A stretch of 64,000 bases of DNA from an uncultured Gammaproteobacteria bacterium (lineage in GTDB: Bacteria > Pseudomonadota > Gammaproteobacteria > Poriferisulfidales > GCA-002705445), in NCBI GenBank assembly GCA_913042035.1, contig CAJWIN010000001.1, forward strand, positions 9,357 through 73,356, read 5' to 3'. Made by a program: the position numbers and the translations under genes. Under the pieces are notes generated by a model. That model ran no database searches, was not told where the DNA came from, and worked only from the letters and a program-made list of their open reading frames with translations. Each line of letters begins with the position of its first letter. The stretch's first letter is position 1. Positions 1-64,000 of the stretch are shown one piece after another.

Positions 1-407
1 ATTAAACCTACATTATTATTATTCATACCCAGATATTTTTTTTTAAAATCAGAAGCTTTTAGTTCAGGGAGCCTGAAAATTAATAAATTATCATTTGAAA
101 AGTTTTCTGAAATTTCTAAAATTTTCTTTTCAGCAGGTAAACCAACACTTTTAGTAAGAAATCTAAGTTCTATAATTTTTTTACTTGAGAAAAGCGATAA
201 GTTTGAGTTTATAGATTCAAAATCAGACCAATCAAAACTTTTCTCAACATAAATAATATCATGCTCAAGAAAATCTTTTTTTTTAGCTGACTTAATAATT
301 TTTTCTACACATAACTCTTCTTGATATACCTCATTTCCAGCTATAATGTAAATTGGCTTTATACTTTCTCTTAATTTATTATCTATTTGATTGTAATATA
401 TTTGCAT
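1..407 (-). CDS. holA: DNA polymerase III delta subunit (HolA), N-terminal part. The gene continues beyond the window start. It is not in the ORF track because no stop falls inside the window.
   Basis: Hand translation of the minus strand from the ATG at 407-405 gives MQIYYNQIDNKLRESIKPIYIIAGNEVYQEELCVEKIIKSAKKKDFLEHDIIYVEKSFDWSDFESINSNLSLFSSKKIIELRF with no stop to position 1. The pattern (Y-x-Q-L...L-x-P-IY-LL-G-E..L, later SLFS-K-L-L) matches HolA N-termini. In E. coli holA follows leuS-lptE. Confidence 0.55.
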   Translation of the reverse strand, partial: MQIYYNQIDNKLRESIKPIYIIAGNEVYQEELCVEKIIKSAKKKDFLEHDIIYVEKSFDWSDFESINSNLSLFSSKKIIELRFLTKSVGLPAEKKILEISENFSNDNLLIFRLPELKASDFKKKYLGMNNNNVGL

Positions 408-454
408 TTTAATTATATTAACCTATTAATTACTAAACTAGAATTATTTTATAA

Positions 455-1336
455 ATGAATATAAATAAAGCAAAAATTGGGATTATTGGCACAGGTATTA
501 TGGGCATGCCAATTGCTAAAAATCTTCTCAAAAATAAATATGACGTTTATGCTTATTCAAGAAACATTAAAAAACAAGCTCTTGTTGAAAAAAAGGGTAT
601 AAAAATTATCAAAAGTTTAAAAAACTTCTTTTATGATATTGATATCTTAATTTTAGCTGTTTCAGACACTAAGGATGTTAAGGAGATTTTAACTGGAAAA
701 AATGGCCTAATAAACAATATTTCTAAAATTTCGATTGTAATTGATATGAGTACAATTTGCCCTATTGAAACTATAAAAATATCAAAAAAATTAAAAAAAA
801 GTAACATTTCAATGGTCGATGCTCCAGTATCTGGTGGAGAGATTGGTGCTATTAAAGGAAATTTATCGATAATGGTTGGTGGCGAGGAAAGTATTGTAAA
901 AAAGATATTGCCAATTTTTAAAGTACTTGGAGAAAAAATAACACATATCGGAGCCTCTGGCTCAGGACAAGTTGCAAAAGCATGTAACCAAATAATTGTT
1001 GCCCAAACATTACAGGGGGTTAGCGAAGCTTTTATAATTGCAGATAAATTTAAAGTAGATAAATCAAATATTAGAGAAGCTTTATTAGGTGGTTTTGCTT
1101 ATAGTAAAGTTTTGGACATGCACGCTAAAAGAATACTAGATAAAGATTTTAAACCTGGATTTAAAACAAAACTTCATGCGAAAGATCTTAGAATCGCAAA
1201 AAATATAGCTAAGAGAAAAAACTTAAATCTTCCAGGCACAACATTAGTTAACATCAATATGAATAAATGTAAAAATCAAGGCCACAGCGAGAAAGACTCA
1301 TCTTCATATTATTATATTGTAAAAAAGAAAAGCTAA
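455..1336 (+). CDS. NAD(P)-dependent oxidoreductase of the 3-hydroxyisobutyrate dehydrogenase / tartronate semialdehyde reductase (6PGDH-like) family.
   Basis: N-terminal Rossmann motif IGIIGTGIMGMPIAKNL. The internal DAPVSGG...G-L-IMVGG motif is typical of HIBADH/GarR/MmsB enzymes. Length is 293 aa. Confidence 0.8.
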   Translation: MNINKAKIGIIGTGIMGMPIAKNLLKNKYDVYAYSRNIKKQALVEKKGIKIIKSLKNFFYDIDILILAVSDTKDVKEILTGKNGLINNISKISIVIDMSTICPIETIKISKKLKKSNISMVDAPVSGGEIGAIKGNLSIMVGGEESIVKKILPIFKVLGEKITHIGASGSGQVAKACNQIIVAQTLQGVSEAFIIADKFKVDKSNIREALLGGFAYSKVLDMHAKRILDKDFKPGFKTKLHAKDLRIAKNIAKRKNLNLPGTTLVNINMNKCKNQGHSEKDSSSYYYIVKKKS

Positions 1337-2037
1337 TGAAGATAATATTAAAATCAATACTATATTCACTTTACTTAATAAAAATGTCATGGAAAAACTA
1401 TTTGCCAGTAGCCTTTTATTTAATACTAAGTCAATTTTTTGTTATGTATGCACAAAGTCCTTACTTAGTTTTATTATTTTTTGTAGGCTATTTAGCAATA
1501 TCTTCGCCTTTAGTTATTAATATATTCAGAAATATCATTTTAGAAGATGATATAAAAAATAGTTACATAGAATTTTTTAAAAAAGATTATACGAAAATAT
1601 TTATTAACAGAATATATTACTTATTATCTTGTACAATTTTAATCTATATTATACATATAATAATATTATCGCCTTTTTTTCCATCTGATATTCCAAAAAT
1701 GACTATTTATTTATATATATTGTTCGCCTATATGATATATATCTACTCTAGAATAATGTTTATACTTCCGGGGGCAGCATGTGGATTAAAAAAAAATTTG
1801 AAAGATTCTTATTTATTTACAAAAGGAGAATCAATAAAAATTTATTTTCTGTATTTAACATTAATAGTGCCTTATGTAACTCTAAATATATTATTATCAG
1901 GCTATGAAAATTTACTCGAATATAGAGAAATTTTTGTATTTATATCAATTATTATTCAAATTATTTTTACAATAATCAGCACTGCTCTAGTTGGATTTAT
2001 TTATAAGAGTATTGATGTTCAAGAAAAGAAAGTTTAG
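1336..2037 (+). CDS. Hypothetical polytopic inner-membrane protein with about 6 predicted TM segments and no recognisable family.
   Basis: Strongly hydrophobic, with helices interspersed by short charged loops. The start overlaps the upstream stop (TAATG at 1334-1338), suggesting translational coupling with the dehydrogenase. Confidence 0.45.
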   Translation: MKIILKSILYSLYLIKMSWKNYLPVAFYLILSQFFVMYAQSPYLVLLFFVGYLAISSPLVINIFRNIILEDDIKNSYIEFFKKDYTKIFINRIYYLLSCTILIYIIHIIILSPFFPSDIPKMTIYLYILFAYMIYIYSRIMFILPGAACGLKKNLKDSYLFTKGESIKIYFLYLTLIVPYVTLNILLSGYENLLEYREIFVFISIIIQIIFTIISTALVGFIYKSIDVQEKKV

Positions 2038-2513
2038 ATCACGCTTCTTAAAATATTTATTATTTCGATTATAAGTATTTGTTCTATATCTGAAAAAATT
2101 ATCTCTTCTTCACTTGACGAGCTGTTAATGTTTGATGATGAAAAACTGTAATCTTTTGATTTAAACAATATTTTACGCTCAATTATAGCTTCACCTAGTT
2201 TATTATAAATTGAAACAACTGCAGTAGAAGTCAATGTAAACTCTCTATCATCAGCGTCACTAGTAACTGATGAAGTTTCTTTTTTGCGAAATGGGCCTTC
2301 AACTTTTATCAAATACTCAAAATTATCTGAGTCTATAGTAAACCCTGCACTTTTAAATTTTTGAATTATAAATTTTGAAGAATGCACTTCTAGTAAAGCA
2401 GTTTTAGAAGAATTTTCTCCTATTGTTTCAAGCCCTCCTAATTTATAACCGCATCCATTTAGGAGCAGTATAAAAAATAAAGAAACACATATTTTCTTTT
2501 TTAGAATATTCAT
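2034..2513 (-). CDS. lptE: LPS-assembly lipoprotein LptE (RlpB)-like.
   Basis: Signal peptide plus lipobox (FFILLLNGCGYKL; compare E. coli LptE LITAGCGWHL). It lies immediately downstream of leuS with a 4-nt overlap, the conserved leuS-lptE arrangement. Confidence 0.55.
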   Translation of the reverse strand: MNILKKKICVSLFFILLLNGCGYKLGGLETIGENSSKTALLEVHSSKFIIQKFKSAGFTIDSDNFEYLIKVEGPFRKKETSSVTSDADDREFTLTSTAVVSIYNKLGEAIIERKILFKSKDYSFSSSNINSSSSEEEIIFSDIEQILIIEIINILRSVI

Positions 2514-4924
2514 GATGTAACTATATTAACAAGTTTCTCCTGTATATAAATTATTTTTTTTATTTCTCTATTATTAATATATTTTTTTACGTCATCTATA
2601 TTTAAAACATAATTTTCTATACTCTCTTTCGATAATCCAGATTGTAATTCAATTTTTTTTCTCACTTTACCATTTATCTGAACTATTATTAAAACCTCAT
2701 CTTCTTTAACATAATCTTTATTAGCTTTTGGCCAATTTTGACTTTTATTAAAATCAATAATATTTAGGTGCTCAGATATTTCTTCGCATATGTGGGGTGT
2801 AATTGGATATAACATTAATATTAACGTCTTGTAGGAATCAAAAATAATTTCGTTAGATACAGTTTCTAATTTCATATATTTATTTATACTATTTAACATT
2901 TCCATGCAAGTTGAAACCACAGTATTTAAACTTATTCTTTCGCCGTAATCGTCTGATATTTTTATTATTGCTTTATTAGTAATTACTTTTAATTTTTTTT
3001 CGTCACTGCTTGATATGTTAGGTTTGGCGCTAGTTAAATTATTAATCTTATATCCTGTTGCCCAGACTTTATTAAGAAATTTATATGAGCCCTCTACTCC
3101 ATGATCGGACCATTCTAAAGAATTTTCAACTGGTGCTGCAAAAATTATAAATAAACGAACTGTGTCAGCACCATATTTATCTATAAGTATTTTTGGGTCT
3201 ACGGTATTACCTTTTGATTTTGACATCTTTGAGCCATCTTTTAAAACCATACCCTGCGTGATTAAAGATTTAAACGGTTCATTTGAAGCCAACATCCCCT
3301 GGTCTCTTAGTAGTTTATGGAAAAATCTCGCATATAGTAAATGCAATACTGCATGCTCAATACCGCCAATATATATATCAACTGGAAGCCAATAATTAGC
3401 TTCATCTCCGATCATACTTTTATCATCATTTGGAGAACAAAATCTAGATTGGTACCAACTAGATTCAAAAAAAGTGTCTAGCGTGTCAGTCTCTCTAATA
3501 GCTTTAAGTCCAGTTTTTTTACATTTTGTATATTTCCACGTTGGATGATGCTCAAGAGGATTTCCGCCTTTAGAAAAATCAATATCATCAGGTAACTTAA
3601 TAGGAAGTTCACTTTCATCAACAGGCAATATTTCTCCATCTTCTCTATAAATTATCGGTATAGGACAACCCCAGTATCTTTGTCTTGAGATTCCCCAATC
3701 TCTTAATTTATAATTTTTTACGGCTTTACCAACATTTTTTTTTACAATAAGATCTAATATAGATTTTGCAGCAGTTTTACTCTCTATATTATTGAAAATA
3801 CTAGAATTAATAAGTTTTCCATTCCCTGTATAAACCTCATCGTCCGTAACGTCATTACTTATAACTTTTATTATCTCTAAGTCGTACTTAAGAGCAAAAT
3901 TATAATCTCTTTGATCATGAGCTGGAACACCCATTACTGCTCCAGTTCCATAACCAGTAAGAACATAATTTGCAACCCAAATTGGAATTTGATTCATTGT
4001 TATAGGATGTATTGCATATATACCTGTAAATACTCCCTCTGGACCAACTTGTTCTTTATTGTTAGATTCTTTATTTAACAAGTTTTTACAATAAGCATTT
4101 ATATCTTTATCACATTTCTCAATAAAGTTATGATCCGCAGCAATGCCAATAAAAGATACACCAAAAAGAGTGTCTGGACGTGTGGTAAAAACAATAATAT
4201 CTTCATTTATTGAGGTTTTGAATGATAATTCAGCTCCGTTTGACTCTCCAATCCAATTTTTTTGCATAGTAATAACATTATCCGGCCAACTTCCTTCTAA
4301 TTCAGTTAGATCACCAAGCAAATCCTCAGAATAACTTGTGGTCTTAAGAAACCACTGGGAGATTTTTTTCCTTTCTATAACTGCTCCAGACCTCCATCCT
4401 TTTCCATCAATAACTTGCTCGTTTGCCAATACTGTATTATCTATAGGGTCCCAGTTAACAAGGGATTCTTTTTTATAAACAAGATTTTTTTTATATAATT
4501 CAATAAAAAACCATTGTTCCCATTTATAATAATTTTCAGAACAAGTAGAGATTTCTCTATCCCAATCATAGCTAAAACCCATAGATTTCAGCTGCTCTCT
4601 CATATTTTTTATATTAGAATTTGTCCAATCCTTAGGTGACAATTTATTCTCTATTGCAGCATTTTCTGCAGGTAGGCCAAATGCATCCCATCCTATTGGG
4701 TGCAGGACATTATCTCCAAGCATTCTATGGAATCTCGCTAGGACATCGCTTATAGTATAATTTCTAACATGCCCCATATGAAGATTGCCACTAGGATATG
4801 GAAACATAGATAAACAATAAAATTTCTTTTTAGTTTGATCCTTTTTTGCTTTAAAAGCTTTTGTTGAATACCATTTTTCTTGTATTCTGTTTTCAATAAT
4901 TTTCGGGTTATAAATTTCCTGCAT
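2510..4924 (-). CDS. leuS: Leucyl-tRNA synthetase.
   Basis: Class I HIGH motif (PYPSGNLHMGHVRNYT) and KMSKS motif (KMSKSKGN). The 804-aa length and overall conservation are typical of bacterial LeuS. Confidence 0.97.
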   Translation of the reverse strand: MQEIYNPKIIENRIQEKWYSTKAFKAKKDQTKKKFYCLSMFPYPSGNLHMGHVRNYTISDVLARFHRMLGDNVLHPIGWDAFGLPAENAAIENKLSPKDWTNSNIKNMREQLKSMGFSYDWDREISTCSENYYKWEQWFFIELYKKNLVYKKESLVNWDPIDNTVLANEQVIDGKGWRSGAVIERKKISQWFLKTTSYSEDLLGDLTELEGSWPDNVITMQKNWIGESNGAELSFKTSINEDIIVFTTRPDTLFGVSFIGIAADHNFIEKCDKDINAYCKNLLNKESNNKEQVGPEGVFTGIYAIHPITMNQIPIWVANYVLTGYGTGAVMGVPAHDQRDYNFALKYDLEIIKVISNDVTDDEVYTGNGKLINSSIFNNIESKTAAKSILDLIVKKNVGKAVKNYKLRDWGISRQRYWGCPIPIIYREDGEILPVDESELPIKLPDDIDFSKGGNPLEHHPTWKYTKCKKTGLKAIRETDTLDTFFESSWYQSRFCSPNDDKSMIGDEANYWLPVDIYIGGIEHAVLHLLYARFFHKLLRDQGMLASNEPFKSLITQGMVLKDGSKMSKSKGNTVDPKILIDKYGADTVRLFIIFAAPVENSLEWSDHGVEGSYKFLNKVWATGYKINNLTSAKPNISSSDEKKLKVITNKAIIKISDDYGERISLNTVVSTCMEMLNSINKYMKLETVSNEIIFDSYKTLILMLYPITPHICEEISEHLNIIDFNKSQNWPKANKDYVKEDEVLIIVQINGKVRKKIELQSGLSKESIENYVLNIDDVKKYINNREIKKIIYIQEKLVNIVTS
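3162..3395 (+). other. Antisense ORF inside leuS. Considered non-coding.
   Basis: Fully nested antisense to a highly conserved gene, with low-complexity composition. Confidence 0.05.
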
Positions 4925-4946
4925 TTTAATATTTTGTTATAATTAT

Positions 4947-4977
4947 TTTACAAAAGTTAACATAAGTTACATATAAT
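4947..4977 (+). promoter_or_regulatory. Candidate sigma70-type promoter for nhaA: -35 TTTACA at 4947-4952 and -10 TATAAT at 4972-4977.
   Basis: Read directly: TTTACA, a 19-nt spacer, then TATAAT. The predicted TSS is only a few nt before the nhaA ATG at 4987, i.e. a near-leaderless transcript. In a 70% AT genome such hexamers are common by chance. Confidence 0.25.
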
Positions 4978-4986
4978 GTCTGAATT

Positions 4987-6219
4987 ATGATAATAAATAA
5001 AGATACTCTCAAAATAAATTCTAACCTTAATCCAGCTAAGTTTCTTTGGACGTTTTTAAAAACCGAATCAGCCTCTGGTTTGCTCTTAATAATATTCAGT
5101 ATTTTAGCTATTATTCTTGCTAATTCTGATTTATCTAGTTATTACTATTCATTAAAAAATAGTTATATATCAATAAGTCTTGATAACTTCACCATAAAAG
5201 AGTCAGTACATCATTTTGTAAATGATGGATTAATGGCTATATTTTTTTTGGTTATAGGCTTAGAGTTAAAAAGAGAAATGATAAGTGGTCAGCTATCATC
5301 TGTAAAAAAAGTACTTTTGCCTGGAGTAGCAGCTATAGGTGGGATGGCAGTACCAGCTTTAGTATATTTGATAATTAATCACGATAACCCACAAGCTACC
5401 TCAGGATGGGCTATACCAACAGCTACAGATATAGCATTTTCACTTGCGGTATTAGCAGTTTTAGGCAACAAAGTGCCTGTAAGCCTCAAAGTATTTCTTC
5501 TGTCGTTAGCAATAATTGATGATCTTGGCGCAGTTTTAGTAATAGCGCTTTATTATACTTCTGAAATTTCTACTGGAAATTTATTAAGCGCATTTGGGAT
5601 TTTTGTTATTTTAATGTGGTTAAATTATAATAATGTAAGAATTGTAAGTATATATTTATTTGGAGGATTGTTTTTATGGTACTTCATTTTGCACTCTGGA
5701 ATACATACAACAATAGCTGGAGTTATTCTAGCGGCAACAATACCACTATCAATTAAAGATACAAATCATTCTCCTGCTAAATACTTAGAAGAAAAGCTTC
5801 ATACGTTTTCTGGGTTTGTAATATTGCCACTATTTGCTTTTTTCAATGCAGATATAAATCTAGATTCTATAAGTATGAGCTCGCTGTCAAACCCGGTACC
5901 ATTAGGAATTATGTTAGGCCTTTTACTTGGAAAACCCATAGGAATAACTTTACTTACATATCTCTCATTAAAATTAAAGATATGTTCTCTACCAAACAAT
6001 GTAAGCCTTATTGATATACTAGGCGTATCATTTCTGTGTGGAATAGGTTTTACAATGAGTTTATTTATTAATGCTTTAGCATTTCCAGAAAGCAATCAAA
6101 TTATTAATTTTGGGCAAGAATACTCAAAATCTGGGATATTTTTTGGGTCCATTTTATCTGGTATAATTGGTTATGTAATTTTAAAACTCAGGCTAAAAAA
6201 ATATGCAGACCAAGAATAA
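4987..6219 (+). CDS. nhaA: Na+/H+ antiporter NhaA.
   Basis: The N-terminal FLKTESASGLLLIIFSILAIILANS matches the NhaA signature (E. coli FFSSDASGGIILIIAAILAMIMANS). Multi-TM, 410 aa. Confidence 0.9.
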   Translation: MIINKDTLKINSNLNPAKFLWTFLKTESASGLLLIIFSILAIILANSDLSSYYYSLKNSYISISLDNFTIKESVHHFVNDGLMAIFFLVIGLELKREMISGQLSSVKKVLLPGVAAIGGMAVPALVYLIINHDNPQATSGWAIPTATDIAFSLAVLAVLGNKVPVSLKVFLLSLAIIDDLGAVLVIALYYTSEISTGNLLSAFGIFVILMWLNYNNVRIVSIYLFGGLFLWYFILHSGIHTTIAGVILAATIPLSIKDTNHSPAKYLEEKLHTFSGFVILPLFAFFNADINLDSISMSSLSNPVPLGIMLGLLLGKPIGITLLTYLSLKLKICSLPNNVSLIDILGVSFLCGIGFTMSLFINALAFPESNQIINFGQEYSKSGIFFGSILSGIIGYVILKLRLKKYADQE

Positions 6220-7231
6220 TACCATATATAAAACTATTTTAACTATAAGCGGTCTAATAATAATTTTTGCAGGTCTTAAAACTGCTGATAAAATTGTTGT
6301 TCCTTTTTTTCTTTCAATGTTTATTGCTTTAGTATCATTTCCATTATTAAAATTTTTTCAGTCTAAAAAAATTAATACCCCTGTGTCAGTTTCGCTTGTA
6401 TTATTAACAATAATATCTGTAAGCCTAAGTATAGCTGCTTTAATAGGAACCTCTTTAAATAGTTTTAGAAAATCACTACCCTATTATAAAGAAAAAATAA
6501 CAAATGAACTTGATGGGCTTGCTTCTTCTCTTGAGAAATATAATATTAATATTGATTCTAATTTTTTATATGAGTACATTGACCCTAATTTTCTAATGCA
6601 ATCTGTAGCAAACACTCTAAGTGCTTTTGGAAATGTCTTAACAAACTACTTTTTAATTTTATTTATAGTAATGTTTACCCTATTAGAGGCTGCCGGATTT
6701 TCAAATAAAATTAAAATAGCTTTTAAAAATAGCGAAAAATCTATTTCAAATTTCCACACCTTTAGTGAAAATATGAATAAATACCTTTCAATCAAAACTA
6801 TCGTGAGCATGATTACTGGTCTATTAATATATATACTTTTATTGATAGTAGGAATTGACCATGCAGTAATGTGGGGTTTAGTAGCTTTCTTTTTAAACTA
6901 TATACCAAATATTGGCTCTATCATTGCATCAATACCTGCAATAATAATTGCTTTTATACAATTTAATTTCTTTTATGCCGTCATAGTTGCTTTATTGTAT
7001 CTAGTTGTAAATATAGTTATGGGAAGTATTATTGAGCCAAAATATCTTGGTAAGGAACTCGGAATATCAACTCTTATAATATTTTTATCGCTAATATTTT
7101 GGGGGTGGCTGCTAGGTCCTGTAGGAATGTTATTATCTGTTCCACTAACAATGATTATGAAAATTGCATTGGAGAGTAATAATGACACAAAATGGATCGC
7201 CATAATGCTTAGCAGAAATATTAACAATTAG
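6203..7231 (+). CDS. AI-2E family transporter (UPF0118; PerM/YdiK/TqsA-like membrane protein).
   Basis: About 8 TM helices. The C-terminal GWLLGPVGMLLSVPLT motif is typical of the AI-2E family. Confidence 0.7.
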   Translation: MQTKNNTIYKTILTISGLIIIFAGLKTADKIVVPFFLSMFIALVSFPLLKFFQSKKINTPVSVSLVLLTIISVSLSIAALIGTSLNSFRKSLPYYKEKITNELDGLASSLEKYNINIDSNFLYEYIDPNFLMQSVANTLSAFGNVLTNYFLILFIVMFTLLEAAGFSNKIKIAFKNSEKSISNFHTFSENMNKYLSIKTIVSMITGLLIYILLLIVGIDHAVMWGLVAFFLNYIPNIGSIIASIPAIIIAFIQFNFFYAVIVALLYLVVNIVMGSIIEPKYLGKELGISTLIIFLSLIFWGWLLGPVGMLLSVPLTMIMKIALESNNDTKWIAIMLSRNINN

Positions 7232-7820
7232 AATTTAAGGCAAAGTCCTTACAAATTTTTTTTAGTTTATAAGAATTACCCCTAGATACTATAGATATTT
7301 TTTGCTTACTAGAAGGATAATTTCTAGAAAAATCTTTATCAATTACGTCCTCTTTTAAAAAAAAATTATTTAAAAATTTTTTTTTATTAAATTTTATAGA
7401 TTTAACGAGAAGTAATGGAGCATTAATCTTATTTGCAATTGATAGGGCTATAGAATCAGATGTTGAATCCCAGTTCGATGATATGTTAAGTTTTAACACT
7501 TCTTTAAAAGATGGAATCCATACTAATAATTTTCTTTTTTTATAATTTTTTTTTATATCTTCAATAGAATGAAGTTGTTTAAAATTTCTCAAATAACATA
7601 AATGATCATTTGTTAAATATTTCATAGCATTAATTGCTAAAATATGAGCTTGGTAATCATCATAATGCTTAATTTTTTGTTCTTTTCTGACTTGGTCAGC
7701 ATATTTTCCACCTCCAAATATAAGTAAAAAACTATTATCAAACTCAAGTTCTATAGTTTTTATCCATCTTTTTATATACGCAGACGACTGAAGACTTCCG
7801 CCAATCTTAATGACTACCAT
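7221..7820 (-). CDS. Amino-acid-kinase-fold protein (Asp/Glu/UMP kinase-like), short form, function unknown. It is the last gene of a four-gene minus-strand operon.
   Basis: N-terminal VVIKIGGS motif typical of the carbamate/amino-acid kinase fold, and an internal WDSTSDSIAL motif resembling the DTD-S-A motif of UMP/isopentenyl-phosphate kinases. It is only 199 aa, against about 250 aa for canonical members. It overlaps the pabB end by 7 nt. Confidence 0.45.
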   Translation of the reverse strand: MVVIKIGGSLQSSAYIKRWIKTIELEFDNSFLLIFGGGKYADQVRKEQKIKHYDDYQAHILAINAMKYLTNDHLCYLRNFKQLHSIEDIKKNYKKRKLLVWIPSFKEVLKLNISSNWDSTSDSIALSIANKINAPLLLVKSIKFNKKKFLNNFFLKEDVIDKDFSRNYPSSKQKISIVSRGNSYKLKKICKDFALNSNC

Positions 7821-9151
7821 TTAAATTCACCATTAGAGAAAAAATCAATAAAAATTGACACTTTGTCTAAGCTTTCATTGTACTCATCTTCGGGAATGGA
7901 GTCATAAACTATTCCTCCACCAGCAGCGAAATTTAATTTTCCCTTATACATCATTATTGTTCTTATACAGATATTTGTATCCATGTTATTATTTTCATTA
8001 AAGTATCCGATTGAACCGCAATAAACATCTCTTTTTCTATTTTCTAATTCGCTAATAATTTCCATAGACCTTTTTTTAGGTGCGCCAGTGATAGATCCTC
8101 CAGGAAAACAAGCTTCTAATATACTAATTGATGTACTTTCAGGATTTAATTTTCCATTAATTGTACTAACCATATGATGAACAGAAGCGTAACTTTCGAT
8201 ATCAAATAGCTTGGAAACCTTTACAGTGCCAAGTTCACAGCATTTACTTAAATCGTTTCTTAATAAATCAACAATCATTAGGTTTTCAGATATATTTTTT
8301 TCATCATGTTTTAGTATATCTATTTGTTTTTGGTCTAAATTGTGATCTTTTAGTCTTTTCATAGTTCCTTTTATTGGCTTCGTTTCTACCATATTTTCAT
8401 TTACAGAAATAAATCTTTCTGGGGATGAGCTTATAACATATCTTTCATTAAAACTTATAAAAGACGAATATGGCGCAGGATTTATAATTCTTATGTTTTT
8501 ATATATATCCCAAGGGTTGCCAAAATATTCGGCGGTAAAGTTTTGAGAATAATTAACTTGATAGCAATCACCATTTGTTATGTAATTTTTAATTCTACTT
8601 ATATCTTTTATATATTTATCTTTTGAAGTTGTTTGTCTAAAATTTGAAAAAAAATAATCTTTTGAATCCTTGATCAAAGTATTAATTGATGCAATTTTAT
8701 TAATAATATTTTCAATAAAATAATTTGTTTTTTTGAAAACTAGATTTGATTCTTTTTTTTCATGATCAACAATTATTGCCCAATCATAAAATCCTACAGC
8801 AATATCTGGAAAGTCACCATCGCTATCAATATTGTTCAGAGCATCATAACCAAAATAACCTATCATTCCTGAGCTAAAAGGAAGATCCGTGATATCTGAA
8901 TTTACGTTAAAGTATTTTTTAATTATATCAAATGGGTTGTCTTTAAAATGAGAGTCCACACCATTTTCGTTTATTGTAATAGAATTACCTTTGCTCAATA
9001 TAGTCATGTATGGATTACATGTTAGAATATCATATTTTCCAAATGATCCGACATCATTGCAACTATCTAAAAAAATAAACCAATTATTATCTTTCAATAA
9101 TTCTCCATATAGACAGGAATTTTTAAAGTATTTAATTTTAACTTTATTCAT
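7814..9151 (-). CDS. pabB: Aminodeoxychorismate synthase component I (PabB-type chorismate-utilising enzyme).
   Basis: C-terminal chorismate-binding domain (GGSITGAPKKRSMEIISELE, CGSIGYF, AGGGIV). It carries the PIKGT motif with the lysine that distinguishes PabB from TrpE. The 445-aa length is typical of PabB. Confidence 0.8.
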   Translation of the reverse strand: MNKVKIKYFKNSCLYGELLKDNNWFIFLDSCNDVGSFGKYDILTCNPYMTILSKGNSITINENGVDSHFKDNPFDIIKKYFNVNSDITDLPFSSGMIGYFGYDALNNIDSDGDFPDIAVGFYDWAIIVDHEKKESNLVFKKTNYFIENIINKIASINTLIKDSKDYFFSNFRQTTSKDKYIKDISRIKNYITNGDCYQVNYSQNFTAEYFGNPWDIYKNIRIINPAPYSSFISFNERYVISSSPERFISVNENMVETKPIKGTMKRLKDHNLDQKQIDILKHDEKNISENLMIVDLLRNDLSKCCELGTVKVSKLFDIESYASVHHMVSTINGKLNPESTSISILEACFPGGSITGAPKKRSMEIISELENRKRDVYCGSIGYFNENNNMDTNICIRTIMMYKGKLNFAAGGGIVYDSIPEDEYNESLDKVSIFIDFFSNGEFKW

Positions 9152-9157
9152 ATAGTT

Positions 9158-10192
9158 TTAAAATGTTCTATGAAAATTTTTAACAACTAATGCAGCAGTA
9201 AAATTTTTATATAATATTTTTTTATCTACATTATCTGTCGTAAAAATATTTTCATTATCAATCGAAAAGTATTTTATTTTATGCTTATGCGCAAGATATT
9301 TAACCAAAAAACTTCCTTCACCGATAGAAGATAATGTAATATTTTGTAATTCATTTCCAAGTAAGAGTTTAATTTTTTTAAAAATAATATTAGCAAATTC
9401 TTTTTTAATCATATGGCTAATCTTGATAATTTCACTTTGCATTTCCTTTTGATAATCTAGACCAATTGATCTTGCTAATCTTTTAAAAGAATTTTCTTTA
9501 CTGTATTCTAGGTTATCAGCTCCAAAATAGTCTAATTTTTCAAAATTTATATCATTTGTTAGATTAAAAACATCTCCTGTAGTTGAAAAAAACTCATTAA
9601 TAAGTGGTATATTTTTAGAAAAATAATTAACCTCGTTTAGCAACATTGATATTGGCGTTCGTATAACGCCTGCATAAAGTAACGAATTATTTATAAGTCT
9701 TAAATGATCATTTATATTTTCTTTTACATCCATATTTTTATATATAAAATCAGTGGTTGTCGAGCCTATATCAATAATTAAATGTATATTTTTTGATTTA
9801 TTGACAAATTTTGATGTCAATATCCAATTTGTTGAGTATAGGTTTTCTGGGTTATTTTTAGCACTATCAAAATCAATATACCTATCTTGATTTGTATAAA
9901 ATAATTTATGCCCTAAAATAAAAGAATTACAGTTTTTTAATATCGATAAAATGCCAGTTTTTCTATCTTTAAAATTATCGCATGATTCTGCTGTTATAGT
10001 GATGTAATTAAAAATTACATAAACTGAATACTCTTTTGATATTTTATCAAATAAATTATTTAGTTCTTTGAAATTACTCCATATATTAATATTAATACAT
10101 TCGATACGAGTAATATTAAGGGTAGAATCAAAAACACAGATTTTTGTATTAGCGCCGCCAATATCCCAGCCTATATATACTTTATTTTTCAT
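9158..10192 (-). CDS. ASKHA-fold (hydantoinase/BadF/acetate-kinase-like) ATPase, unknown substrate. Possibly a member of the 'H4MPT-linked C1 transfer pathway protein' family.
   Basis: The N-terminal YIGWDIGGANTK is an ASKHA phosphate-1 motif, and IIDIGSTTTDFI is a second phosphate/adenosine motif. 344 aa. It is coupled to the flanking genes (11-nt overlap upstream, 6-nt gap downstream). Confidence 0.5.
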   Translation of the reverse strand: MKNKVYIGWDIGGANTKICVFDSTLNITRIECININIWSNFKELNNLFDKISKEYSVYVIFNYITITAESCDNFKDRKTGILSILKNCNSFILGHKLFYTNQDRYIDFDSAKNNPENLYSTNWILTSKFVNKSKNIHLIIDIGSTTTDFIYKNMDVKENINDHLRLINNSLLYAGVIRTPISMLLNEVNYFSKNIPLINEFFSTTGDVFNLTNDINFEKLDYFGADNLEYSKENSFKRLARSIGLDYQKEMQSEIIKISHMIKKEFANIIFKKIKLLLGNELQNITLSSIGEGSFLVKYLAHKHKIKYFSIDNENIFTTDNVDKKILYKNFTAALVVKNFHRTF

Positions 10193-11159
10193 TAGTAATA
10201 CTTAACGTGAAAAGACTATTCTGTGTAATATCATAGTCTATTATATTATCATTAAAAAATCTAAAAGGATTTATACCCAAAGTTTTTCTCAAACCAATAT
10301 AAGAGGTTGTTAGTCTTGGATTAATTTCTAGAAAGAAAATATTACTATCTGTTATTATAGCGTCAACACCTATAAAACCAAAATAACCATCTAGGTTTTT
10401 GAAAATAATTTTTATAAAAGACTCGATTTCAGATAGCATATAATTAAATTTCCCAATATTTATCTTATAAAGAAATATTTCATGCTCAGAAGAATTTTTA
10501 TAGATTTGTTCATTAATCGATAAAATCTTAATTCCACTAGAGTTTATCAATAAATTAATACCTATAATCTTTCCTTCAATATATTCTTGAAAAACATGAT
10601 TTTTATTTAGTTTGTAATTATTCTTTTCAAGATCATTTCTATCATTGAATATAAGTAGATTTTCAGAAGCTAATCCATCAGAAATTTTAGCTACAATTTT
10701 TTTATGTTTATCAATATTTTGATACTTTTTATGTATTTTAATTTGATGCTTTCTTGAATTTTTTAATAAATTCTGTGTGCGTAATTTACATGTTGTTTCA
10801 TAAATAAAATTACTTTTACAGTTAAAATTACTTATTTTTTTTTCTTCAAGAGCTTTTACAATATTATATAAATTCAAATTTTCTTCTGGGGCTAAAATAA
10901 AAACTTTGTCATTTTCTTTTAAATTTTTACATAAATCTACTATTAAATTGTTTTCATAATTTCTGAAAATACATCTTTTTTTTTCCAAAAAATTTTTATT
11001 TTTTTTATTTATTAATAATGATATCTTAGATTCAGTATATTCTGATTTTAGGTCTTCAATTAGAAAGTTTGTGATTAATTTGGCCTCATTTAGTATTAGT
11101 GGTGACGTATTTATTTTAAAATCCTCACCTAAAAAATATTCGTAAATCAAAATGTCCAT
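10182..11159 (-). CDS. ATP-grasp family ligase (carboligase-like), unknown substrate.
   Basis: C-terminal ATP-grasp core (YIEG...GIN, FGFIGVDAIITDSNIFFLEINPR; the E-x-N motif is typical of the ATP-grasp Mg-binding loop). 325 aa. First gene of the minus-strand operon. Confidence 0.5.
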   Translation of the reverse strand: MDILIYEYFLGEDFKINTSPLILNEAKLITNFLIEDLKSEYTESKISLLINKKNKNFLEKKRCIFRNYENNLIVDLCKNLKENDKVFILAPEENLNLYNIVKALEEKKISNFNCKSNFIYETTCKLRTQNLLKNSRKHQIKIHKKYQNIDKHKKIVAKISDGLASENLLIFNDRNDLEKNNYKLNKNHVFQEYIEGKIIGINLLINSSGIKILSINEQIYKNSSEHEIFLYKINIGKFNYMLSEIESFIKIIFKNLDGYFGFIGVDAIITDSNIFFLEINPRLTTSYIGLRKTLGINPFRFFNDNIIDYDITQNSLFTLSITNEK

Positions 11160-11165
11160 AATTAT

Positions 11166-11828
11166 ATGAAATTAATACCTGCTATAGATTTAAAAAACAA
11201 TAAAGTTGTAATATCAACTAAAGGAAAGAATCGTGAATATAAACTGATTCCAGCTGATTTATCACCCACTTCTGACCCTATAGAATTTATTGAGTATATT
11301 CTTTCTCTAAATGATTTTAACACAATATATTTAGCAGATTTAGACTCGATTGCAAATTTTAAAGTAAATAATGATATTATTGAAAATATTTTACTTGAAC
11401 ACAGTAATATTAATTTCATGGTAGATAATGGGGTAAGATTATTCTCTGAAATAAATCAATACAAAAATAGTAATTTTATTCAAGTAATTGCCACAGAAAC
11501 CTTTGTTGAATACTCTAAGATTATAAATAATAACTATAATGACTATATTTTATCTGCAGATTTTGTTAATGGAAAATTGTACTCAAAAAACTGTGGCTAT
11601 AAAACTATTAAACCTAACAAAGTTATAGCAATGGATATTGATAATATTGGTAAAAAGTCTGGAGCTAATATTAACAATGTCAAAAAAATTAAAAAAATTT
11701 ACCCCTATTCTTCAATAATTTTATCAGGTGGAATAGGTAGCAACGATGATATTATGACTGCAAAAGCAAATAAAATTTCAGAGATCATGCTACTAACAGC
11801 TCTACTAGAGGATAATATTACTTACTAA
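11166..11828 (+). CDS. HisA/HisF-like (beta/alpha)8-barrel protein. Probably not histidine biosynthesis.
   Basis: N-terminal LIPAIDLKNNKVV matches HisA/HisF (IIPALDLIDGTVV), and the C-terminal SGGIGSNDDI matches the HisA phosphate-binding GG loop. It is 220 aa, shorter than HisA, with no his genes nearby. It is transcribed divergently, 6 bp from the ATP-grasp start. Confidence 0.5.
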   Translation: MKLIPAIDLKNNKVVISTKGKNREYKLIPADLSPTSDPIEFIEYILSLNDFNTIYLADLDSIANFKVNNDIIENILLEHSNINFMVDNGVRLFSEINQYKNSNFIQVIATETFVEYSKIINNNYNDYILSADFVNGKLYSKNCGYKTIKPNKVIAMDIDNIGKKSGANINNVKKIKKIYPYSSIILSGGIGSNDDIMTAKANKISEIMLLTALLEDNITY

Positions 11829-11834
11829 AAAAAC

Positions 11835-12467
11835 CTACTGCTCTATTTCTTCAAAGGCTGCTGTTAATTCCCTAATAATTTGTTTTTGCACGCTATCTTT
11901 ACTTTGATTTGCATCTATCGATTTAATTCTTTTTTTGTTCTCGTTTGCTAATTTCATGTATCCATTATAAACATCATTAAAAAATATATCGTTTAAATTC
12001 TCAAATCTATCCTTATTTTTATTTCTGGGAAATCTTTTTTTTGCTAGATTATAAGGAAGATTAAAAAAAATTGTTAGATCTGGTAATACTTTTTTTGTAA
12101 AATTATCAACCAAAGATTCAATTTTTTTTAAATTTACTTTTTTCCCATACCCTTGATATGCGAAAGAAGCATCTATGAATCTATCACACAACACCCATGT
12201 TCCAGCTTTTAGCTTTGGAATAATAATATCCTCTATGTGTTGATTTCTTATTGCAAAAATTAGTAGTAATTCTGCTTCAGGAGATATTACTGACTTATTA
12301 CTAAGCAAGATATCTCTTATAGACTCTCCAAATCTTGTACCACCAGGCTCACGTGTGCAGTAAACGTCTATATTATTTTTTTCTAAAAATTTTTTTATAT
12401 AATTAATTGTGGTAGATTTTCCAACTCCTTCTATTCCTTCAAAACTAATTAATTTTCCATTATTCAT
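11835..12467 (-). CDS. tmk: Thymidylate kinase.
   Basis: P-loop FEGIEGVGKST. 210 aa. Conserved position downstream of mltG. Confidence 0.9.
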   Translation of the reverse strand: MNNGKLISFEGIEGVGKSTTINYIKKFLEKNNIDVYCTREPGGTRFGESIRDILLSNKSVISPEAELLLIFAIRNQHIEDIIIPKLKAGTWVLCDRFIDASFAYQGYGKKVNLKKIESLVDNFTKKVLPDLTIFFNLPYNLAKKRFPRNKNKDRFENLNDIFFNDVYNGYMKLANENKKRIKSIDANQSKDSVQKQIIRELTAAFEEIEQ

Positions 12468-12470
12468 AAT

Positions 12471-13466
12471 TTATTTTTGATATTTATTTACAGCATTAAC
12501 ATGATCTTTATAATTATTAGAAAACACATGTTTTCCTTTTTTATTTGCTACAAAGTATAAGTAGTCGCTTACTTCAGGCTTGCTAGCAGCAATTATTGAA
12601 ACTTCTCCTGGTGAGCAAATAGGAGTTTTAGGCAAACCTTTAATTCTATAAGTATTATATTCATTATTTTCCCTTAAGTCTTTTTTTGTAATATTGCCTT
12701 TATAATTTTTCATACCGTATATTACTGTAGGGTCTGCCTGCAATCTCATATTTTTATTTAATCTATTAATAAACACACTTGATATTGTTGGTTTTTCACT
12801 GTCTACTGACGTTTCTTTTTCAATTATTGATGCCATAATTAACATTTCATAAGGTGATTTATATGGTAATGAATAATCTCGATTTCTCCAATACTTCATA
12901 ACCGTGCGCTCCATTTTTTTTGAACAATTTTCTATAAATTTATCTAAGGAAATTCCGGCAGAAAACCTATAAGTATCTGGGAAGCATGTCCCCTCAGGAG
13001 ACAAATATTTAATTTTAGATTTAAAAATTTTAGCTGTATAGTCTGAAGTATCATCATATGTTACAAGATTACTATCTTTTAAAGATTTAATGATTTGATT
13101 ATGAGTCATACCCTCATAAATTATTATTGAATCTTGAACAGAATCGCCATTTAAAAACTTCTTTAAAAGAGAATATTCTGTCTCATATTCACCAATCACA
13201 TACTTTCCATTTATAAAAGTTGGCTTTGCTTTGTAAAGATAGAGGATAATTTTTGCTCTTATTTCTGAACTAATTATATTCTTAGAATTTAGTTTACTCA
13301 ATGTTTTAGATATACTTTCGCCAGTATTAATTGTAAAAAAAATATTACCTTCATTGTGAATTTTTTTATTTAAAGAAAAATTTAAGTAAGCTAAAAAAAA
13401 TAATATAATAATAAAAAAAATTAAAAAAAAAGTTTTTAATAAGAATGTTTTATTTGAAAATTTCAT
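12471..13466 (-). CDS. mltG: Endolytic murein transglycosylase MltG (YceG family).
   Basis: N-terminal TM anchor followed by a YceG-like domain. Conserved pabC-mltG-tmk order. Confidence 0.85.
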   Translation of the reverse strand: MKFSNKTFLLKTFFLIFFIIILFFLAYLNFSLNKKIHNEGNIFFTINTGESISKTLSKLNSKNIISSEIRAKIILYLYKAKPTFINGKYVIGEYETEYSLLKKFLNGDSVQDSIIIYEGMTHNQIIKSLKDSNLVTYDDTSDYTAKIFKSKIKYLSPEGTCFPDTYRFSAGISLDKFIENCSKKMERTVMKYWRNRDYSLPYKSPYEMLIMASIIEKETSVDSEKPTISSVFINRLNKNMRLQADPTVIYGMKNYKGNITKKDLRENNEYNTYRIKGLPKTPICSPGEVSIIAASKPEVSDYLYFVANKKGKHVFSNNYKDHVNAVNKYQK

Positions 13467-14268
13467 TATTTATTATTTTCGTTAGTTTACTTATATGTAT
13501 ATTTTTTTTGTATCTAAAATTTTTAATAGATTTAATATTCCAAATTAATCTCACAGAATTACAGAAAAATGCACCATCATAATTTTTTATTTCTTTTCTA
13601 TTAATAATTTTCTCTATAATTTTATATTTATTTTTTTTTAAATTTTTTATTATAAATGATTTCATTACGCCTTCTACACCTGACCTAGAAATTTTTGGAG
13701 TATAAAATACTTTGCCTTTGACAAAGAAAATATTACTAGATATGCCTTCTATTATATTATTTTTTTGGTCGCACATGATTAATTCTGGAAAATTTTTTGA
13801 AATTTCTTTTGTGGCAATTACTTGATCGATTCTGTTTGAATGCTTGATTTTTGATAAACCTTCATTATCAATGATCTTAGAACTTGAAAATTTTGTATTT
13901 ATTCCGCTATTTACATATTCTTTTGGAAACTTTGGTATTAATCCTGTTGTGAGAATAATATTGGGTTTTTTTGGTGCTAATTTTATATTGTATCCCCTGT
14001 TTATTACTGTTCCTCTAGTAATATTAATATTTAACACACAATCTTTTTCATCACTTAATGCTTTATTAATATTTCTTTGAAGTAATTTAAAATCTAAATT
14101 TTTTATTTTAAGATGGTTGCATCCTTTTTTTAACCTACTTAAATGAAGTTTGATATTTTGCGGATTTTTATTTAATACTAGAATCGTCTCAAATACTGAA
14201 TCGCCATATAGAAAACCTCTGTCAAATATTGAAATACTTGAGCTAACTTTTCCATTTACAAGATTCAT
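13450..14268 (-). CDS. pabC: Aminodeoxychorismate lyase (class IV aminotransferase fold, PabC-like).
   Basis: Fold-type IV PLP enzyme features (FDRGFLYGDSVFET; 272 aa). Sits in the canonical fabF-pabC-mltG position. Confidence 0.7.
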   Translation of the reverse strand: MNLVNGKVSSSISIFDRGFLYGDSVFETILVLNKNPQNIKLHLSRLKKGCNHLKIKNLDFKLLQRNINKALSDEKDCVLNINITRGTVINRGYNIKLAPKKPNIILTTGLIPKFPKEYVNSGINTKFSSSKIIDNEGLSKIKHSNRIDQVIATKEISKNFPELIMCDQKNNIIEGISSNIFFVKGKVFYTPKISRSGVEGVMKSFIIKNLKKNKYKIIEKIINRKEIKNYDGAFFCNSVRLIWNIKSIKNFRYKKNIHISKLTKIINNEIFK

Positions 14269-14270
14269 AG

Positions 14271-15521
14271 TTACATGCGCTTAAATATTAGTGTGCCATT
14301 TGTGCCACCAAATCCAAATGAATTTGACATTGCAACCTTTATTTCTTTCTCTCTTGCAGTTTTTGGGACGTAATCTAGATCACAATCTGGATCTTGTGTA
14401 TTTAAATTTATTGTTGGAGGTATTATGTTATCTTTAATAGCTAACACTGAAAATGCTGCCTCTACACCCCCTGCAGCCCCTAGTAAATGACCTATCATTG
14501 ATTTGGTTGAGCTAATAGGTGTGTTTTTTGCATTTTCTGTGCCTAAAGCTGTTTTTATTGCATCAGTCTCTGCTTTATCTCCTGCAGGTGTAGAAGTTCC
14601 ATGTGCATTAATATAATCAACTTCACTTTCGTTAAGTTTTGCTTCTTTTAAAGCTAACTTCATGCACTTTGCAGCGCCTGCTCCACCAGCAGCAGGTTGT
14701 GTCATATGATGAGCATCGCTATTTATACCAAAACCTGCAATTTCACAATAAATATTTGCTCCGCGTTTTTTTGCATGTTCATAATCTTCAAGTACTAAGA
14801 TGCCAGCACCATCTCCAAGCACAAAACCGTTTCTATTAATATCCCAAGGCTTACTTGCAGTTTCTGGGTCATCATTATTTGAAGAACAAAGAGCCTTTGC
14901 AGATGCAAACCCTCCAATACCTAATGGGCATGTAGCCATCTCTGCTCCACCAGCTATCATGCAGTCGACATAACCATGTTTTATTAGCCTTGCAGCATCA
15001 CCTATACTATGAGTTCCTGTAGCGCATGCCGAAACTAATGATAAATTAGGTCCGGTAATACCGTACATAATTGATAAATTTCCTGACACCATGTTAATAA
15101 TAGAGCTTGGCACAAAAAAAGGAGAAATTTTTCTTGGACCATTTTGCAGAAAATTACCATAATTCTTTTCAATATAAGGTAACCCGCCGATTCCAGACCC
15201 AATTGATATTCCTATTCTGTCGCTATTTTCTTCTGATATTTCTAAGCCTGCATCATTGATTGCCATAACGCTTGCGCCAATACCATAATGGATAAATGTA
15301 TCCATTTTTTTTTGGTCTTTTGGCGTAATGAAATCATCTGCGTTAAAATCAACTACAGATCCAGATATCTGAACAGAAAAGGACGATGCGTCAAATGAAG
15401 TAATTTTTCTTATGCCGCTAACGCCATTTTTAATATTATCCCAAGCTTTAGTCACAGTTGATCCAACAGGTGAAACTAAACCTAATCCTGTTACTACTAC
15501 ACGTCTGGTATTTTCTGTCAT
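14271..15521 (-). CDS. fabF: 3-oxoacyl-ACP synthase II.
   Basis: KAS II architecture with active-site SACATG, plus HGTSTPAGD and GHLLGAAG motifs. 416 aa. Confidence 0.95.
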   Translation of the reverse strand: MTENTRRVVVTGLGLVSPVGSTVTKAWDNIKNGVSGIRKITSFDASSFSVQISGSVVDFNADDFITPKDQKKMDTFIHYGIGASVMAINDAGLEISEENSDRIGISIGSGIGGLPYIEKNYGNFLQNGPRKISPFFVPSSIINMVSGNLSIMYGITGPNLSLVSACATGTHSIGDAARLIKHGYVDCMIAGGAEMATCPLGIGGFASAKALCSSNNDDPETASKPWDINRNGFVLGDGAGILVLEDYEHAKKRGANIYCEIAGFGINSDAHHMTQPAAGGAGAAKCMKLALKEAKLNESEVDYINAHGTSTPAGDKAETDAIKTALGTENAKNTPISSTKSMIGHLLGAAGGVEAAFSVLAIKDNIIPPTINLNTQDPDCDLDYVPKTAREKEIKVAMSNSFGFGGTNGTLIFKRM

Positions 15522-15561
15522 TTTAAATTTATAAATTTATGAATAAAATTATACTTACTCT

Positions 15562-15795
15562 CTACTTGCTGTTAGCTTCAACATAAGCATTTGCTTGAGC
15601 TACCGTTGTAATTTTTTCAGCCTCTTCATCTGGAATTTCACAATCAAACTCTTCTTCTAAGGCCATAACTAATTCTACTGTATCAAGAGAATCCGCGCCT
15701 AAGTCGTCTACAAAAGAAGCATTTTCTGTGATTTGATCTTCCTTAACGCCTAATTGCTCCATTATTACTTTTTTTACCCTATCTTTATTACTCAT
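15562..15795 (-). CDS. acpP: Acyl carrier protein.
   Basis: [19 protein letters not shown] phosphopantetheine-attachment site. 77 aa. Confidence 0.97.
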
Positions 15796-15873
15796 TATGT
15801 CCCCTATTGGTTGTGATGCTTGTAAAACCAGCTCATTCTATTAAATATATGCAAGATAATCCAGAAATGATTA

Positions 15874-16617
15874 CTATGGCATAAATAAGCCCCCATTAAC
15901 ATGGATTGTCTCTCCAGTTATATATGACGCTTTTTCAGATGCCAAAAAAGATACTGCATAAGCTATATCTTCTGGGCTACCCATCTTATTTGTAGGAATA
16001 TTCTTAAAAATCTGCTCTTTTTGAGAGTCATTAAGTTTTTCTGTCATGTCAGTTTCTATAAAGCCAGGCGAAACACAATTTACAGTAATTCCTCTTGTGG
16101 CAACTTCTTTTGCTAGAGATTTACAAAATCCAATCATTCCTGCTTTTGATGTAACGTAATTTGTTTGTCCTGCATTACCAGTATTTGCAACTACCGAAGA
16201 AATACAAATTATTCTACCATTTCTCTTTTTTATCATTGGTTTAATAAATAATTTTGATATTTTGTATAAAGAATTAATATTAGTTTCTATGGTGTCTAAC
16301 CATTGATCGTCATCCATACGAATCAATAAATTATCATTGGTAACGCCTGCATTATTCACTAAAATATCGGGAGTATTGGTATAATCTTTTTTTATATTTT
16401 CAAGTAAGTTATTAATCGATTCTTGATTTTTAATATCTAACAAGTAAGCTTTGCCTTCAATTTTATTAACTTTTAATTCATTCTTTAGAATATTAACTGA
16501 ATTCTCATTTGTGCCAGTACCTAGAACAATATAGTTGTGATTTGACATTTCTTTTAAAATTGCCAAACCTATTCCCCGAGTTGCTCCTGTAATGAGCACT
16601 ATTTTTTTTTCACTCAT
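15874..16617 (-). CDS. fabG: 3-oxoacyl-ACP reductase.
   Basis: SDR family with TGATRGIGLAI and the catalytic YVTSKAG motif (Y-x3-K). Conserved fabD-fabG-acpP-fabF order. Confidence 0.95.
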   Translation of the reverse strand: MSEKKIVLITGATRGIGLAILKEMSNHNYIVLGTGTNENSVNILKNELKVNKIEGKAYLLDIKNQESINNLLENIKKDYTNTPDILVNNAGVTNDNLLIRMDDDQWLDTIETNINSLYKISKLFIKPMIKKRNGRIICISSVVANTGNAGQTNYVTSKAGMIGFCKSLAKEVATRGITVNCVSPGFIETDMTEKLNDSQKEQIFKNIPTNKMGSPEDIAYAVSFLASEKASYITGETIHVNGGLFMP

Positions 16618-17546
16618 AAGCTACTTAGCGTCTCCAATGCGTTTTCTAAACTGTTTGGATCAGATACAGATAATGATTTTATACTATTATCAATTCTTTT
16701 GTTGAAAGATGTTAAAACTTTGCCGGGCCCTAATTCTAGCATTGTATCAACGCCTTGTTGCTCCATAAACTCTATAGTCTCAACCCAGCGGACAGATGAA
16801 AAAAGTTGTCTTACTAATGCGTCTTTAATTAGATTTTCATCTTCCTCTATTTTTACATCAACATTATTTACAACTGGAACGATTGGTTTTTTAAATATAA
16901 CTTTATCTACGAAACTTTTAAAAACTTTTGATTGATCAAGCATTAAAGAAGAGTGTGCTGCCACACTTACTGGTAATGGTATTACTTTTTTAGCATTGTT
17001 TGATAGAGCTATATCTGATAGTTGGTCAACACCATCAATTGATCCAGATATTACAATCTGACCTGGAGCGTTTATATTAGCTATACTTACTTCGCTTAAG
17101 GTATTTTCATCATATAGTTTTTTAAGTAATTGATAATCAATGCCAATTATTGCTGCCATTTTCCCCTTGGGTGCTTTTTTCATACATAAAGCCCTATTTT
17201 TTACAAGATTAACCGCGTCTTTAAATTTAAGAGAGCCTGCCGCACATAGGCTTGTATACTCACCAAAACTATGTCCAGCCATATAAATTGGATTTTCTCC
17301 GCCCTCTTCGTTCCATATTCTCCATACAGAATATGATGCACAAAGCATAATTGGCTGAGTAAACTCTGTATCATTTATTTTTGACTCAGGTCCATTTTTA
17401 GCAATTTTCCATAGATCACACGAAAGTATATCTGAGGCCTCTTCAAAAACTTCAGAAACTATGTTGTACGAAGATTTTAAGTCTTTCAGCATCCCAATAC
17501 TTTGAGATCCTTGACCTGGAAATAATATACCTAAACTCATGAACAA
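16614..17546 (-). CDS. fabD: Malonyl-CoA:ACP transacylase.
   Basis: FPGQGSQ start and active-site GHSFGE. 310 aa. Confidence 0.93.
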   Translation of the reverse strand: MFMSLGILFPGQGSQSIGMLKDLKSSYNIVSEVFEEASDILSCDLWKIAKNGPESKINDTEFTQPIMLCASYSVWRIWNEEGGENPIYMAGHSFGEYTSLCAAGSLKFKDAVNLVKNRALCMKKAPKGKMAAIIGIDYQLLKKLYDENTLSEVSIANINAPGQIVISGSIDGVDQLSDIALSNNAKKVIPLPVSVAAHSSLMLDQSKVFKSFVDKVIFKKPIVPVVNNVDVKIEEDENLIKDALVRQLFSSVRWVETIEFMEQQGVDTMLELGPGKVLTSFNKRIDNSIKSLSVSDPNSLENALETLSSL

Positions 17547-17616
17547 ATCTCCTTAAAGCAAATATTAATAACTAAATAAAATCTTAAAAGCACATGTACT
17601 AATAAAAATAAAATTC

Positions 17617-17625
17617 TGCTATACT
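17617..17625 (+). promoter_or_regulatory. Candidate extended -10 promoter element (TGcTATACT) upstream of infA.
   Basis: Read directly in the 140-bp intergenic region. TGn-TATACT lies about 60 nt upstream of the infA ATG, with a weak -35. Low specificity in an AT-rich genome. Confidence 0.25.
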
Positions 17626-17686
17626 TTCTATTAAGTTTTTATCTTAAAAACATAAATAATACAATATTTAATTTCATTAAAGTAAT

Positions 17687-17905
17687 ATGGCAAAAGAAGA
17701 ACACATAGAGATGGAAGGAACAGTTATTGATACTTTGCCAAATACTATGTTTAGAGTGGAGTTAGAAAACGGTCATGTTGTAACAGCACATATCTCAGGA
17801 AAAATGAGAAAAAATTATATTAGGATTTTAACAGGAGACAAGGTTACGGTTGCGTTAACTCCTTATGATTTAACAAAAGGAAGAATTACTTTTAGAGATA
17901 GATAG
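17687..17905 (+). CDS. infA: Translation initiation factor IF-1.
   Basis: Near-identical to the bacterial IF-1 consensus ([52 protein letters not shown]). Confidence 0.97.
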
Positions 17906-17923
17906 AAAACTAAAAATATTTTT

Positions 17924-18376
17924 ATGTCCTGGGTACCTCACATTACAGTTGCATCAATTATTGAAAAAGACGGAAAATATCTTTTTGTAGAAGAGCTTGT
18001 TGAAAATAAAAAAGTTTTAAATCAACCAGCAGGTCATCTTGAAGAGAATGAAACACTAGAGGAAGGTTGTGTAAGAGAAACTCTAGAAGAAACCGCATAT
18101 AAAGTTGAAGTTGATTACTTAATTGGGATATATCAGGAAAGAAGAAAAGGCTCTCTAGACATGTGGCTAAGATTTTGTTTTAAATGCAGCATAATCAAGG
18201 AATTTCCAGAACAAAATCTTGATAAAAATATTTTAAGAAAACTATGGCTTTCTAAAAGCAATATTATTGGTTCAAATATTAGATTAAGAAGTAGCATGGT
18301 TTTAAGATGCATAAATGACTATGAGAATGAAAAAAAATATCCAAAAAGTATTATTAACGATATGTTGGAAAGATGA
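17924..18376 (+). CDS. NUDIX hydrolase.
   Basis: Nudix box GHLEENETLEEGCVRETLEETAY (G-x5-E-x7-REUxEExGU). Confidence 0.8.
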   Translation: MSWVPHITVASIIEKDGKYLFVEELVENKKVLNQPAGHLEENETLEEGCVRETLEETAYKVEVDYLIGIYQERRKGSLDMWLRFCFKCSIIKEFPEQNLDKNILRKLWLSKSNIIGSNIRLRSSMVLRCINDYENEKKYPKSIINDMLER

Positions 18377-19455
18377 ATAAAAAAATAATAGTTGGTATTT
18401 CTGGTGGCGTAGATTCTGCGGTTTCACTAAAAATTTTGTATGATCAAGGTTATGATGTTGAAGCTTTGTATATGAAAAACTGGGACGAAGATGATGCTGA
18501 AAGTGGCTGTAATGCTGAAGAAGATCTTGAATATGCTTTAGATGTGACTCAAAAATTAAATGTAAAGCTTCACACCGCAAATTTCTCAGATCAGTACTGG
18601 AATAATATCTTCTTAGATTTTATTGATTGCTATAAAAACGGCTTAACTCCAAACCCTGATGTACTATGCAATAAATATATAAAGTTTAAAGTATTTATCG
18701 ACCATGCAAAAAATCTAGGAGCGCAAAAAATAGCTACTGGTCATTATGCTAAAATAATTAAAGAAAATTCCTCATATTTTCTAACAACACCTAAAGATAT
18801 TGAAAAAGATCAAACATATTTTCTTCATACCCTTAATCAAAACCAGCTTTCTAAAACATTATTTCCTCTTTCTGATATAAAAAAATCTGAAGTTAAAAAT
18901 ATCGCAAAAAAATCAGGTTTCAGATCCTACGATAAAAAAGAAAGTATGGGTATTTGTTTTATTGGCAACAAAAAATTTAAAAGATTTATTGGCAAATACA
19001 TAAAAAATAAACCTGGTGATATTGTTAACGAGAATAATGAAATTATTGGAAAACACAATGGTATATTTTATACGACTATTGGACAAAGAGAAGGAATAGG
19101 TATTGGGGGAATGAAAAATTCTAAAAATCTTCCATGGTATGTCTATAAGAAAGATATTGAAAATAATAAACTGTTTGTTTGTCAAGGAAATGACAATGAG
19201 CTATTATTTCATGAAACTATTTTTATTAAAGACTTAGATATCACTAGTTCAGATATTAAAGATATTTCAAATAAAAACATTTTGTGCCAAGTGAGACATT
19301 TAGGTGAAAAATACAAATGCTCTATAGATATTTTAAAAGAAAATTTATTTTCTGTTAAATCTAAAAAATTAATTAGAGCTCCAGCGCAAGGCCAATCCCT
19401 AGTGATCTTTGAAGATAATAAATGTTTAGGCGGAGGTATCATTACAGATGGTTAA
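18373..19455 (+). CDS. mnmA: tRNA-specific 2-thiouridylase MnmA.
   Basis: PP-loop IIVGISGGVDSAVS. 360 aa. Confidence 0.93.
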   Translation: MNKKIIVGISGGVDSAVSLKILYDQGYDVEALYMKNWDEDDAESGCNAEEDLEYALDVTQKLNVKLHTANFSDQYWNNIFLDFIDCYKNGLTPNPDVLCNKYIKFKVFIDHAKNLGAQKIATGHYAKIIKENSSYFLTTPKDIEKDQTYFLHTLNQNQLSKTLFPLSDIKKSEVKNIAKKSGFRSYDKKESMGICFIGNKKFKRFIGKYIKNKPGDIVNENNEIIGKHNGIFYTTIGQREGIGIGGMKNSKNLPWYVYKKDIENNKLFVCQGNDNELLFHETIFIKDLDITSSDIKDISNKNILCQVRHLGEKYKCSIDILKENLFSVKSKKLIRAPAQGQSLVIFEDNKCLGGGIITDG

Positions 19456-20056
19456 AATTAGCAATGATTACATAACGTCTTTGATAGCTATGCTACAGAG
19501 TGTTTATATTGTAGACAGAATTGCCACAACAGATCATGACGCAACAAATGAATCAGATTTTTTAATTCAAAGTATTTATACAAAAAATACATTTGATGCA
19601 GATAAAATTTATCCACAAAAAACATCTCTTGTAGAAGGTTGTAAGCTATTGAAAGATATTCTTCGCGGTAAAAACGATATTTCAGTTCTTACAATGCAAA
19701 AATATGCTTTGAACATAATTTTAATTCAAAAAAATATAAATAAAATCAGTGATTTAAAAAATATGATTGGAAAAAAAATTGATAATTACCAAGATAATAG
19801 TATGATAGCTACAAATTTAAATGACCAGATTGCGTACTCAGAGGAAATATACAAAGAATATGTCGGCATCATAAGACCAAGGGTTGTGATTTCTGGGAAA
19901 AAAGAATATTTGAATAAAAATTCTTCTTTAATAAGGGCCTTACTTTTGAGTGGAATAAGAGCTGCCTTTTTATGGGATTACCATGGTGGTTCAAAGTGGC
20001 ACCTCATGTTTAGAAGAAAAGAAATTTTAAATAAATGTGAAAATTATTTTATTTAA
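19448..20056 (+). CDS. hflD: HflD-like protein (high frequency of lysogenisation D family).
   Basis: The C-terminal LIRALLLSGIRAAFLWDYHGGSKWHLMFRRKEIL aligns with E. coli HflD [32 protein letters not shown]. It follows mnmA as in gamma- and beta-proteobacteria. Confidence 0.6.
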   Translation: MVKISNDYITSLIAMLQSVYIVDRIATTDHDATNESDFLIQSIYTKNTFDADKIYPQKTSLVEGCKLLKDILRGKNDISVLTMQKYALNIILIQKNINKISDLKNMIGKKIDNYQDNSMIATNLNDQIAYSEEIYKEYVGIIRPRVVISGKKEYLNKNSSLIRALLLSGIRAAFLWDYHGGSKWHLMFRRKEILNKCENYFI

Positions 20057-20077
20057 TTTAAACAAGGATAAATTCTA

Positions 20078-22714
20078 ATGAAAAATAGTTTCAATACAAA
20101 AAGAGAAATTAAGTGTGGGAATAAAAAATATACAATATTTGATATCTCAAAAATTAACGGCTCAGAAAAGCTCCCCTACTCTATAAAAATACTTTTAGAA
20201 AATTTAGTTAGAAACGAAGATGATCAAACAGTAACAAAGGACGATATTTTATCAATTATAGATTGGCATAATCATGCCACAAAAAAAGAGATAGCTTATA
20301 GGCCAGCAAGAGTTTTAATGCAAGATTTTACTGGTGTTCCAGCTGTTGTTGACTTAGCAGCCATGCGAGACGCAATTAAAAAACTTGGTAAAAGCCCTAG
20401 TGACATTAATCCTTTGCAGCCAGCCGAATTAGTAATTGATCACTCTGTACAGGTAGATAATTTTGGCTCAAATAAAGCGTTTGGCTTAAATGCAAAACTT
20501 GAATATGAAAGAAACTTTGAAAGATACAAATTTTTAAAGTGGGGACAATCAGCATTTTCAAATTTTAAAGTTGTTCCGCCAGATACTGGCATAGTTCACC
20601 AAATAAATATTGAGTTTCTAGCAAGGTGTATTTTTACAAAAAATATAGAAGGGAATGAGTATGCATATCCTGATACAGTTGTTGGAACTGATTCTCATAC
20701 TACAATGATAAATGGTATTGGAGTTCTTGGATGGGGTGTAGGTGGGATTGAAGCAGAAGCTTCAATGTTAGGTCAGCCTATTTCTATGTTAATTCCAAAA
20801 GTAGTTGGCTTTAAATTAACTGGAAAAGTTTCAGAAGGCGTAACGGCAACCGATCTTGTTTTGAATATTGTAGAAATGCTTAGAGCACACGGAGTTGTTG
20901 GTAAATTTGTTGAATTTTATGGAGATGGATTAGATAACTTATCATTGGGTGATAGAGCAACAATTGCAAATATGGCTCCAGAATACGGTGCAACTTGTGG
21001 GATATTTCCGATAGATGATGAAACTCTAGACTATATGAAATTATCAAATAGAGACGAATCTCAAATTGACTTAATCAAAAAATATTCTGAAGAAGTAGGC
21101 CTAACTAGAAATGACTGCAATGACGCAATATATTCTGAAAGTATCGAGTTAGATGTATCAACGGTCTTACCATCAATCGCAGGTCCAAAAAGGCCTCAAG
21201 ATAGAATTAATTTAAAAGATGCCAAGGCTTCTTTTGAAAAAGAACTTGCTGTACTTGACCCAAAAAATAAAGGATCAGAAATTACTATTGAAGATGAAAA
21301 CTTTACTATAAATAATGGGGATATTGTAATAGCGGCAATTACCTCTTGCACGAATACTTCTAATCCAGGGGTTATGATTGCTGCGGGGCTTGTAGCAAAA
21401 AAAGCTAGAGCTCTTGGGTTAAAAAGAAAACCTTGGGTGAAAACGTCATTAGCTCCAGGGTCAATGGTAGTTACTGAATATCTAAAAAATTCTAATCTCT
21501 TAACACCCATGGAAGAACTTGGCTTTCATAATGTTGGGTATGGATGTGCTACATGTATTGGGAATTCAGGGCCATTAATTAAAGAAATTAGTGACGGAAT
21601 AAAAGAGAATGACATAGTTGCTGCTTCAGTACTTTCAGGAAATAGAAACTTTGAAGGTAGAGTTCATGCTGAAGTAAAATTAAACTATTTGGCATCGCCT
21701 CCATTAGTAATAGCCTATGCGATAGCTGGCTCTATGAATATTGATATCACTTCAGAACCTATTTCAGTAACTGATAACGGAAAAGAAATATTTTTAAAAG
21801 ATATATGGCCATCTAATTCTGAAATTAATGAAATATTAAAATCTTCACTAACGTCTGAACAATTTAGAAAATCGTATGAGAATATTTACGATGGTGAAAA
21901 AGAATGGAAAGAAATAAATGTCACAAAAAATAATCAATACGAATGGGATGAATCAACATATATAGCGAACCCTCCTTATTTTGAAAATATGTCTCAAGAA
22001 GATATTGTTTTAGACGAGATTAAATCAGCGAGAGTACTTGCTTATTTGGGCGACTCTGTAACAACTGATCATATATCTCCAGCGGGTAATATTAAAGAGG
22101 ATAGCCCTGCGGGAAGATATCTTATTAGTAAAAACGTAAAACCAAATCAATTTAATTCCTATGGTTCTAGAAGAGGAAATCATCAAGTCATGATGAGAGG
22201 TACATTTGCTAACATTAGATTAAAAAATAAATTAGTTCCGCATATTGAAGGTGGTTACACAATTCATATGCCATCAAATATAGAAATGCCAATATTCGAT
22301 GCAGCTACGGAATATAAAAAAGAATCTGTACCAACAATTATTATTGCCGGCAAAGAATATGGAAGTGGCTCTTCGAGAGATTGGGCTGCGAAAGGACCAA
22401 AGCTTCAAGGTGTAGCAGCTGTACTAACTGAAAGCTTTGAAAGAATTCATAGGTCTAATCTTGTAGGAATGGGAATACTGCCCTTGCAATTTAAAGATGG
22501 CGAGAATGCAGATACATACAATATTAATGGTACTGAAGAATTTACAATTAGTGGAATCAAAAGCGGTGAAGCTAAAACTGTAAAAATTACTGCAGATAAT
22601 GGAATAGAAAAGAAATCATTTGAAGTTAACGTAAGAATAGACACTCCTCAAGAAGTTAAATACTTCAAAAGTGGAGGAATTTTACAATATGTATTAAAGC
22701 AAATTGCAGCTTAA
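20078..22714 (+). CDS. acnA: Aconitate hydratase A.
   Basis: 878 aa. Fe-S ligands and aconitase family motifs (GTDSHTTM, SCTNTSNP, GCATCIGNSG, and SGNRNFEGR in the swivel domain). Confidence 0.95.
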   Translation: MKNSFNTKREIKCGNKKYTIFDISKINGSEKLPYSIKILLENLVRNEDDQTVTKDDILSIIDWHNHATKKEIAYRPARVLMQDFTGVPAVVDLAAMRDAIKKLGKSPSDINPLQPAELVIDHSVQVDNFGSNKAFGLNAKLEYERNFERYKFLKWGQSAFSNFKVVPPDTGIVHQINIEFLARCIFTKNIEGNEYAYPDTVVGTDSHTTMINGIGVLGWGVGGIEAEASMLGQPISMLIPKVVGFKLTGKVSEGVTATDLVLNIVEMLRAHGVVGKFVEFYGDGLDNLSLGDRATIANMAPEYGATCGIFPIDDETLDYMKLSNRDESQIDLIKKYSEEVGLTRNDCNDAIYSESIELDVSTVLPSIAGPKRPQDRINLKDAKASFEKELAVLDPKNKGSEITIEDENFTINNGDIVIAAITSCTNTSNPGVMIAAGLVAKKARALGLKRKPWVKTSLAPGSMVVTEYLKNSNLLTPMEELGFHNVGYGCATCIGNSGPLIKEISDGIKENDIVAASVLSGNRNFEGRVHAEVKLNYLASPPLVIAYAIAGSMNIDITSEPISVTDNGKEIFLKDIWPSNSEINEILKSSLTSEQFRKSYENIYDGEKEWKEINVTKNNQYEWDESTYIANPPYFENMSQEDIVLDEIKSARVLAYLGDSVTTDHISPAGNIKEDSPAGRYLISKNVKPNQFNSYGSRRGNHQVMMRGTFANIRLKNKLVPHIEGGYTIHMPSNIEMPIFDAATEYKKESVPTIIIAGKEYGSGSSRDWAAKGPKLQGVAAVLTESFERIHRSNLVGMGILPLQFKDGENADTYNINGTEEFTISGIKSGEAKTVKITADNGIEKKSFEVNVRIDTPQEVKYFKSGGILQYVLKQIAA

Positions 22715-22715
22715 T

Positions 22716-24122
22716 TTATTTTATTCCGCCTTTTGTTAATTCTAATGGGTCCAAAATTTTCTTAAGTTCCTTTTCTGGAATATTTGTTTCTTCTATTGCT
22801 ACATCAATAATAGGCACGCCAAGCTTATATGCCTTTTTTGCTATATAAGCGCCCTTTTCATATCCAATTATCCTATTTAAAGCTGTTACAAGAATAGGGT
22901 TTGTATGCACTGATTTTTCAATTTCAGATTTATTAACTTCAAAACTTAAAATTGCTTTTTTTGAAATACTTATTGCTGTATTTGATATTAAGTTTGTGCT
23001 TTGAATAATATTATATGCAATTATTGGCAAGGTGACATTAAGCTGAAAATTACCGGACTGCCCGCAAATCATTATGGTTGTATCATTACCAATAACTTGT
23101 GAGCAAGCCATTATTGAAGATTCTGAAATAACTGGATTAACTTTGCCTGGCATAATACTACTACCAGGTTGTAATGCTTTTAATTTAATATCTGAAATTC
23201 CCGAGTCGGGTCCTGAATTCATCCATCTCAAATCATTTGCTATCTTAATTAAAGATACTGCTATAGATTTAAGATGTGAACTATATAAAACTGCATCATC
23301 TTGTGAACTTAGACCCTCAAATTTATTTTTTTTACCAACATATTTAACTCTGCTTTCTTTATTAATAGCTGTTAAAAATTCTTTTGCAAATAATTTGTGC
23401 GCATTAATTCCAGTTCCTACAGCAGTTCCACCAATTGGTAGCCTTTTTAATCTACTTAAACAATTCTTTAAGCTAGAAATATTATCATCAATTTGCGCTT
23501 TCCAGCCTGATAGCTCTTGGCCAAATGTTATTGGCATAGCATCCATTAAGTGTGTTCTTCCTGTCTTAACTATTTTATTTAGTTTTTTAGATTTTATGCC
23601 TATATCTTTAGACAAAATAGTTAATGACGGTAATAATTTTGATATTGCTAAAAAATATGCACAATGATTTATAGCTGTTGGAATAACATCGTTTGAACTT
23701 TGTGACATATTTACATGATCATTTGGATGAACATTAATCTTAAATTTAGTTTTAGCTACATTCGAAATAACTTCATTTATATTCATATTTGTACTTGTTC
23801 CTGAACCAGTCTGAAAAACATCTACAGGAAAATTTTCTTGGTTATAATTAGATATTAAATATTCAGCACTATTAGTAATGGCAGTAGAAATTTTCTTGTC
23901 TATTAATTTTAATTTAAAATTAGCTTTAGCAGCAGCCTTCTTAATTAATAAAGCGCTAATAATAAATTCTTTAGGCATGACTAGGTCGCTAATATCAAAG
24001 TTATCAATAGCTCTTTGTGTTTGTGGCCCATAAAGTGCACTTTTAGGTATTTTTACTTTACCCATGCTATCACTTTCAGTTCTACAGTTATTTTTTGATT
24101 TCTTCATATTGAATATTCTCAT
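22716..24122 (-). CDS. fumC: Fumarate hydratase class II.
   Basis: Signature GSSIMPGKVNPV and B-site GSGTSTNMN. The longest ORF starts MRIFNMKKSK; the true start may be the ATG at 24107. Confidence 0.95.
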   Translation of the reverse strand: MRIFNMKKSKNNCRTESDSMGKVKIPKSALYGPQTQRAIDNFDISDLVMPKEFIISALLIKKAAAKANFKLKLIDKKISTAITNSAEYLISNYNQENFPVDVFQTGSGTSTNMNINEVISNVAKTKFKINVHPNDHVNMSQSSNDVIPTAINHCAYFLAISKLLPSLTILSKDIGIKSKKLNKIVKTGRTHLMDAMPITFGQELSGWKAQIDDNISSLKNCLSRLKRLPIGGTAVGTGINAHKLFAKEFLTAINKESRVKYVGKKNKFEGLSSQDDAVLYSSHLKSIAVSLIKIANDLRWMNSGPDSGISDIKLKALQPGSSIMPGKVNPVISESSIMACSQVIGNDTTIMICGQSGNFQLNVTLPIIAYNIIQSTNLISNTAISISKKAILSFEVNKSEIEKSVHTNPILVTALNRIIGYEKGAYIAKKAYKLGVPIIDVAIEETNIPEKELKKILDPLELTKGGIK

Positions 24123-24190
24123 ATTTAAACATTATTTATTTAATTATAGTATAATCTATTCGTACATTACTACAGTAAAATTACGAAATA

Positions 24191-25570
24191 ATGAATAAAA
24201 ACAATGAATTCACATTAATGTCAATATCGCCAATAGATGGTAGATATTCACATCAAATTGATCCAGAAATTAAGAAGATAAACAGTGAGTTCGGATTAAT
24301 AAAATATAGAGTCCATGTTGAAGTTAGCTGGTTTATATTTTTATTATCACTAGCTCCAATAAAAAAAAAGTTTGGTATTGATAAAAACGAAAAAAATTAT
24401 TTAATAAAAATTAGTAAAAATTTTAGCTTGAAAGATGCTCTTGAGATTAAAGAGATAGAGAAAAAAATAAATCATGACGTTAAATCAGTAGAATATTTTT
24501 TAAAAAGTAAGTTCGATAAACATAAAACATTAAAAAATAAAAAAGAATTAATTCACTTTTGCGCAACTTCTGAAGATATAAATAATATTTCTTACGCATT
24601 AATGTATATTGATTCTAGAAAAATTCTTCTAAAAAAACTAAATGAAGTTTTTAGTATATTAAAAAAATATGAAAAAAAATATGCTAATACTGCAATGTTA
24701 TCTAGGACTCACGGTCAAAAAGCTTCGCCGACAACTTTTGGTAAGGAGTTAAAAGTATTTTCTTCTAGGCTTAAAAAACAATCTACGTTCATGGAAAAAA
24801 GATTTGTTTATGCGAAAATAAACGGTGCAGTTGGAAACTTTAATGCTCATCATATGGTTTTACCTGAAATTAAATGGGACGCTGAAACCAAGAAATTTTT
24901 ATCTAGTTTAGGATTAAAACAAAATATTCATACAACTCAAATAGAAAACCATGACTGGCTTTCAGAGGCACTGAACGATATAAGTATGATATCGACTATT
25001 CTTTTAGATTTTTCTAAAGATATTTGGATCTACATTATGCTAGATTACATCAAACAAAAAAAAATTAATTCTGAAGTTGGCTCATCAACCATGCCACATA
25101 AAGTAAATCCTATAGATTTTGAAAATGCTGAAGGTAATCTTGAAATAACGATCGCTCTATCCCAATCAATAAGCAAAAAACTTATGATTTCAAGACTTCA
25201 AAGAGATTTAACTGATTCTACAGTTCTAAGAAATTTAGGCGTAATATACTCACATTTTTATTTATCTTTAACATCTCTTATAAAAGGAATGAATAAAATA
25301 GATTTAAATATTAAAAAAATTGATTGTGATTTAAATGAAAGCTGGGAAGTTCTAGCAGAACCAATACAAACAGTAATGAGATATTATAATATAGAAAATA
25401 GTTATGATATTTTAAAAGAAAAAACTCGTGGCAGAACTATAGATCACGATTCTATAGTAGAAATAATCAATGAGTGTGATCTTGATAATAATGTTAAAAA
25501 GAAGTTATTAAACCTTAAACCAAACGAATATATTGGCTTAGCAAAAAAACTTGCATTGAAGAATAATTAA
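24191..25570 (+). CDS. purB: Adenylosuccinate lyase.
   Basis: Fumarate-lyase superfamily with GSSTMPHKVNP signature. 459 aa, PurB-type. Confidence 0.93.
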   Translation: MNKNNEFTLMSISPIDGRYSHQIDPEIKKINSEFGLIKYRVHVEVSWFIFLLSLAPIKKKFGIDKNEKNYLIKISKNFSLKDALEIKEIEKKINHDVKSVEYFLKSKFDKHKTLKNKKELIHFCATSEDINNISYALMYIDSRKILLKKLNEVFSILKKYEKKYANTAMLSRTHGQKASPTTFGKELKVFSSRLKKQSTFMEKRFVYAKINGAVGNFNAHHMVLPEIKWDAETKKFLSSLGLKQNIHTTQIENHDWLSEALNDISMISTILLDFSKDIWIYIMLDYIKQKKINSEVGSSTMPHKVNPIDFENAEGNLEITIALSQSISKKLMISRLQRDLTDSTVLRNLGVIYSHFYLSLTSLIKGMNKIDLNIKKIDCDLNESWEVLAEPIQTVMRYYNIENSYDILKEKTRGRTIDHDSIVEIINECDLDNNVKKKLLNLKPNEYIGLAKKLALKNN

Positions 25571-25571
25571 A

Positions 25572-26957
25572 ATGAAGTACTGTAGTACAAGAAATTCAAA
25601 TTTAGAAAAATCATTTGATGAAATAATTATAGAGGGCCTAGCTCAAGATGGTGGTTTATATATGCCAAAAGAGTGGCCAAAAATAGATCTAAACAAGATT
25701 TTAAATAATAAATCTATTACATACCCAGAACTTGCTAAAATAATTATTAAAAACTATGTTGGTAACACAATAAAGGATTCAGAACTTTTAGAAATTGCTG
25801 AAAATACATACGAAGTATTCTCACATAAAAAAATAGCTCCATTAATTAATATTGAAAATAATAAGTTTATCCTAGAGCTATTTCATGGGCCAACATATGC
25901 TTTTAAAGACTATCCATTACAAATGCTTGGAAATCTATTTCAGTATTATTTAAATCAAAAAGATAAAAGTATTACAGTGATTGGTGCTACATCAGGAGAT
26001 ACTGGATCTGCTGCTATAGATGCTTGCAAAGACAAAGAAAATATAAAAATTTTTATATTGCATCCAAAAAATAAAACTTCTGATATCCAAAGAAAACAAA
26101 TGACTACAATTAAATCTAGCAATGTTTACAATATAGCAATTAATGGAACCTTTGATGATTGTCAAAACATTATTAAAAAGTTATTTGTTTCTGATGATCT
26201 AAGGTCAAAAACAACTTTATCTGCGATAAATTCTATAAATTGGGCTCGAATAATATCTCAATCAGTTTATTTTTTTTGGGCATACATTCAGGCCGCTCAA
26301 TACAATAAAAAAGTTAATTTCATTGTTCCTACAGGAAACTTTGGCAACGTATACGCAGCTCATATTTCTGGGACTATGGGCTTACCAATCGAAAAATTAT
26401 ATGTTGCTACAAATTCTAATGATATTATGCATAGAACTATCTCTAATGGCGATATGTCTTTAAAAGATGTAAAAAGCACAATTAGTCCTAGTATGGATAT
26501 ACAAATATCAAGTAACTTTGAAAGGCAACTATTTGAATCTATGAACTATAACTCAACGGAATTAAATCAATTAATGCTTTCATTTACCAAGAATAAAAAA
26601 TATGATCTTCAAGGAAAAATTCATAATAATTTAAAATTATACTACAAATCAAAAGGAGTTAATGACAGTATTACATCTGAAACTATTAAAATTTTCTATG
26701 ATAAGTATAATTATATTTCTGACCCACATACAGCTACAAGCTTAAATATTTTAAGCGAACTTAATAATCAAGACATAAATATTGCTTTAGCGTGTGCTCA
26801 TCCTTCAAAATTCCCTGATTCTATTGAAAAATCAATTGGGATTTTACCTGAACAGCCTAAGAATTTGAAAAAAATTCTTGATTCGAAAGAGAAGTACATT
26901 AATTTAGATAATAATTTGAGTGAAGTTAAAGAATACATAGTTGAGAATCTAATCTAA
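25572..26957 (+). CDS. thrC: Threonine synthase (long form).
   Basis: PLP-lysine motif FHGPTYAFKD. 461 aa. Adjacent to hom. Confidence 0.9.
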   Translation: MKYCSTRNSNLEKSFDEIIIEGLAQDGGLYMPKEWPKIDLNKILNNKSITYPELAKIIIKNYVGNTIKDSELLEIAENTYEVFSHKKIAPLINIENNKFILELFHGPTYAFKDYPLQMLGNLFQYYLNQKDKSITVIGATSGDTGSAAIDACKDKENIKIFILHPKNKTSDIQRKQMTTIKSSNVYNIAINGTFDDCQNIIKKLFVSDDLRSKTTLSAINSINWARIISQSVYFFWAYIQAAQYNKKVNFIVPTGNFGNVYAAHISGTMGLPIEKLYVATNSNDIMHRTISNGDMSLKDVKSTISPSMDIQISSNFERQLFESMNYNSTELNQLMLSFTKNKKYDLQGKIHNNLKLYYKSKGVNDSITSETIKIFYDKYNYISDPHTATSLNILSELNNQDINIALACAHPSKFPDSIEKSIGILPEQPKNLKKILDSKEKYINLDNNLSEVKEYIVENLI

Positions 26958-26958
26958 A

Positions 26959-28278
26959 CTACGAATCTAATTCCTCTATTCTGATTTTTACTATTTTTCC
27001 TTTTACAACTTCTAAATTCTCGATGTCTTTAAGTGCATCAATAATATTTTTCTCTAAAACTTCATGTGTCACTAACACAATAGGAACATTTGTATCATTG
27101 ATTAAATCTTCTTTTTGAAGAATTGATTCTATACTTATAGATTTTTTACCAAAAATTTTTGTAATATCTGCAAGAACACCGGGCTTATTTGTAACCCTTA
27201 TTCTTAAATAATACCTAGAAACTATTTCGTTAATATCTAGAATTCTTTTATTTTTCAATTCATCGTTATGATAACTTAAAAATGGAATACTATTACTTGA
27301 CTTGGATATTATTTTTCTTCCTATGTCGATTATATCTGAAGCAACTGATGAGGCTGTGGCTAAACTTCCAGCACCAGCTCCATAATACAGTGTTGGGCCA
27401 GCAGCATCAGAAGATACAACAACAGCGTTTTTAACACCATCTACATTTGCTAGTAATCTTTTTTCGGGTATTAAACATGAGTGAACTCTTAGCTCAATTC
27501 CATCTTTGTTTTTTCTACCTATAGCTAAATGTTTTATCGAGTATCCAAGTTCCCTAGCATAATTTAAATCATCTAACTCAATATCTTCTATTCCTTCAAC
27601 GTGAATTGAATTAAAATCCAAAGGTATGCCAAAGCATAAAGAGGACAAAATTGTTAATTTATGTGCAGCATCTATACCGCCAACATCAAACGATGGATCA
27701 GCTTCAGCATAACCAAGATCTTGAGCCTCCTTCAAAACCATATTAAAATCTTTTTTTGATTTTAACATCTCTGTTAAAATATAGTTTGTAGTTCCATTAA
27801 TAATACCAGCGATCCAATTAATATCATTAGCGTTTAAAGATTCTCTTATAATCCTGATAATTGGAACAGCGCCGGCAACTGAGGCTTCATAGTAAATATC
27901 AGAATTATTATGATTAGATATTTTAGAAATTTCATTTCCATGAAGAGCTACTAAGGCTTTGTTAGCAGACACTACATGAATATTATTTTTCAGTGCTTTT
28001 ATGACTAAATCTTTTGCGGTTGTTTCTCCACCAATAAGCTCTACAAGAATATCAATAGATTCTTTATCTATCATTTCTAATGGGTCTGAATAAAACCTTA
28101 ATCCGCTTATATCGCAATCTCTTTTTTTAGTTTTATCACTCGCAGAAATACATTCTATTTTAATTTCAAATCCACTTCTTTTTGAAATCTCTTCATTATT
28201 TTTTTTTAAAAGATTAAGAACGCCACTACCAACAGTACCTAAGCCTGCTATGCCAATTTTTATTACTCTATTTTCCAT
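26959..28278 (-). CDS. hom: Homoserine dehydrogenase with C-terminal ACT domain.
   Basis: N-terminal Rossmann GIAGLGTVGSG, the central Hom catalytic region and a C-terminal ACT domain. 439 aa. Confidence 0.92.
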   Translation of the reverse strand: MENRVIKIGIAGLGTVGSGVLNLLKKNNEEISKRSGFEIKIECISASDKTKKRDCDISGLRFYSDPLEMIDKESIDILVELIGGETTAKDLVIKALKNNIHVVSANKALVALHGNEISKISNHNNSDIYYEASVAGAVPIIRIIRESLNANDINWIAGIINGTTNYILTEMLKSKKDFNMVLKEAQDLGYAEADPSFDVGGIDAAHKLTILSSLCFGIPLDFNSIHVEGIEDIELDDLNYARELGYSIKHLAIGRKNKDGIELRVHSCLIPEKRLLANVDGVKNAVVVSSDAAGPTLYYGAGAGSLATASSVASDIIDIGRKIISKSSNSIPFLSYHNDELKNKRILDINEIVSRYYLRIRVTNKPGVLADITKIFGKKSISIESILQKEDLINDTNVPIVLVTHEVLEKNIIDALKDIENLEVVKGKIVKIRIEELDS

Positions 28279-28286
28279 ATTTTTTA

Positions 28287-29459
28287 TTATATAATATTTT
28301 TAAGGCTTCTTACAGCTTGCTTAGTCCTTTGTTCATTTTCTATTAAACTAAATCTAACAAAATTATCTCCATGTTTACCAAAACCTATTCCAGGAGAGAC
28401 AGCGACATTAGCTTTTTTTAAAATCATTTTACTAAACTCTAATGAGCCAATATCTTTATATTTTTCAGGAATTTCTGACCAAACAAACATTGTTGCTTTA
28501 GGAGGCTCAACAAACCAACCAATATCATTTAAACCTTTACATAAAGCATCTCTACGATTTTTATACATAACCCTGATATTTTCAACGCAATCTTGAGGCC
28601 CCTCTAATGCAGCAATTGCTCCAACTTGAAGAGGTGTATATGTTCCATAATCCAAATATGATTTTATTCTAGACAATGCATTCACTAATTTTTTATTTCC
28701 ACACATAAAACCTATTCTCCATCCTGGCATATTATAAGATTTAGAGAGCGTAAAAAATTCAACTGCAATATCTTTAGCGCCCTTCACCTCAAGCACGGAT
28801 GGAGCTTTGTATCCATCAAAAACTAAATCCGCATAAGCAATATCGTGAACTAAATATATATTGTATTTTTTTGCAATTCTTACTAACTCTTTTAAAAATT
28901 CTAGATCGACACATCTAGTTGTAGGATTTGATGGAAAATTTGCAATAATCATTTTTGGGGTTGGCCATGAATTATTAATTGAATCATCTAAGGATTTAAA
29001 AAATGACTCGCTATCATCTTGAACATTAATATAAATAATTTCTGCTCCAGCAATTACTGCACCATAAGGATGAATTGGGTATGCGGGACTTGGGACAATT
29101 ACTGAGTCACCTTGATTTAATGTTGCTAAAGCTAAATGCGCAAGGCCCTCTTTAGATCCAATTGTAACTATTGCCTCTTCCTCTGGGTCAATATTCACAC
29201 TATATTTTTCCTCGTACCAGTTTGATATAGCCTTTCTAAGTCTAGGGATTCCTTTAGATGTAGAGTATCTGTGAACATTATCTTTATTCGCACATTCCTG
29301 CATCTTATTGATAATATGATCAGGTGTTTTTTGATCTGGATTTCCCATTCCAAAATCTATAATATCATCACCATTCTTTCTAGCTAAAATCTTAAGCTCG
29401 TTTACAATATTAAAAATATATGGAGGCAACCTATTTATTTTATAAAATTCTTCTGACAT
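28287..29459 (-). CDS. PLP-dependent class I aminotransferase (AlaA/AlaC/aspartate aminotransferase-like).
   Basis: Fold-type I aminotransferase, with the PLP-lysine region at TLSKSYNMPGWRIGF. 390 aa. Often found upstream of hom-thrC. Confidence 0.85.
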   Translation of the reverse strand: MSEEFYKINRLPPYIFNIVNELKILARKNGDDIIDFGMGNPDQKTPDHIINKMQECANKDNVHRYSTSKGIPRLRKAISNWYEEKYSVNIDPEEEAIVTIGSKEGLAHLALATLNQGDSVIVPSPAYPIHPYGAVIAGAEIIYINVQDDSESFFKSLDDSINNSWPTPKMIIANFPSNPTTRCVDLEFLKELVRIAKKYNIYLVHDIAYADLVFDGYKAPSVLEVKGAKDIAVEFFTLSKSYNMPGWRIGFMCGNKKLVNALSRIKSYLDYGTYTPLQVGAIAALEGPQDCVENIRVMYKNRRDALCKGLNDIGWFVEPPKATMFVWSEIPEKYKDIGSLEFSKMILKKANVAVSPGIGFGKHGDNFVRFSLIENEQRTKQAVRSLKNII

Positions 29460-29501
29460 TTTATCTAACTAATTAAAATTAATTTATGTTATATTATTTA
29501 A

Positions 29502-29873
29502 ATGGAATTTAATGAACAAATTTTAGAAAAAAATTCTAATATTATTAAATCTTACACGAATTCATCTATAACCGTGCTAGATAAAGAATATAACTATAAT
29601 TTAATAGTTCCTCCCGAAAAATCTGTAATTAAATGTGATATAACAGCAAAAGATTTCACAAATGAATTTGTTGTTAAGAACTTGCCCAAAAATGCAGATT
29701 TTGTAATCATAGCAATAAATAATACAGCTTGCATAGATAAAACACCAATTATTTTGGAGTTGAACAAACTAAATATTGGAGCAGAGGTGATGAATTTAAG
29801 CTCAGCTTGCAGTTGTCATAATATTTTAATATCCGAAAAAAGAGATTTTGCAAGTTTCTTTATTTTTAACTAG
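29502..29873 (+). CDS. Small MTH938-like (DUF498 / NDUFAF3-like) domain protein.
   Basis: The C-terminal IGAEVMNLSSACSCHNILISEKRDFAS fits the MTH938-like domain tail (G.EvM.T.aAC.TyNiL.aEgR). 123 aa. Confidence 0.45.
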   Translation: MEFNEQILEKNSNIIKSYTNSSITVLDKEYNYNLIVPPEKSVIKCDITAKDFTNEFVVKNLPKNADFVIIAINNTACIDKTPIILELNKLNIGAEVMNLSSACSCHNILISEKRDFASFFIFN

Positions 29874-30623
29874 TCAAGGGAGATATTTCTCTGGGTCTAC
29901 AGGTTTACCGTTTTTTCTAATTTGAAAATGTAATATTGGCTTTATAGAATCAGTATCACCTAGGTTTGCAATTATTTGTCCTTTTTTAACAATATTGTTT
30001 TCCTCAACTAAAATTTTGCTTGTATGCGCATAGGCTGAAAGAAAAGTTTCATTGTGCTTAATAATAATTAAGTTTCCATAGCCCTTAATACCATTACCTG
30101 TATAAACAACCATTCCATCTCCTGTTGAATAAATATTGTCACCAAGTACTCCAGAAATATCGATTCCTTTTTTTCCAACATCACTATATGAAAATTCTTT
30201 TGAGACTTTTCCATTATGTGGTCTAACCCATTTTACGTTTTTTGTATATTTTATTTTTTTATTATTCTTACTGACTTTTTTATTATTACCAACTTCTTTT
30301 CTATACTTATTAGATTTTATAACTATTTTATCACCAACCATTAACCTGTATGGTGAATTTATGTTATTCCAGCTTGCAATTTTTAAATAATTGACATCAT
30401 ATAATAAAGATATTGAATACAAACTATCACCTTTTTGTACGATATATATGTCTCCACTTTCAGAGCCTTTTTTCGATTTTAGACCATAAGTAAAGTAAAC
30501 TCTTTCTTTTCTAGGCTCCTTATCTGGTAGAGATTGCTTAGTTGAATGATTGTGTATTTTTGTACATGATAATGTAATCAAAGAAATTAAAATACAACTT
30601 ATGAAGGTAATTTTATAATTCAT
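29874..30623 (-). CDS. nlpD: NlpD-like murein hydrolase activator lipoprotein (LysM + M23 peptidase domains).
   Basis: Lipobox LITLSC, a LysM domain (YIVQKGDSLYSISLLY) and an M23 domain (HFQIRKNGKPVDP). Conserved surE-pcm-nlpD neighbourhood. Confidence 0.8.
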   Translation of the reverse strand: MNYKITFISCILISLITLSCTKIHNHSTKQSLPDKEPRKERVYFTYGLKSKKGSESGDIYIVQKGDSLYSISLLYDVNYLKIASWNNINSPYRLMVGDKIVIKSNKYRKEVGNNKKVSKNNKKIKYTKNVKWVRPHNGKVSKEFSYSDVGKKGIDISGVLGDNIYSTGDGMVVYTGNGIKGYGNLIIIKHNETFLSAYAHTSKILVEENNIVKKGQIIANLGDTDSIKPILHFQIRKNGKPVDPEKYLP

Positions 30624-30629
30624 AATATT

Positions 30630-31202
30630 TTAAAAAAACTTTAAGTAAATAAAATATATTAAAATTAAAATAATAATCCAGCCTAGATATTCAAAATAAT
30701 TTTTAATTTTATTTGCAACTTTTATTCCAAAATAATGAAACAAACCAGCAACGAGAAAAAATCTTAGCGCCCGTCCAATAAATGAAGCCAATAAGAAAGG
30801 TAATATTGATAATGACATGTAACCTGCTGTGATAGTAAATGCTTTAAAAGGTAAAGGTGTAAATCCTGCTATAATAATAATAATAATTCCATGTTCATTG
30901 AAAAGCTTCTTAACTTCAAGAAATACTTTTTCATCAATTATTTTATTTAAAAAAGACAATTCGTAAAGATACAAACCAATTATATAGCCAACTAATCCCC
31001 CTAAAACAGAAAATACTGTTGTATTGAAAGCAATTTTAAGCCAACTGTGTTTTTTAGTAAGAGCAATTGGTGCTAATAGTACATCGGGAGGTATTGGAAA
31101 AATAAAGGATTCAATAAAACTTAAACTATATAAATACTTTGTAGCTTTTTCTTTATTAGAAAAATTTAAAATATATTCATAAGTAGTTGTAAATATCTTC
31201 AT
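30630..31202 (-). CDS. DedA/YqaA-family small membrane protein.
   Basis: 190 aa with 4-5 TM segments. The PPDVLLAPIAL motif is typical of DedA/SNARE-associated family proteins. Confidence 0.55.
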   Translation of the reverse strand: MKIFTTTYEYILNFSNKEKATKYLYSLSFIESFIFPIPPDVLLAPIALTKKHSWLKIAFNTTVFSVLGGLVGYIIGLYLYELSFLNKIIDEKVFLEVKKLFNEHGIIIIIIAGFTPLPFKAFTITAGYMSLSILPFLLASFIGRALRFFLVAGLFHYFGIKVANKIKNYFEYLGWIIILILIYFIYLKFF

Positions 31203-31870
31203 TATGAAATACCACTTAATAATGGAACAAACTTTACAATACCGTGTATCTCTTCTTTATAGTGATCATTATTTTTAGTTATTGATTTTAAGTACTGTTT
31301 TCCGCTATTTTCTACTGGGGAAACTAAAATTCCGTTATTATTTGATAATTGATTCATTAGCGCGTCAGGGATATTAATTGCGCCTGCTGTAACAATGATT
31401 GCATCAAAAGGAGACTTCTGAGTCCACCCTATATTTCCATCTGCATATTTAGTATATATATTTTTAAAACCAATTTTTTGAAATATTTTTTTTGATTTTT
31501 TATGTAGGTATTCAATTCGCTCAATTGTATAAACTTTATCAACTAATAAGGATAAAACTGAAGCTTGATAACCAGAACCTGTTCCAATTTCTAAAACTCT
31601 TTTGGGCTTATATTTCATAATTATTTCAGTCATTTTTGCAACTATTAAAGGATGAGATATTGTTTGAGATTTTCCAATTGGCAAAGCCGTATTGTCATAG
31701 GCTTTACTTGCAATTGCTTCATCAACAAAAATATGTCTTGGAATTGAACGCATCGATCTTAATACATCCGAATTTTTGATACCCTCAGATTTAAGCATTG
31801 AAACAAGCTTTTCTCTAGATGAATCTGATGTCATTCCAATACCTGAAAACTTTTTAAAATCTATACTCAT
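31202..31870 (-). CDS. pcm: Protein-L-isoaspartate O-methyltransferase.
   Basis: SAM-binding VLEIGTGSGYQ and the PIGKSQTISHP region. 222 aa. Confidence 0.93.
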   Translation of the reverse strand: MSIDFKKFSGIGMTSDSSREKLVSMLKSEGIKNSDVLRSMRSIPRHIFVDEAIASKAYDNTALPIGKSQTISHPLIVAKMTEIIMKYKPKRVLEIGTGSGYQASVLSLLVDKVYTIERIEYLHKKSKKIFQKIGFKNIYTKYADGNIGWTQKSPFDAIIVTAGAINIPDALMNQLSNNNGILVSPVENSGKQYLKSITKNNDHYKEEIHGIVKFVPLLSGIS

Positions 31871-32586
31871 TTTATTTTATTTAATAAATCTTTATTTGTT
31901 AAATCATAAGTCAATGGAGTAATTGAAATTTTATTATCTTTTATGGAGAAAAAATCTGTGTCTTCAGAGCTATCTACTGCAGGACCTGCGGCACCAATTC
32001 TATAATGATCTTTAACTTTTGTTTTTGTTGCTGCCAAAGGCAGCCCCCTTGTCCCAAGTCTAGTAAACTGATAAGTGATGTTATTCGTATCGTGATCGGG
32101 GATATTAACGTTTAATAAAGTTTTTTCTGAAATTTTTTGATTATTAGTAATTTCATGAATGATTTTCGAACTTAAAATAGCCGCATTAGTTATACTAATG
32201 TTATCATGCGAAACTAAAGATATTGCTATAGGAGACATTTCCAAATGCCTTCCCTCCAAAGCTGCGGCAACTGTGCCTGAATATATAACATCATCTCCAA
32301 GATTTGCGCCTAAATTAATCCCAGAAACTACTAAATCAATTTTATCTTTAATTAAGCATGTAAGGGCAATATGAACACAATCAGCAGGTGTACCGTCAAT
32401 AGCATAATGATTTTTCATAACATTATTAACTTTAATATCTCTTCTCACTGTAAGTGCACTACTTCCAGCACTATGATTTTTTGATGGTGCTGCAACATAT
32501 ATTTCATGATTTTTTTCTAGTTGTTTGATCAGCTCTTGTATACCGACTGCATAGTAACCATCATCATTGGACAATAATATTTTCAT
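31867..32586 (-). CDS. surE: 5'/3'-nucleotidase SurE.
   Basis: N-terminal MKILLSNDDGYYAVGI (the DDG metal site). 239 aa. Confidence 0.93.
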   Translation of the reverse strand: MKILLSNDDGYYAVGIQELIKQLEKNHEIYVAAPSKNHSAGSSALTVRRDIKVNNVMKNHYAIDGTPADCVHIALTCLIKDKIDLVVSGINLGANLGDDVIYSGTVAAALEGRHLEMSPIAISLVSHDNISITNAAILSSKIIHEITNNQKISEKTLLNVNIPDHDTNNITYQFTRLGTRGLPLAATKTKVKDHYRIGAAGPAVDSSEDTDFFSIKDNKISITPLTYDLTNKDLLNKIK

Positions 32587-32627
32587 ATGTGATGATTATA
32601 CTTAAAATAATTATTAGATGAAGCGTT

Positions 32628-32981
32628 ATGATCAAAAATAGTACAATAGGAAACTGTAAACCTGGTTTTCAGAAAAAAAGGTTTCAAAAATTAAAAAAAG
32701 GTGAACTTAATATTGCTTTTGAAATAGATTTGCACGGAAAAAACCTTATTGAAGCAGAAAATTTTCTCGATATATGGCTTCCAAAGCTTCAAATGGAGGA
32801 TAATTTAGTAGGAATTATTATTCATGGTAAAGGCTACGGCTCAGGCCCCGAAGGTCCAAAGCTAAAAAACTTTGTAGATCAATATTTGCAATATAATCCA
32901 AATATACTAGCCTACCATTCTGCTCAACAGAAAGACGGTGGAACTGGTGCAGTATATATTCAACTAAAGAAAATCAATTAA
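32628..32981 (+). CDS. Smr-domain protein (small MutS-related endonuclease domain).
   Basis: EIDLHGKNLIEAENFL (the DLHG-x4-EA motif) and IIHGKGYGS. 117 aa. Confidence 0.7.
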   Translation: MIKNSTIGNCKPGFQKKRFQKLKKGELNIAFEIDLHGKNLIEAENFLDIWLPKLQMEDNLVGIIIHGKGYGSGPEGPKLKNFVDQYLQYNPNILAYHSAQQKDGGTGAVYIQLKKIN

Positions 32982-32987
32982 TATATT

Positions 32988-34241
32988 ATGAAAAAAAATA
33001 AAGTATATACCTGTATGGATGACTATGATCCTAATTCAATTTTCATTGAAGATGCATTAAATAAAATAACAAAATTAACAAAAAAGATAAGTTCTTACGA
33101 ATATGTTGATTTAATTAGATCGCATAATAGAGTTCTCTATGAAAATATTAAATCTAAGATAAAAGTTCCTAATTATGATAATTCAGCAATGGATGGGTAT
33201 GCATTAAATATCAATGATACAAAAAATAATAATATTTTTAAGGTTGCAGGGTCTTCCTTGGCAGGAATCTCATACAAAGGTAAAATAAAAAAAAATGAGT
33301 GTGTAAAAATAATGACAGGTGCAGTTTTACCAAAAAACTGTAACGTCGTTATTATGAAAGAAGAAATAGAAGATATTGATAGAGAAACAATAAAAATTCA
33401 TTCAAAAAATATTAAAAAATATCAGAATATTAGATTTTCTGGAGAAGACATAAAACCTAATATAGTATTGCTAAAGAAACTTCATGTTATGGATTCATCC
33501 TCAATGGGTCTTCTTGCATCTCAAGGTATAAATAAATTAAAAGTTTACAAGAACCCTAAAATTTCCTTTTTTACTTCTGGTGATGAGGTTGTTGCTGTGA
33601 ATAAAAAACTTCCATATGGAAAGGTTCATGACAGTAATAGGTTTACATTAACCGGGATGCTTAAAAAAAATAATGTAGATGTAATTGATTTAGGTCATGC
33701 TAAAGATAATGTTACAGATATTAAAAGAAAATTCAAAAAAGCAATAAAAGAATCTGACTTGGTAATATCAACAGGAGGAGTTTCAGTAGGTGACGCTGAT
33801 TATATTAAAGATGTTGTAAAATCGTTAGGAAATATAAATTTTTGGAAAGTTGCTGTTAAACCAGGAAGACCTCTTGCATTTGGGAAACTAAATAATACAA
33901 TATTTTTTGGGCTTCCAGGCAATCCAGTGTCCGTAATGGTTACCTTCCTATTATTTGTATTACCAACGATAAATATGATGGCTGGTAAAAAATATCAGCT
34001 CAAAACTGAAAATGCAATTCTCAAATCAAGTTTGAGGAAAAGACAAGGTAGGGCTGAATTACAAAGAGGTATTTTTTATTTAGAAAAAAACAAAATGTAT
34101 GTAAAAAGCGTAGGTGAGCAAGGATCTGGAATTTTGAGCTCTATGGCTAAAGCAAACTGCTTAATTTATCTTCCAGTAGAAAAAGGTAAATCCAAAATAA
34201 ATGATACTGTCGAGATTATAAAATTTAAAGACTATATTTAA
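32988..34241 (+). CDS. moeA: Molybdopterin molybdenumtransferase MoeA.
   Basis: MoeA central MPT-binding domain (SGDEVV, GKVHDSNRFTL, ISTGGVSVGDADY, GLPGNPVS). 417 aa. Confidence 0.9.
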   Translation: MKKNKVYTCMDDYDPNSIFIEDALNKITKLTKKISSYEYVDLIRSHNRVLYENIKSKIKVPNYDNSAMDGYALNINDTKNNNIFKVAGSSLAGISYKGKIKKNECVKIMTGAVLPKNCNVVIMKEEIEDIDRETIKIHSKNIKKYQNIRFSGEDIKPNIVLLKKLHVMDSSSMGLLASQGINKLKVYKNPKISFFTSGDEVVAVNKKLPYGKVHDSNRFTLTGMLKKNNVDVIDLGHAKDNVTDIKRKFKKAIKESDLVISTGGVSVGDADYIKDVVKSLGNINFWKVAVKPGRPLAFGKLNNTIFFGLPGNPVSVMVTFLLFVLPTINMMAGKKYQLKTENAILKSSLRKRQGRAELQRGIFYLEKNKMYVKSVGEQGSGILSSMAKANCLIYLPVEKGKSKINDTVEIIKFKDYI

Positions 34242-34675
34242 GTATTATTTTCAACCCATCTTGAAGTATTGTCTTTATAAAACTCTTTTTTCCATAATGG
34301 AGCATTATGTTTTAATTCTTCTAAAATATACTCCACTGCTCCAATACTCTGTTTTCTATGTTTCGCCCAACAAGCAATTACAACTAGACAATCTTTAACA
34401 CAAACATCCCCTACTCTATGAGCAATAAAAACATTGTCAACTTTATATTTTTTCTTTACTTTAAGTATTAATTTTTCAAGATATGGTTTTGTCATTGCAG
34501 GATAAAATTCTAAAGTCATTGATACTATATCTTCTCTTGTGCTATTAGTTTTTCTCATATAACCAACAAATGTACTTAAAGCTCCTGATAAACTAATACT
34601 ACAATTTTTTGTTTCGTAATCACGAATCATTTCATGTGGGTCTTTATTTTTTGAAAATAATATAACTGATTCCAT
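34238..34675 (-). CDS. moaE: Molybdopterin synthase catalytic subunit MoaE.
   Basis: Motifs HRVGDVCVKDCLVVIACWAKHRKQSIGAVEYILEELKHNAPLWKKEF (compare MoaE HR.G.L..GE..V.V...HR..AF.A....D.LK..AP.WKKE). Confidence 0.85.
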   Translation of the reverse strand: MESVILFSKNKDPHEMIRDYETKNCSISLSGALSTFVGYMRKTNSTREDIVSMTLEFYPAMTKPYLEKLILKVKKKYKVDNVFIAHRVGDVCVKDCLVVIACWAKHRKQSIGAVEYILEELKHNAPLWKKEFYKDNTSRWVENNT

Positions 34676-34732
34676 AATTCTATCTTATTAACTTTTATTG
34701 TATAATTGACTAATAAATAATATTATCACTTT

Positions 34733-35242
34733 ATGATAGAAAAAATAAAACTAAATATTTCGATTTTGACAGTATCTGATTCAAGAACGCTAGAAAACGA
34801 TAAATCTGGAGATATACTAACAAAGCTAATTAAAGAGTCTCATCATAGTGTGATTGACAGATCTATTGTTAAGGACAATATATATTCTATTAGGAGCATT
34901 GTTTCCACCTGGATCGAAGATAAAAATATCGATGTAATTATAACCACAGGAGGAACTGGTGTTACTGGGACAGATGGTACTCCAGAGGCAGTTGAGATTT
35001 TATTTGACAAAAAGATTGACGGATTTGGTGAAATATTTAGAAGCATATCTTATGATAAAATAAAAACATCTACTATACAGTCCAGAGCAATTTCAGGAGT
35101 AGCAAATTCTACTTATATTTTCTGCTTACCGGGATCTCCAGGAGCTTGCAAAGATGCATGGGTAGATATTATACAGCACCAACTTGATTCAGATCATAAG
35201 CCTTGCAATTTAACAGAATTAATTCCAAGATTAAAAGATTAG
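34733..35242 (+). CDS. moaB: MoaB/MogA-family molybdopterin adenylyltransferase-like protein.
   Basis: ISILTVSDSR...TGGTGVTGTDGTPEA. 169 aa. Confidence 0.85.
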   Translation: MIEKIKLNISILTVSDSRTLENDKSGDILTKLIKESHHSVIDRSIVKDNIYSIRSIVSTWIEDKNIDVIITTGGTGVTGTDGTPEAVEILFDKKIDGFGEIFRSISYDKIKTSTIQSRAISGVANSTYIFCLPGSPGACKDAWVDIIQHQLDSDHKPCNLTELIPRLKD

Positions 35243-36249
35243 CCACCTATGTAAGACATTTCAGCTTTTTTTATAACTTTATAATTGTTACCAGATACTC
35301 TATCTTCAGAATATTTATCAGCTCTATTTGACCACATATCTATTAAATAATTTTTTACGATTTCGTTTGATTCTGAGCGTCTCAATAAATTTTTAATGTC
35401 ATGTGATTTATTTGTAAACAAACATGTAAATATTTTTCCTTCAGCTGTTAATCTTAATCTTGAACAATCACCGCAAAAAGGATTAGAGATAGAACTTATT
35501 ACTCCAAATTCGCCACCATTATAGGACCATCTTTTTGCAACTTCACTTGAATAATTTTTTTCTAGCGGCATGATATGGTATTTTTTTGAAATGGTACCTA
35601 AAATATCTTCAAGTGAAAAAACATCATTTTTTGACCAGAGATTAACATTGCCCACGTCCATAAATTCAATGAATCGCACAATACAACCAGTACCACTAAA
35701 TTTCTCAAGCAATGGAATAATATCTTTATGATTAACATTTTTCTTTACAACCATATTTATTTTAATATTTTCAAAACCAGCATTTATTGCATTATTAATT
35801 CCCTCAAGAACATTTTCAGGAGAATACTTACTTCCACTTATTTCACTAAAATTCTCTGAATTTAATGTATCAAGACTTACTGTTAACCTATTCAAACCAG
35901 ATTCTTTTAGTAGCATTGCTTTTTTTTCAGACAGGAGAACACCGTTTGTTGTCATACTAATGTCACTTATGTTTTTAATTTCTTTTAAATACTTAATTAA
36001 AACATGTATATTCTTTCTTAGTAATGGCTCACCACCAGTAAGACGAATTTTTTTTGTACCTAATGATGAAAAAATTTTAGATAGTCTAATTATTTCTTCG
36101 AAACTAAGGATTTCGTTTTTTTTAAAAAATTGGTATTCTGAATTGTAGATTTCTTTTGGCATACAATAAGCACATCTAAAATTGCACCTATCAGTTACAG
36201 ATATTCTAACATCTCTTAGTTTTCTCGAAAATTTATCAGTTATATTCAT
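35239..36249 (-). CDS. moaA: GTP 3',8-cyclase MoaA (radical SAM).
   Basis: Radical-SAM CNFRCAYCMP and a C-terminal second cluster (CGDCSRLRLTAEG). 336 aa. Confidence 0.95.
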   Translation of the reverse strand: MNITDKFSRKLRDVRISVTDRCNFRCAYCMPKEIYNSEYQFFKKNEILSFEEIIRLSKIFSSLGTKKIRLTGGEPLLRKNIHVLIKYLKEIKNISDISMTTNGVLLSEKKAMLLKESGLNRLTVSLDTLNSENFSEISGSKYSPENVLEGINNAINAGFENIKINMVVKKNVNHKDIIPLLEKFSGTGCIVRFIEFMDVGNVNLWSKNDVFSLEDILGTISKKYHIMPLEKNYSSEVAKRWSYNGGEFGVISSISNPFCGDCSRLRLTAEGKIFTCLFTNKSHDIKNLLRRSESNEIVKNYLIDMWSNRADKYSEDRVSGNNYKVIKKAEMSYIGG

Positions 36250-36263
36250 AATTATTTATAATG

Positions 36264-36336
36264 TGGAGCTAGGCGGTTTCGAACCGCCGACCCTTTGCAT
36301 GCCATGCAAATGCTCTACCAGCTGAGCTATAGCCCC
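36264..36336 (-). tRNA. tRNA-Ala (anticodon GGC). The 3' CCA is not encoded.
   Basis: The reverse complement folds into a cloverleaf: acceptor GGGGCTA/TAGCTCC with the alanine-identity G3:U70 pair, D-stem GCTC/GAGC, anticodon stem TTTGC/GCAAA with loop ATGGCAT (anticodon GGC), and T-stem GGCGG/CCGCC with loop TTCGAAA. 73 nt. The template reads ACA after the acceptor stem rather than CCA. Confidence 0.85.
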
Positions 36337-36428
36337 ATTACCAAAATCTTAAGGTAAAGCAATTGTATGTCAATAGCTATAATAGTATATTAACACCTAT
36401 TAAAATATGATGCTTAAACTTTATATTC

Positions 36429-37103
36429 ATGAAACAAATTAAAATAATAATTTTTATAACAGTATTCTCTTTATCTAGTATTTCATTAGCTAGTAATATA
36501 AATGGTATTTGGGAAGGTATATTTGATATTAATGGACATGGAGAATATGATTTTACAGGATTAATAAGTAGCAACGTAGCGACAGCATATACTGAAAAAG
36601 CAAAAGTTGTATATAACGGAAAAATTAAAACCGAAAAAAATAAGTTTAAGTGGAATCTATTAATGTATTTACAAGATGGTAGTAGTTTTGGAACAGCGGA
36701 AATAAAAGGAAAAATTATTAATAATGAAGTAATGAGTGGTAAATGGGTTACAGAGCCAGCAAAAGATTATGGAAACATATATCTAATAAAAAAAATTAGA
36801 GAAGTTGTAAATACTGGTGAAATTATAAATAAAAAATGGGCTTCATATGATGGTAGCAATACACATTTACTTACCGTTGAAAATTATAAACTATCTGGTT
36901 TAGATATAAATGGTTGTAACTATTACGGTGACATAAAAAAATTAAATCAAAAGATATATAATGTGAAACTAGAAATATCGTCCTGCGGAGTATCTGATGG
37001 ATTCTACGAGGGGATGGGGCATATAAAAAAAAATCAAGGGAAAAATATTCTAATTTTAAACTTAACAAATAAAAACTTTAGTGTATTTATAAAACTTCTA
37101 TAA
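36429..37103 (+). CDS. Hypothetical secreted protein with an N-terminal signal peptide and no recognisable domain.
   Basis: Signal-peptide-like MKQIKIIIFITVFSLSSISLASN followed by a hydrophilic beta-rich-looking body. 224 aa. Only the tRNA lies upstream. Confidence 0.5.
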   Translation: MKQIKIIIFITVFSLSSISLASNINGIWEGIFDINGHGEYDFTGLISSNVATAYTEKAKVVYNGKIKTEKNKFKWNLLMYLQDGSSFGTAEIKGKIINNEVMSGKWVTEPAKDYGNIYLIKKIREVVNTGEIINKKWASYDGSNTHLLTVENYKLSGLDINGCNYYGDIKKLNQKIYNVKLEISSCGVSDGFYEGMGHIKKNQGKNILILNLTNKNFSVFIKLL

Positions 37104-37104
37104 T

Positions 37105-37989
37105 TTAATTTTTTTGCGATATATAGATTGCCATTACAACTAAGCATAAAGATAATATTGAATATATATTAAAACTTTCATCTAAAATAAAAACGCCTGC
37201 AAAAAAAGCAAATATTGGTATAGGATAATTTACTAAGCTAAGAAAACTTGGGCCATAATCTTGAATGATTTTATAATAAATAACTGTCGCCATAGCCGTA
37301 GAAAATATTGCCATAAATAGTAATGATAGTACTGAGTCTGTATGAAAATTTTTAAAATCTAAATATTCATCATGTGAAAAAATTAGAATAAAAAATAATT
37401 GTATAGCTGAAATTATCATTACACATGAAGACAATGGTATTACTTTAATTGCGCTTAGTTTTTTAACTAGAAGAGCGTTTAAAGCATAAAAAAACGCAGC
37501 AAATATGACTAACAATTTCGCAAATATATTGCTATGCAAATTTATACTATTTTCATTATTAATTAATAATACAAATAAACCAATAAATCCTAAAATAAAT
37601 CCGAAGATTTTTCTTAGATTTAGTTTTTCATATTTGAAATAGTAGTGTGAGCCTATGATAGTAAAAATTGGCATAAATCCTACAAGAATTCCAGTTTCTC
37701 CGCTATTAATAGTAACTTGAGCGTAACTAATTAGATAGAATGGTATTGTGGTACCAGTTAAACCTAGAATAAAGAGTAATTTAAAATTATTTTTAACAAA
37801 TTCATATGTACAACCAATAAATTTAGAATAGATAAACAATATAAGAGCTGCAATTGAAACTCTAAAAAACGCTATATATGAAGGAGAGAAAGTCTTTAAC
37901 GAAATCTCAATCAAAAGAAAAGCGCTGCCAAATAGAAAAACTAATATTGAGAAATAAAGCCATTTTAAAAACATACTGCTAAACAACAT
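37105..37989 (-). CDS. EamA/DMT-superfamily transporter.
   Basis: 10 predicted TM helices in two EamA-like halves. 294 aa. Confidence 0.7.
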   Translation of the reverse strand: MLFSSMFLKWLYFSILVFLFGSAFLLIEISLKTFSPSYIAFFRVSIAALILFIYSKFIGCTYEFVKNNFKLLFILGLTGTTIPFYLISYAQVTINSGETGILVGFMPIFTIIGSHYYFKYEKLNLRKIFGFILGFIGLFVLLINNENSINLHSNIFAKLLVIFAAFFYALNALLVKKLSAIKVIPLSSCVMIISAIQLFFILIFSHDEYLDFKNFHTDSVLSLLFMAIFSTAMATVIYYKIIQDYGPSFLSLVNYPIPIFAFFAGVFILDESFNIYSILSLCLVVMAIYISQKN

Positions 37990-38437
37990 AATTAATTAAA
38001 AGAAGCATAATTCCTGCAAATAAACCGGCAACTATATCATCTAACATAACACCAAAACTATTTTTAATTTTTTTATCAATTAAATAAATCGGAAAAGGTT
38101 TTAAGATATCAAAAAATCTAAAAAAAATAAAACCAACTGTAATGTTAAGTATAGTATTTTCAAAGAATATCATAAATGCTAAATATCCTAATATTTCGTC
38201 TATTACAATAGACTTATCATCAGTATCTAAGAAAATATTTTTTTTGTAACAATAATTCAACATCAACAAAGCGATAAAAAAGAGTATTATTAGAAAAAAA
38301 ATATTATCAACTAAAGTATTATTTGATATTAATTGAAAAACTAAAACACCAATTATAGTGCCAAAAGTTCCTGGCATATATTTTATTTTTCCAAAGTAAA
38401 GCCCAGTTACTAAAAATTCAATTATTGTATTTTTCAT
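37979..38437 (-). CDS. pgpA: Phosphatidylglycerophosphatase A.
   Basis: Small membrane protein with a PgpA-like GTFGT and DDIVAGLFAG motif. Conserved position after thiL. Confidence 0.75.
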   Translation of the reverse strand: MKNTIIEFLVTGLYFGKIKYMPGTFGTIIGVLVFQLISNNTLVDNIFFLIILFFIALLMLNYCYKKNIFLDTDDKSIVIDEILGYLAFMIFFENTILNITVGFIFFRFFDILKPFPIYLIDKKIKNSFGVMLDDIVAGLFAGIMLLLINYVV

Positions 38438-39360
38438 TTATTAAAATGCTCATATTTTTTGTTAATATTGATATCTAATAAATCTTTATTATATGTAAAA
38501 TTTATACCATTGCTCTCTTTTAAAAGAGTTCCAATTTCCAAAATTTCTATATTTATACTTTTGCACAACTTCTTTAGTGCAGTAGTTTTTTCTTTGCTTA
38601 CTGTGAAAAAAAGCTCATAATCATCACCATAGCTAAGTAGTTGTTGCCAAGAAAAAATACCTTCTACAATTTTTTTTTGTAATTCTTCTGTAATTTTTAT
38701 TTTGTCGACTGAAATATCAGCTCCTAGATTACTTTTTTTTGTGATCCTTTTTAAAGAATCTAGCAGTCCATCAGACATATCTGTACAGCTATTTGCGTAT
38801 TCAGCTAATATATTACCTAGATTATTCCTACTTTCTGGCATGTGATATTTATTTTTCTTTCTTGCAAGAAGACTATCTCCGACTGCCCCCGAAATAAATA
38901 CTGTATCTCCATTTTTTGCGTTGCTAGTTAACATGAAGTTGTTATTTGTTGAATATCCTATTAGAGTCATCGTGATGCTAGTTGGGCCATATGTTGTATC
39001 ACCCCCTACTACCGCTACTGGGAATGTGCTAAAAATTTTGTTATAACCCTTTACAATATCTTCTATATAAGCCTTTTCTGGTCTCTCAATTGTAAGATTA
39101 ATTAGAGCAAATGCTGGTATTGCACCCATTGCAGATAAATCGCTTATATTTGAGGCTGCAGATATATAGCCAAGCTCATATGGGCTTATATCGTCCTTAA
39201 AATGAGTGTTTTGTACCATCGTATCTGTTGTTACTACGAGATTTGAATCTTGTTTTGGAAATAAAGTACAGGCATCTTCGCCAATTGGGGTCAAAACCTC
39301 TTCTCTAAAAATATAATTTTTAGATACAATATCGATAATATCTTTTTCTGTTATTTTCAT
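38434..39360 (-). CDS. thiL: Thiamine-monophosphate kinase.
   Basis: The EDACTLF...TTDTMVQNTHF motif (ThiL/AIR-synthase-related fold). Lies in the nusB-thiL-pgpA order. Confidence 0.85.
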   Translation of the reverse strand: MKITEKDIIDIVSKNYIFREEVLTPIGEDACTLFPKQDSNLVVTTDTMVQNTHFKDDISPYELGYISAASNISDLSAMGAIPAFALINLTIERPEKAYIEDIVKGYNKIFSTFPVAVVGGDTTYGPTSITMTLIGYSTNNNFMLTSNAKNGDTVFISGAVGDSLLARKKNKYHMPESRNNLGNILAEYANSCTDMSDGLLDSLKRITKKSNLGADISVDKIKITEELQKKIVEGIFSWQQLLSYGDDYELFFTVSKEKTTALKKLCKSINIEILEIGTLLKESNGINFTYNKDLLDININKKYEHFNK

Positions 39361-39788
39361 TAAGTTAATTTTTTAATGTGCTTTTCTAGGAACGCATTAA
39401 CAAATTTATAGCTATCTTGCCCGCCAAACTTACTAGCAAGTTTAACTGACTCTGCCAAAAGTACCTCATTAGGAAATTTACTATTAAAACTAAGCTCATA
39501 TATAAAACATCTTAATATACTGAGCTCGACATAATTTATATTTTTGATATCTATTTCTGAAGAAGCAGAAATATATTTATTTATTTCAGAAATATTATCA
39601 ATTACGCCTTGTATAATATTTTTAAAATAATCAATATCAGATTTTTTAAAATTTTCATCTTCTTTGAAGATTGAATAAAGCTCATCAGTATTACAATTAT
39701 TAATAGACCATGAATAAATGGCTTGAAATGCTAATCTGCGTGACCAAATATTACGATTATTACTTCGCATGGCATTATTAATTTTCAT
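39360..39788 (-). CDS. nusB: Transcription antitermination factor NusB.
   Basis: 142 aa. NusB-like (ARRLAFQAIYSW...). Follows ribH as in many bacteria. Confidence 0.9.
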   Translation of the reverse strand: MKINNAMRSNNRNIWSRRLAFQAIYSWSINNCNTDELYSIFKEDENFKKSDIDYFKNIIQGVIDNISEINKYISASSEIDIKNINYVELSILRCFIYELSFNSKFPNEVLLAESVKLASKFGGQDSYKFVNAFLEKHIKKLT

Positions 39789-39790
39789 TT

Positions 39791-40297
39791 TTAAAAAAAG
39801 TGTTTTTCTAGAGATAATAATGTTTCTATAGCAGCATTAGTTACGTTATACCCAATATTCAAATTTTCTTGGTTATCAAAATTAACTTCTGATCTTTTTA
39901 ATGCTTGTTCCATAGTATACGCTGTTATTACTCCAAACATTATTGGCACACCACAATTATTAATTGTTAATTGAGATAAAGTGTTAGCACAAGCATTTGA
40001 AATGTATTCAAAATGAGCTGTTTCTCCTTTGATTACACATCCAAGCGTAATTATACAATCAGGATTAACTAATATATTAGAATGTTCATCTTTAAAATTT
40101 TTATTTAAAACCTGCTGTGTCATATAAGGTAATTCAAAGGCTCCAGGAACTTCAATTTGTTCTATGGGATTAATTTGAATTTTCCTATCTTCAAAACATT
40201 TCTCAACACCTAAATATAAGTTACTTACAATATCTGAGTTAAATTGAGATCTTATTACTACAATATTTAATTTATTATTAAAATTATTATAACGCAT
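39791..40297 (-). CDS. ribH: 6,7-dimethyl-8-ribityllumazine synthase.
   Basis: Lumazine synthase family (IVVIRSQFN..., GAFELPY, GVPIMFGVIT). 168 aa. Confidence 0.92.
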   Translation of the reverse strand: MRYNNFNNKLNIVVIRSQFNSDIVSNLYLGVEKCFEDRKIQINPIEQIEVPGAFELPYMTQQVLNKNFKDEHSNILVNPDCIITLGCVIKGETAHFEYISNACANTLSQLTINNCGVPIMFGVITAYTMEQALKRSEVNFDNQENLNIGYNVTNAAIETLLSLEKHFF

Positions 40298-40302
40298 CGT
40301 TT

Positions 40303-41391
40303 CTAGTCCGTAATATATTCTTCAATTTCAAGGCCATAACCACCAAGGCCATAAAAAGTTTTAGGAGAGCTTAGTAACTTCATCTTTGTTACACCTAAAT
40401 CAGATAAAATCTGCCCTCCAACACCCAAAGTTCTTCTATCAAAATCTTGCGAAAGAACAACGTCAGGATCTTTTATTTTCTCGATATCCTTAATTATATC
40501 ATCAACAGTTTCATTCCATCTTAGTATAAGCACAACTCCATTTCCCTCCTTATTTATCCTTTGCATTGCATTTTTTAAAGGCCATCCAGAATGATGAGAT
40601 GAGTGCAAAATATCTTTGATAGTATTTTGTATGTGAACTCTTACAAAAGTTGATTTATTTTTTTGTATATTGCCTTTAATTAGTGCTATATGAGCAGTTT
40701 TAGATAAAATATCTTCGTAAGAAACTAAATTAAATTCGCCATATTCAGTATTTATAAGCGATTCATTTTCTCTAATTACAGTTTTTTCATGCTTAGTTCT
40801 GTATTTTATTAAATCTTCAATTGTTCCGATTTTGATTTCGTGATCTCTCGCAATTTTTTCTAACTCTGGCAATCTTGCCATCGAGCCATCATCACTCATT
40901 ATTTCAACAATAACTGCTGCAGGCTCAAAACCGGCAAGTCTAGTAAGATCGCATCCGGCTTCTGTGTGCCCAGCTCTTGTTAGGACGCCCCCAGGTTGTG
41001 CCATAAGTGGAAATATATGACCTGGCCTAGAAATATGATTAGAAGTCGCGTCTGGCATTACAGCAGTTCGAATAGTATGTGCTCTGTCATATGCAGATAT
41101 TCCTGTTGTTACTCCTTCAGAAGCCTCGATAGAAATCGTGAAATTAGTTTCGTGCTTTGAGTCAGTGTCAGTCTTCATTAATGGTAAGTTTAATTGCTTG
41201 CATCTTTCTCTTGTTAGGGTTAAACAAATTAAGCCTCTAGCATATTTACTCATAAAATTAATATCATCAGGCGTAACTTTTGAGGCAGCCATAATGAAGT
41301 CTCCTTCATTTTCTCTGCTTTCATCGTCAACAATTAAAACCATTTTTCCTTTTTTTAGGTCTTCAAGTATATCTTCAGTTTTTGATAACAT
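40303..41391 (-). CDS. ribB: 3,4-dihydroxy-2-butanone 4-phosphate synthase fused to a degenerate GTP-cyclohydrolase-II-like C-terminal domain (RibBX-type).
   Basis: N-terminal DHBP synthase motifs (VDDESRENEGDF, TVSIE). The C-terminal domain aligns to RibA, but the zinc-binding Cys triad (HSECLTGD...RCDCG) reads HIQNTIKD...HHSGW here, so no cysteines remain. Confidence 0.88.
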   Translation of the reverse strand: MLSKTEDILEDLKKGKMVLIVDDESRENEGDFIMAASKVTPDDINFMSKYARGLICLTLTRERCKQLNLPLMKTDTDSKHETNFTISIEASEGVTTGISAYDRAHTIRTAVMPDATSNHISRPGHIFPLMAQPGGVLTRAGHTEAGCDLTRLAGFEPAAVIVEIMSDDGSMARLPELEKIARDHEIKIGTIEDLIKYRTKHEKTVIRENESLINTEYGEFNLVSYEDILSKTAHIALIKGNIQKNKSTFVRVHIQNTIKDILHSSHHSGWPLKNAMQRINKEGNGVVLILRWNETVDDIIKDIEKIKDPDVVLSQDFDRRTLGVGGQILSDLGVTKMKLLSSPKTFYGLGGYGLEIEEYITD

Positions 41392-41400
41392 TAAATTTTC

Positions 41401-42006
41401 TCAATCTTTATTATTTATTAGTTTTTCAATATGTAGGGCCATTCTATCAATTTCAATATTAACCATATTTCCTTCTTCATAATATTGCATAATTGTATTA
41501 TCCCATGTAAATGGAATAATATTTACAAAAAATTTATTCTCTACGTCTTTGTTAACAGTAAGGCTTATGCCATCAACACATATTGAACCTTTTTTTACGA
41601 TATACTTTGAATAATCTGAGTTACTTAGAATAAAACCAATTCTATATGATCTTGCGTCTTTGTATATCTCAAAAATTTGAGCAATGCAATCAACATGGCC
41701 GCTAACGATGTGCCCGCCAAGTTTGTCACTGAGGCATAAAGCACTTTCAATATTTACTTTATAACCTGTGCTTATCTGTGTCAAAGTTGTTACATCCAAA
41801 GTTTCATTTGATATATCTACGGAGAAACAATTTTTGTTTGTATCTACATTATATGCAGTCAAACAAACACCATTAATTGCCAAACTGTCGCCATCAGATA
41901 TAGAGGATATATAATCGTGGTCCAACTCTAGCACAACCTGAAGATCTCCATGATGACTATTTATAGATTCTACCTTAGCAATTCTTTGTATTAATCCTGT
42001 AAACAT
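41401..42006 (-). CDS. ribE: Riboflavin synthase (alpha subunit).
   Basis: MFTGLIQ start and a duplicated lumazine-binding repeat. 201 aa. Confidence 0.9.
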   Translation of the reverse strand: MFTGLIQRIAKVESINSHHGDLQVVLELDHDYISSISDGDSLAINGVCLTAYNVDTNKNCFSVDISNETLDVTTLTQISTGYKVNIESALCLSDKLGGHIVSGHVDCIAQIFEIYKDARSYRIGFILSNSDYSKYIVKKGSICVDGISLTVNKDVENKFFVNIIPFTWDNTIMQYYEEGNMVNIEIDRMALHIEKLINNKD

Positions 42007-43100
42007 TATTTTCTCAAAATTTTATATATTATTCTAACATCATTAGATAATTTCATAAGAGATTGCACAAAAATATTTGTATTCTTTGGTATTTGATCAA
42101 AGTTGCCAAAAGATTGTAATCCAGATTTACCAATGATATCTGGACTTTTATATAAAATTAATTCGTCAACTAGGTTTTTTGATAAAAGCGTATTCAGAAG
42201 TCTTGCTCCAGGCTCAATAAATAAATTATTAATTTCATATCTTGAAGCTAAAATCTTTAATATCTCTTTAAGGTTAAGGCCGCTTTTATCTGTTTTGACT
42301 TTTACAAAATCAATATTTTTCTCTTTGTGAAAGAAATTTTTCGTAGAATTAAATACAATTTTTTTATCAGAGCCACAAAAAAATTTATATTTATCTGGTC
42401 TTAAACTTAAATTTGAATCTAATACTACTCTTATCGGCTGGTTAATTAAGATTTTCGAATCTAAATCTTTTTTTGTTAATTTTGCTTTTAAAGATGGATT
42501 GTCAGATTTTATTGTTTTTGAGCTAACTAAAATAGCGCATGATTTTGCTCTGTAATACTGAACATCTTTTCTTGAATCTTTACTACTGATCCATTTACTT
42601 TTTGGACTTGTGATTTTTAAATCCATACTTATTGCTTGCTTTGCTATCACAAAAGGTATTTTTCTTATTATTCTGCTAAAAAAACCCCTGTTAATATCCT
42701 CAGATAAACTTCTGCATAAGCCGATATTTACATTTATGCCATGTGATCTTAGTTCCCTAACTCCTTTTCCTTTAACTTTTGGATTTGGATCTAAAACTGA
42801 TATAAAAATATTTTTTATACCAGATTCTATGATGGCTTTTGTGCATGGTCCTGTTTTACCAAAATGACAACATGGTTCTAGGGTTACATACATGTTCATT
42901 TTACTATTAATTTTTTTATTTAATTTTTTAAGTGCGATAACCTCAGCGTGATCTGATCCTGATCTAAGATGAAACGATTCACTAAGTATTTTATTTCCTT
43001 CGCTTATAACACAGCCTACAGATGGATTTGGCGAAGTTGTATATATGCCTTTTTTTGCTAACTCAATAGCACGCTCCATAAAGTGTATTTCTGATTTCAT
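42006..43100 (-). CDS. ribD: Bifunctional diaminohydroxyphosphoribosylaminopyrimidine deaminase / 5-amino-6-(5-phosphoribosylamino)uracil reductase.
   Basis: CMP/dCMP-type deaminase zinc motif (HAEVIAL...PCCHFGKTGPC) and a C-terminal RibD reductase domain. 364 aa. Confidence 0.93.
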   Translation of the reverse strand: MKSEIHFMERAIELAKKGIYTTSPNPSVGCVISEGNKILSESFHLRSGSDHAEVIALKKLNKKINSKMNMYVTLEPCCHFGKTGPCTKAIIESGIKNIFISVLDPNPKVKGKGVRELRSHGINVNIGLCRSLSEDINRGFFSRIIRKIPFVIAKQAISMDLKITSPKSKWISSKDSRKDVQYYRAKSCAILVSSKTIKSDNPSLKAKLTKKDLDSKILINQPIRVVLDSNLSLRPDKYKFFCGSDKKIVFNSTKNFFHKEKNIDFVKVKTDKSGLNLKEILKILASRYEINNLFIEPGARLLNTLLSKNLVDELILYKSPDIIGKSGLQSFGNFDQIPKNTNIFVQSLMKLSNDVRIIYKILRK

Positions 43101-43618
43101 TTTTTTTTGTTAACTGTATTTTCTTCATCAATTAATTTCAATTGCGTTTTTATCATTTCAGGAGTTAAGTCTTTTTCTATAATATTAATGATATCTTGAA
43201 ATGCCTGAAGATCTTCGAAACTATGATACACGGAAGCGAATCTTATATATGCAACTTGATCTAACTCTCTTAATTCTTGCATTACTAATATGCCAATTTG
43301 GGAAGAAATTATTTCTTTATCCGTTAAAGATTTTAATTTATTAATTATATTTTGAATGGCTGTATCTATAGAATCTTTGTCTACTGACCTTTTATTTAAA
43401 GCTCTCAGAATTCCAAGTTCAACTTTTTTTTCGGAAAAATCCTCCCTAGAATTATCTTTCTTAATAACTCTAGGAAGATTTAATTCAGCACTTTCTATCG
43501 TTGACCACCTACTTCCACAGTTAAGACATTCTCTTCTTCTTCTTACTTGAGAATCATTACCACTTAACCTTGAATCTACAACTTTAGTATCAGCAAAATT
43601 ACAAAACGGACAATGCAT
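43097..43618 (-). CDS. nrdR: Transcriptional repressor NrdR.
   Basis: Zinc ribbon MHCPFCNFADTKVVDSR...CLNCGSRW plus an ATP-cone. Conserved nrdR-ribD linkage. Confidence 0.95.
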   Translation of the reverse strand: MHCPFCNFADTKVVDSRLSGNDSQVRRRRECLNCGSRWSTIESAELNLPRVIKKDNSREDFSEKKVELGILRALNKRSVDKDSIDTAIQNIINKLKSLTDKEIISSQIGILVMQELRELDQVAYIRFASVYHSFEDLQAFQDIINIIEKDLTPEMIKTQLKLIDEENTVNKKK

Positions 43619-43630
43619 TAAAAATGTTAG

Positions 43631-44917
43631 TTATGCAGCCGAAGCAGCATTTAATGCAACTGATTTTGCGTAAACTGGATGCTTTCTACATAATTCAATT
43701 ACTTTTGATTTTACAGAATTAATGACATCTTCGTTATCAAGATTTTCTATAACATCGCACATCCAATTAGTAAGCTCTATACACTCAGCTTCTTTAAAAC
43801 CTCTTGTAGTAGGAGCTGGGGTTCCAACTCTAATTCCACTCGTTACAAAAGGAGATTGCGGATCATTAGGAACAGAATTTTTGTTAACTGTGATATTTGC
43901 TCTTCCTAGAGCAGCATCAACATCTTTTCCTGTTATACCTTTCTCAATAAAATCTACTAGAAATAAGTGATCGTCTGTTCCACCAGAAACAACTTTGAAA
44001 CCTCTTTTTATAAACTGATCCGCCATTGCAGAAGCATTTTTTAAAATTTGTTGCTGGTATTCTTTAAACTCAGGTTGTAGCGCCTCTTTAAATGCTACAG
44101 CTTTTGCTGCAATTACATGCATTAAAGGACCACCTTGGGTTCCGGGAAATACCATTGAATTTATCTTTTTTTCAATCTCAGGGTTTGATTTACAAATTAT
44201 TATTCCTCCACGAGGTCCTCTTAAACTTTTATGTGTAGTAGAGGTTACAATGTCAGCATAAGGTACCGGACTTGGATAAACACCTCCTGCAACTAGGCCA
44301 GAAACATGAGCCATGTCTACAAAAAAGTAAGCTCCAATAGAATCAGCAATATCTCTGAATCTTTTCCAATCCAAAACTCTAGAGTAAGCTGAAAAACCAG
44401 CAATTATCATTTTTGGTTTATGTTCCTTCGCTAAAGCCTCAACTTGGTCGTAATCTATTTCGCCAGTTTCAGGGTTTAATCCATATTGCACCGCATTATA
44501 AATTTTTCCTGAAAAATTTACTTTAGATCCGTGGGTCAAGTGGCCTCCATGAGCCAAACTCATACCTAAAATTGTATCGTGTGGCTGAAGAAGAGCCATA
44601 AAAACAGCAGCATTGGCTTGAGAACCAGAGTGCGGTTGAACATTCGCATAGTCAGCGCCATAAAGTTCTTTTAAGCGATCTATTGCAAGTTGTTCAGCGA
44701 CATCTACATATTCGCAACCACCATAATATCTTTTACCAGGATAACCCTCAGCATACTTATTAGTAAGTACTGAGCCTTGGGCTTCAATAACTCTTGGGCT
44801 AGCATAGTTTTCAGACGCAATAAGTTCTATGTGTTCTTCTTGTCTTTTAATCTCATTTTCTATTGCTTTTGATAGTTCTGGATCAAAGCTTTGTATTGTC
44901 ATATCTTCGTTAAACAT
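43631..44917 (-). CDS. glyA: Serine hydroxymethyltransferase.
   Basis: PLP site [13 protein letters not shown]. 428 aa, highly conserved. Confidence 0.97.
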
Positions 44918-44957
44918 CTTTATCTCCTTACTCCATGTAATGTAATTTAATGACCTT

Positions 44958-45335
44958 CTAACTGTTATTTTCCGCTAGAGTCTTAAGTATGTCAACAATC
45001 ACGGGGCTTGAACCAAAATATGGCAAAGAAGTAATTGAAATATCTGGATACTTAGTTTTCTCTTCTTCCACAATATTAGGTATATCCTCAATAACATGCC
45101 TTCCAGCAGCAAGAAAATAAGGTAGTATAAGAACTTCTGAGGCGCCTTGCCTCACGCATGACTCTATCCCTTGCGGAATTGAAGGCTCAGCTATTTCTAA
45201 AAAACAAGCTTCAACTATAGAGAACGTTTGAAGTTTCATTGATATATTATTTGCTAATTGATGAATCTCAATATTAGAAATCTTTTTGCGGCTACCATGA
45301 GCGACTACAAGTAGAGATTTTTTGTTAATATTCAA
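44958..45335 (-). CDS. Small CbiX/SirB-type class II chelatase domain protein (CbiX-S-like).
   Basis: [11 protein letters not shown] (the catalytic-His motif of CbiX/SirB) and [10 protein letters not shown]. Only 125 aa, a single half-domain. Confidence 0.55.
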
Positions 45336-45337
45336 TA

Positions 45338-46036
45338 CTATACCTTTCTTATTTCATTTAAATTATCACTAGAATCAACACTTATACCAGGATCACTAAC
45401 AGCGTAATAAGCTGATATATTATATCCATTATCAACAAATCTAAACTGTTCAAGACTTAAATCTTTTTCGTTTTCTGACCGAGGAAGCAACTTATAGCTA
45501 ATTAAATCTTTAACATAGTAACCATATATTCCAATATGTTTGTAAATTTTATCGCTAATATTGTCTTCTACTGTCCTGCAAAAGTTAATATTTTCTTCAT
45601 TTATGCAAATTTTTACAGTATTTTTACTCATCTTCAATTTGGGGTTTTCAAGGTCATAATAAAGTGTTGATAAACCGTCATTATTTATAGATTTTTCTGC
45701 AAGCAAATTAATATTATCATGCTGAAGTTCTGGCATATCTGCTTGTAAGTTAATTACTAAAGTATCAGCTTTCCATTTGAGAATATTCGCAAGCTCTGCA
45801 ACTCTTTCGGTGCCATTTACATTTTCATTAGATGTCATAAACACATTTTTGGTATATTTTTTTGCACTTTTAAAGACTTTATCACTATCTGTAGCAATAA
45901 AGACTTCAGTGGCACTTGATTCTTTGGCATTATTGAAAACACGTTCAAGCATTGTTATGTTATTTATATTTGCTAATACTTTTCCTGGAAATCTAGTGGA
46001 GTCATATCTTGCAGGAATAACTACATAAAATTTCAT
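45338..46036 (-). CDS. kdsB: 3-deoxy-manno-octulosonate cytidylyltransferase.
   Basis: VVIPARYDSTRFPGK at the N-terminus. 232 aa. Confidence 0.92.
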   Translation of the reverse strand: MKFYVVIPARYDSTRFPGKVLANINNITMLERVFNNAKESSATEVFIATDSDKVFKSAKKYTKNVFMTSNENVNGTERVAELANILKWKADTLVINLQADMPELQHDNINLLAEKSINNDGLSTLYYDLENPKLKMSKNTVKICINEENINFCRTVEDNISDKIYKHIGIYGYYVKDLISYKLLPRSENEKDLSLEQFRFVDNGYNISAYYAVSDPGISVDSSDNLNEIRKV

Positions 46037-46047
46037 ATAATAATCTC

Positions 46048-46257
46048 TTATTTCTTATAAAATATTTTTTTATACTTTTCATATTCATCGCTATTTATTT
46101 GCCTGGCTTCTGACTCAAGCATAACTGGAATATCATCTTCAATCTTAAAAGCCAACCTAGCTGGCAAAGAAACCAATTCATTTGTATCTTTATTATAATA
46201 AAGTTTACTTTTAGTAACTGGGCATACAAGCATATTTAGAAGATTTTTGTTCATCAA
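46048..46257 (-). CDS. Trm112-family small protein (YcaR-like).
   Basis: LLNMLVCPVTKSKL zinc-finger-like Trm112 motif. 69 aa. Conserved lpxK-ycaR-kdsB position. Confidence 0.7.
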   Translation of the reverse strand: MMNKNLLNMLVCPVTKSKLYYNKDTNELVSLPARLAFKIEDDIPVMLESEARQINSDEYEKYKKIFYKK

Positions 46258-46259
46258 TT

Positions 46260-47258
46260 TTAAATCCTTAATAAATCAGATATTTTATCATTCAACATGA
46301 TTTTAATATCATTATCAACAATAATTTTTGTTGGTATATAGTATGTATTTTTTAATTCAAAATTTCCACATTTTACAAAATCTTTTTCAGTCATAATTAC
46401 TATGTGTTCATCGTTAAAATAAAAATCATCTGAGCTTAAGAGCTGATGGTCAGGATATATATGAGGTAAAACATCAATATTAAAACTCTTAAGATTATGA
46501 ATAAGAAAATCTGGATTTGCAATGGCGGTAACAAGATGGACGCTCGTTCCACTTAATTCGGAAATATCAATTTTTTTGTTCTTATTAAAAGCTATTAATT
46601 GAGATATTTGATAAGAAAACCCAGGTAAACCAGAATTCGGTCTTTTATTAAAAATAATATTTTCATATTTCTTTATGTTATATGGAAGCTCTCTTAAAGG
46701 CCCTGAAGGTATAGGCAAACCGTTACCAAAAGGTTTGCTTTCTTTTACAATAACAATATTAATATCTCTCTTTAAACTATAATGAATAAGACCATCATCA
46801 GAAATTATAATATCAAGATTAAAATTTTTAACTAAATATTCATATGCTTTTCTTCTATTTTTAGACTTACATACAGTCGCATTGGTTTTACTAGCTATTA
46901 GGATAGCTTCATCACCTACATTTTGAGCTACTGAACTTTCATTAACTATTTCAATCTTTCTTGGCTCTAAAGTTTTGTATCCACCGGAAATAACGCCAAT
47001 ATTATATTTTCTTGAATGCAGATAATTACATAGCCATATAACTAAAGAAGTTTTTCCTGTTCCGCCTACGGTTAAATTACCAACCACAATTACAGGGACC
47101 GTGTTTCTTTTTTTATTTGTAAATAAATATTTTCTTAAAAAATTGATCCCAAGATAAAGCAGTGATAAAGGAATCAAAAGAATATTTAATATATATATAT
47201 TATCAAATGAATATATATAAAATTTCTTTAAAAAAGGTAATTTTGATTTATTAGACAC
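46260..47258 (-). CDS. lpxK: Tetraacyldisaccharide 4'-kinase.
   Basis: N-terminal TM and P-loop VGNLTVGGTGKT. 332 aa. Confidence 0.88.
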   Translation of the reverse strand: MSNKSKLPFLKKFYIYSFDNIYILNILLIPLSLLYLGINFLRKYLFTNKKRNTVPVIVVGNLTVGGTGKTSLVIWLCNYLHSRKYNIGVISGGYKTLEPRKIEIVNESSVAQNVGDEAILIASKTNATVCKSKNRRKAYEYLVKNFNLDIIISDDGLIHYSLKRDINIVIVKESKPFGNGLPIPSGPLRELPYNIKKYENIIFNKRPNSGLPGFSYQISQLIAFNKNKKIDISELSGTSVHLVTAIANPDFLIHNLKSFNIDVLPHIYPDHQLLSSDDFYFNDEHIVIMTEKDFVKCGNFELKNTYYIPTKIIVDNDIKIMLNDKISDLLRI

Positions 47259-49006
47259 TATTTAAAAATTTGTGAGTTATAAAGTTTATAATAGAAACCC
47301 TCCCTTTTTATTAAATCTTTGTGATTTCCAACTTCAACTATTTTTCCATTATCCATTACAATTATTTTGTTTGCACTTTCAACCGTTGAAAGTCTATGAG
47401 CTATTACAATTGTTGTTCTACCCTCTTTAAGACTATCAAGAGCTTTTTGTATAAATTTTTCAGATACAGTATCTAAAGAAGATGTTGCTTCGTCAAAAAT
47501 TAAAATCTTTGCATCTTTTAAAAAAGCTCGTGCAATTGCTAGCCTTTGTCTTTGTCCGCCAGATAATAAGACACCATTTTCTCCTATTTCAGTGTTAATT
47601 CCTTCTGGCATGTCTTTTATAAATTCTTGTGAATATGATTGTTTTAATACATTATTTATTTGTTCGTCACTGACATTTTTCTTTCCGTAGGAAATATTAT
47701 TTTTTATCGTATCGTTAAATAAAATTGTATCTTGACCAACATAGCTTATATTTTGTCTTAAAAAATTTATCTTTAAGTCATTTATATTTGTATTATTTAT
47801 GGTTATTTTTCCTGAAGAAACGTTATATAGTCTTGGAATTAAATTAACAAGTGTTGATTTGCCGCATCCGGACATACCAACTATGGCAACAAATTTACCA
47901 GATTCAATTTCTAAATCAACATTATCTAATGTTAATGAATCGGATCCATCGTATTTAAAATTTACTTTACTTAAAATAATATCGTTATTTATATCTATAT
48001 TATCAATTAAACCAGTGTCATACTCTGATTGCTCATCAATAAGCTCGAAAACATTTTCACCCGCAGCTATACCTTGTTGAAGCCTCGCGTTTATACTAGC
48101 TAATCCTCTAGCAGGTCCTAGAATCATGAACATAGCAAACATAAATGAAACAAAGGAGCCAACAGTAATTGATTCTATGACAAAATCAAACGTAGACAAT
48201 AATATTATTCCTGATAAAGACGACCCAACTATTAGCATGATTACTGCGCTATTAATGCCCTCTGTAAATGCAAGCCTCATATGACTATTTTTATTAAAAG
48301 TATTTGTATCCTTAAATCTATCTATCTCTTTTTCATATCCTTTAAAAATTTTCACTATCTTATTTCCTTGAATAACTTCTTGAGCTGTATGAATAATGCT
48401 ACCAACTGAATTTTGAGCGTCATGGGTCAATTTTCTAAATCTTTTATTTAATATACTAACAAGAAAAACTATAAATGGTGCGGCAGTTATAAAAAATAGA
48501 GTTAACTCCCAGCTCAAATAAAACATCCATATTAATAATCCTATAATTGTTAGAGTATCTCTGATTAAAATTATTAAACTTCTTGATGCTACGGAAGATA
48601 ATAATTCAACATTATGTGATATACGAGACATTAAATCACCTGAAGAAGATTTATCATAAAAAGATATTGGTAGATTTAGTATTTTTTTAAACATCATTTC
48701 TCTTAATCTATAAACAAGTGTTCTTCCAACTTTTGCCATATAATATATAGTTAAAAATATACCAATTGATCTTAATAGGAATATAGAAAATAAACCTAAT
48801 GGTAATAAGTTAATAACAGATTGATCTCTTTGAATAAAGCCACCATCAAGGATCGGTTTCATTATGGCTGATAAAGCTGGATCACTTAATGCAGTTATAA
48901 CCATGCCGAATATTGCAATGGATAAAGGTCCGCTATTGTTTTTCAAAGCTATTTTTATTAGCCTCTTATATACCGCCCAACCATTTTTTTGATTACTTTC
49001 TTTCAA
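47258..49006 (-). CDS. msbA: Lipid A export ABC transporter MsbA (fused permease-ATPase).
   Basis: Six-TM exporter domain plus NBD with Walker A GMSGCGKST, signature LSGGQRQRLAIARA and Walker B ILIFDEATS. 582 aa. Confidence 0.9.
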   Translation of the reverse strand: MKESNQKNGWAVYKRLIKIALKNNSGPLSIAIFGMVITALSDPALSAIMKPILDGGFIQRDQSVINLLPLGLFSIFLLRSIGIFLTIYYMAKVGRTLVYRLREMMFKKILNLPISFYDKSSSGDLMSRISHNVELLSSVASRSLIILIRDTLTIIGLLIWMFYLSWELTLFFITAAPFIVFLVSILNKRFRKLTHDAQNSVGSIIHTAQEVIQGNKIVKIFKGYEKEIDRFKDTNTFNKNSHMRLAFTEGINSAVIMLIVGSSLSGIILLSTFDFVIESITVGSFVSFMFAMFMILGPARGLASINARLQQGIAAGENVFELIDEQSEYDTGLIDNIDINNDIILSKVNFKYDGSDSLTLDNVDLEIESGKFVAIVGMSGCGKSTLVNLIPRLYNVSSGKITINNTNINDLKINFLRQNISYVGQDTILFNDTIKNNISYGKKNVSDEQINNVLKQSYSQEFIKDMPEGINTEIGENGVLLSGGQRQRLAIARAFLKDAKILIFDEATSSLDTVSEKFIQKALDSLKEGRTTIVIAHRLSTVESANKIIVMDNGKIVEVGNHKDLIKREGFYYKLYNSQIFK

Positions 49007-49053
49007 ATTCTTATATACTTAATTTAATTGATAGAAACACTTATTTTACAGAA

Positions 49054-49557
49054 ATGATTAAAAATGTAATCAAAAGATTCTTCCCTAAGCTTGACACGGT
49101 AAAAGAAGAAAAAATTTTAAAAATTTTTGGTCCTGCAGTTTTGCAGCCCAATCTATGGCATATAAACAAAAAATCAGTCTCTAGAGGTTTTGCAATAGGA
49201 GCTTTTTGTGCTTTTTTACCCATACCTGGACAAATGATTCTTGCCGCATTCCTATCCATAACATTTGCTGCAAATATACCAATAGCAGTAATTTTAACAT
49301 GGATAACAAATCCTATAACTTTTACACCTATATTTTATTTTGCATATAAAATAGGAAGAATGGTTTTCGATGGCACAATTAATTACAATGTTGGTGAGAA
49401 AGAAATAGATATACTTTCAAATATTATGTATATATGGGAACCTTTGCTACTAGGGTCGATTATACTTTCAATAATAGGCTCAACAATTGCTTATATAATT
49501 ATTAGAACATATTGGAGATACTACGTTATTAAAATTTGGTCTAAAAGAAAAAAGTAA
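49054..49557 (+). CDS. DUF2062-family membrane protein. Start trimmed from the ORF-track 48913 to the ATG at 49054.
   Basis: Translation from 49054 begins MIKNVIKRFFPKLDTVKEEKILKIFGPAVLQPNLWHINKKSVSRGFAIGAFCAFLPIPGQ, typical of DUF2062. The longer ORF would overlap the msbA start by 94 nt. This family commonly neighbours lolCD. Confidence 0.6.
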   Translation: MIKNVIKRFFPKLDTVKEEKILKIFGPAVLQPNLWHINKKSVSRGFAIGAFCAFLPIPGQMILAAFLSITFAANIPIAVILTWITNPITFTPIFYFAYKIGRMVFDGTINYNVGEKEIDILSNIMYIWEPLLLGSIILSIIGSTIAYIIIRTYWRYYVIKIWSKRKK

Positions 49558-49562
49558 CAAAT

Positions 49563-50231
49563 CTATATGTCTTTTAACTGACCATTATCTATTTTAAAAT
49601 TTCTATTAAGCTTTAATGCAATTTCTAAATCATGTGTGGCCATTATTAAACTTGATTTATTATTTTTAACTAGATCATTTAGCAAGGCAAAAATATTATT
49701 AGCATTATTTTTATCCAGATTACCAGTAGGTTCATCAGCAAAGATAATTTTAGGATTATTGACAATAGATCTTGCGATTGCAACTCTTTGTCGCTCTCCG
49801 CCAGAAAGTTTATCAAGCTGAAAATTTTTTCTTTTTGTCATATCAACTTGATCAATAACTTCATTGACTATCTTCTCTATATCAGTATTACTTTTTTTTG
49901 CGATACGAAGAGGCAAAGATATATTTTCTTTAACAGATAATTCTTTTATCAAATGATGAAATTGATAAATAAAACCTATTTTAGTTAGTCTTATTTTACT
50001 AAGGTTATTATCTTCTAAATCAGAAACTAAATGTCCATCTAGCTCAATTTCCCCAGAATCTGCCTTATCCAAAGTTGATAGAATATGTAAAAGAGTACTT
50101 TTACCACTTCCAGATGCGCCAGTAATTGAGACAGTTTCTCCTGAGGAAATATTTAAATTTATATTAGACAATATATTTATTCTGTTATTTCCATCTGAAT
50201 ATGATTTTTTTAAATTTTTACATATCAACAT
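49563..50231 (-). CDS. lolD: Lipoprotein-releasing system ATP-binding protein.
   Basis: Walker A GASGSGKST, signature LSGGERQRVAIARS, Walker B IIFADEPTGNLD. 222 aa. Adjacent to the lolC/E-type permease. Confidence 0.88.
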   Translation of the reverse strand: MLICKNLKKSYSDGNNRINILSNINLNISSGETVSITGASGSGKSTLLHILSTLDKADSGEIELDGHLVSDLEDNNLSKIRLTKIGFIYQFHHLIKELSVKENISLPLRIAKKSNTDIEKIVNEVIDQVDMTKRKNFQLDKLSGGERQRVAIARSIVNNPKIIFADEPTGNLDKNNANNIFALLNDLVKNNKSSLIMATHDLEIALKLNRNFKIDNGQLKDI

Positions 50232-50234
50232 AAT

Positions 50235-51479
50235 TTAATTACCTTTAAGCGTTTCGGCTGGTCTTGTTTTGGCTGCATTCAAGGAAGGATAAATAGTTGC
50301 CAATACGGCAAGAACAAATGATGCTGTTGAGACGAACAGTAAGTCTAGCAGCTCAACCTTAGCTGGCACTGAACTAATCATATAGATATCTGCATCTAGT
50401 ATGCTTTGGCCTAAGAAATATTCTATAAATTTAACAATATAATCTAAATTAAATGATATTATTAATCCTAATAATAGACCCAAAATAATTCCACAAATTC
50501 CTAAGAACGTTCCCTGTAAAATAAATATTTGCATTATATTTCTAGAAGTCATACCAATAGTCTTTAAGATTGCAATATCAGACTTTTTTTCTGAGACAAC
50601 CATAAACAAAGAAGATATTATATTAAAAGTCGCTACTAGTACTATTAAAAGCATTAGAAGCATAAGCATGGTTTTTTCCATCTGCAATGCATTAAAAAAA
50701 TTCTTATTCATCATTGTCCAATCTATGACAATATAATTAGGTTTGTAGTTGGATTTTATAATTCCTGACATTTCTTGAGACTTAAAAAGGTCATGAAGCT
50801 TTAATCTTAATCCAGTTATTTTATTTCCAGTACCATATAATAATTGCGCCTCTTCAATATCAATAAACACTAAATTTTTATCGTACTGCTGCATTCCAAA
50901 ATTAAATATTGAGGAAACTTCAAATCTTTTAATTCTTGGAACAATTCCAATTATAGTAGAATTTGCTCTTGGAATAACTAAGGTAATTTTATCACCAATA
51001 TCTAAGTTCATTTTTCTTGCTAAATCTTTTCCAATAGATATTTGATATGGTTTATTTCCAATTTCATTAAGGCTTCCTTCTATAATATTATCTTTTAAAC
51101 TTGTAACATCTTTTTCATACTTCGGTATTATTCCCTTTACTTGAATACCGTGAACATTATTTCCAAAACTTATCATAGCTTGGCCTTCAACATATGGTGC
51201 CGAGCTATAAACCAAATTATTTTTATCAATTTTATATTTAAGCTCTTTCCAATTTTTTAAAGTGTAATTTTCTTCAGTAACAATAACATGTGAAACCATG
51301 CTTAAAATTTTATTCCTCATTTCACTATGAAAACCATTCATAATAGACATTACAACTATAATTGCTGCTATACCTAAAGAAATGCCAATAACAGAGGATT
51401 TAGATATTATGGATGTAAATCTACTATTTTTTTTTGACCTAAGGAATTTATAGGCTATATAAAAGGATACGTAATTCAT
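50235..51479 (-). CDS. lolC: Lipoprotein-releasing system permease (LolC/LolE family, FtsX-like).
   Basis: N-terminal TM, a large periplasmic MacB-like domain and three C-terminal TM helices. 414 aa. Confidence 0.85.
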   Translation of the reverse strand: MNYVSFYIAYKFLRSKKNSRFTSIISKSSVIGISLGIAAIIVVMSIMNGFHSEMRNKILSMVSHVIVTEENYTLKNWKELKYKIDKNNLVYSSAPYVEGQAMISFGNNVHGIQVKGIIPKYEKDVTSLKDNIIEGSLNEIGNKPYQISIGKDLARKMNLDIGDKITLVIPRANSTIIGIVPRIKRFEVSSIFNFGMQQYDKNLVFIDIEEAQLLYGTGNKITGLRLKLHDLFKSQEMSGIIKSNYKPNYIVIDWTMMNKNFFNALQMEKTMLMLLMLLIVLVATFNIISSLFMVVSEKKSDIAILKTIGMTSRNIMQIFILQGTFLGICGIILGLLLGLIISFNLDYIVKFIEYFLGQSILDADIYMISSVPAKVELLDLLFVSTASFVLAVLATIYPSLNAAKTRPAETLKGN

Positions 51480-52384
51480 TATTCCTCATTCACTATTGAA
51501 TTAATACTTAATAAAACATAATTTGAAGAATCTAAAACAATGACATTTGAACTCCCAATAAAATCTCCAGCCATTATCATAGCTTTTTTATGCTTTGATA
51601 TTCTAGCTTCAACAATAACTTCTTTAGCTGAAGATAGAGTATGTGATTCAATCATGCTCATTGTATTATCTAGTCTAATAGTATAGTTTTTTTTTGATTT
51701 AAAAACATCAAAAATATCTATTGCAAGAGGAACTCGCATACCATTACTATTTCTAGCATAAACAAATAAAATCTCATTTCCATTGATTTTAGATAAAATA
51801 TCTTCATGTATAGAAACCGTAATATCAATGATAGGCTCTTTAGTTTGAAAATAATATGAAATTTTATATCGCAAATACTCACTTGAATAGGAATATATTG
51901 AAAGAGTTAGAACTGGTATAAAAATAATTAAAACTATGTAAATTTTTTTTAAATCTAAAATACTTCTCGAAACAAAAGATAAAGTATTTTTTTTATTAAT
52001 AAGTTTTTTATCCTTAGCTATTTTTTTCCCATCTTTTCTGAAATTAAAGAACAAATATATTAAAGACAAAAATAGGATTAAGAATGGGCTAAACCATAGA
52101 AAAAAAGTTGATTTTTTTATGGGTGGATTATATAAGACATAATCAGTATATCTATCCGACATAAACTTATATATGTCGTCTTCAGATTTTCCAGAATTTA
52201 ACATACTCTTAACTTTAGCGCGCAAATCTTTAGCAAGGTTAGAATCTGATTCTGAAAGTGACTGGTTTTGGCAAACTAAACATCTAAGGTTTTCAATAAT
52301 TACATTATATTTTTTCTCATCAAAAGCATGTGAAATATTTTGCATGAAAAATATAACTAGTATGTATAAAAAAAATTTATTCAT
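51479..52384 (-). CDS. ccmH: Cytochrome c-type biogenesis protein CcmH fused to a TPR-less CcmI-like C-terminal domain.
   Basis: N-terminal signal peptide plus the LRCLVCQNQS motif (CcmH LRC-x2-C), then a TM. The C-terminal VYARNSNGMRVPLAIDIF...SSAKEVIVEARISKHKKAM resembles the CcmI/CycH C-terminal domain. Confidence 0.8.
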   Translation of the reverse strand: MNKFFLYILVIFFMQNISHAFDEKKYNVIIENLRCLVCQNQSLSESDSNLAKDLRAKVKSMLNSGKSEDDIYKFMSDRYTDYVLYNPPIKKSTFFLWFSPFLILFLSLIYLFFNFRKDGKKIAKDKKLINKKNTLSFVSRSILDLKKIYIVLIIFIPVLTLSIYSYSSEYLRYKISYYFQTKEPIIDITVSIHEDILSKINGNEILFVYARNSNGMRVPLAIDIFDVFKSKKNYTIRLDNTMSMIESHTLSSAKEVIVEARISKHKKAMIMAGDFIGSSNVIVLDSSNYVLLSINSIVNEE

Positions 52385-52940
52385 TATTTATAATCGGTAA
52401 TATTACATCATTATAATAATTTTCATCTATTGGCCCAACATATTTATGTATTATTATACCCTTTTCATTAATTAAGAAAGTTTCAGGGGCTCCATAGACG
52501 CCAAGATTTATAGCGGTATTTCCGTTATTATCAAATATATTTTTTTTATAAGGGTTACCTCTCTCTTTTAACCAGTTTATTGCAGAATTTTTATCATCTT
52601 TATAATTTAAACCATAGATTTTAATTGTACCTCTAGAATATATATCAATTAAATGATTATGTTCTAAACTACATGCATAACACCAACTTCCCCATACATT
52701 AAGGATGTATATTTCACCTATTAAATCTTGGTTAGTTATTTCGTTGTCGTCAAATAAGGTCGGTGAGGAAAATTCAGGCATAGGCTTTCCAATTAATGGA
52801 GAAGGAATAAGTGTAGGATCTTTGTTTAACCCGCTATAAAGGAAAAAAAGTATCGCTATAAAAATTAATATTGGTATAAAAGAAAGTCTATATAGCATTG
52901 GCAAGTTTTTTTTCAATTTTTCGTCTACCAAATATACCAA
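52377..52940 (-). CDS. ccmG: Thiol:disulfide interchange protein CcmG/DsbE.
   Basis: Thioredoxin fold with WGSWCYAC (the CxxC motif). N-terminal membrane anchor. 187 aa. Confidence 0.88.
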   Translation of the reverse strand: MVYLVDEKLKKNLPMLYRLSFIPILIFIAILFFLYSGLNKDPTLIPSPLIGKPMPEFSSPTLFDDNEITNQDLIGEIYILNVWGSWCYACSLEHNHLIDIYSRGTIKIYGLNYKDDKNSAINWLKERGNPYKKNIFDNNGNTAINLGVYGAPETFLINEKGIIIHKYVGPIDENYYNDVILPIINNE

Positions 52941-54837
52941 ACAATCCTCCCAAAATCATTAAACCAACACCATACCAAAGAAACTGGATATAAGGTTTGT
53001 AGTAAATTCTCACCACCCAAGAGTCTTCAGAAACATTTTCTCCAAGAGCAACGTATATGTCTCTAAATAAACTAGAGTCTATAGCAGCTTCAGTCATAAT
53101 ATTTTTTTGAATATTGTATGTTCTCTTTTCTGGAAAAAAAGATACAAAATAATTATTATCTGAATATGCATCAAAAATCCCAACTTGCGAAGAATAATTT
53201 TTTGATAATTTATTTTGCACACCAACAAATTTTATTGAAATATTTTTAATAATAATTTCCGAGTTTTTTTGCATGATAATTTCTTTTTGGACTGAATAAT
53301 AATTACTTATGGTAATTCCAATAATAAGTATTCCTATACCAATATGGGAAAATAAGTTCGAGAAAGAAGACGAGGGTATGTTTAATATTTTTTTTATAAT
53401 CATCCCTTTGTTTGTTTTTGAAACTTGATAAATTTTTAATAATGAAGAAAAAATAGTAAATATTGCTAAAAACATTGCTAAAAACACAACAAAGACATCA
53501 GTCTCAAAAAATATATTCAGGATAATATAAGTTAAAATTAATGAATAAAATAAAACAAACACAAGTTTTTTAGTAAGACTTTTGTAATTAGTTTTTTTCC
53601 AACTACTATATATAGCTGGAGACATTAGAAAAACTATAGGTAACATTAGTGCTGAAAATATGAAATTAAAATATGGTGCACCAACAGAAATTTTTCCTAA
53701 ATCTAGTGAACTACTTATAAGTGGGTATAAAGTACCTAGCAATATTGCAAATGTTGTAATTGTTAAAAATAAATTATTAAGCAATAAAGCAAATTCTTTT
53801 GATGATACGGAGTATTGTTTATGGAAAATCAATATATTTGATTTTAGAAAATATAAAGTTAATGAAGAACCAATAATTAATGTTAAGAATAATAATATAT
53901 ATAAACCTCTTTCTGGGTCATTTGCAAAAGCATGTACTGAAACTAAAATTCCAGATCTAACAAGAAATGTTCCGAGCAAACTTAATGAAAATGTTAATAT
54001 TGACAAAAGAATACTCCAATTGATAAATATTCCTCTTTTTTCTGAAACTATTAAAGAATGTAGCAAAGCGGTTATAGCAAGCCAAGGCATAAAAGATGCG
54101 TTTTCAACAGGATCCCAAAACCACCAACCTCCCCAGCCTAATTCATGATAAGCCCACCAACTTCCTAGTGAAATCCCAATGGTCAAAAACATCCATGAAG
54201 CTATTACCCATTTTCTCAACCAAGCAATCCATTCGAGTTTAATACTTCCATTTATTAAAACTGAGATAGCAAAAACAAAAGGCACACTGGTTCCAACATA
54301 ACCAATATACAACATAGGGGGATGTATTATTAAACCTGGATCCTGTAATAAAGGGTTAAGATCTCTACCATTTAAAGGTACTGGAAAAACTCTATCAAAG
54401 GGATTTGAACTAAATAATATAAATACAAGAAAAAATAGCAATAATAAACCCATTACAGAAATCATATCTATAATTATAGTTTTTGGCATATTTTTGGAGA
54501 GCAGAATAATCAATGAACACCAGATTGACATAACAAGAACCCACAGTAATATTGAACCCTCATGAGCTCCCCACACAGCTGAAAATTTATATACATTTTC
54601 TAAGTCAATATTAGAATTATTAGCAACATATCTTAAAGAAAAATCATCGGTTAAGAAAGCATAAGCTAATATTAAAAATGATAAGGTTATTAGAATAGAA
54701 ATAGAAATAGAAAAATATTTACAAAAAGTAAATCTTATATTTGTCGCTAAAGATTTTTTAAAAAAAATAACAGCAAACATGCATAAAGATAGCGTTGCTG
54801 AAATACTTAGAAAAATATTTCCTATTTCATTTATCAT
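52888..54837 (-). CDS. ccmF: Cytochrome c-type biogenesis protein CcmF (haem lyase subunit).
   Basis: 649 aa polytopic protein with a W-rich WGGWWFWDPVEN motif (the WWD domain). Confidence 0.93.
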   Translation of the reverse strand: MINEIGNIFLSISATLSLCMFAVIFFKKSLATNIRFTFCKYFSISISILITLSFLILAYAFLTDDFSLRYVANNSNIDLENVYKFSAVWGAHEGSILLWVLVMSIWCSLIILLSKNMPKTIIIDMISVMGLLLLFFLVFILFSSNPFDRVFPVPLNGRDLNPLLQDPGLIIHPPMLYIGYVGTSVPFVFAISVLINGSIKLEWIAWLRKWVIASWMFLTIGISLGSWWAYHELGWGGWWFWDPVENASFMPWLAITALLHSLIVSEKRGIFINWSILLSILTFSLSLLGTFLVRSGILVSVHAFANDPERGLYILLFLTLIIGSSLTLYFLKSNILIFHKQYSVSSKEFALLLNNLFLTITTFAILLGTLYPLISSSLDLGKISVGAPYFNFIFSALMLPIVFLMSPAIYSSWKKTNYKSLTKKLVFVLFYSLILTYIILNIFFETDVFVVFLAMFLAIFTIFSSLLKIYQVSKTNKGMIIKKILNIPSSSFSNLFSHIGIGILIIGITISNYYSVQKEIIMQKNSEIIIKNISIKFVGVQNKLSKNYSSQVGIFDAYSDNNYFVSFFPEKRTYNIQKNIMTEAAIDSSLFRDIYVALGENVSEDSWVVRIYYKPYIQFLWYGVGLMILGGLFGIFGRRKIEKKLANAI

Positions 54838-55285
54838 TTTTTTCCTTCAAATCCTCTTTTTTTTTCATCATATCTGCAACTTCAGGAGGCATATAGTTTT
54901 CATCGTGCTTTGCAAGTACTTCATCAGCAACAAATGTATTAAAATTAATTAGTCTTCCTGTCATTACAACCCCCTGTCCTTCTGCAAATAAATCAGGAAG
55001 TATTCCCTCATAATTAACACTTATGCTCTTGTCTAAATCATGAATAATAAAAGAAACTTTTAGGCTGTTATCTTTTCTTTTAAAAGATTTCTTCTTAACC
55101 ATGCCTCCAATTCTTATATATTTTTCTACCGGAGCTTCCTTATTTATTATTTGAGTAGGAGTATAAAAATACACAGAATTTTTACTAAATGCATATATTA
55201 AAAGAGCACTAAAACTTGAAAAAGCAAAAAAGAAAATGCAAATCTTAACAATTCTTTTTTTACTTGTTTTCGTTAACTTTATCAT
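54827..55285 (-). CDS. ccmE: Cytochrome c-type biogenesis haem chaperone CcmE.
   Basis: N-terminal anchor. The C-terminal LAKHDENYMPPEV motif contains the haem-binding His. Confidence 0.93.
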   Translation of the reverse strand: MIKLTKTSKKRIVKICIFFFAFSSFSALLIYAFSKNSVYFYTPTQIINKEAPVEKYIRIGGMVKKKSFKRKDNSLKVSFIIHDLDKSISVNYEGILPDLFAEGQGVVMTGRLINFNTFVADEVLAKHDENYMPPEVADMMKKKEDLKEKNDK

Positions 55286-55415
55286 TTTTACTATTTATTT
55301 CTTTTTTTAATCTATAATGTGGTATTAAATATCCAATCAATAATACTACTATTGAAAATATATAAGCTATATAAACAAATGCTGTATGTTTGCCCATATC
55401 AAAAAATTCAATCAT
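55260..55415 (-). CDS. ccmD: Haem exporter protein CcmD. Small ORF not in the provided track.
   Basis: Hand translation gives MIEFFDMGKHTAFVYIAYIFSIVVLLIGYLIPHYRLKKEINSKNDKVNENK (51 aa). The FF-MGG-x-FVW...single-TM pattern matches CcmD. It overlaps the ccmC stop (ATGATTGA) and the ccmE start, as is typical. Confidence 0.55.
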   Translation of the reverse strand: MIEFFDMGKHTAFVYIAYIFSIVVLLIGYLIPHYRLKKEINSKNDKVNENK

Positions 55416-56136
55416 TAGTATATTCCTTCATCCATTTACTATTTCTTTCCCTCATATATATGCCTAATCGTATTCTTTTCATAATAACCGTTATAAAGTA
55501 TAAATTAAAAACAAGAAACATATATAAAAGCGGTAATAGCATTGATATGTGAGCCGAGGGTTTATCAAATTTCGTTACAGTTGGGCCTTGATGAAGTGTG
55601 TTCCACCATTCAACGGAATAATGAATAATTGGAATATTTACAAGACCAATTATTGCTAATAATGAGGTAATCTTAACGGCCTGTCTTTTATCGCTAAACG
55701 ACGCATAAAGAACGATTACTCCAATATATAAAAATAATAAAATTAATTCTGATGTTAATCTGGCATCCCATACCCAATATGTGCCCCAAGTTGGCTTACC
55801 CCAAATCATACCTGTAACGAGTGCAATAATTGTAAAAAAAGCTCCTATAGAAGCGCTTTGAACACTTGCAATCTCCATGATTTTAATTTTCCATACCAAC
55901 GCGATAAATCCTGCAATAGCCATAAATATATATGTTTGAAGTGACAGCCAAGCTGCAGGAACATGGATGTACATAATTCTATAGCTATTTCCTTGTAAAT
56001 AATCCTCGGGTGCAACAAACAAACCCCAATATATGCCTGCTATAAATAAAAATAGTGTTAAAATAGATAAAAAAGATATTATCTTTTCTGTTTTAGTATA
56101 AAAAAACTTCAAATTTGCAATTTTAGAAATATTCAT
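55408..56136 (-). CDS. ccmC: Haem exporter protein CcmC.
   Basis: WWD motif WGTYWVWDARLT. Six TM helices. 242 aa. Confidence 0.93.
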   Translation of the reverse strand: MNISKIANLKFFYTKTEKIISFLSILTLFLFIAGIYWGLFVAPEDYLQGNSYRIMYIHVPAAWLSLQTYIFMAIAGFIALVWKIKIMEIASVQSASIGAFFTIIALVTGMIWGKPTWGTYWVWDARLTSELILLFLYIGVIVLYASFSDKRQAVKITSLLAIIGLVNIPIIHYSVEWWNTLHQGPTVTKFDKPSAHISMLLPLLYMFLVFNLYFITVIMKRIRLGIYMRERNSKWMKEYTND

Positions 56137-56138
56137 GA

Positions 56139-56801
56139 TTAATTGTTTATACTAAGCCTCAATGTATATTTAAGTAAATAGGGCATAATAGGTAGCGTAA
56201 GTAATAAAAGAGCAAGTAATATATATATTTGCATCTCGTAAGAGAGGCCAATTGATACGGCTTCAATAGCACTTGCAGAAAATATTAAGACGGGTATATA
56301 AAAAGGCACAACTATAACCGGTATTAAAATATTATTTTTTGACAAGCCCATTGTTAAGGCAGAACCAAATATACCTATTGATATTAAAACGGGAGTGCCA
56401 ATTATCAAAGTAGCTAATATAACTAGTGCGCTATCAAATGAGATATTAAAAAGTACCGATACTAAAGGTATGAAAACAATAATTGGTAGGCATGTAAAAA
56501 ACCAAGATGAAATAATTTTTAAAAAAAGAATGAGCTCTATTGAAGAATCAGAAGTAAGATATATTTCTATAATTCCATTATTAAAATCATCTTTAAAAAA
56601 ATTATTTGATGTGAGTATTGTTGTTAGAATAGTAGTAATCCATATAATGCCAGGTATGATTTTATCAAATAATTTTTTCTCAGGCCCTAAAACTAAAGGA
56701 AATATTGAGATAATTAAAAAAAAGAAAATTAATGGGAGAAATATATTATTTAAATTTCTAAAATAAACACTTAATTCTTTTTGAACTATTATTTTTAGCA
56801 T
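56139..56801 (-). CDS. ccmB: Haem exporter permease CcmB.
   Basis: 220 aa six-TM ABC-2-type permease, between ccmA and ccmC. Confidence 0.85.
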   Translation of the reverse strand: MLKIIVQKELSVYFRNLNNIFLPLIFFFLIISIFPLVLGPEKKLFDKIIPGIIWITTILTTILTSNNFFKDDFNNGIIEIYLTSDSSIELILFLKIISSWFFTCLPIIVFIPLVSVLFNISFDSALVILATLIIGTPVLISIGIFGSALTMGLSKNNILIPVIVVPFYIPVLIFSASAIEAVSIGLSYEMQIYILLALLLLTLPIMPYLLKYTLRLSINN

Positions 56802-56811
56802 TATTTAAAAT

Positions 56812-57432
56812 TTACATCCTCAAGTGCTTAATATTTTCAATATTTTTTGACAAATCGATATGTGAAGATAAAATTGTGATGCCTTTATTTTTTTGATTTT
56901 TAATCATAAGATTAATAAAAATATCTGTAGACTTATCATCTAAAAAACTTAATGGCTCATCTAGTACCCATATCTTTTTTTTTGTCATAACTAATCTAGC
57001 TAATGATGTCTTTTTTTTATTCCCTTCTGAAAGATTTTTAACTGGATAATCTTTATATTTATATATATTAAAATAGTTCATAGCCTCTTCTATCTTTAAT
57101 TTATTATTAGAATTAATTGATAAATCTAAAGCACTGAGGTATTCAAGATTTTCATATACCGTCAAATCATTGTTTAAACTATTTTTATGTCCAACATAAA
57201 TGATATTTTCTATGTAAGTACTATTTTTATTTTCTATATCTACATCATTAATTGAAACATTTCCGGATTCTAAGGCCTGAATTCCGCATATGGATTTTAT
57301 TAAAGTTGTTTTACCAGAGCCATTTGATCCTGATATTAAAGCAATGTCACTATTTTTTAGTGTTAAGTTTATATCCCTGAAGATAAGATTATCATTCTTG
57401 TAACAACTAGCTGAATTAACTGAAATTTCCAT
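56812..57432 (-). CDS. ccmA: Cytochrome c biogenesis ATP-binding export protein CcmA.
   Basis: Walker A GSNGSGKTT, signature LSEGNKKKTSLARL and Walker B VLDEP. 206 aa. First gene of the ccm operon. Confidence 0.85.
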   Translation of the reverse strand: MEISVNSASCYKNDNLIFRDINLTLKNSDIALISGSNGSGKTTLIKSICGIQALESGNVSINDVDIENKNSTYIENIIYVGHKNSLNNDLTVYENLEYLSALDLSINSNNKLKIEEAMNYFNIYKYKDYPVKNLSEGNKKKTSLARLVMTKKKIWVLDEPLSFLDDKSTDIFINLMIKNQKNKGITILSSHIDLSKNIENIKHLRM

Positions 57433-57535
57433 GCTATTTTAAATATTTTCCACATATAAAGTTTATAAGCTAAATAATAACATATGATAAAGCCTATATA
57501 AATTGTACTTGTTAGAACATTTTTAAAAATTTTAA

Positions 57536-57543
57536 TGTAAAAT
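57536..57543 (+). promoter_or_regulatory. Candidate extended -10 element (TGtAAAAT) for mfd in the ccmA/mfd divergent region.
   Basis: Read directly. TGn plus TAAAAT lies about 30 nt upstream of the mfd ATG. Low specificity. Confidence 0.2.
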
Positions 57544-57572
57544 GGCCAACCTAAATAAAAAAAAGTATATTT

Positions 57573-60500
57573 ATGAGCACAATATCATTCAAAAATAGAC
57601 TTGAAGCATATTTCAATAGTTCAGAATCTGAGCTATTGGATGGCTTGAGCTACTCATCAGACTCGTTATTTTTAAACAGTATAGGAAAAAGCAAAAAAAT
57701 TATAATAACTAAAGATAATTTAAGTGCCAAAAGAATATATAACGAATTATGCTTTTTATCAAAAGAGTCTAGTAAGAGTATAATTCTAATCCCAGGCACT
57801 GAAGAAATGCCATATGATATGGTTGACTCTGATAAATTTTTAAGTTCAAGCAAAAATTATAATTTATTTAAATATATAAAAAATAATCAAAAAAATATTA
57901 CCGTAATAACTACTGTTAAAAATTTTAGCAAGAAATTATTATCTAAAAAAACATTAAAAGATAATAAATTAGTTATTAAAAAAAATAGTTCTTTAGATAT
58001 TAGCGATGTGAGAAAAAATTTAATATGTATTGGCTATGTAAACAGTCCACAAGTAAATTTTCATGGAGAATTTTCTATAAGAGGATCTATAATTGATATA
58101 TTCCCTGGCGGATTTGATAATCCAATTAGAATAGATTTAGACGATATAAAAATTGAAACTATTAAATTATTTGATGTACAAACACAGATAACATTTAATT
58201 CTTTTAATGATGATAGTGCTTATATTGTTCCTATGAATAATATAATTATTAATGAAAATAATATTATAAATTTTAGAAAGAAATTTAGAGAAATATTTTC
58301 CGGGAACCCAAATAATAATGCAATTTACACTAATGTAAGTAATGGCATTACTCCTCAAGGCATAAATAGTTTTTTTCCATTATTGTACGATGAAATTGGG
58401 TGTTTACTTGATTATTTTACTGATATTGACAATGTATACATATTTGATGATGCAAAAACTAAATTAAATGAACATTATGAAGAAATTAAAAAAAAGTTTC
58501 TAGATTATTCGAGTAATGAAGAAAGTTATTTAAGTCCCGAATTTTTATTTTTAGATAACGAGTTCTTGTTTAAAGAATTTGATAAAAAAAAATTATTTGA
58601 AATTAATAAAAATAAAATACTCGATAAAAATTCTTATAATTTCAATATATCTGCTGTACCAGACATATCTTTTAAGCCATATTTAGATAAACCAACTAAT
58701 GATTTACAAAATTTTATTGCCAATATGTCCTGTACTATTTTATGTTGCGATGATGCCAAAAAAATTACCCAGTATACTGATATATTTAAAGCTCATAGTT
58801 TAACTTATAAGACCGTTAATGATATCTCGGAAATACCATTTTCTGGAAATGAATTATATATTATTCGAGGATTTATCTACGAATCTTTCAAAATTAATGA
58901 ATTGAAAATATCGTTCATTAATAGCGAAAGTATAATTAAAAGTAAGCCAAAGCAAAGGAGTAGTAGGAATAGCTCAAAAAGTTCTTTTTTTATAGACCAA
59001 CTTAAGAATTTAGATTTAGGAATGCCAGTTGTTCACGAAATTCATGGTATTGGAAGATATGGTGGGCTTAAACATTTAAAAACTAACGGATTATCTAATG
59101 AATATCTAACAATAGTTTATGAAGAGAACGACAAACTTTATGTTCCAGTATCTGCTCTTCATTTGGTTAACAAATATAATACAATTGAAAATGAAACCGC
59201 TCCACTCCATAAACTTGGAGGTTTCTCTTGGTCTAAAGCCAAAAAAAAAGCTACAAAAAAAGCATACGATATAGCTGCAGAACTTTTAGAAATTAACGCT
59301 AAAAGAGCTGCAAAAAAAATAGCTAAATATAATATAAATGAATTTGAATATAATCAGTTTTCAAATGAATTTATTTATGATGAGACAGAGGATCAGCAGA
59401 AAGCTATTGAAGATGTCATTGATGACTTAACTTCTGAAAAGATAATGGATAGGCTTGTCTGCGGAGATGTAGGATTCGGAAAAACTGAAATTGCTCTTAG
59501 AGCAGCTTTTATTTGCGCATCAAACTTTAAACAAGTAGTGATTCTTACACCTACAACACTACTAGCTGAACAGCATGAAAAAACGTTTTCTGAAAGATTT
59601 AAAAATTGGCCATTTAAAATTAGATGTCTATCAAGATTTAAATCAAAAAAAGAGCAGGAAGATATAATATCAGAGATAAATTCTGGTGATTGTAATATTA
59701 TAATTGGAACACACAGAGTTATTCAAAAAGATATAAAATATAAATGTCTTGGACTGCTAATAATTGACGAAGAACAAAAATTTGGGGTAAAACATAAAGA
59801 GTTTTTAAAAAAGTTAAAAGATGAAGTTAATGTTTTAACTTTGACAGCGACTCCTATTCCTAGAACCTTAAACATGTCTCTAGGTGGCTTAAGAGATTTA
59901 AGTATTATAGCAACCTCGCCTGAAAACAGAATGCCAATTAAGACATATGTTACAAATTGGAAAAATTCAGTTATTAAAGAAGCGTGTGATAGAGAGATTA
60001 ATCGCGGTGGCCAAATATTTTTCTTACACAATAGAGTAAATGATATAAATCTTATATACAATCAGATTCAGGAAATTCTGCCTTTAGGCTCGATTAAAAT
60101 TGCTCATGCACAAATGAGCTCTTCGCAACTAGAAAAAATTATATTAGAATTTTATAACAAAAAATTTAATATTCTATTATCAACAACAATTATAGAGAAT
60201 GGAATTGATGTTGCAAACGCAAATACTATAATAATTAATAGAGCCGATAAATTTGGCTTGTCGCAGCTTCATCAGATCCGAGGAAGAGTTGGAAGAAGTG
60301 ACAAACAAGCATTCTGCTATTTAATGGTTCAAGACAAGAATCACATAACTGATAATGCTAAAAAAAGATTATTAGCACTAGAGAACATGGAAGATTTGGG
60401 TTCAGGCTTTTCTATAGCGTCTAGAGATCTTGAGATAAGAGGAGCAGGAGCGCTTTTGGGAGAATCACAAAGTGGAGAAATTCAAGAAATAGGATTTTCT

Positions 60501-61013
60501 CTTTACAACAGAATATTGGCAAAAGCAATATCCTCACTTAAGACAGGCAAAATACCAAACTTAGATAATCCCCTAGATTCAGTAACAGAAGTGGATATAA
60601 ATGAAGTAGCAATAATTCCAAGTGAATATATAAATGATGTAAACCAAAGACTTATAATGTACAAGAAAATTGCTAGTACTGAAAAGCCTGAACAGCTTGA
60701 TGATCTCGTTCTAGAGCTAATAAACAGATTTGGGAATACACCAGAAGAAGTGAATAATCTGATTGATATAACTAAAATGAAAATAAAATACTCAAAAATT
60801 GGAATAAAAAAATTACTTGTAAGTAAAAACTCTTTAAAAATATCATTCCAAAAAGATACAAAAATAAATCATGGGAAATTAATTAATTTTATCAAAATGA
60901 GTAGTAATAATGTATCATTTACTAAAGATGATACCCTGGTTTATAAAAAACAATTTAACGATATAAGGGAAAAAAGAATTATAATTGCAGACATAATAAA
61001 TAAGATAAAATGA
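57573..61013 (+). CDS. mfd: Transcription-repair coupling factor Mfd.
   Basis: 1146 aa. Superfamily-2 helicase motifs (GDVGFGKTE, DEEQKFG, TATPIPRT, QIRGRVGR), plus the N-terminal UvrB-homology and C-terminal TRCF domains. Confidence 0.95.
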   Translation: MSTISFKNRLEAYFNSSESELLDGLSYSSDSLFLNSIGKSKKIIITKDNLSAKRIYNELCFLSKESSKSIILIPGTEEMPYDMVDSDKFLSSSKNYNLFKYIKNNQKNITVITTVKNFSKKLLSKKTLKDNKLVIKKNSSLDISDVRKNLICIGYVNSPQVNFHGEFSIRGSIIDIFPGGFDNPIRIDLDDIKIETIKLFDVQTQITFNSFNDDSAYIVPMNNIIINENNIINFRKKFREIFSGNPNNNAIYTNVSNGITPQGINSFFPLLYDEIGCLLDYFTDIDNVYIFDDAKTKLNEHYEEIKKKFLDYSSNEESYLSPEFLFLDNEFLFKEFDKKKLFEINKNKILDKNSYNFNISAVPDISFKPYLDKPTNDLQNFIANMSCTILCCDDAKKITQYTDIFKAHSLTYKTVNDISEIPFSGNELYIIRGFIYESFKINELKISFINSESIIKSKPKQRSSRNSSKSSFFIDQLKNLDLGMPVVHEIHGIGRYGGLKHLKTNGLSNEYLTIVYEENDKLYVPVSALHLVNKYNTIENETAPLHKLGGFSWSKAKKKATKKAYDIAAELLEINAKRAAKKIAKYNINEFEYNQFSNEFIYDETEDQQKAIEDVIDDLTSEKIMDRLVCGDVGFGKTEIALRAAFICASNFKQVVILTPTTLLAEQHEKTFSERFKNWPFKIRCLSRFKSKKEQEDIISEINSGDCNIIIGTHRVIQKDIKYKCLGLLIIDEEQKFGVKHKEFLKKLKDEVNVLTLTATPIPRTLNMSLGGLRDLSIIATSPENRMPIKTYVTNWKNSVIKEACDREINRGGQIFFLHNRVNDINLIYNQIQEILPLGSIKIAHAQMSSSQLEKIILEFYNKKFNILLSTTIIENGIDVANANTIIINRADKFGLSQLHQIRGRVGRSDKQAFCYLMVQDKNHITDNAKKRLLALENMEDLGSGFSIASRDLEIRGAGALLGESQSGEIQEIGFSLYNRILAKAISSLKTGKIPNLDNPLDSVTEVDINEVAIIPSEYINDVNQRLIMYKKIASTEKPEQLDDLVLELINRFGNTPEEVNNLIDITKMKIKYSKIGIKKLLVSKNSLKISFQKDTKINHGKLINFIKMSSNNVSFTKDDTLVYKKQFNDIREKRIIIADIINKIK

Positions 61014-61711
61014 CGCCTAAAATTAATAAAATAAGATTATTGATAAATAAAATATTTATTATATACGTAATTTTTATGGCTTACTCACATGCTGAACAAA
61101 ATAATAAAGAAAACGAAACTCTATATCAAATAAAAATGATTCTTGTATCGCATAATGCATCAAACTATACAGAAAATAATGATATGCAAATGAAAAGCAA
61201 GTATCTCGAAAAAAAACATGTAAATTTGTCAAATAATAATTGTTTAGTAGATAATGATAATACGTGCATAAAATATGATAATGAATACAAACTTGAAACT
61301 TTTAATAGCTATATAGAAATTTTATCTAAAGAGAAAGATATTAGTATTATCTCCCACTTAGAATGGGTTCAAAAAATTACTGGTGAATATAATATAAAAA
61401 TAAAAGGAGGTTATGATTATAGTAATGAAGTTTTTGAAAATAATCTTCAAATAAATGATATTGATATATTAAGTTCAGGAAAGATTACAAAATACGAAGG
61501 CTTTATAAATATTACTAAAAATAAGTTTTATACTCTAAACTTAAAATTATTTGAAAGAGTTAAAGTTAAATCTGAAAGGTTATTTTCAGATGATCAATTA
61601 ATTTTGAAAGAATATAATATTTCTCAAAAAATCAAAATAAATAAAATGACTTATATTGATAGAGATAATTTTGGTTTAATTGTTAAAGCTATCAAAATCA
61701 GCAGCAACTAA
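61010..61711 (+). CDS. Hypothetical exported protein, translationally coupled to mfd (ATGA overlap).
   Basis: N-terminal hydrophobic signal/anchor (IFIIYVIFMAYSHA) followed by a hydrophilic N/K-rich body. No recognisable motif. 233 aa. Confidence 0.5.
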   Translation: MTPKINKIRLLINKIFIIYVIFMAYSHAEQNNKENETLYQIKMILVSHNASNYTENNDMQMKSKYLEKKHVNLSNNNCLVDNDNTCIKYDNEYKLETFNSYIEILSKEKDISIISHLEWVQKITGEYNIKIKGGYDYSNEVFENNLQINDIDILSSGKITKYEGFINITKNKFYTLNLKLFERVKVKSERLFSDDQLILKEYNISQKIKINKMTYIDRDNFGLIVKAIKISSN

Positions 61712-61714
61712 ATA

Positions 61715-62776
61715 TTATTCATTAATCTCAACTCTGGTTGGGAAAGCTATTTCAGCATTATTATTTTCTATTATTTCACCTATTTTAATTAAATCATCTT
61801 TTTTAATTTGATGATATTTAACCCATTCTGTTGTATTTGCGTAAGTTATAATAAAAAAATCTATTGAGCTATCATTGTAAGAGTCAAAGTTTACGATCGT
61901 TGTTTGGTCATGATCTATGTTTTTATGATTTGAAATCATTAATTTTACATCCTCAACAATCTTTAGCATTTTAGGAAAATCTTTATACCTTAAACCTATA
62001 ACTTCACGAATTCTTCTATGAGTCATTCTTGATGGATTCTCTACAATTATATTCATAAAAACAGAATTTGGTATATAAATAACATTTTTTCTAAAATTTC
62101 TTATTGAGGTCTGTCTCCATCCAATATTCTCAACTGTGCCTTCTAGTTCTCTATCTGGCGATCTTATCCAGTCACCTTTTCTAAAAGGTCTATCCAAATA
62201 AATCATCAAACCACCAAAGAAATTAGCCAACATGTCTTTAGCCGCGAAGCCTACGGCTACTCCACCAATTCCGCCGAAAGCCAACACTCCCGAAATACTA
62301 AAACCAAATGTTTGCAAGATTATCAGGCCCGATGTAATGATTATAGAAAGCCTAACTATTTTTGCTATAGCCTCATAAGTAGCTTCATCAACATCAATTG
62401 CGTTATTTTTGTTATTTTCAATGATAGCTGTTTGAAAATTTTTAGAAATATTATTTAAAAAAAGTGCAATAGAGAATATTATTCCAGCTCTTTTTAAATT
62501 ATTTAAAAAATCATATGAAATATTTATAACCTTGAAATCATTGTTAAAAGCTTCGAGTGTAAACACAATACCTAAAACCCAAACTAATATTGTAATAGGC
62601 CTATATAAAGAATTAATTACACAATCATCCCATATATTACTAGTCTTGCTTGAGTGTCTTTTTAATGTATTTAGTATTATTCTAGTGGATATATTAATAA
62701 CAATAATTATTGATATTATAAGTATAAATTTAATCAGCCAATGATCTAAGCTATATTCTTGAAGAAAATTTTCCAT
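61715..62776 (-). CDS. Small-conductance mechanosensitive channel (MscS family).
   Basis: Three N-terminal TM helices, then the MscS pore-helix region GGIGGVAVGFAAKDMLANFFGGLMIYLDRPFRKGDWI. 353 aa. Confidence 0.88.
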   Translation of the reverse strand: MENFLQEYSLDHWLIKFILIISIIIVINISTRIILNTLKRHSSKTSNIWDDCVINSLYRPITILVWVLGIVFTLEAFNNDFKVINISYDFLNNLKRAGIIFSIALFLNNISKNFQTAIIENNKNNAIDVDEATYEAIAKIVRLSIIITSGLIILQTFGFSISGVLAFGGIGGVAVGFAAKDMLANFFGGLMIYLDRPFRKGDWIRSPDRELEGTVENIGWRQTSIRNFRKNVIYIPNSVFMNIIVENPSRMTHRRIREVIGLRYKDFPKMLKIVEDVKLMISNHKNIDHDQTTIVNFDSYNDSSIDFFIITYANTTEWVKYHQIKKDDLIKIGEIIENNNAEIAFPTRVEINE

Positions 62777-62779
62777 TTT

Positions 62780-63820
62780 TTATAAATTAATTTCTATTTG
62801 TTTTTTTTCTGTTATTCTATTTAGACTTTCTAATATAGATAATCTTCTTTTATTTTTCTGAAAATCACCTTCTATTTCATTACCATTATTAAATTTCATC
62901 AGCTTATCGCTTGCTTCAATATTATTTTCAATAATTAAATTATCTAAAATACTTATCACTTTATTTCTATTGTTACAAATAAAAACACAATCACAACCTA
63001 CTTCGATTGATTTTAATACATTATCCTCTATTTCGCCAAATTCGTTTAATGCCAACATATTTAAATCATCTGAAAATATAACACCTTTAAATCTTAAGTC
63101 ATTTCTCAATATTTGTAACCATTTTTTAGAAAGTGTGGGCGGAAAACTATCAATATTTTTATATAAAACATGCGAAGTCATTATGCCCTCAATTTTTGAG
63201 TCTATTGCGCCCTTATAAGGCATTAAATCGTCCTTAAATATAGTTTTAATATCTCTGTTATCTATTGGTAGTTCTAAATGGGAATCCGTCTTAGCATATC
63301 CGTGACCGGGATAGTGCTTGCATATACTTGAAATACCGCTTTCTTTTGCACCCTCTATAAATAATCGTGACAAAATAGCAACTTCTTTAGGTTTATCAGA
63401 AAAACATCTTTTTTCCATAACATTACTTCGTTCATAATTTATATCTAAGACTGGAGCTGTATTTACATTAACTCCAATATTTCTTAGCTCATATCCTATT
63501 AGCCACCCAAGTTTTTTTGAAAGACTAAGTGCTTCATTTAGATCAAATTTATATTTTTTTCCTAACAGTTCGATTGACGGAAGCATGGACATTCCTTTTT
63601 TAAATCTTTGAACTCTACCACCCTCTTGATCAGCATATATTAATAACGATGGTGATCTTAATGATTTAATTTTTTGCGTGAGTTCTATAATTTGCTCTAC
63701 AGAATCAAAGTTTCTCGAAAATAAAATAACTCCTCCAATGTAAGGATGAGTTAATAAGTCGATATCTTCTTCCGTTAGCTCCGTTCCATCAATATCAACT
63801 ATTAATTGCCCTAATTTCAT
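62780..63820 (-). CDS. nagZ: Beta-N-acetylhexosaminidase NagZ (GH3).
   Basis: GH3 N-terminal domain with CKHYPGHGYAKTDSHLELP (the KHFPGHG-x4-DSH motif). 346 aa. Confidence 0.9.
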   Translation of the reverse strand: MKLGQLIVDIDGTELTEEDIDLLTHPYIGGVILFSRNFDSVEQIIELTQKIKSLRSPSLLIYADQEGGRVQRFKKGMSMLPSIELLGKKYKFDLNEALSLSKKLGWLIGYELRNIGVNVNTAPVLDINYERSNVMEKRCFSDKPKEVAILSRLFIEGAKESGISSICKHYPGHGYAKTDSHLELPIDNRDIKTIFKDDLMPYKGAIDSKIEGIMTSHVLYKNIDSFPPTLSKKWLQILRNDLRFKGVIFSDDLNMLALNEFGEIEDNVLKSIEVGCDCVFICNNRNKVISILDNLIIENNIEASDKLMKFNNGNEIEGDFQKNKRRLSILESLNRITEKKQIEINL

Positions 63821-63947
63821 AATATGTTTTTCCGTAATAAATAGATTTAAATTAATTTAAATCAATAAAATTATGTAAAAAATATTCATCTATTACATTA
63901 AAGATTATATAATACATATTAGTTTAAAACACTAAGGTATTAACTTA

Positions 63948-64000
63948 TGAGTGATATCACTGTCAAAGAAATGGTTAAAAAAGCAAAAATTGGTCTTGAT
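63948..64000 (+). CDS. Start of an unidentified ORF (MSDITVKEMVKKAKIGLD...). It continues beyond the window end.
   Basis: ATG preceded by AAGG 9-12 nt upstream. Only 18 codons are visible. Confidence 0.25.

What the first reader, a model, noticed from the sequence alone, without database searches (positions are those of the whole stretch)
7221..11828. Non-housekeeping five-gene block (aa-kinase-fold, PabB, ASKHA ATPase, ATP-grasp ligase, HisA/F-like) replacing holB after tmk; candidate methanopterin/methanofuran-like cofactor pathway
Everything else in the window is core metabolism in conserved proteobacterial order. In this block, four minus-strand genes are packed with 6-nt gaps or 7-11-nt overlaps, in the order ATP-grasp, ASKHA/hydantoinase-like, PabB, short amino-acid-kinase fold. 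A HisA/HisF-like barrel faces them 6 bp away. Together they occupy the position where holB and ycfH normally follow fabF-pabC-mltG-tmk. A pABA-forming enzyme together with an ATP-grasp ligase, a hydantoinase-like ASKHA protein, an amino-acid-kinase paralogue and a HisA/HisF paralogue is not a known folate operon. It is the family mix recalled for the archaeal and methylotroph C1-cofactor accessory genes (TIGRFAM 'H4MPT-linked C1 transfer pathway protein', hisA/hisF-related family, COG1821-type ATP-grasp, Orf21-type kinase). pABA is the arylamine precursor of methanopterin in bacteria, and the canonical pabC sits 2 kb away. No fae, mch, mtd, fhc or mptG is visible in these 64 kb. So this may be a partial or diverged cofactor pathway, or a different pABA-derived metabolite pathway.
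Basis: partly seen in the sequence, partly recalled or inferred. Interest (0 to 1): 0.78.

Follow-up and report, generated by a model that had tools for sequence, protein, structure and literature searches.

The report
Methylofuran/pABA cofactor genes, split from island
The five genes are the known cofactor-building module (methylofuran core plus pABA supply) of the bacterial formaldehyde-oxidation pathway, here moved next to tmk in a tiny-genome marine sulfur-oxidising gammaproteobacterium that carries the rest of the pathway about 49 genes away, so it is a correct but largely ordinary call.

Summary
The block is real: four tightly packed minus-strand genes and one divergent gene sit between tmk and an AI-2E transporter gene.

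It is the orf17 | orf1(mfnD) – orf9(mfnF) – pabB – orf21(mfnE) module of the methylotroph "archaeal-like" H4MPT/methylofuran gene island. The same five families occur in the same order and orientation in 21 methylotroph loci, usually beside fae, mch and mtdB.

The window's organism is a ~1.1 Mb, 28.6% GC marine gammaproteobacterium close to GCA_002705445.1 (GTDB genus GCA-2705445).

In this lineage the island is split. The other half, purL | mptG-mtdB-orfY-mch-orf5-orf7-fae-PTPS-holB, lies elsewhere. In MAG GCA_018675635.1, mch and the block's mfnF-like gene are 49 protein accessions apart, and both sequences have a longest contig of 590,524 bp. The "missing" holB follows that half.

The block genes are under purifying selection (dN/dS 0.07–0.26).

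A 2022 preprint already reports a complete H4MPT pathway in all species of this genus.

Its "partial or different pABA pathway" alternative is not needed.

Novelty is low: a new member of a known kind. I did not verify fhcABCD or mfnB.

The parts
7221..7820 (-). orf21/mfnE-like small kinase of the amino-acid-kinase fold. Predicted to convert [5-(aminomethyl)furan-3-yl]methyl phosphate (F1-P) to F1-PP.
   Evidence: Pfam AA_kinase 26.9 bits. NCBIfam MfnE NF040622 E=2.3e-17, 63 bits, below the 300-bit cut-off. The Methylobacillus orthologue scores 88 bits, also below the cut-off. Same position after pabB as in 21 methylotroph loci. N-terminal IKIGGS motif. PDB 7qrh E=1.3e-8. dN/dS 0.14-0.19.
7814..9151 (-). 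pabB, aminodeoxychorismate synthase component I. Supplies the pABA precursor for MptG (H4MPT arylamine) and probably also for folate.
   Evidence: TIGR00553 pabB 377.5 bits, above the 328.4 cut-off. TrpE models are below their cut-offs. PIKGT catalytic-lysine motif in the translation. 40-46% identical to the pabB lying between orf9 and orf21 in methylotroph islands. pabB is listed among H4MPT-island genes in PMC4109929 and PMC3615186.
9158..10192 (-). orf9/mfnF-like ASKHA protein. Predicted to couple F1-PP to gamma-glutamyl-tyramine/tyrosine to form the methylofuran core.
   Evidence: TIGR03123 207.3 bits (cut-off 244.1) and MfnF NF040623 138 bits (cut-off 520). The Methylobacillus orthologue scores 342 and 131 bits. 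38 invariant columns shared with methylotroph orthologues, including DIGGA and DIGSTTTD. PDB 3c0b, an archaeal homologue, E=6e-25.
10182..11159 (-). orf1/mfnD-like ATP-grasp ligase. Predicted tyramine/tyrosine–L-glutamate ligase.
   Evidence: Pfam ATP-grasp_3 85.7 bits. MfnD_Meth NF040722 90 bits (cut-off 400). The Methylobacillus orf1 scores 79 bits. mfnD = orf1 according to PMC5020050. PDB 3df7 E=5e-11.
11166..11828 (+). orf17-like HisA/HisF-family barrel, divergent from the other four genes. Its orthologue is required for methylofuran synthesis in M. extorquens; the reaction is unknown.
   Evidence: Pfam His_biosynth 77.8 bits. TIGR00734 hisAF_rel 69.6 bits (cut-off 179.85). True HisA TIGR00007 63.5 bits (cut-off 228.95). 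The Methylobacillus orf17 scores 108 bits on TIGR00734. Orf17 genetics are in PMC8141765.
13450..14268 (-). pabC, aminodeoxychorismate lyase, 2 kb from the block. It completes pABA synthesis from the PabB product.
   Evidence: TIGR03461 pabC_Proteo 226 bits, above the 176.85 cut-off. It lies in the canonical fabF-pabC-mltG-tmk position.

Best explanation
**What it is.** The block is the cofactor-biosynthesis sub-module orf17 | orf1(mfnD) – orf9(mfnF) – pabB – orf21(mfnE) of the bacterial H4MPT/methylofuran-linked formaldehyde-oxidation pathway.

**Inferred mechanism** (from the archaeal MfnD/E/F enzymology and from M. extorquens / M. flagellatus genetics, as summarised in PMC8141765):
- The ATP-grasp ligase joins glutamate to tyramine or tyrosine.
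- The small kinase converts the furan intermediate F1-P to F1-PP.
- The ASKHA protein couples F1-PP to the glutamyl-tyramine, giving the methylofuran core.
- Orf17 acts at an unknown early step of core formation.
- PabB, with PabC 2 kb away, makes pABA. MptG, encoded in the other half of the island, turns pABA into the arylamine part of (dephospho)H4MPT. pABA probably serves folate as well.

**Genomic setting.** In this streamlined marine lineage (related to GCA_002705445.1, GTDB genus GCA-2705445; ~1.1 Mb contigs, ~28% GC) the island is split.
- This module stayed next to tmk.
- mptG-mtdB-orfY(myfA)-mch-orf5(myfB)-orf7-fae-PTPS stayed next to holB.
- In one MAG of the lineage the two halves are about 49 genes apart.

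**Shown here:** homology, conserved order, co-occurrence in the same genome, and purifying selection.

**Inferred:** the individual reactions, and the presence of fhcABCD and mfnB, which rests on the preprint only.
For: 1. Family hits for all five proteins. A bona fide methylotroph, Methylobacillus glycogenes, gives almost the same scores on the same models.
2. The same five genes in the same order and orientation occur in 21 of 77 non-lineage loci, including Methylotenera, Methylobacillus, Methylophilaceae, Thiodiazotropha and other gammaproteobacteria. 52 of the 77 also carry mch or fae within 10 kb. L087 shows the full layout mtdB-orfY-mch-orf5-orf7-fae | orf17 | orf9-pabB-orf21.
3. The literature names exactly these genes as part of the island (PMC4109929; PMC3615186). 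It assigns Orf9=MfnF, Orf21=MfnE, Orf1=MfnD and shows Orf17 is essential for methylofuran (PMC8141765; PMC5020050).
4. Same-genome link.
   - Mch P0601 has accessions MBT7542969.1 / MBT7603443.1.
   - The block's MfnF-like P0135 has accessions MBT7543018.1 / MBT7603394.1.
   - These are 49 accession numbers apart in both assemblies, and both proteins have a longest contig of 590,524 bp.
   - The mch locus is GCA_018675635.1 JABGXU010000007.1.
5. That island carries mptG (TIGR00144 169 bits, cut-off 113.5), mtdB, orfY, mch, an MptN/RimK-like orf5, orf7 and fae. It lacks exactly the five genes of the block and ends with holB.
6. The window shares an identical InfA and ~85% flanking identity with GCA_002705445.1, which has the same block. 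A preprint reports a complete H4MPT pathway in every species representative of genus GCA-2705445.
7. dN/dS of the block genes is 0.07-0.26, similar to the neighbouring mltG and pabC.
Against: - Four of the five proteins score below the curated NCBIfam cut-offs: MfnE 63/300, MfnF 138/520, MfnD 90/400, TIGR00734 70/180. TIGR03123 is also just below (207/244), whereas the Methylobacillus orthologue passes it (342).
- Block proteins diverge faster than their flanks: ~62% against ~85% identity to GCA_002705445.1.
- One divergent lineage member (L008) has no kinase gene at this locus.
- I could not check fhcABCD, mfnB/orf22, orf19, orf20 or afpA in this lineage. 'Complete pathway' rests on a preprint statement.
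- No biochemical data exist for any bacterial Orf1, Orf9 or Orf21.
- The context of P0135 itself was not fetched. Its place in the tmk-adjacent clade is inferred from its 90%-identity cluster, whose representative P0027 is 49% identical to the window protein.
Confidence: 0.85

Rival explanations
1. Repurposed module. After losing or separating from the C1 pathway, the kinase, coupling enzyme and ATP-grasp ligase would act on a pABA-derived substrate. An example would be a non-canonical HPPK/DHPS/DHFS-like route to a folate-like compound, or another pABA metabolite.
For: - pabB is embedded between the mfnF-like and mfnE-like genes with a 6-nt gap and a 7-nt overlap, and pabC is 2 kb away.
- The MfnE/MfnF chemistry (diphosphate activation of a hydroxymethyl group, then substitution) is formally analogous to HPPK/DHPS. 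This analogy is my own reasoning.
- The proteins fall below the equivalog cut-offs.
- No C1 genes lie within the 64 kb window.
Against: - The same genome carries mptG, mtdB, mch, fae, orfY, orf5 and orf7, and that island lacks its own copy of these five genes. The block is therefore the only methylofuran-core set available.
- The pabB-embedded order is identical in ordinary methylotrophs.
- M. flagellatus has this layout and makes tyramine-type methylofuran with no pABA in it (PMC8141765).
- A true methylotroph's proteins miss four of the same five cut-offs; only its Orf9 passes TIGR03123.
Confidence: 0.04
2. Two unrelated units that merely sit together. pabB would be the cell's housekeeping folate gene, near pabC, and only the other four genes would be C1-cofactor genes. 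pabB would play no particular role in H4MPT synthesis.
For: - PabB is a canonical E. coli-type enzyme passing TIGR00553.
- The window also encodes folate-dependent SHMT.
- No second chorismate-binding enzyme is in the window.
- 28 Burkholderiaceae/Rhodocyclaceae-type loci have orf21 directly after orf9 with no pabB, so pabB is dispensable for the module itself.
Against: - The orf9-pabB-orf21 order is conserved across distant beta- and gammaproteobacterial methylotrophs (21 loci).
- pabB overlaps the neighbouring kinase gene, implying co-translation with cofactor genes.
- mptG, the pABA-consuming H4MPT enzyme, is in the same genome.
- The two roles are not exclusive. A single PabB in a 1.1 Mb genome probably serves both.
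Confidence: 0.1
3. Decaying remnant. The block would be a non-functional leftover of an ancestral island, on its way out of a streamlining genome.
For: - Planktonic Methylophilaceae lost all H4MPT/MF genes, and Nitrosococcus oceani keeps partial clusters (PMC5020050).
- L008 lacks the kinase gene at the locus.
- Block proteins evolve faster than the flanks.
Against: - All five ORFs are intact in every other contig examined, across 38-99% identity.
- dN/dS is 0.07-0.26.
- Nucleotide-binding motifs are invariant.
- The rest of the pathway is retained.
- A ~1.1 Mb genome would not keep 4.6 kb of dead DNA.
Confidence: 0.02

Closest known systems
orf17-orf1-orf9-pabB-orf21 segment of the 'archaeal-like' H4MPT/methylofuran gene island of Methylophilaceae and gammaproteobacterial methylotrophs (Methylobacillus, Methylotenera and others)
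   Same: - Same five protein families, same order, same divergent orientation of orf17, and the same tight packing.
- Comparable scores on the same NCBIfam models.
- Co-occurs with mptG, mtdB, mch and fae in the genome.
   Different: - Only 25-46% protein identity.
- Physically detached from fae/mch and placed between tmk and an AI-2E transporter gene.
- The host is a ~1.1 Mb, ~28% GC marine bacterium reported as a sulfur oxidiser, not a classical methylotroph.
- Orf9 falls just under the TIGR03123 cut-off.
Archaeal methanofuran core pathway MfnD / MfnE / MfnF (Methanocaldococcus jannaschii), plus the MJ0703 HisA/F relative
   Same: - Homologous ATP-grasp ligase, small AAK-fold kinase and ASKHA coupling enzyme.
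- Best NCBIfam hits are these equivalogs.
- The only hits with solved structures for the ASKHA and ATP-grasp proteins are 3c0b (an archaeal protein) and 3df7 (a putative ATP-grasp protein).
   Different: - All scores are far below the equivalog cut-offs.
- No mfnA, mfnB or mfnC nearby.
- The bacterial product is methylofuran, with a polyglutamate chain built by MyfA/MyfB, not methanofuran.
- pabB is not part of the archaeal gene set.
Split or partial H4MPT/MF clusters in non-methylotrophs (e.g. Nitrosococcus; Chistoserdova 2016, PMC5020050) and the GCA-2705445 'Thiotrichaceae' population of the Fram Strait preprint
   Same: - H4MPT/MF genes in a marine gammaproteobacterium outside the classical methylotrophs.
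- The preprint describes the same genus and reports a complete pathway.
   Different: - The preprint does not describe this module, its position next to tmk, or the split of the island at tmk/holB.
- Unlike the partial clusters reported for Nitrosococcus oceani (PMC5020050), these genes look functional.

Membership tests
Methylotroph H4MPT/methylofuran island module (orf17-orf1-orf9-pabB-orf21) | The five families in the order orf17(-) | orf1-orf9-pabB-orf21(+) | tested here: met
   Window ORFs. The identical arrangement occurs in 21 methylotroph or related loci.
Methylotroph H4MPT/methylofuran island module (orf17-orf1-orf9-pabB-orf21) | Same genome encodes the H4MPT-linked C1 enzymes and mptG (fae, mtdB, mch, mptG, orfY, orf5, orf7) | tested here: met
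   mch and the mfnF-like gene are 49 accession numbers apart in two MAG assemblies, and both proteins have a longest contig of 590,524 bp. Island content is shown.
Methylotroph H4MPT/methylofuran island module (orf17-orf1-orf9-pabB-orf21) | Genome encodes the methylofuran-using Fhc complex (fhcABCD) and the furan synthase mfnB/orf22 | not testable with these tools
   Whole genomes could not be read. The only support is the preprint's statement of a 'complete' H4MPT pathway in all GCA-2705445 species.
[quoted passage not shown] | Score at or above the curated cut-off of 244.1 bits | tested here: not met
   207.3 bits. The Methylobacillus Orf9 control scores 342.1 bits.
NCBIfam MfnF (NF040623), MfnE (NF040622), MfnD_Meth (NF040722) equivalogs | Score at or above the curated cut-offs (520 / 300 / 400 bits) | tested here: not met
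   138 / 63 / 90 bits. The methylotroph control also fails at 131 / 88 / 79 bits, so these cut-offs separate archaeal from bacterial proteins rather than deciding function.
PabB, aminodeoxychorismate synthase component I (TIGR00553) | Score at or above 328.4 bits, and the catalytic lysine in the PIKGT motif (E. coli type) | tested here: met
   377.5 bits, with TrpE models below their cut-offs. 'KPIKGT' is present in the translation.
TIGR00734 hisAF_rel (Orf17 / MJ0703 family) | Score at or above 179.85 bits | tested here: not met
   69.6 bits. The Methylobacillus Orf17 control scores 108.1 bits, also below the cut-off. This is nevertheless the best-scoring family for both proteins.
Genuine HisA (TIGR00007) | Score at or above 228.95 bits | tested here: not met
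   63.5 bits. Only weak C-terminal matches to solved HisA structures, E about 4e-4.
Ordinary families proposed as refuters (RimK, N-acetylglucosamine kinase) | Best hit and cut-off passed for RimK or a sugar kinase | tested here: not met
   The ATP-grasp protein has no RimK hit. The ASKHA protein hits only allose kinase, at E=0.0099.

The most novel reading that the evidence does not exclude
The lineage may make a non-standard furan cofactor. In this reading, pabB's conserved position between mfnF and mfnE reflects a direct role of an aminodeoxychorismate- or pABA-derived arylamine in the cofactor core, in place of tyramine or tyrosine. That would hold if this 1.1 Mb genome turns out to lack mfnA, mfnB and mfnC. 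A weaker version is that this minimal genome defines the smallest gene set for methylofuran synthesis and so exposes the unknown Orf17 reaction.
Probability: 0.05. Interest if true: 0.65.

Novelty: new member of a known kind. Interest (0 to 1): 0.27.

Why it matters
- It places a complete-looking H4MPT/methylofuran formaldehyde-oxidation system in an abundant, very small-genome marine gammaproteobacterium. That is relevant to oceanic C1 and methanethiol turnover.
- It shows that automated annotation, which relies on archaeal equivalog cut-offs, leaves the methylofuran genes unnamed.
- The tmk | … | holB split explains the apparent "loss" of holB after tmk.
- The module itself, its gene order and the pathway's presence in this genus are already in the literature. 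The finding therefore mainly confirms and refines what is known.
- Its practical value is a compact, strongly selected set of Orf17, Orf1, Orf9 and Orf21 sequences for testing the still-unproven bacterial MfnD/E/F functions and the unknown Orf17 step.

Tried and rejected
- **SAR86 guess.** I guessed SAR86 from the low GC and the small genome. Literature searches linking SAR86 to methanopterin, methanofuran or H4MPT found nothing relevant. The InfA look-up then pointed to GCA_002705445.1.
- **Alternative folate route.** I considered an HPPK/DHPS/DHFS analogue. I rejected it after finding mptG, mch and fae in the same genome and the same pabB-embedded order in ordinary methylotrophs.
- **Exact look-up of the window's MfnF-like protein.** It is not on record.
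- **Kalyuzhnaya et al. 2005**, the original description of the islands, is not held by DOI or PMC id. I used later papers that cite it.
- **AT-codon-biased Mch motif scan of metagenomes**.
  - Most low-GC hits were another lineage, labelled '[Rickettsiales bacterium]'. I had briefly considered these as a possible second paralogous module in the same genome.
  - Clustering singled out 'group D', which proved to be the right lineage.
- **'Same contig length' trick.** Applying it to representative proteins failed, because the table shows only the representative's own contigs. Listing cluster members solved this.
- **Look-ups of P0377, P0376, P0433 and P0437** returned other assemblies (GCA_001040245.1, GCA_002708355.1, GCA_028224965.1) that I could not tie to the block.
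- **Structure prediction, fold search and the representative-protein search** were not used. Sequence, synteny and co-occurrence already answered the question.

Full report
**Observation**

The five ORFs are exactly as described.
- 7221-7820(-): 199 aa.
- 7814-9151(-): 445 aa.
- 9158-10192(-): 344 aa.
- 10182-11159(-): 325 aa.
- 11166-11828(+): 220 aa.

The junctions are a 7-nt overlap, a 6-nt gap, an 11-nt overlap and a 6-nt divergent gap. The block lies between tmk (11835-12467) and an AI-2E transporter gene (6203-7231).

Pfam gives AA_kinase (weak), Chorismate_bind plus Anth_synt_I_N, Hydantoinase_A, ATP-grasp_3 and His_biosynth.

NCBIfam gives, as best hits:
- MfnE: 63 bits, cut-off 300.
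- pabB TIGR00553: 377.5 bits, cut-off 328.4, so it passes.
- TIGR03123 'probable H4MPT-linked C1 transfer pathway protein': 207 bits, cut-off 244.
- MfnF: 138 bits, cut-off 520.
- MfnD: 90 bits, cut-off 400.
- TIGR00734 hisAF_rel: 69.6 bits, cut-off 179.85.

PabB carries the E. coli-type PIKGT lysine motif.

The rest of the window is housekeeping. It includes fab genes, acnB, fumC, purB, thrC, hom, Moco synthesis, riboflavin synthesis, glyA, ccm, lpxK/msbA and mfd. No Fae, MCH, Mpt_N or FTR family appeared in the family lists; two of the three lists were truncated at 25 families. tblastn of island proteins against the window found nothing significant.

**Conservation in a lineage**

Homologues of the ASKHA protein form a tight marine clade, P0001-P0036 at 38-99% identity. 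The next hits drop to about 32% and are methylotroph proteins.

Every contig of that clade that I examined has the same five genes between tmk and the AI-2E/nhaA/leuS genes. These loci are 28-29% GC.

dN/dS of the five genes is 0.07-0.26, like the neighbouring mltG and pabC. Across this clade and its methylotroph orthologues, 38 columns of the ASKHA protein are invariant, including the DIGGA and DIGSTTTD motifs. The block is a functional, vertically inherited feature.

**What it corresponds to**

tblastn of the five proteins against 77 loci from other taxa gave two arrangements.
- 21 loci have the same five genes in the same order and orientation: orf17(-) | ATP-grasp – ASKHA – PabB – kinase. 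These include Methylotenera, Methylobacillus, other Methylophilaceae, Thiodiazotropha and other gammaproteobacteria.
- 28 Burkholderiaceae/Rhodocyclaceae-type loci have the kinase gene directly after the ASKHA gene, with no pabB.

52 of the 77 loci carry mch or fae within 10 kb. L087 shows the classical layout mtdB-orfY-mch-orf5-orf7-fae | orf17 | orf9-pabB-orf21.

The literature names these genes.
- Beck et al. 2014 list 'orf5,7,17,1,9, pabB, orf22, 19, 20, afp' as the H4MPT gene set of Methylophilaceae (PMC4109929).
- Matsen et al. [quoted passage not shown]
- Chistoserdova 2016 equates orf1 with mfnD (PMC5020050).
- Hemmann et al. 2021 equate Orf9 with MfnF, Orf21 with MfnE and Orf22 with MfnB. 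They show that the PF00977 protein Orf17 is essential for methylofuran but not for dH4MPT (PMC8141765).

As a control, the Methylobacillus glycogenes orthologues (L073) score 108, 79, 342/131, 378 and 88 bits on the same NCBIfam models. The window's failure to reach the archaeal equivalog cut-offs is therefore shared by a true methylotroph. Only TIGR03123 separates them: 342 bits against 207.

**Is the rest of the pathway in this organism?**

The window cannot answer this, so I looked for mch in low-GC DNA.
- A motif invariant in all 32 Mch sequences from the fetched loci (P…C.[AG]SQYAGW) was back-translated with A/T-ending codons. It was tested offline for sensitivity and specificity and then scanned against metagenome contigs.
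- The scan returned 120 loci, all with real Mch. Many were marine with 25-33% GC and full islands.
- Clustering separated several groups.
- The largest low-GC groups belong to '[Rickettsiales bacterium]' MAGs. They carry their own orf17-orf1-orf9 next to fae, so they are a different lineage.
- One group, 'group D' (L147, L150, L176, L177, L180, L192), has purL | GHMP-type gene – mtdB – orfY – mch – orf5 – orf7 – fae – PTPS-domain protein – holB – L,D-transpeptidase. It has no orf17, orf1, orf9, pabB or orf21.
- Its Mch proteins are labelled '[Gammaproteobacteria bacterium]' and lie on 1.08-1.11 Mb contigs.
- The GHMP-type gene is mptG, the β-RFAP synthase (TIGR00144 169 bits, cut-off 113.5). 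This is the enzyme that consumes pABA.

**Same-genome proof**

- Cluster listing shows Mch P0601 with accessions MBT7542969.1 / MBT7603443.1 and a longest contig of 590,524 bp.
- The block's MfnF-like protein P0135 has accessions MBT7543018.1 / MBT7603394.1 (locus tag HN613_03060) and the same longest contig of 590,524 bp.
- The two differ by exactly 49 accession numbers in both assemblies, in opposite directions.
- The mch locus is GCA_018675635.1 JABGXU010000007.1 at about 459 kb.

So the two halves of the island are about 49 genes apart in that genome.

In this lineage tmk is followed by the module, and holB is preceded by the other half. The simplest history is one island inserted between tmk and holB and later split by a rearrangement. 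This last step is inference.

**Identity of the organism**

- The window comes from a 73,973-bp NCBI contig named 'Gammaproteobacteria bacterium'.
- Its InfA is identical to that of GCA_002705445.1 and GCA_902613735.1, which have the same block.
- Flanking proteins are about 85% identical to GCA_002705445.1, and block proteins about 62%.
- L009, the 1.06 Mb LRMED-300 contig, is essentially identical to GCA_002705445.1 at this locus.
- GCA_002705445.1 gives its name to GTDB genus GCA-2705445.
- A 2022 preprint on Fram Strait bacteria reports methanethiol oxidase, a complete H4MPT-dependent formaldehyde-oxidation pathway, dsrAB and soeABC in a population of this genus. It states that these were confirmed in every species-representative genome (10.1101/2022.08.12.503524).

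**Mechanism**

The mechanism is inferred from homologues.
- The ATP-grasp protein makes γ-glutamyl-tyramine or γ-glutamyl-tyrosine.
- The kinase makes F1-PP.
- The ASKHA protein couples the two into the methylofuran core.
- Orf17 acts early at an unknown step.
- MyfA (orfY) and MyfB (orf5), encoded in the other half of the island, extend the polyglutamate chain.
- PabB and PabC provide pABA for MptG, and so for dH4MPT. In a 1.1 Mb genome they presumably supply folate too.
- pABA is not part of methylofuran. M. flagellatus, whose family carries this same island gene set including pabB, makes tyramine-type methylofuran.

**What remains untested**

- I could not read whole genomes, so fhcABCD, mfnB/orf22, orf19, orf20 and afpA rest on the preprint.
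- The context of P0135 itself was not fetched.
- L008, a divergent member of the lineage, lacks the kinase gene at this locus.

**Verdict**

The 'partial or different pABA pathway' option is not supported. Novelty is low: a known module in a lineage where the pathway has already been noted, with a new detail in the tmk/holB split.

Noticed in passing
L209 14539-15456; L210 14539-15447; L238 7885-8793; L241 11599-12507; L242 14556-15467: holB (DNA_pol3_delta2), missing after tmk in the window, sits immediately after the other half of the H4MPT island (…fae – PTPS-domain gene – holB – YkuD L,D-transpeptidase). This suggests the whole island was once inserted between tmk and holB and later split.
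   Followed up: partly
L210 13389-14534 (also L177 2243-3391, L242 13426-14547): A 373-382 aa protein lies between fae and holB. It has a C-terminal PTPS/QueD-like domain (TIGR00039 84 bits, below the cut-off) and an N-terminal ~230 aa with no family hit. It may be a pterin-branch enzyme for H4MPT synthesis.
   Followed up: partly
L008 12383-12402 (MAG ERR599032_bin.76): In this divergent member of the lineage, pabB is followed after 18 bp by the AI-2E transporter gene. The mfnE-like kinase gene is absent from the block and may have moved or been lost.
   Followed up: partly
L090, L095, L123, L135, L157, L189, L195 and related loci; P0267, P0301: Abundant marine contigs of 26-30% GC, labelled '[Rickettsiales bacterium]', carry full H4MPT islands (mptG-mtdB-orfY-mch-orf5-orf7-fae | orf17 | orf1-orf9) without pabB. 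This is an apparently widespread low-GC alphaproteobacterial plankton lineage with the pathway.
   Followed up: partly
L170, L173, L138, L122, L130 (GC 0.25-0.27); L099, L179, L149 (GC 0.30-0.33): Two further low-GC marine Mch clades of unknown affiliation. One has orf17-orf1-orf9 next to fae without pabB. The other has the full orf17-orf1-orf9-pabB layout, with fhc-like genes adjacent in L149.
   Followed up: no
window 7221-11828 compared with flanks; L216: Block proteins are only about 62% identical to GCA_002705445.1, while the flanking housekeeping proteins are about 85% identical. dN/dS is nevertheless similar to that of mltG and pabC. These are fast-evolving but constrained cofactor genes.
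   Followed up: yes
window 11159-11166 and 11828-11835: The orf17-like gene and the ATP-grasp gene start 6 bp apart on opposite strands. The orf17-like gene ends 6 bp from the end of tmk. Any promoters or terminators must therefore lie inside coding sequence. The same head-to-head arrangement occurs in methylotrophs.
   Followed up: no
L087 9739-10011: In this 1.44 Mb-contig gammaproteobacterium, only a 90-aa ORF with no Pfam hit lies between orf17 and orf9, where the orf1/mfnD ATP-grasp gene normally sits.
   Followed up: no
window 1336-2037 (+): This 233-aa ORF has orthologues in related contigs with no Pfam hit on record (the 235-aa gene in L001 and L005). It is conserved at 49-70% identity across the lineage, between lptE and a 3-hydroxyisobutyrate-dehydrogenase-like gene.
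   Followed up: no
window ~29500-36250: Molybdenum-cofactor synthesis families (MoaA radical-SAM/Mob_synth_C, MoaE, MoeA, MoCF_biosynth x2) are present among the window's genes in a ~1.1 Mb genome. This could relate to formate dehydrogenase or sulfite oxidation downstream of the C1/sulfur metabolism reported for the genus.
   Followed up: no
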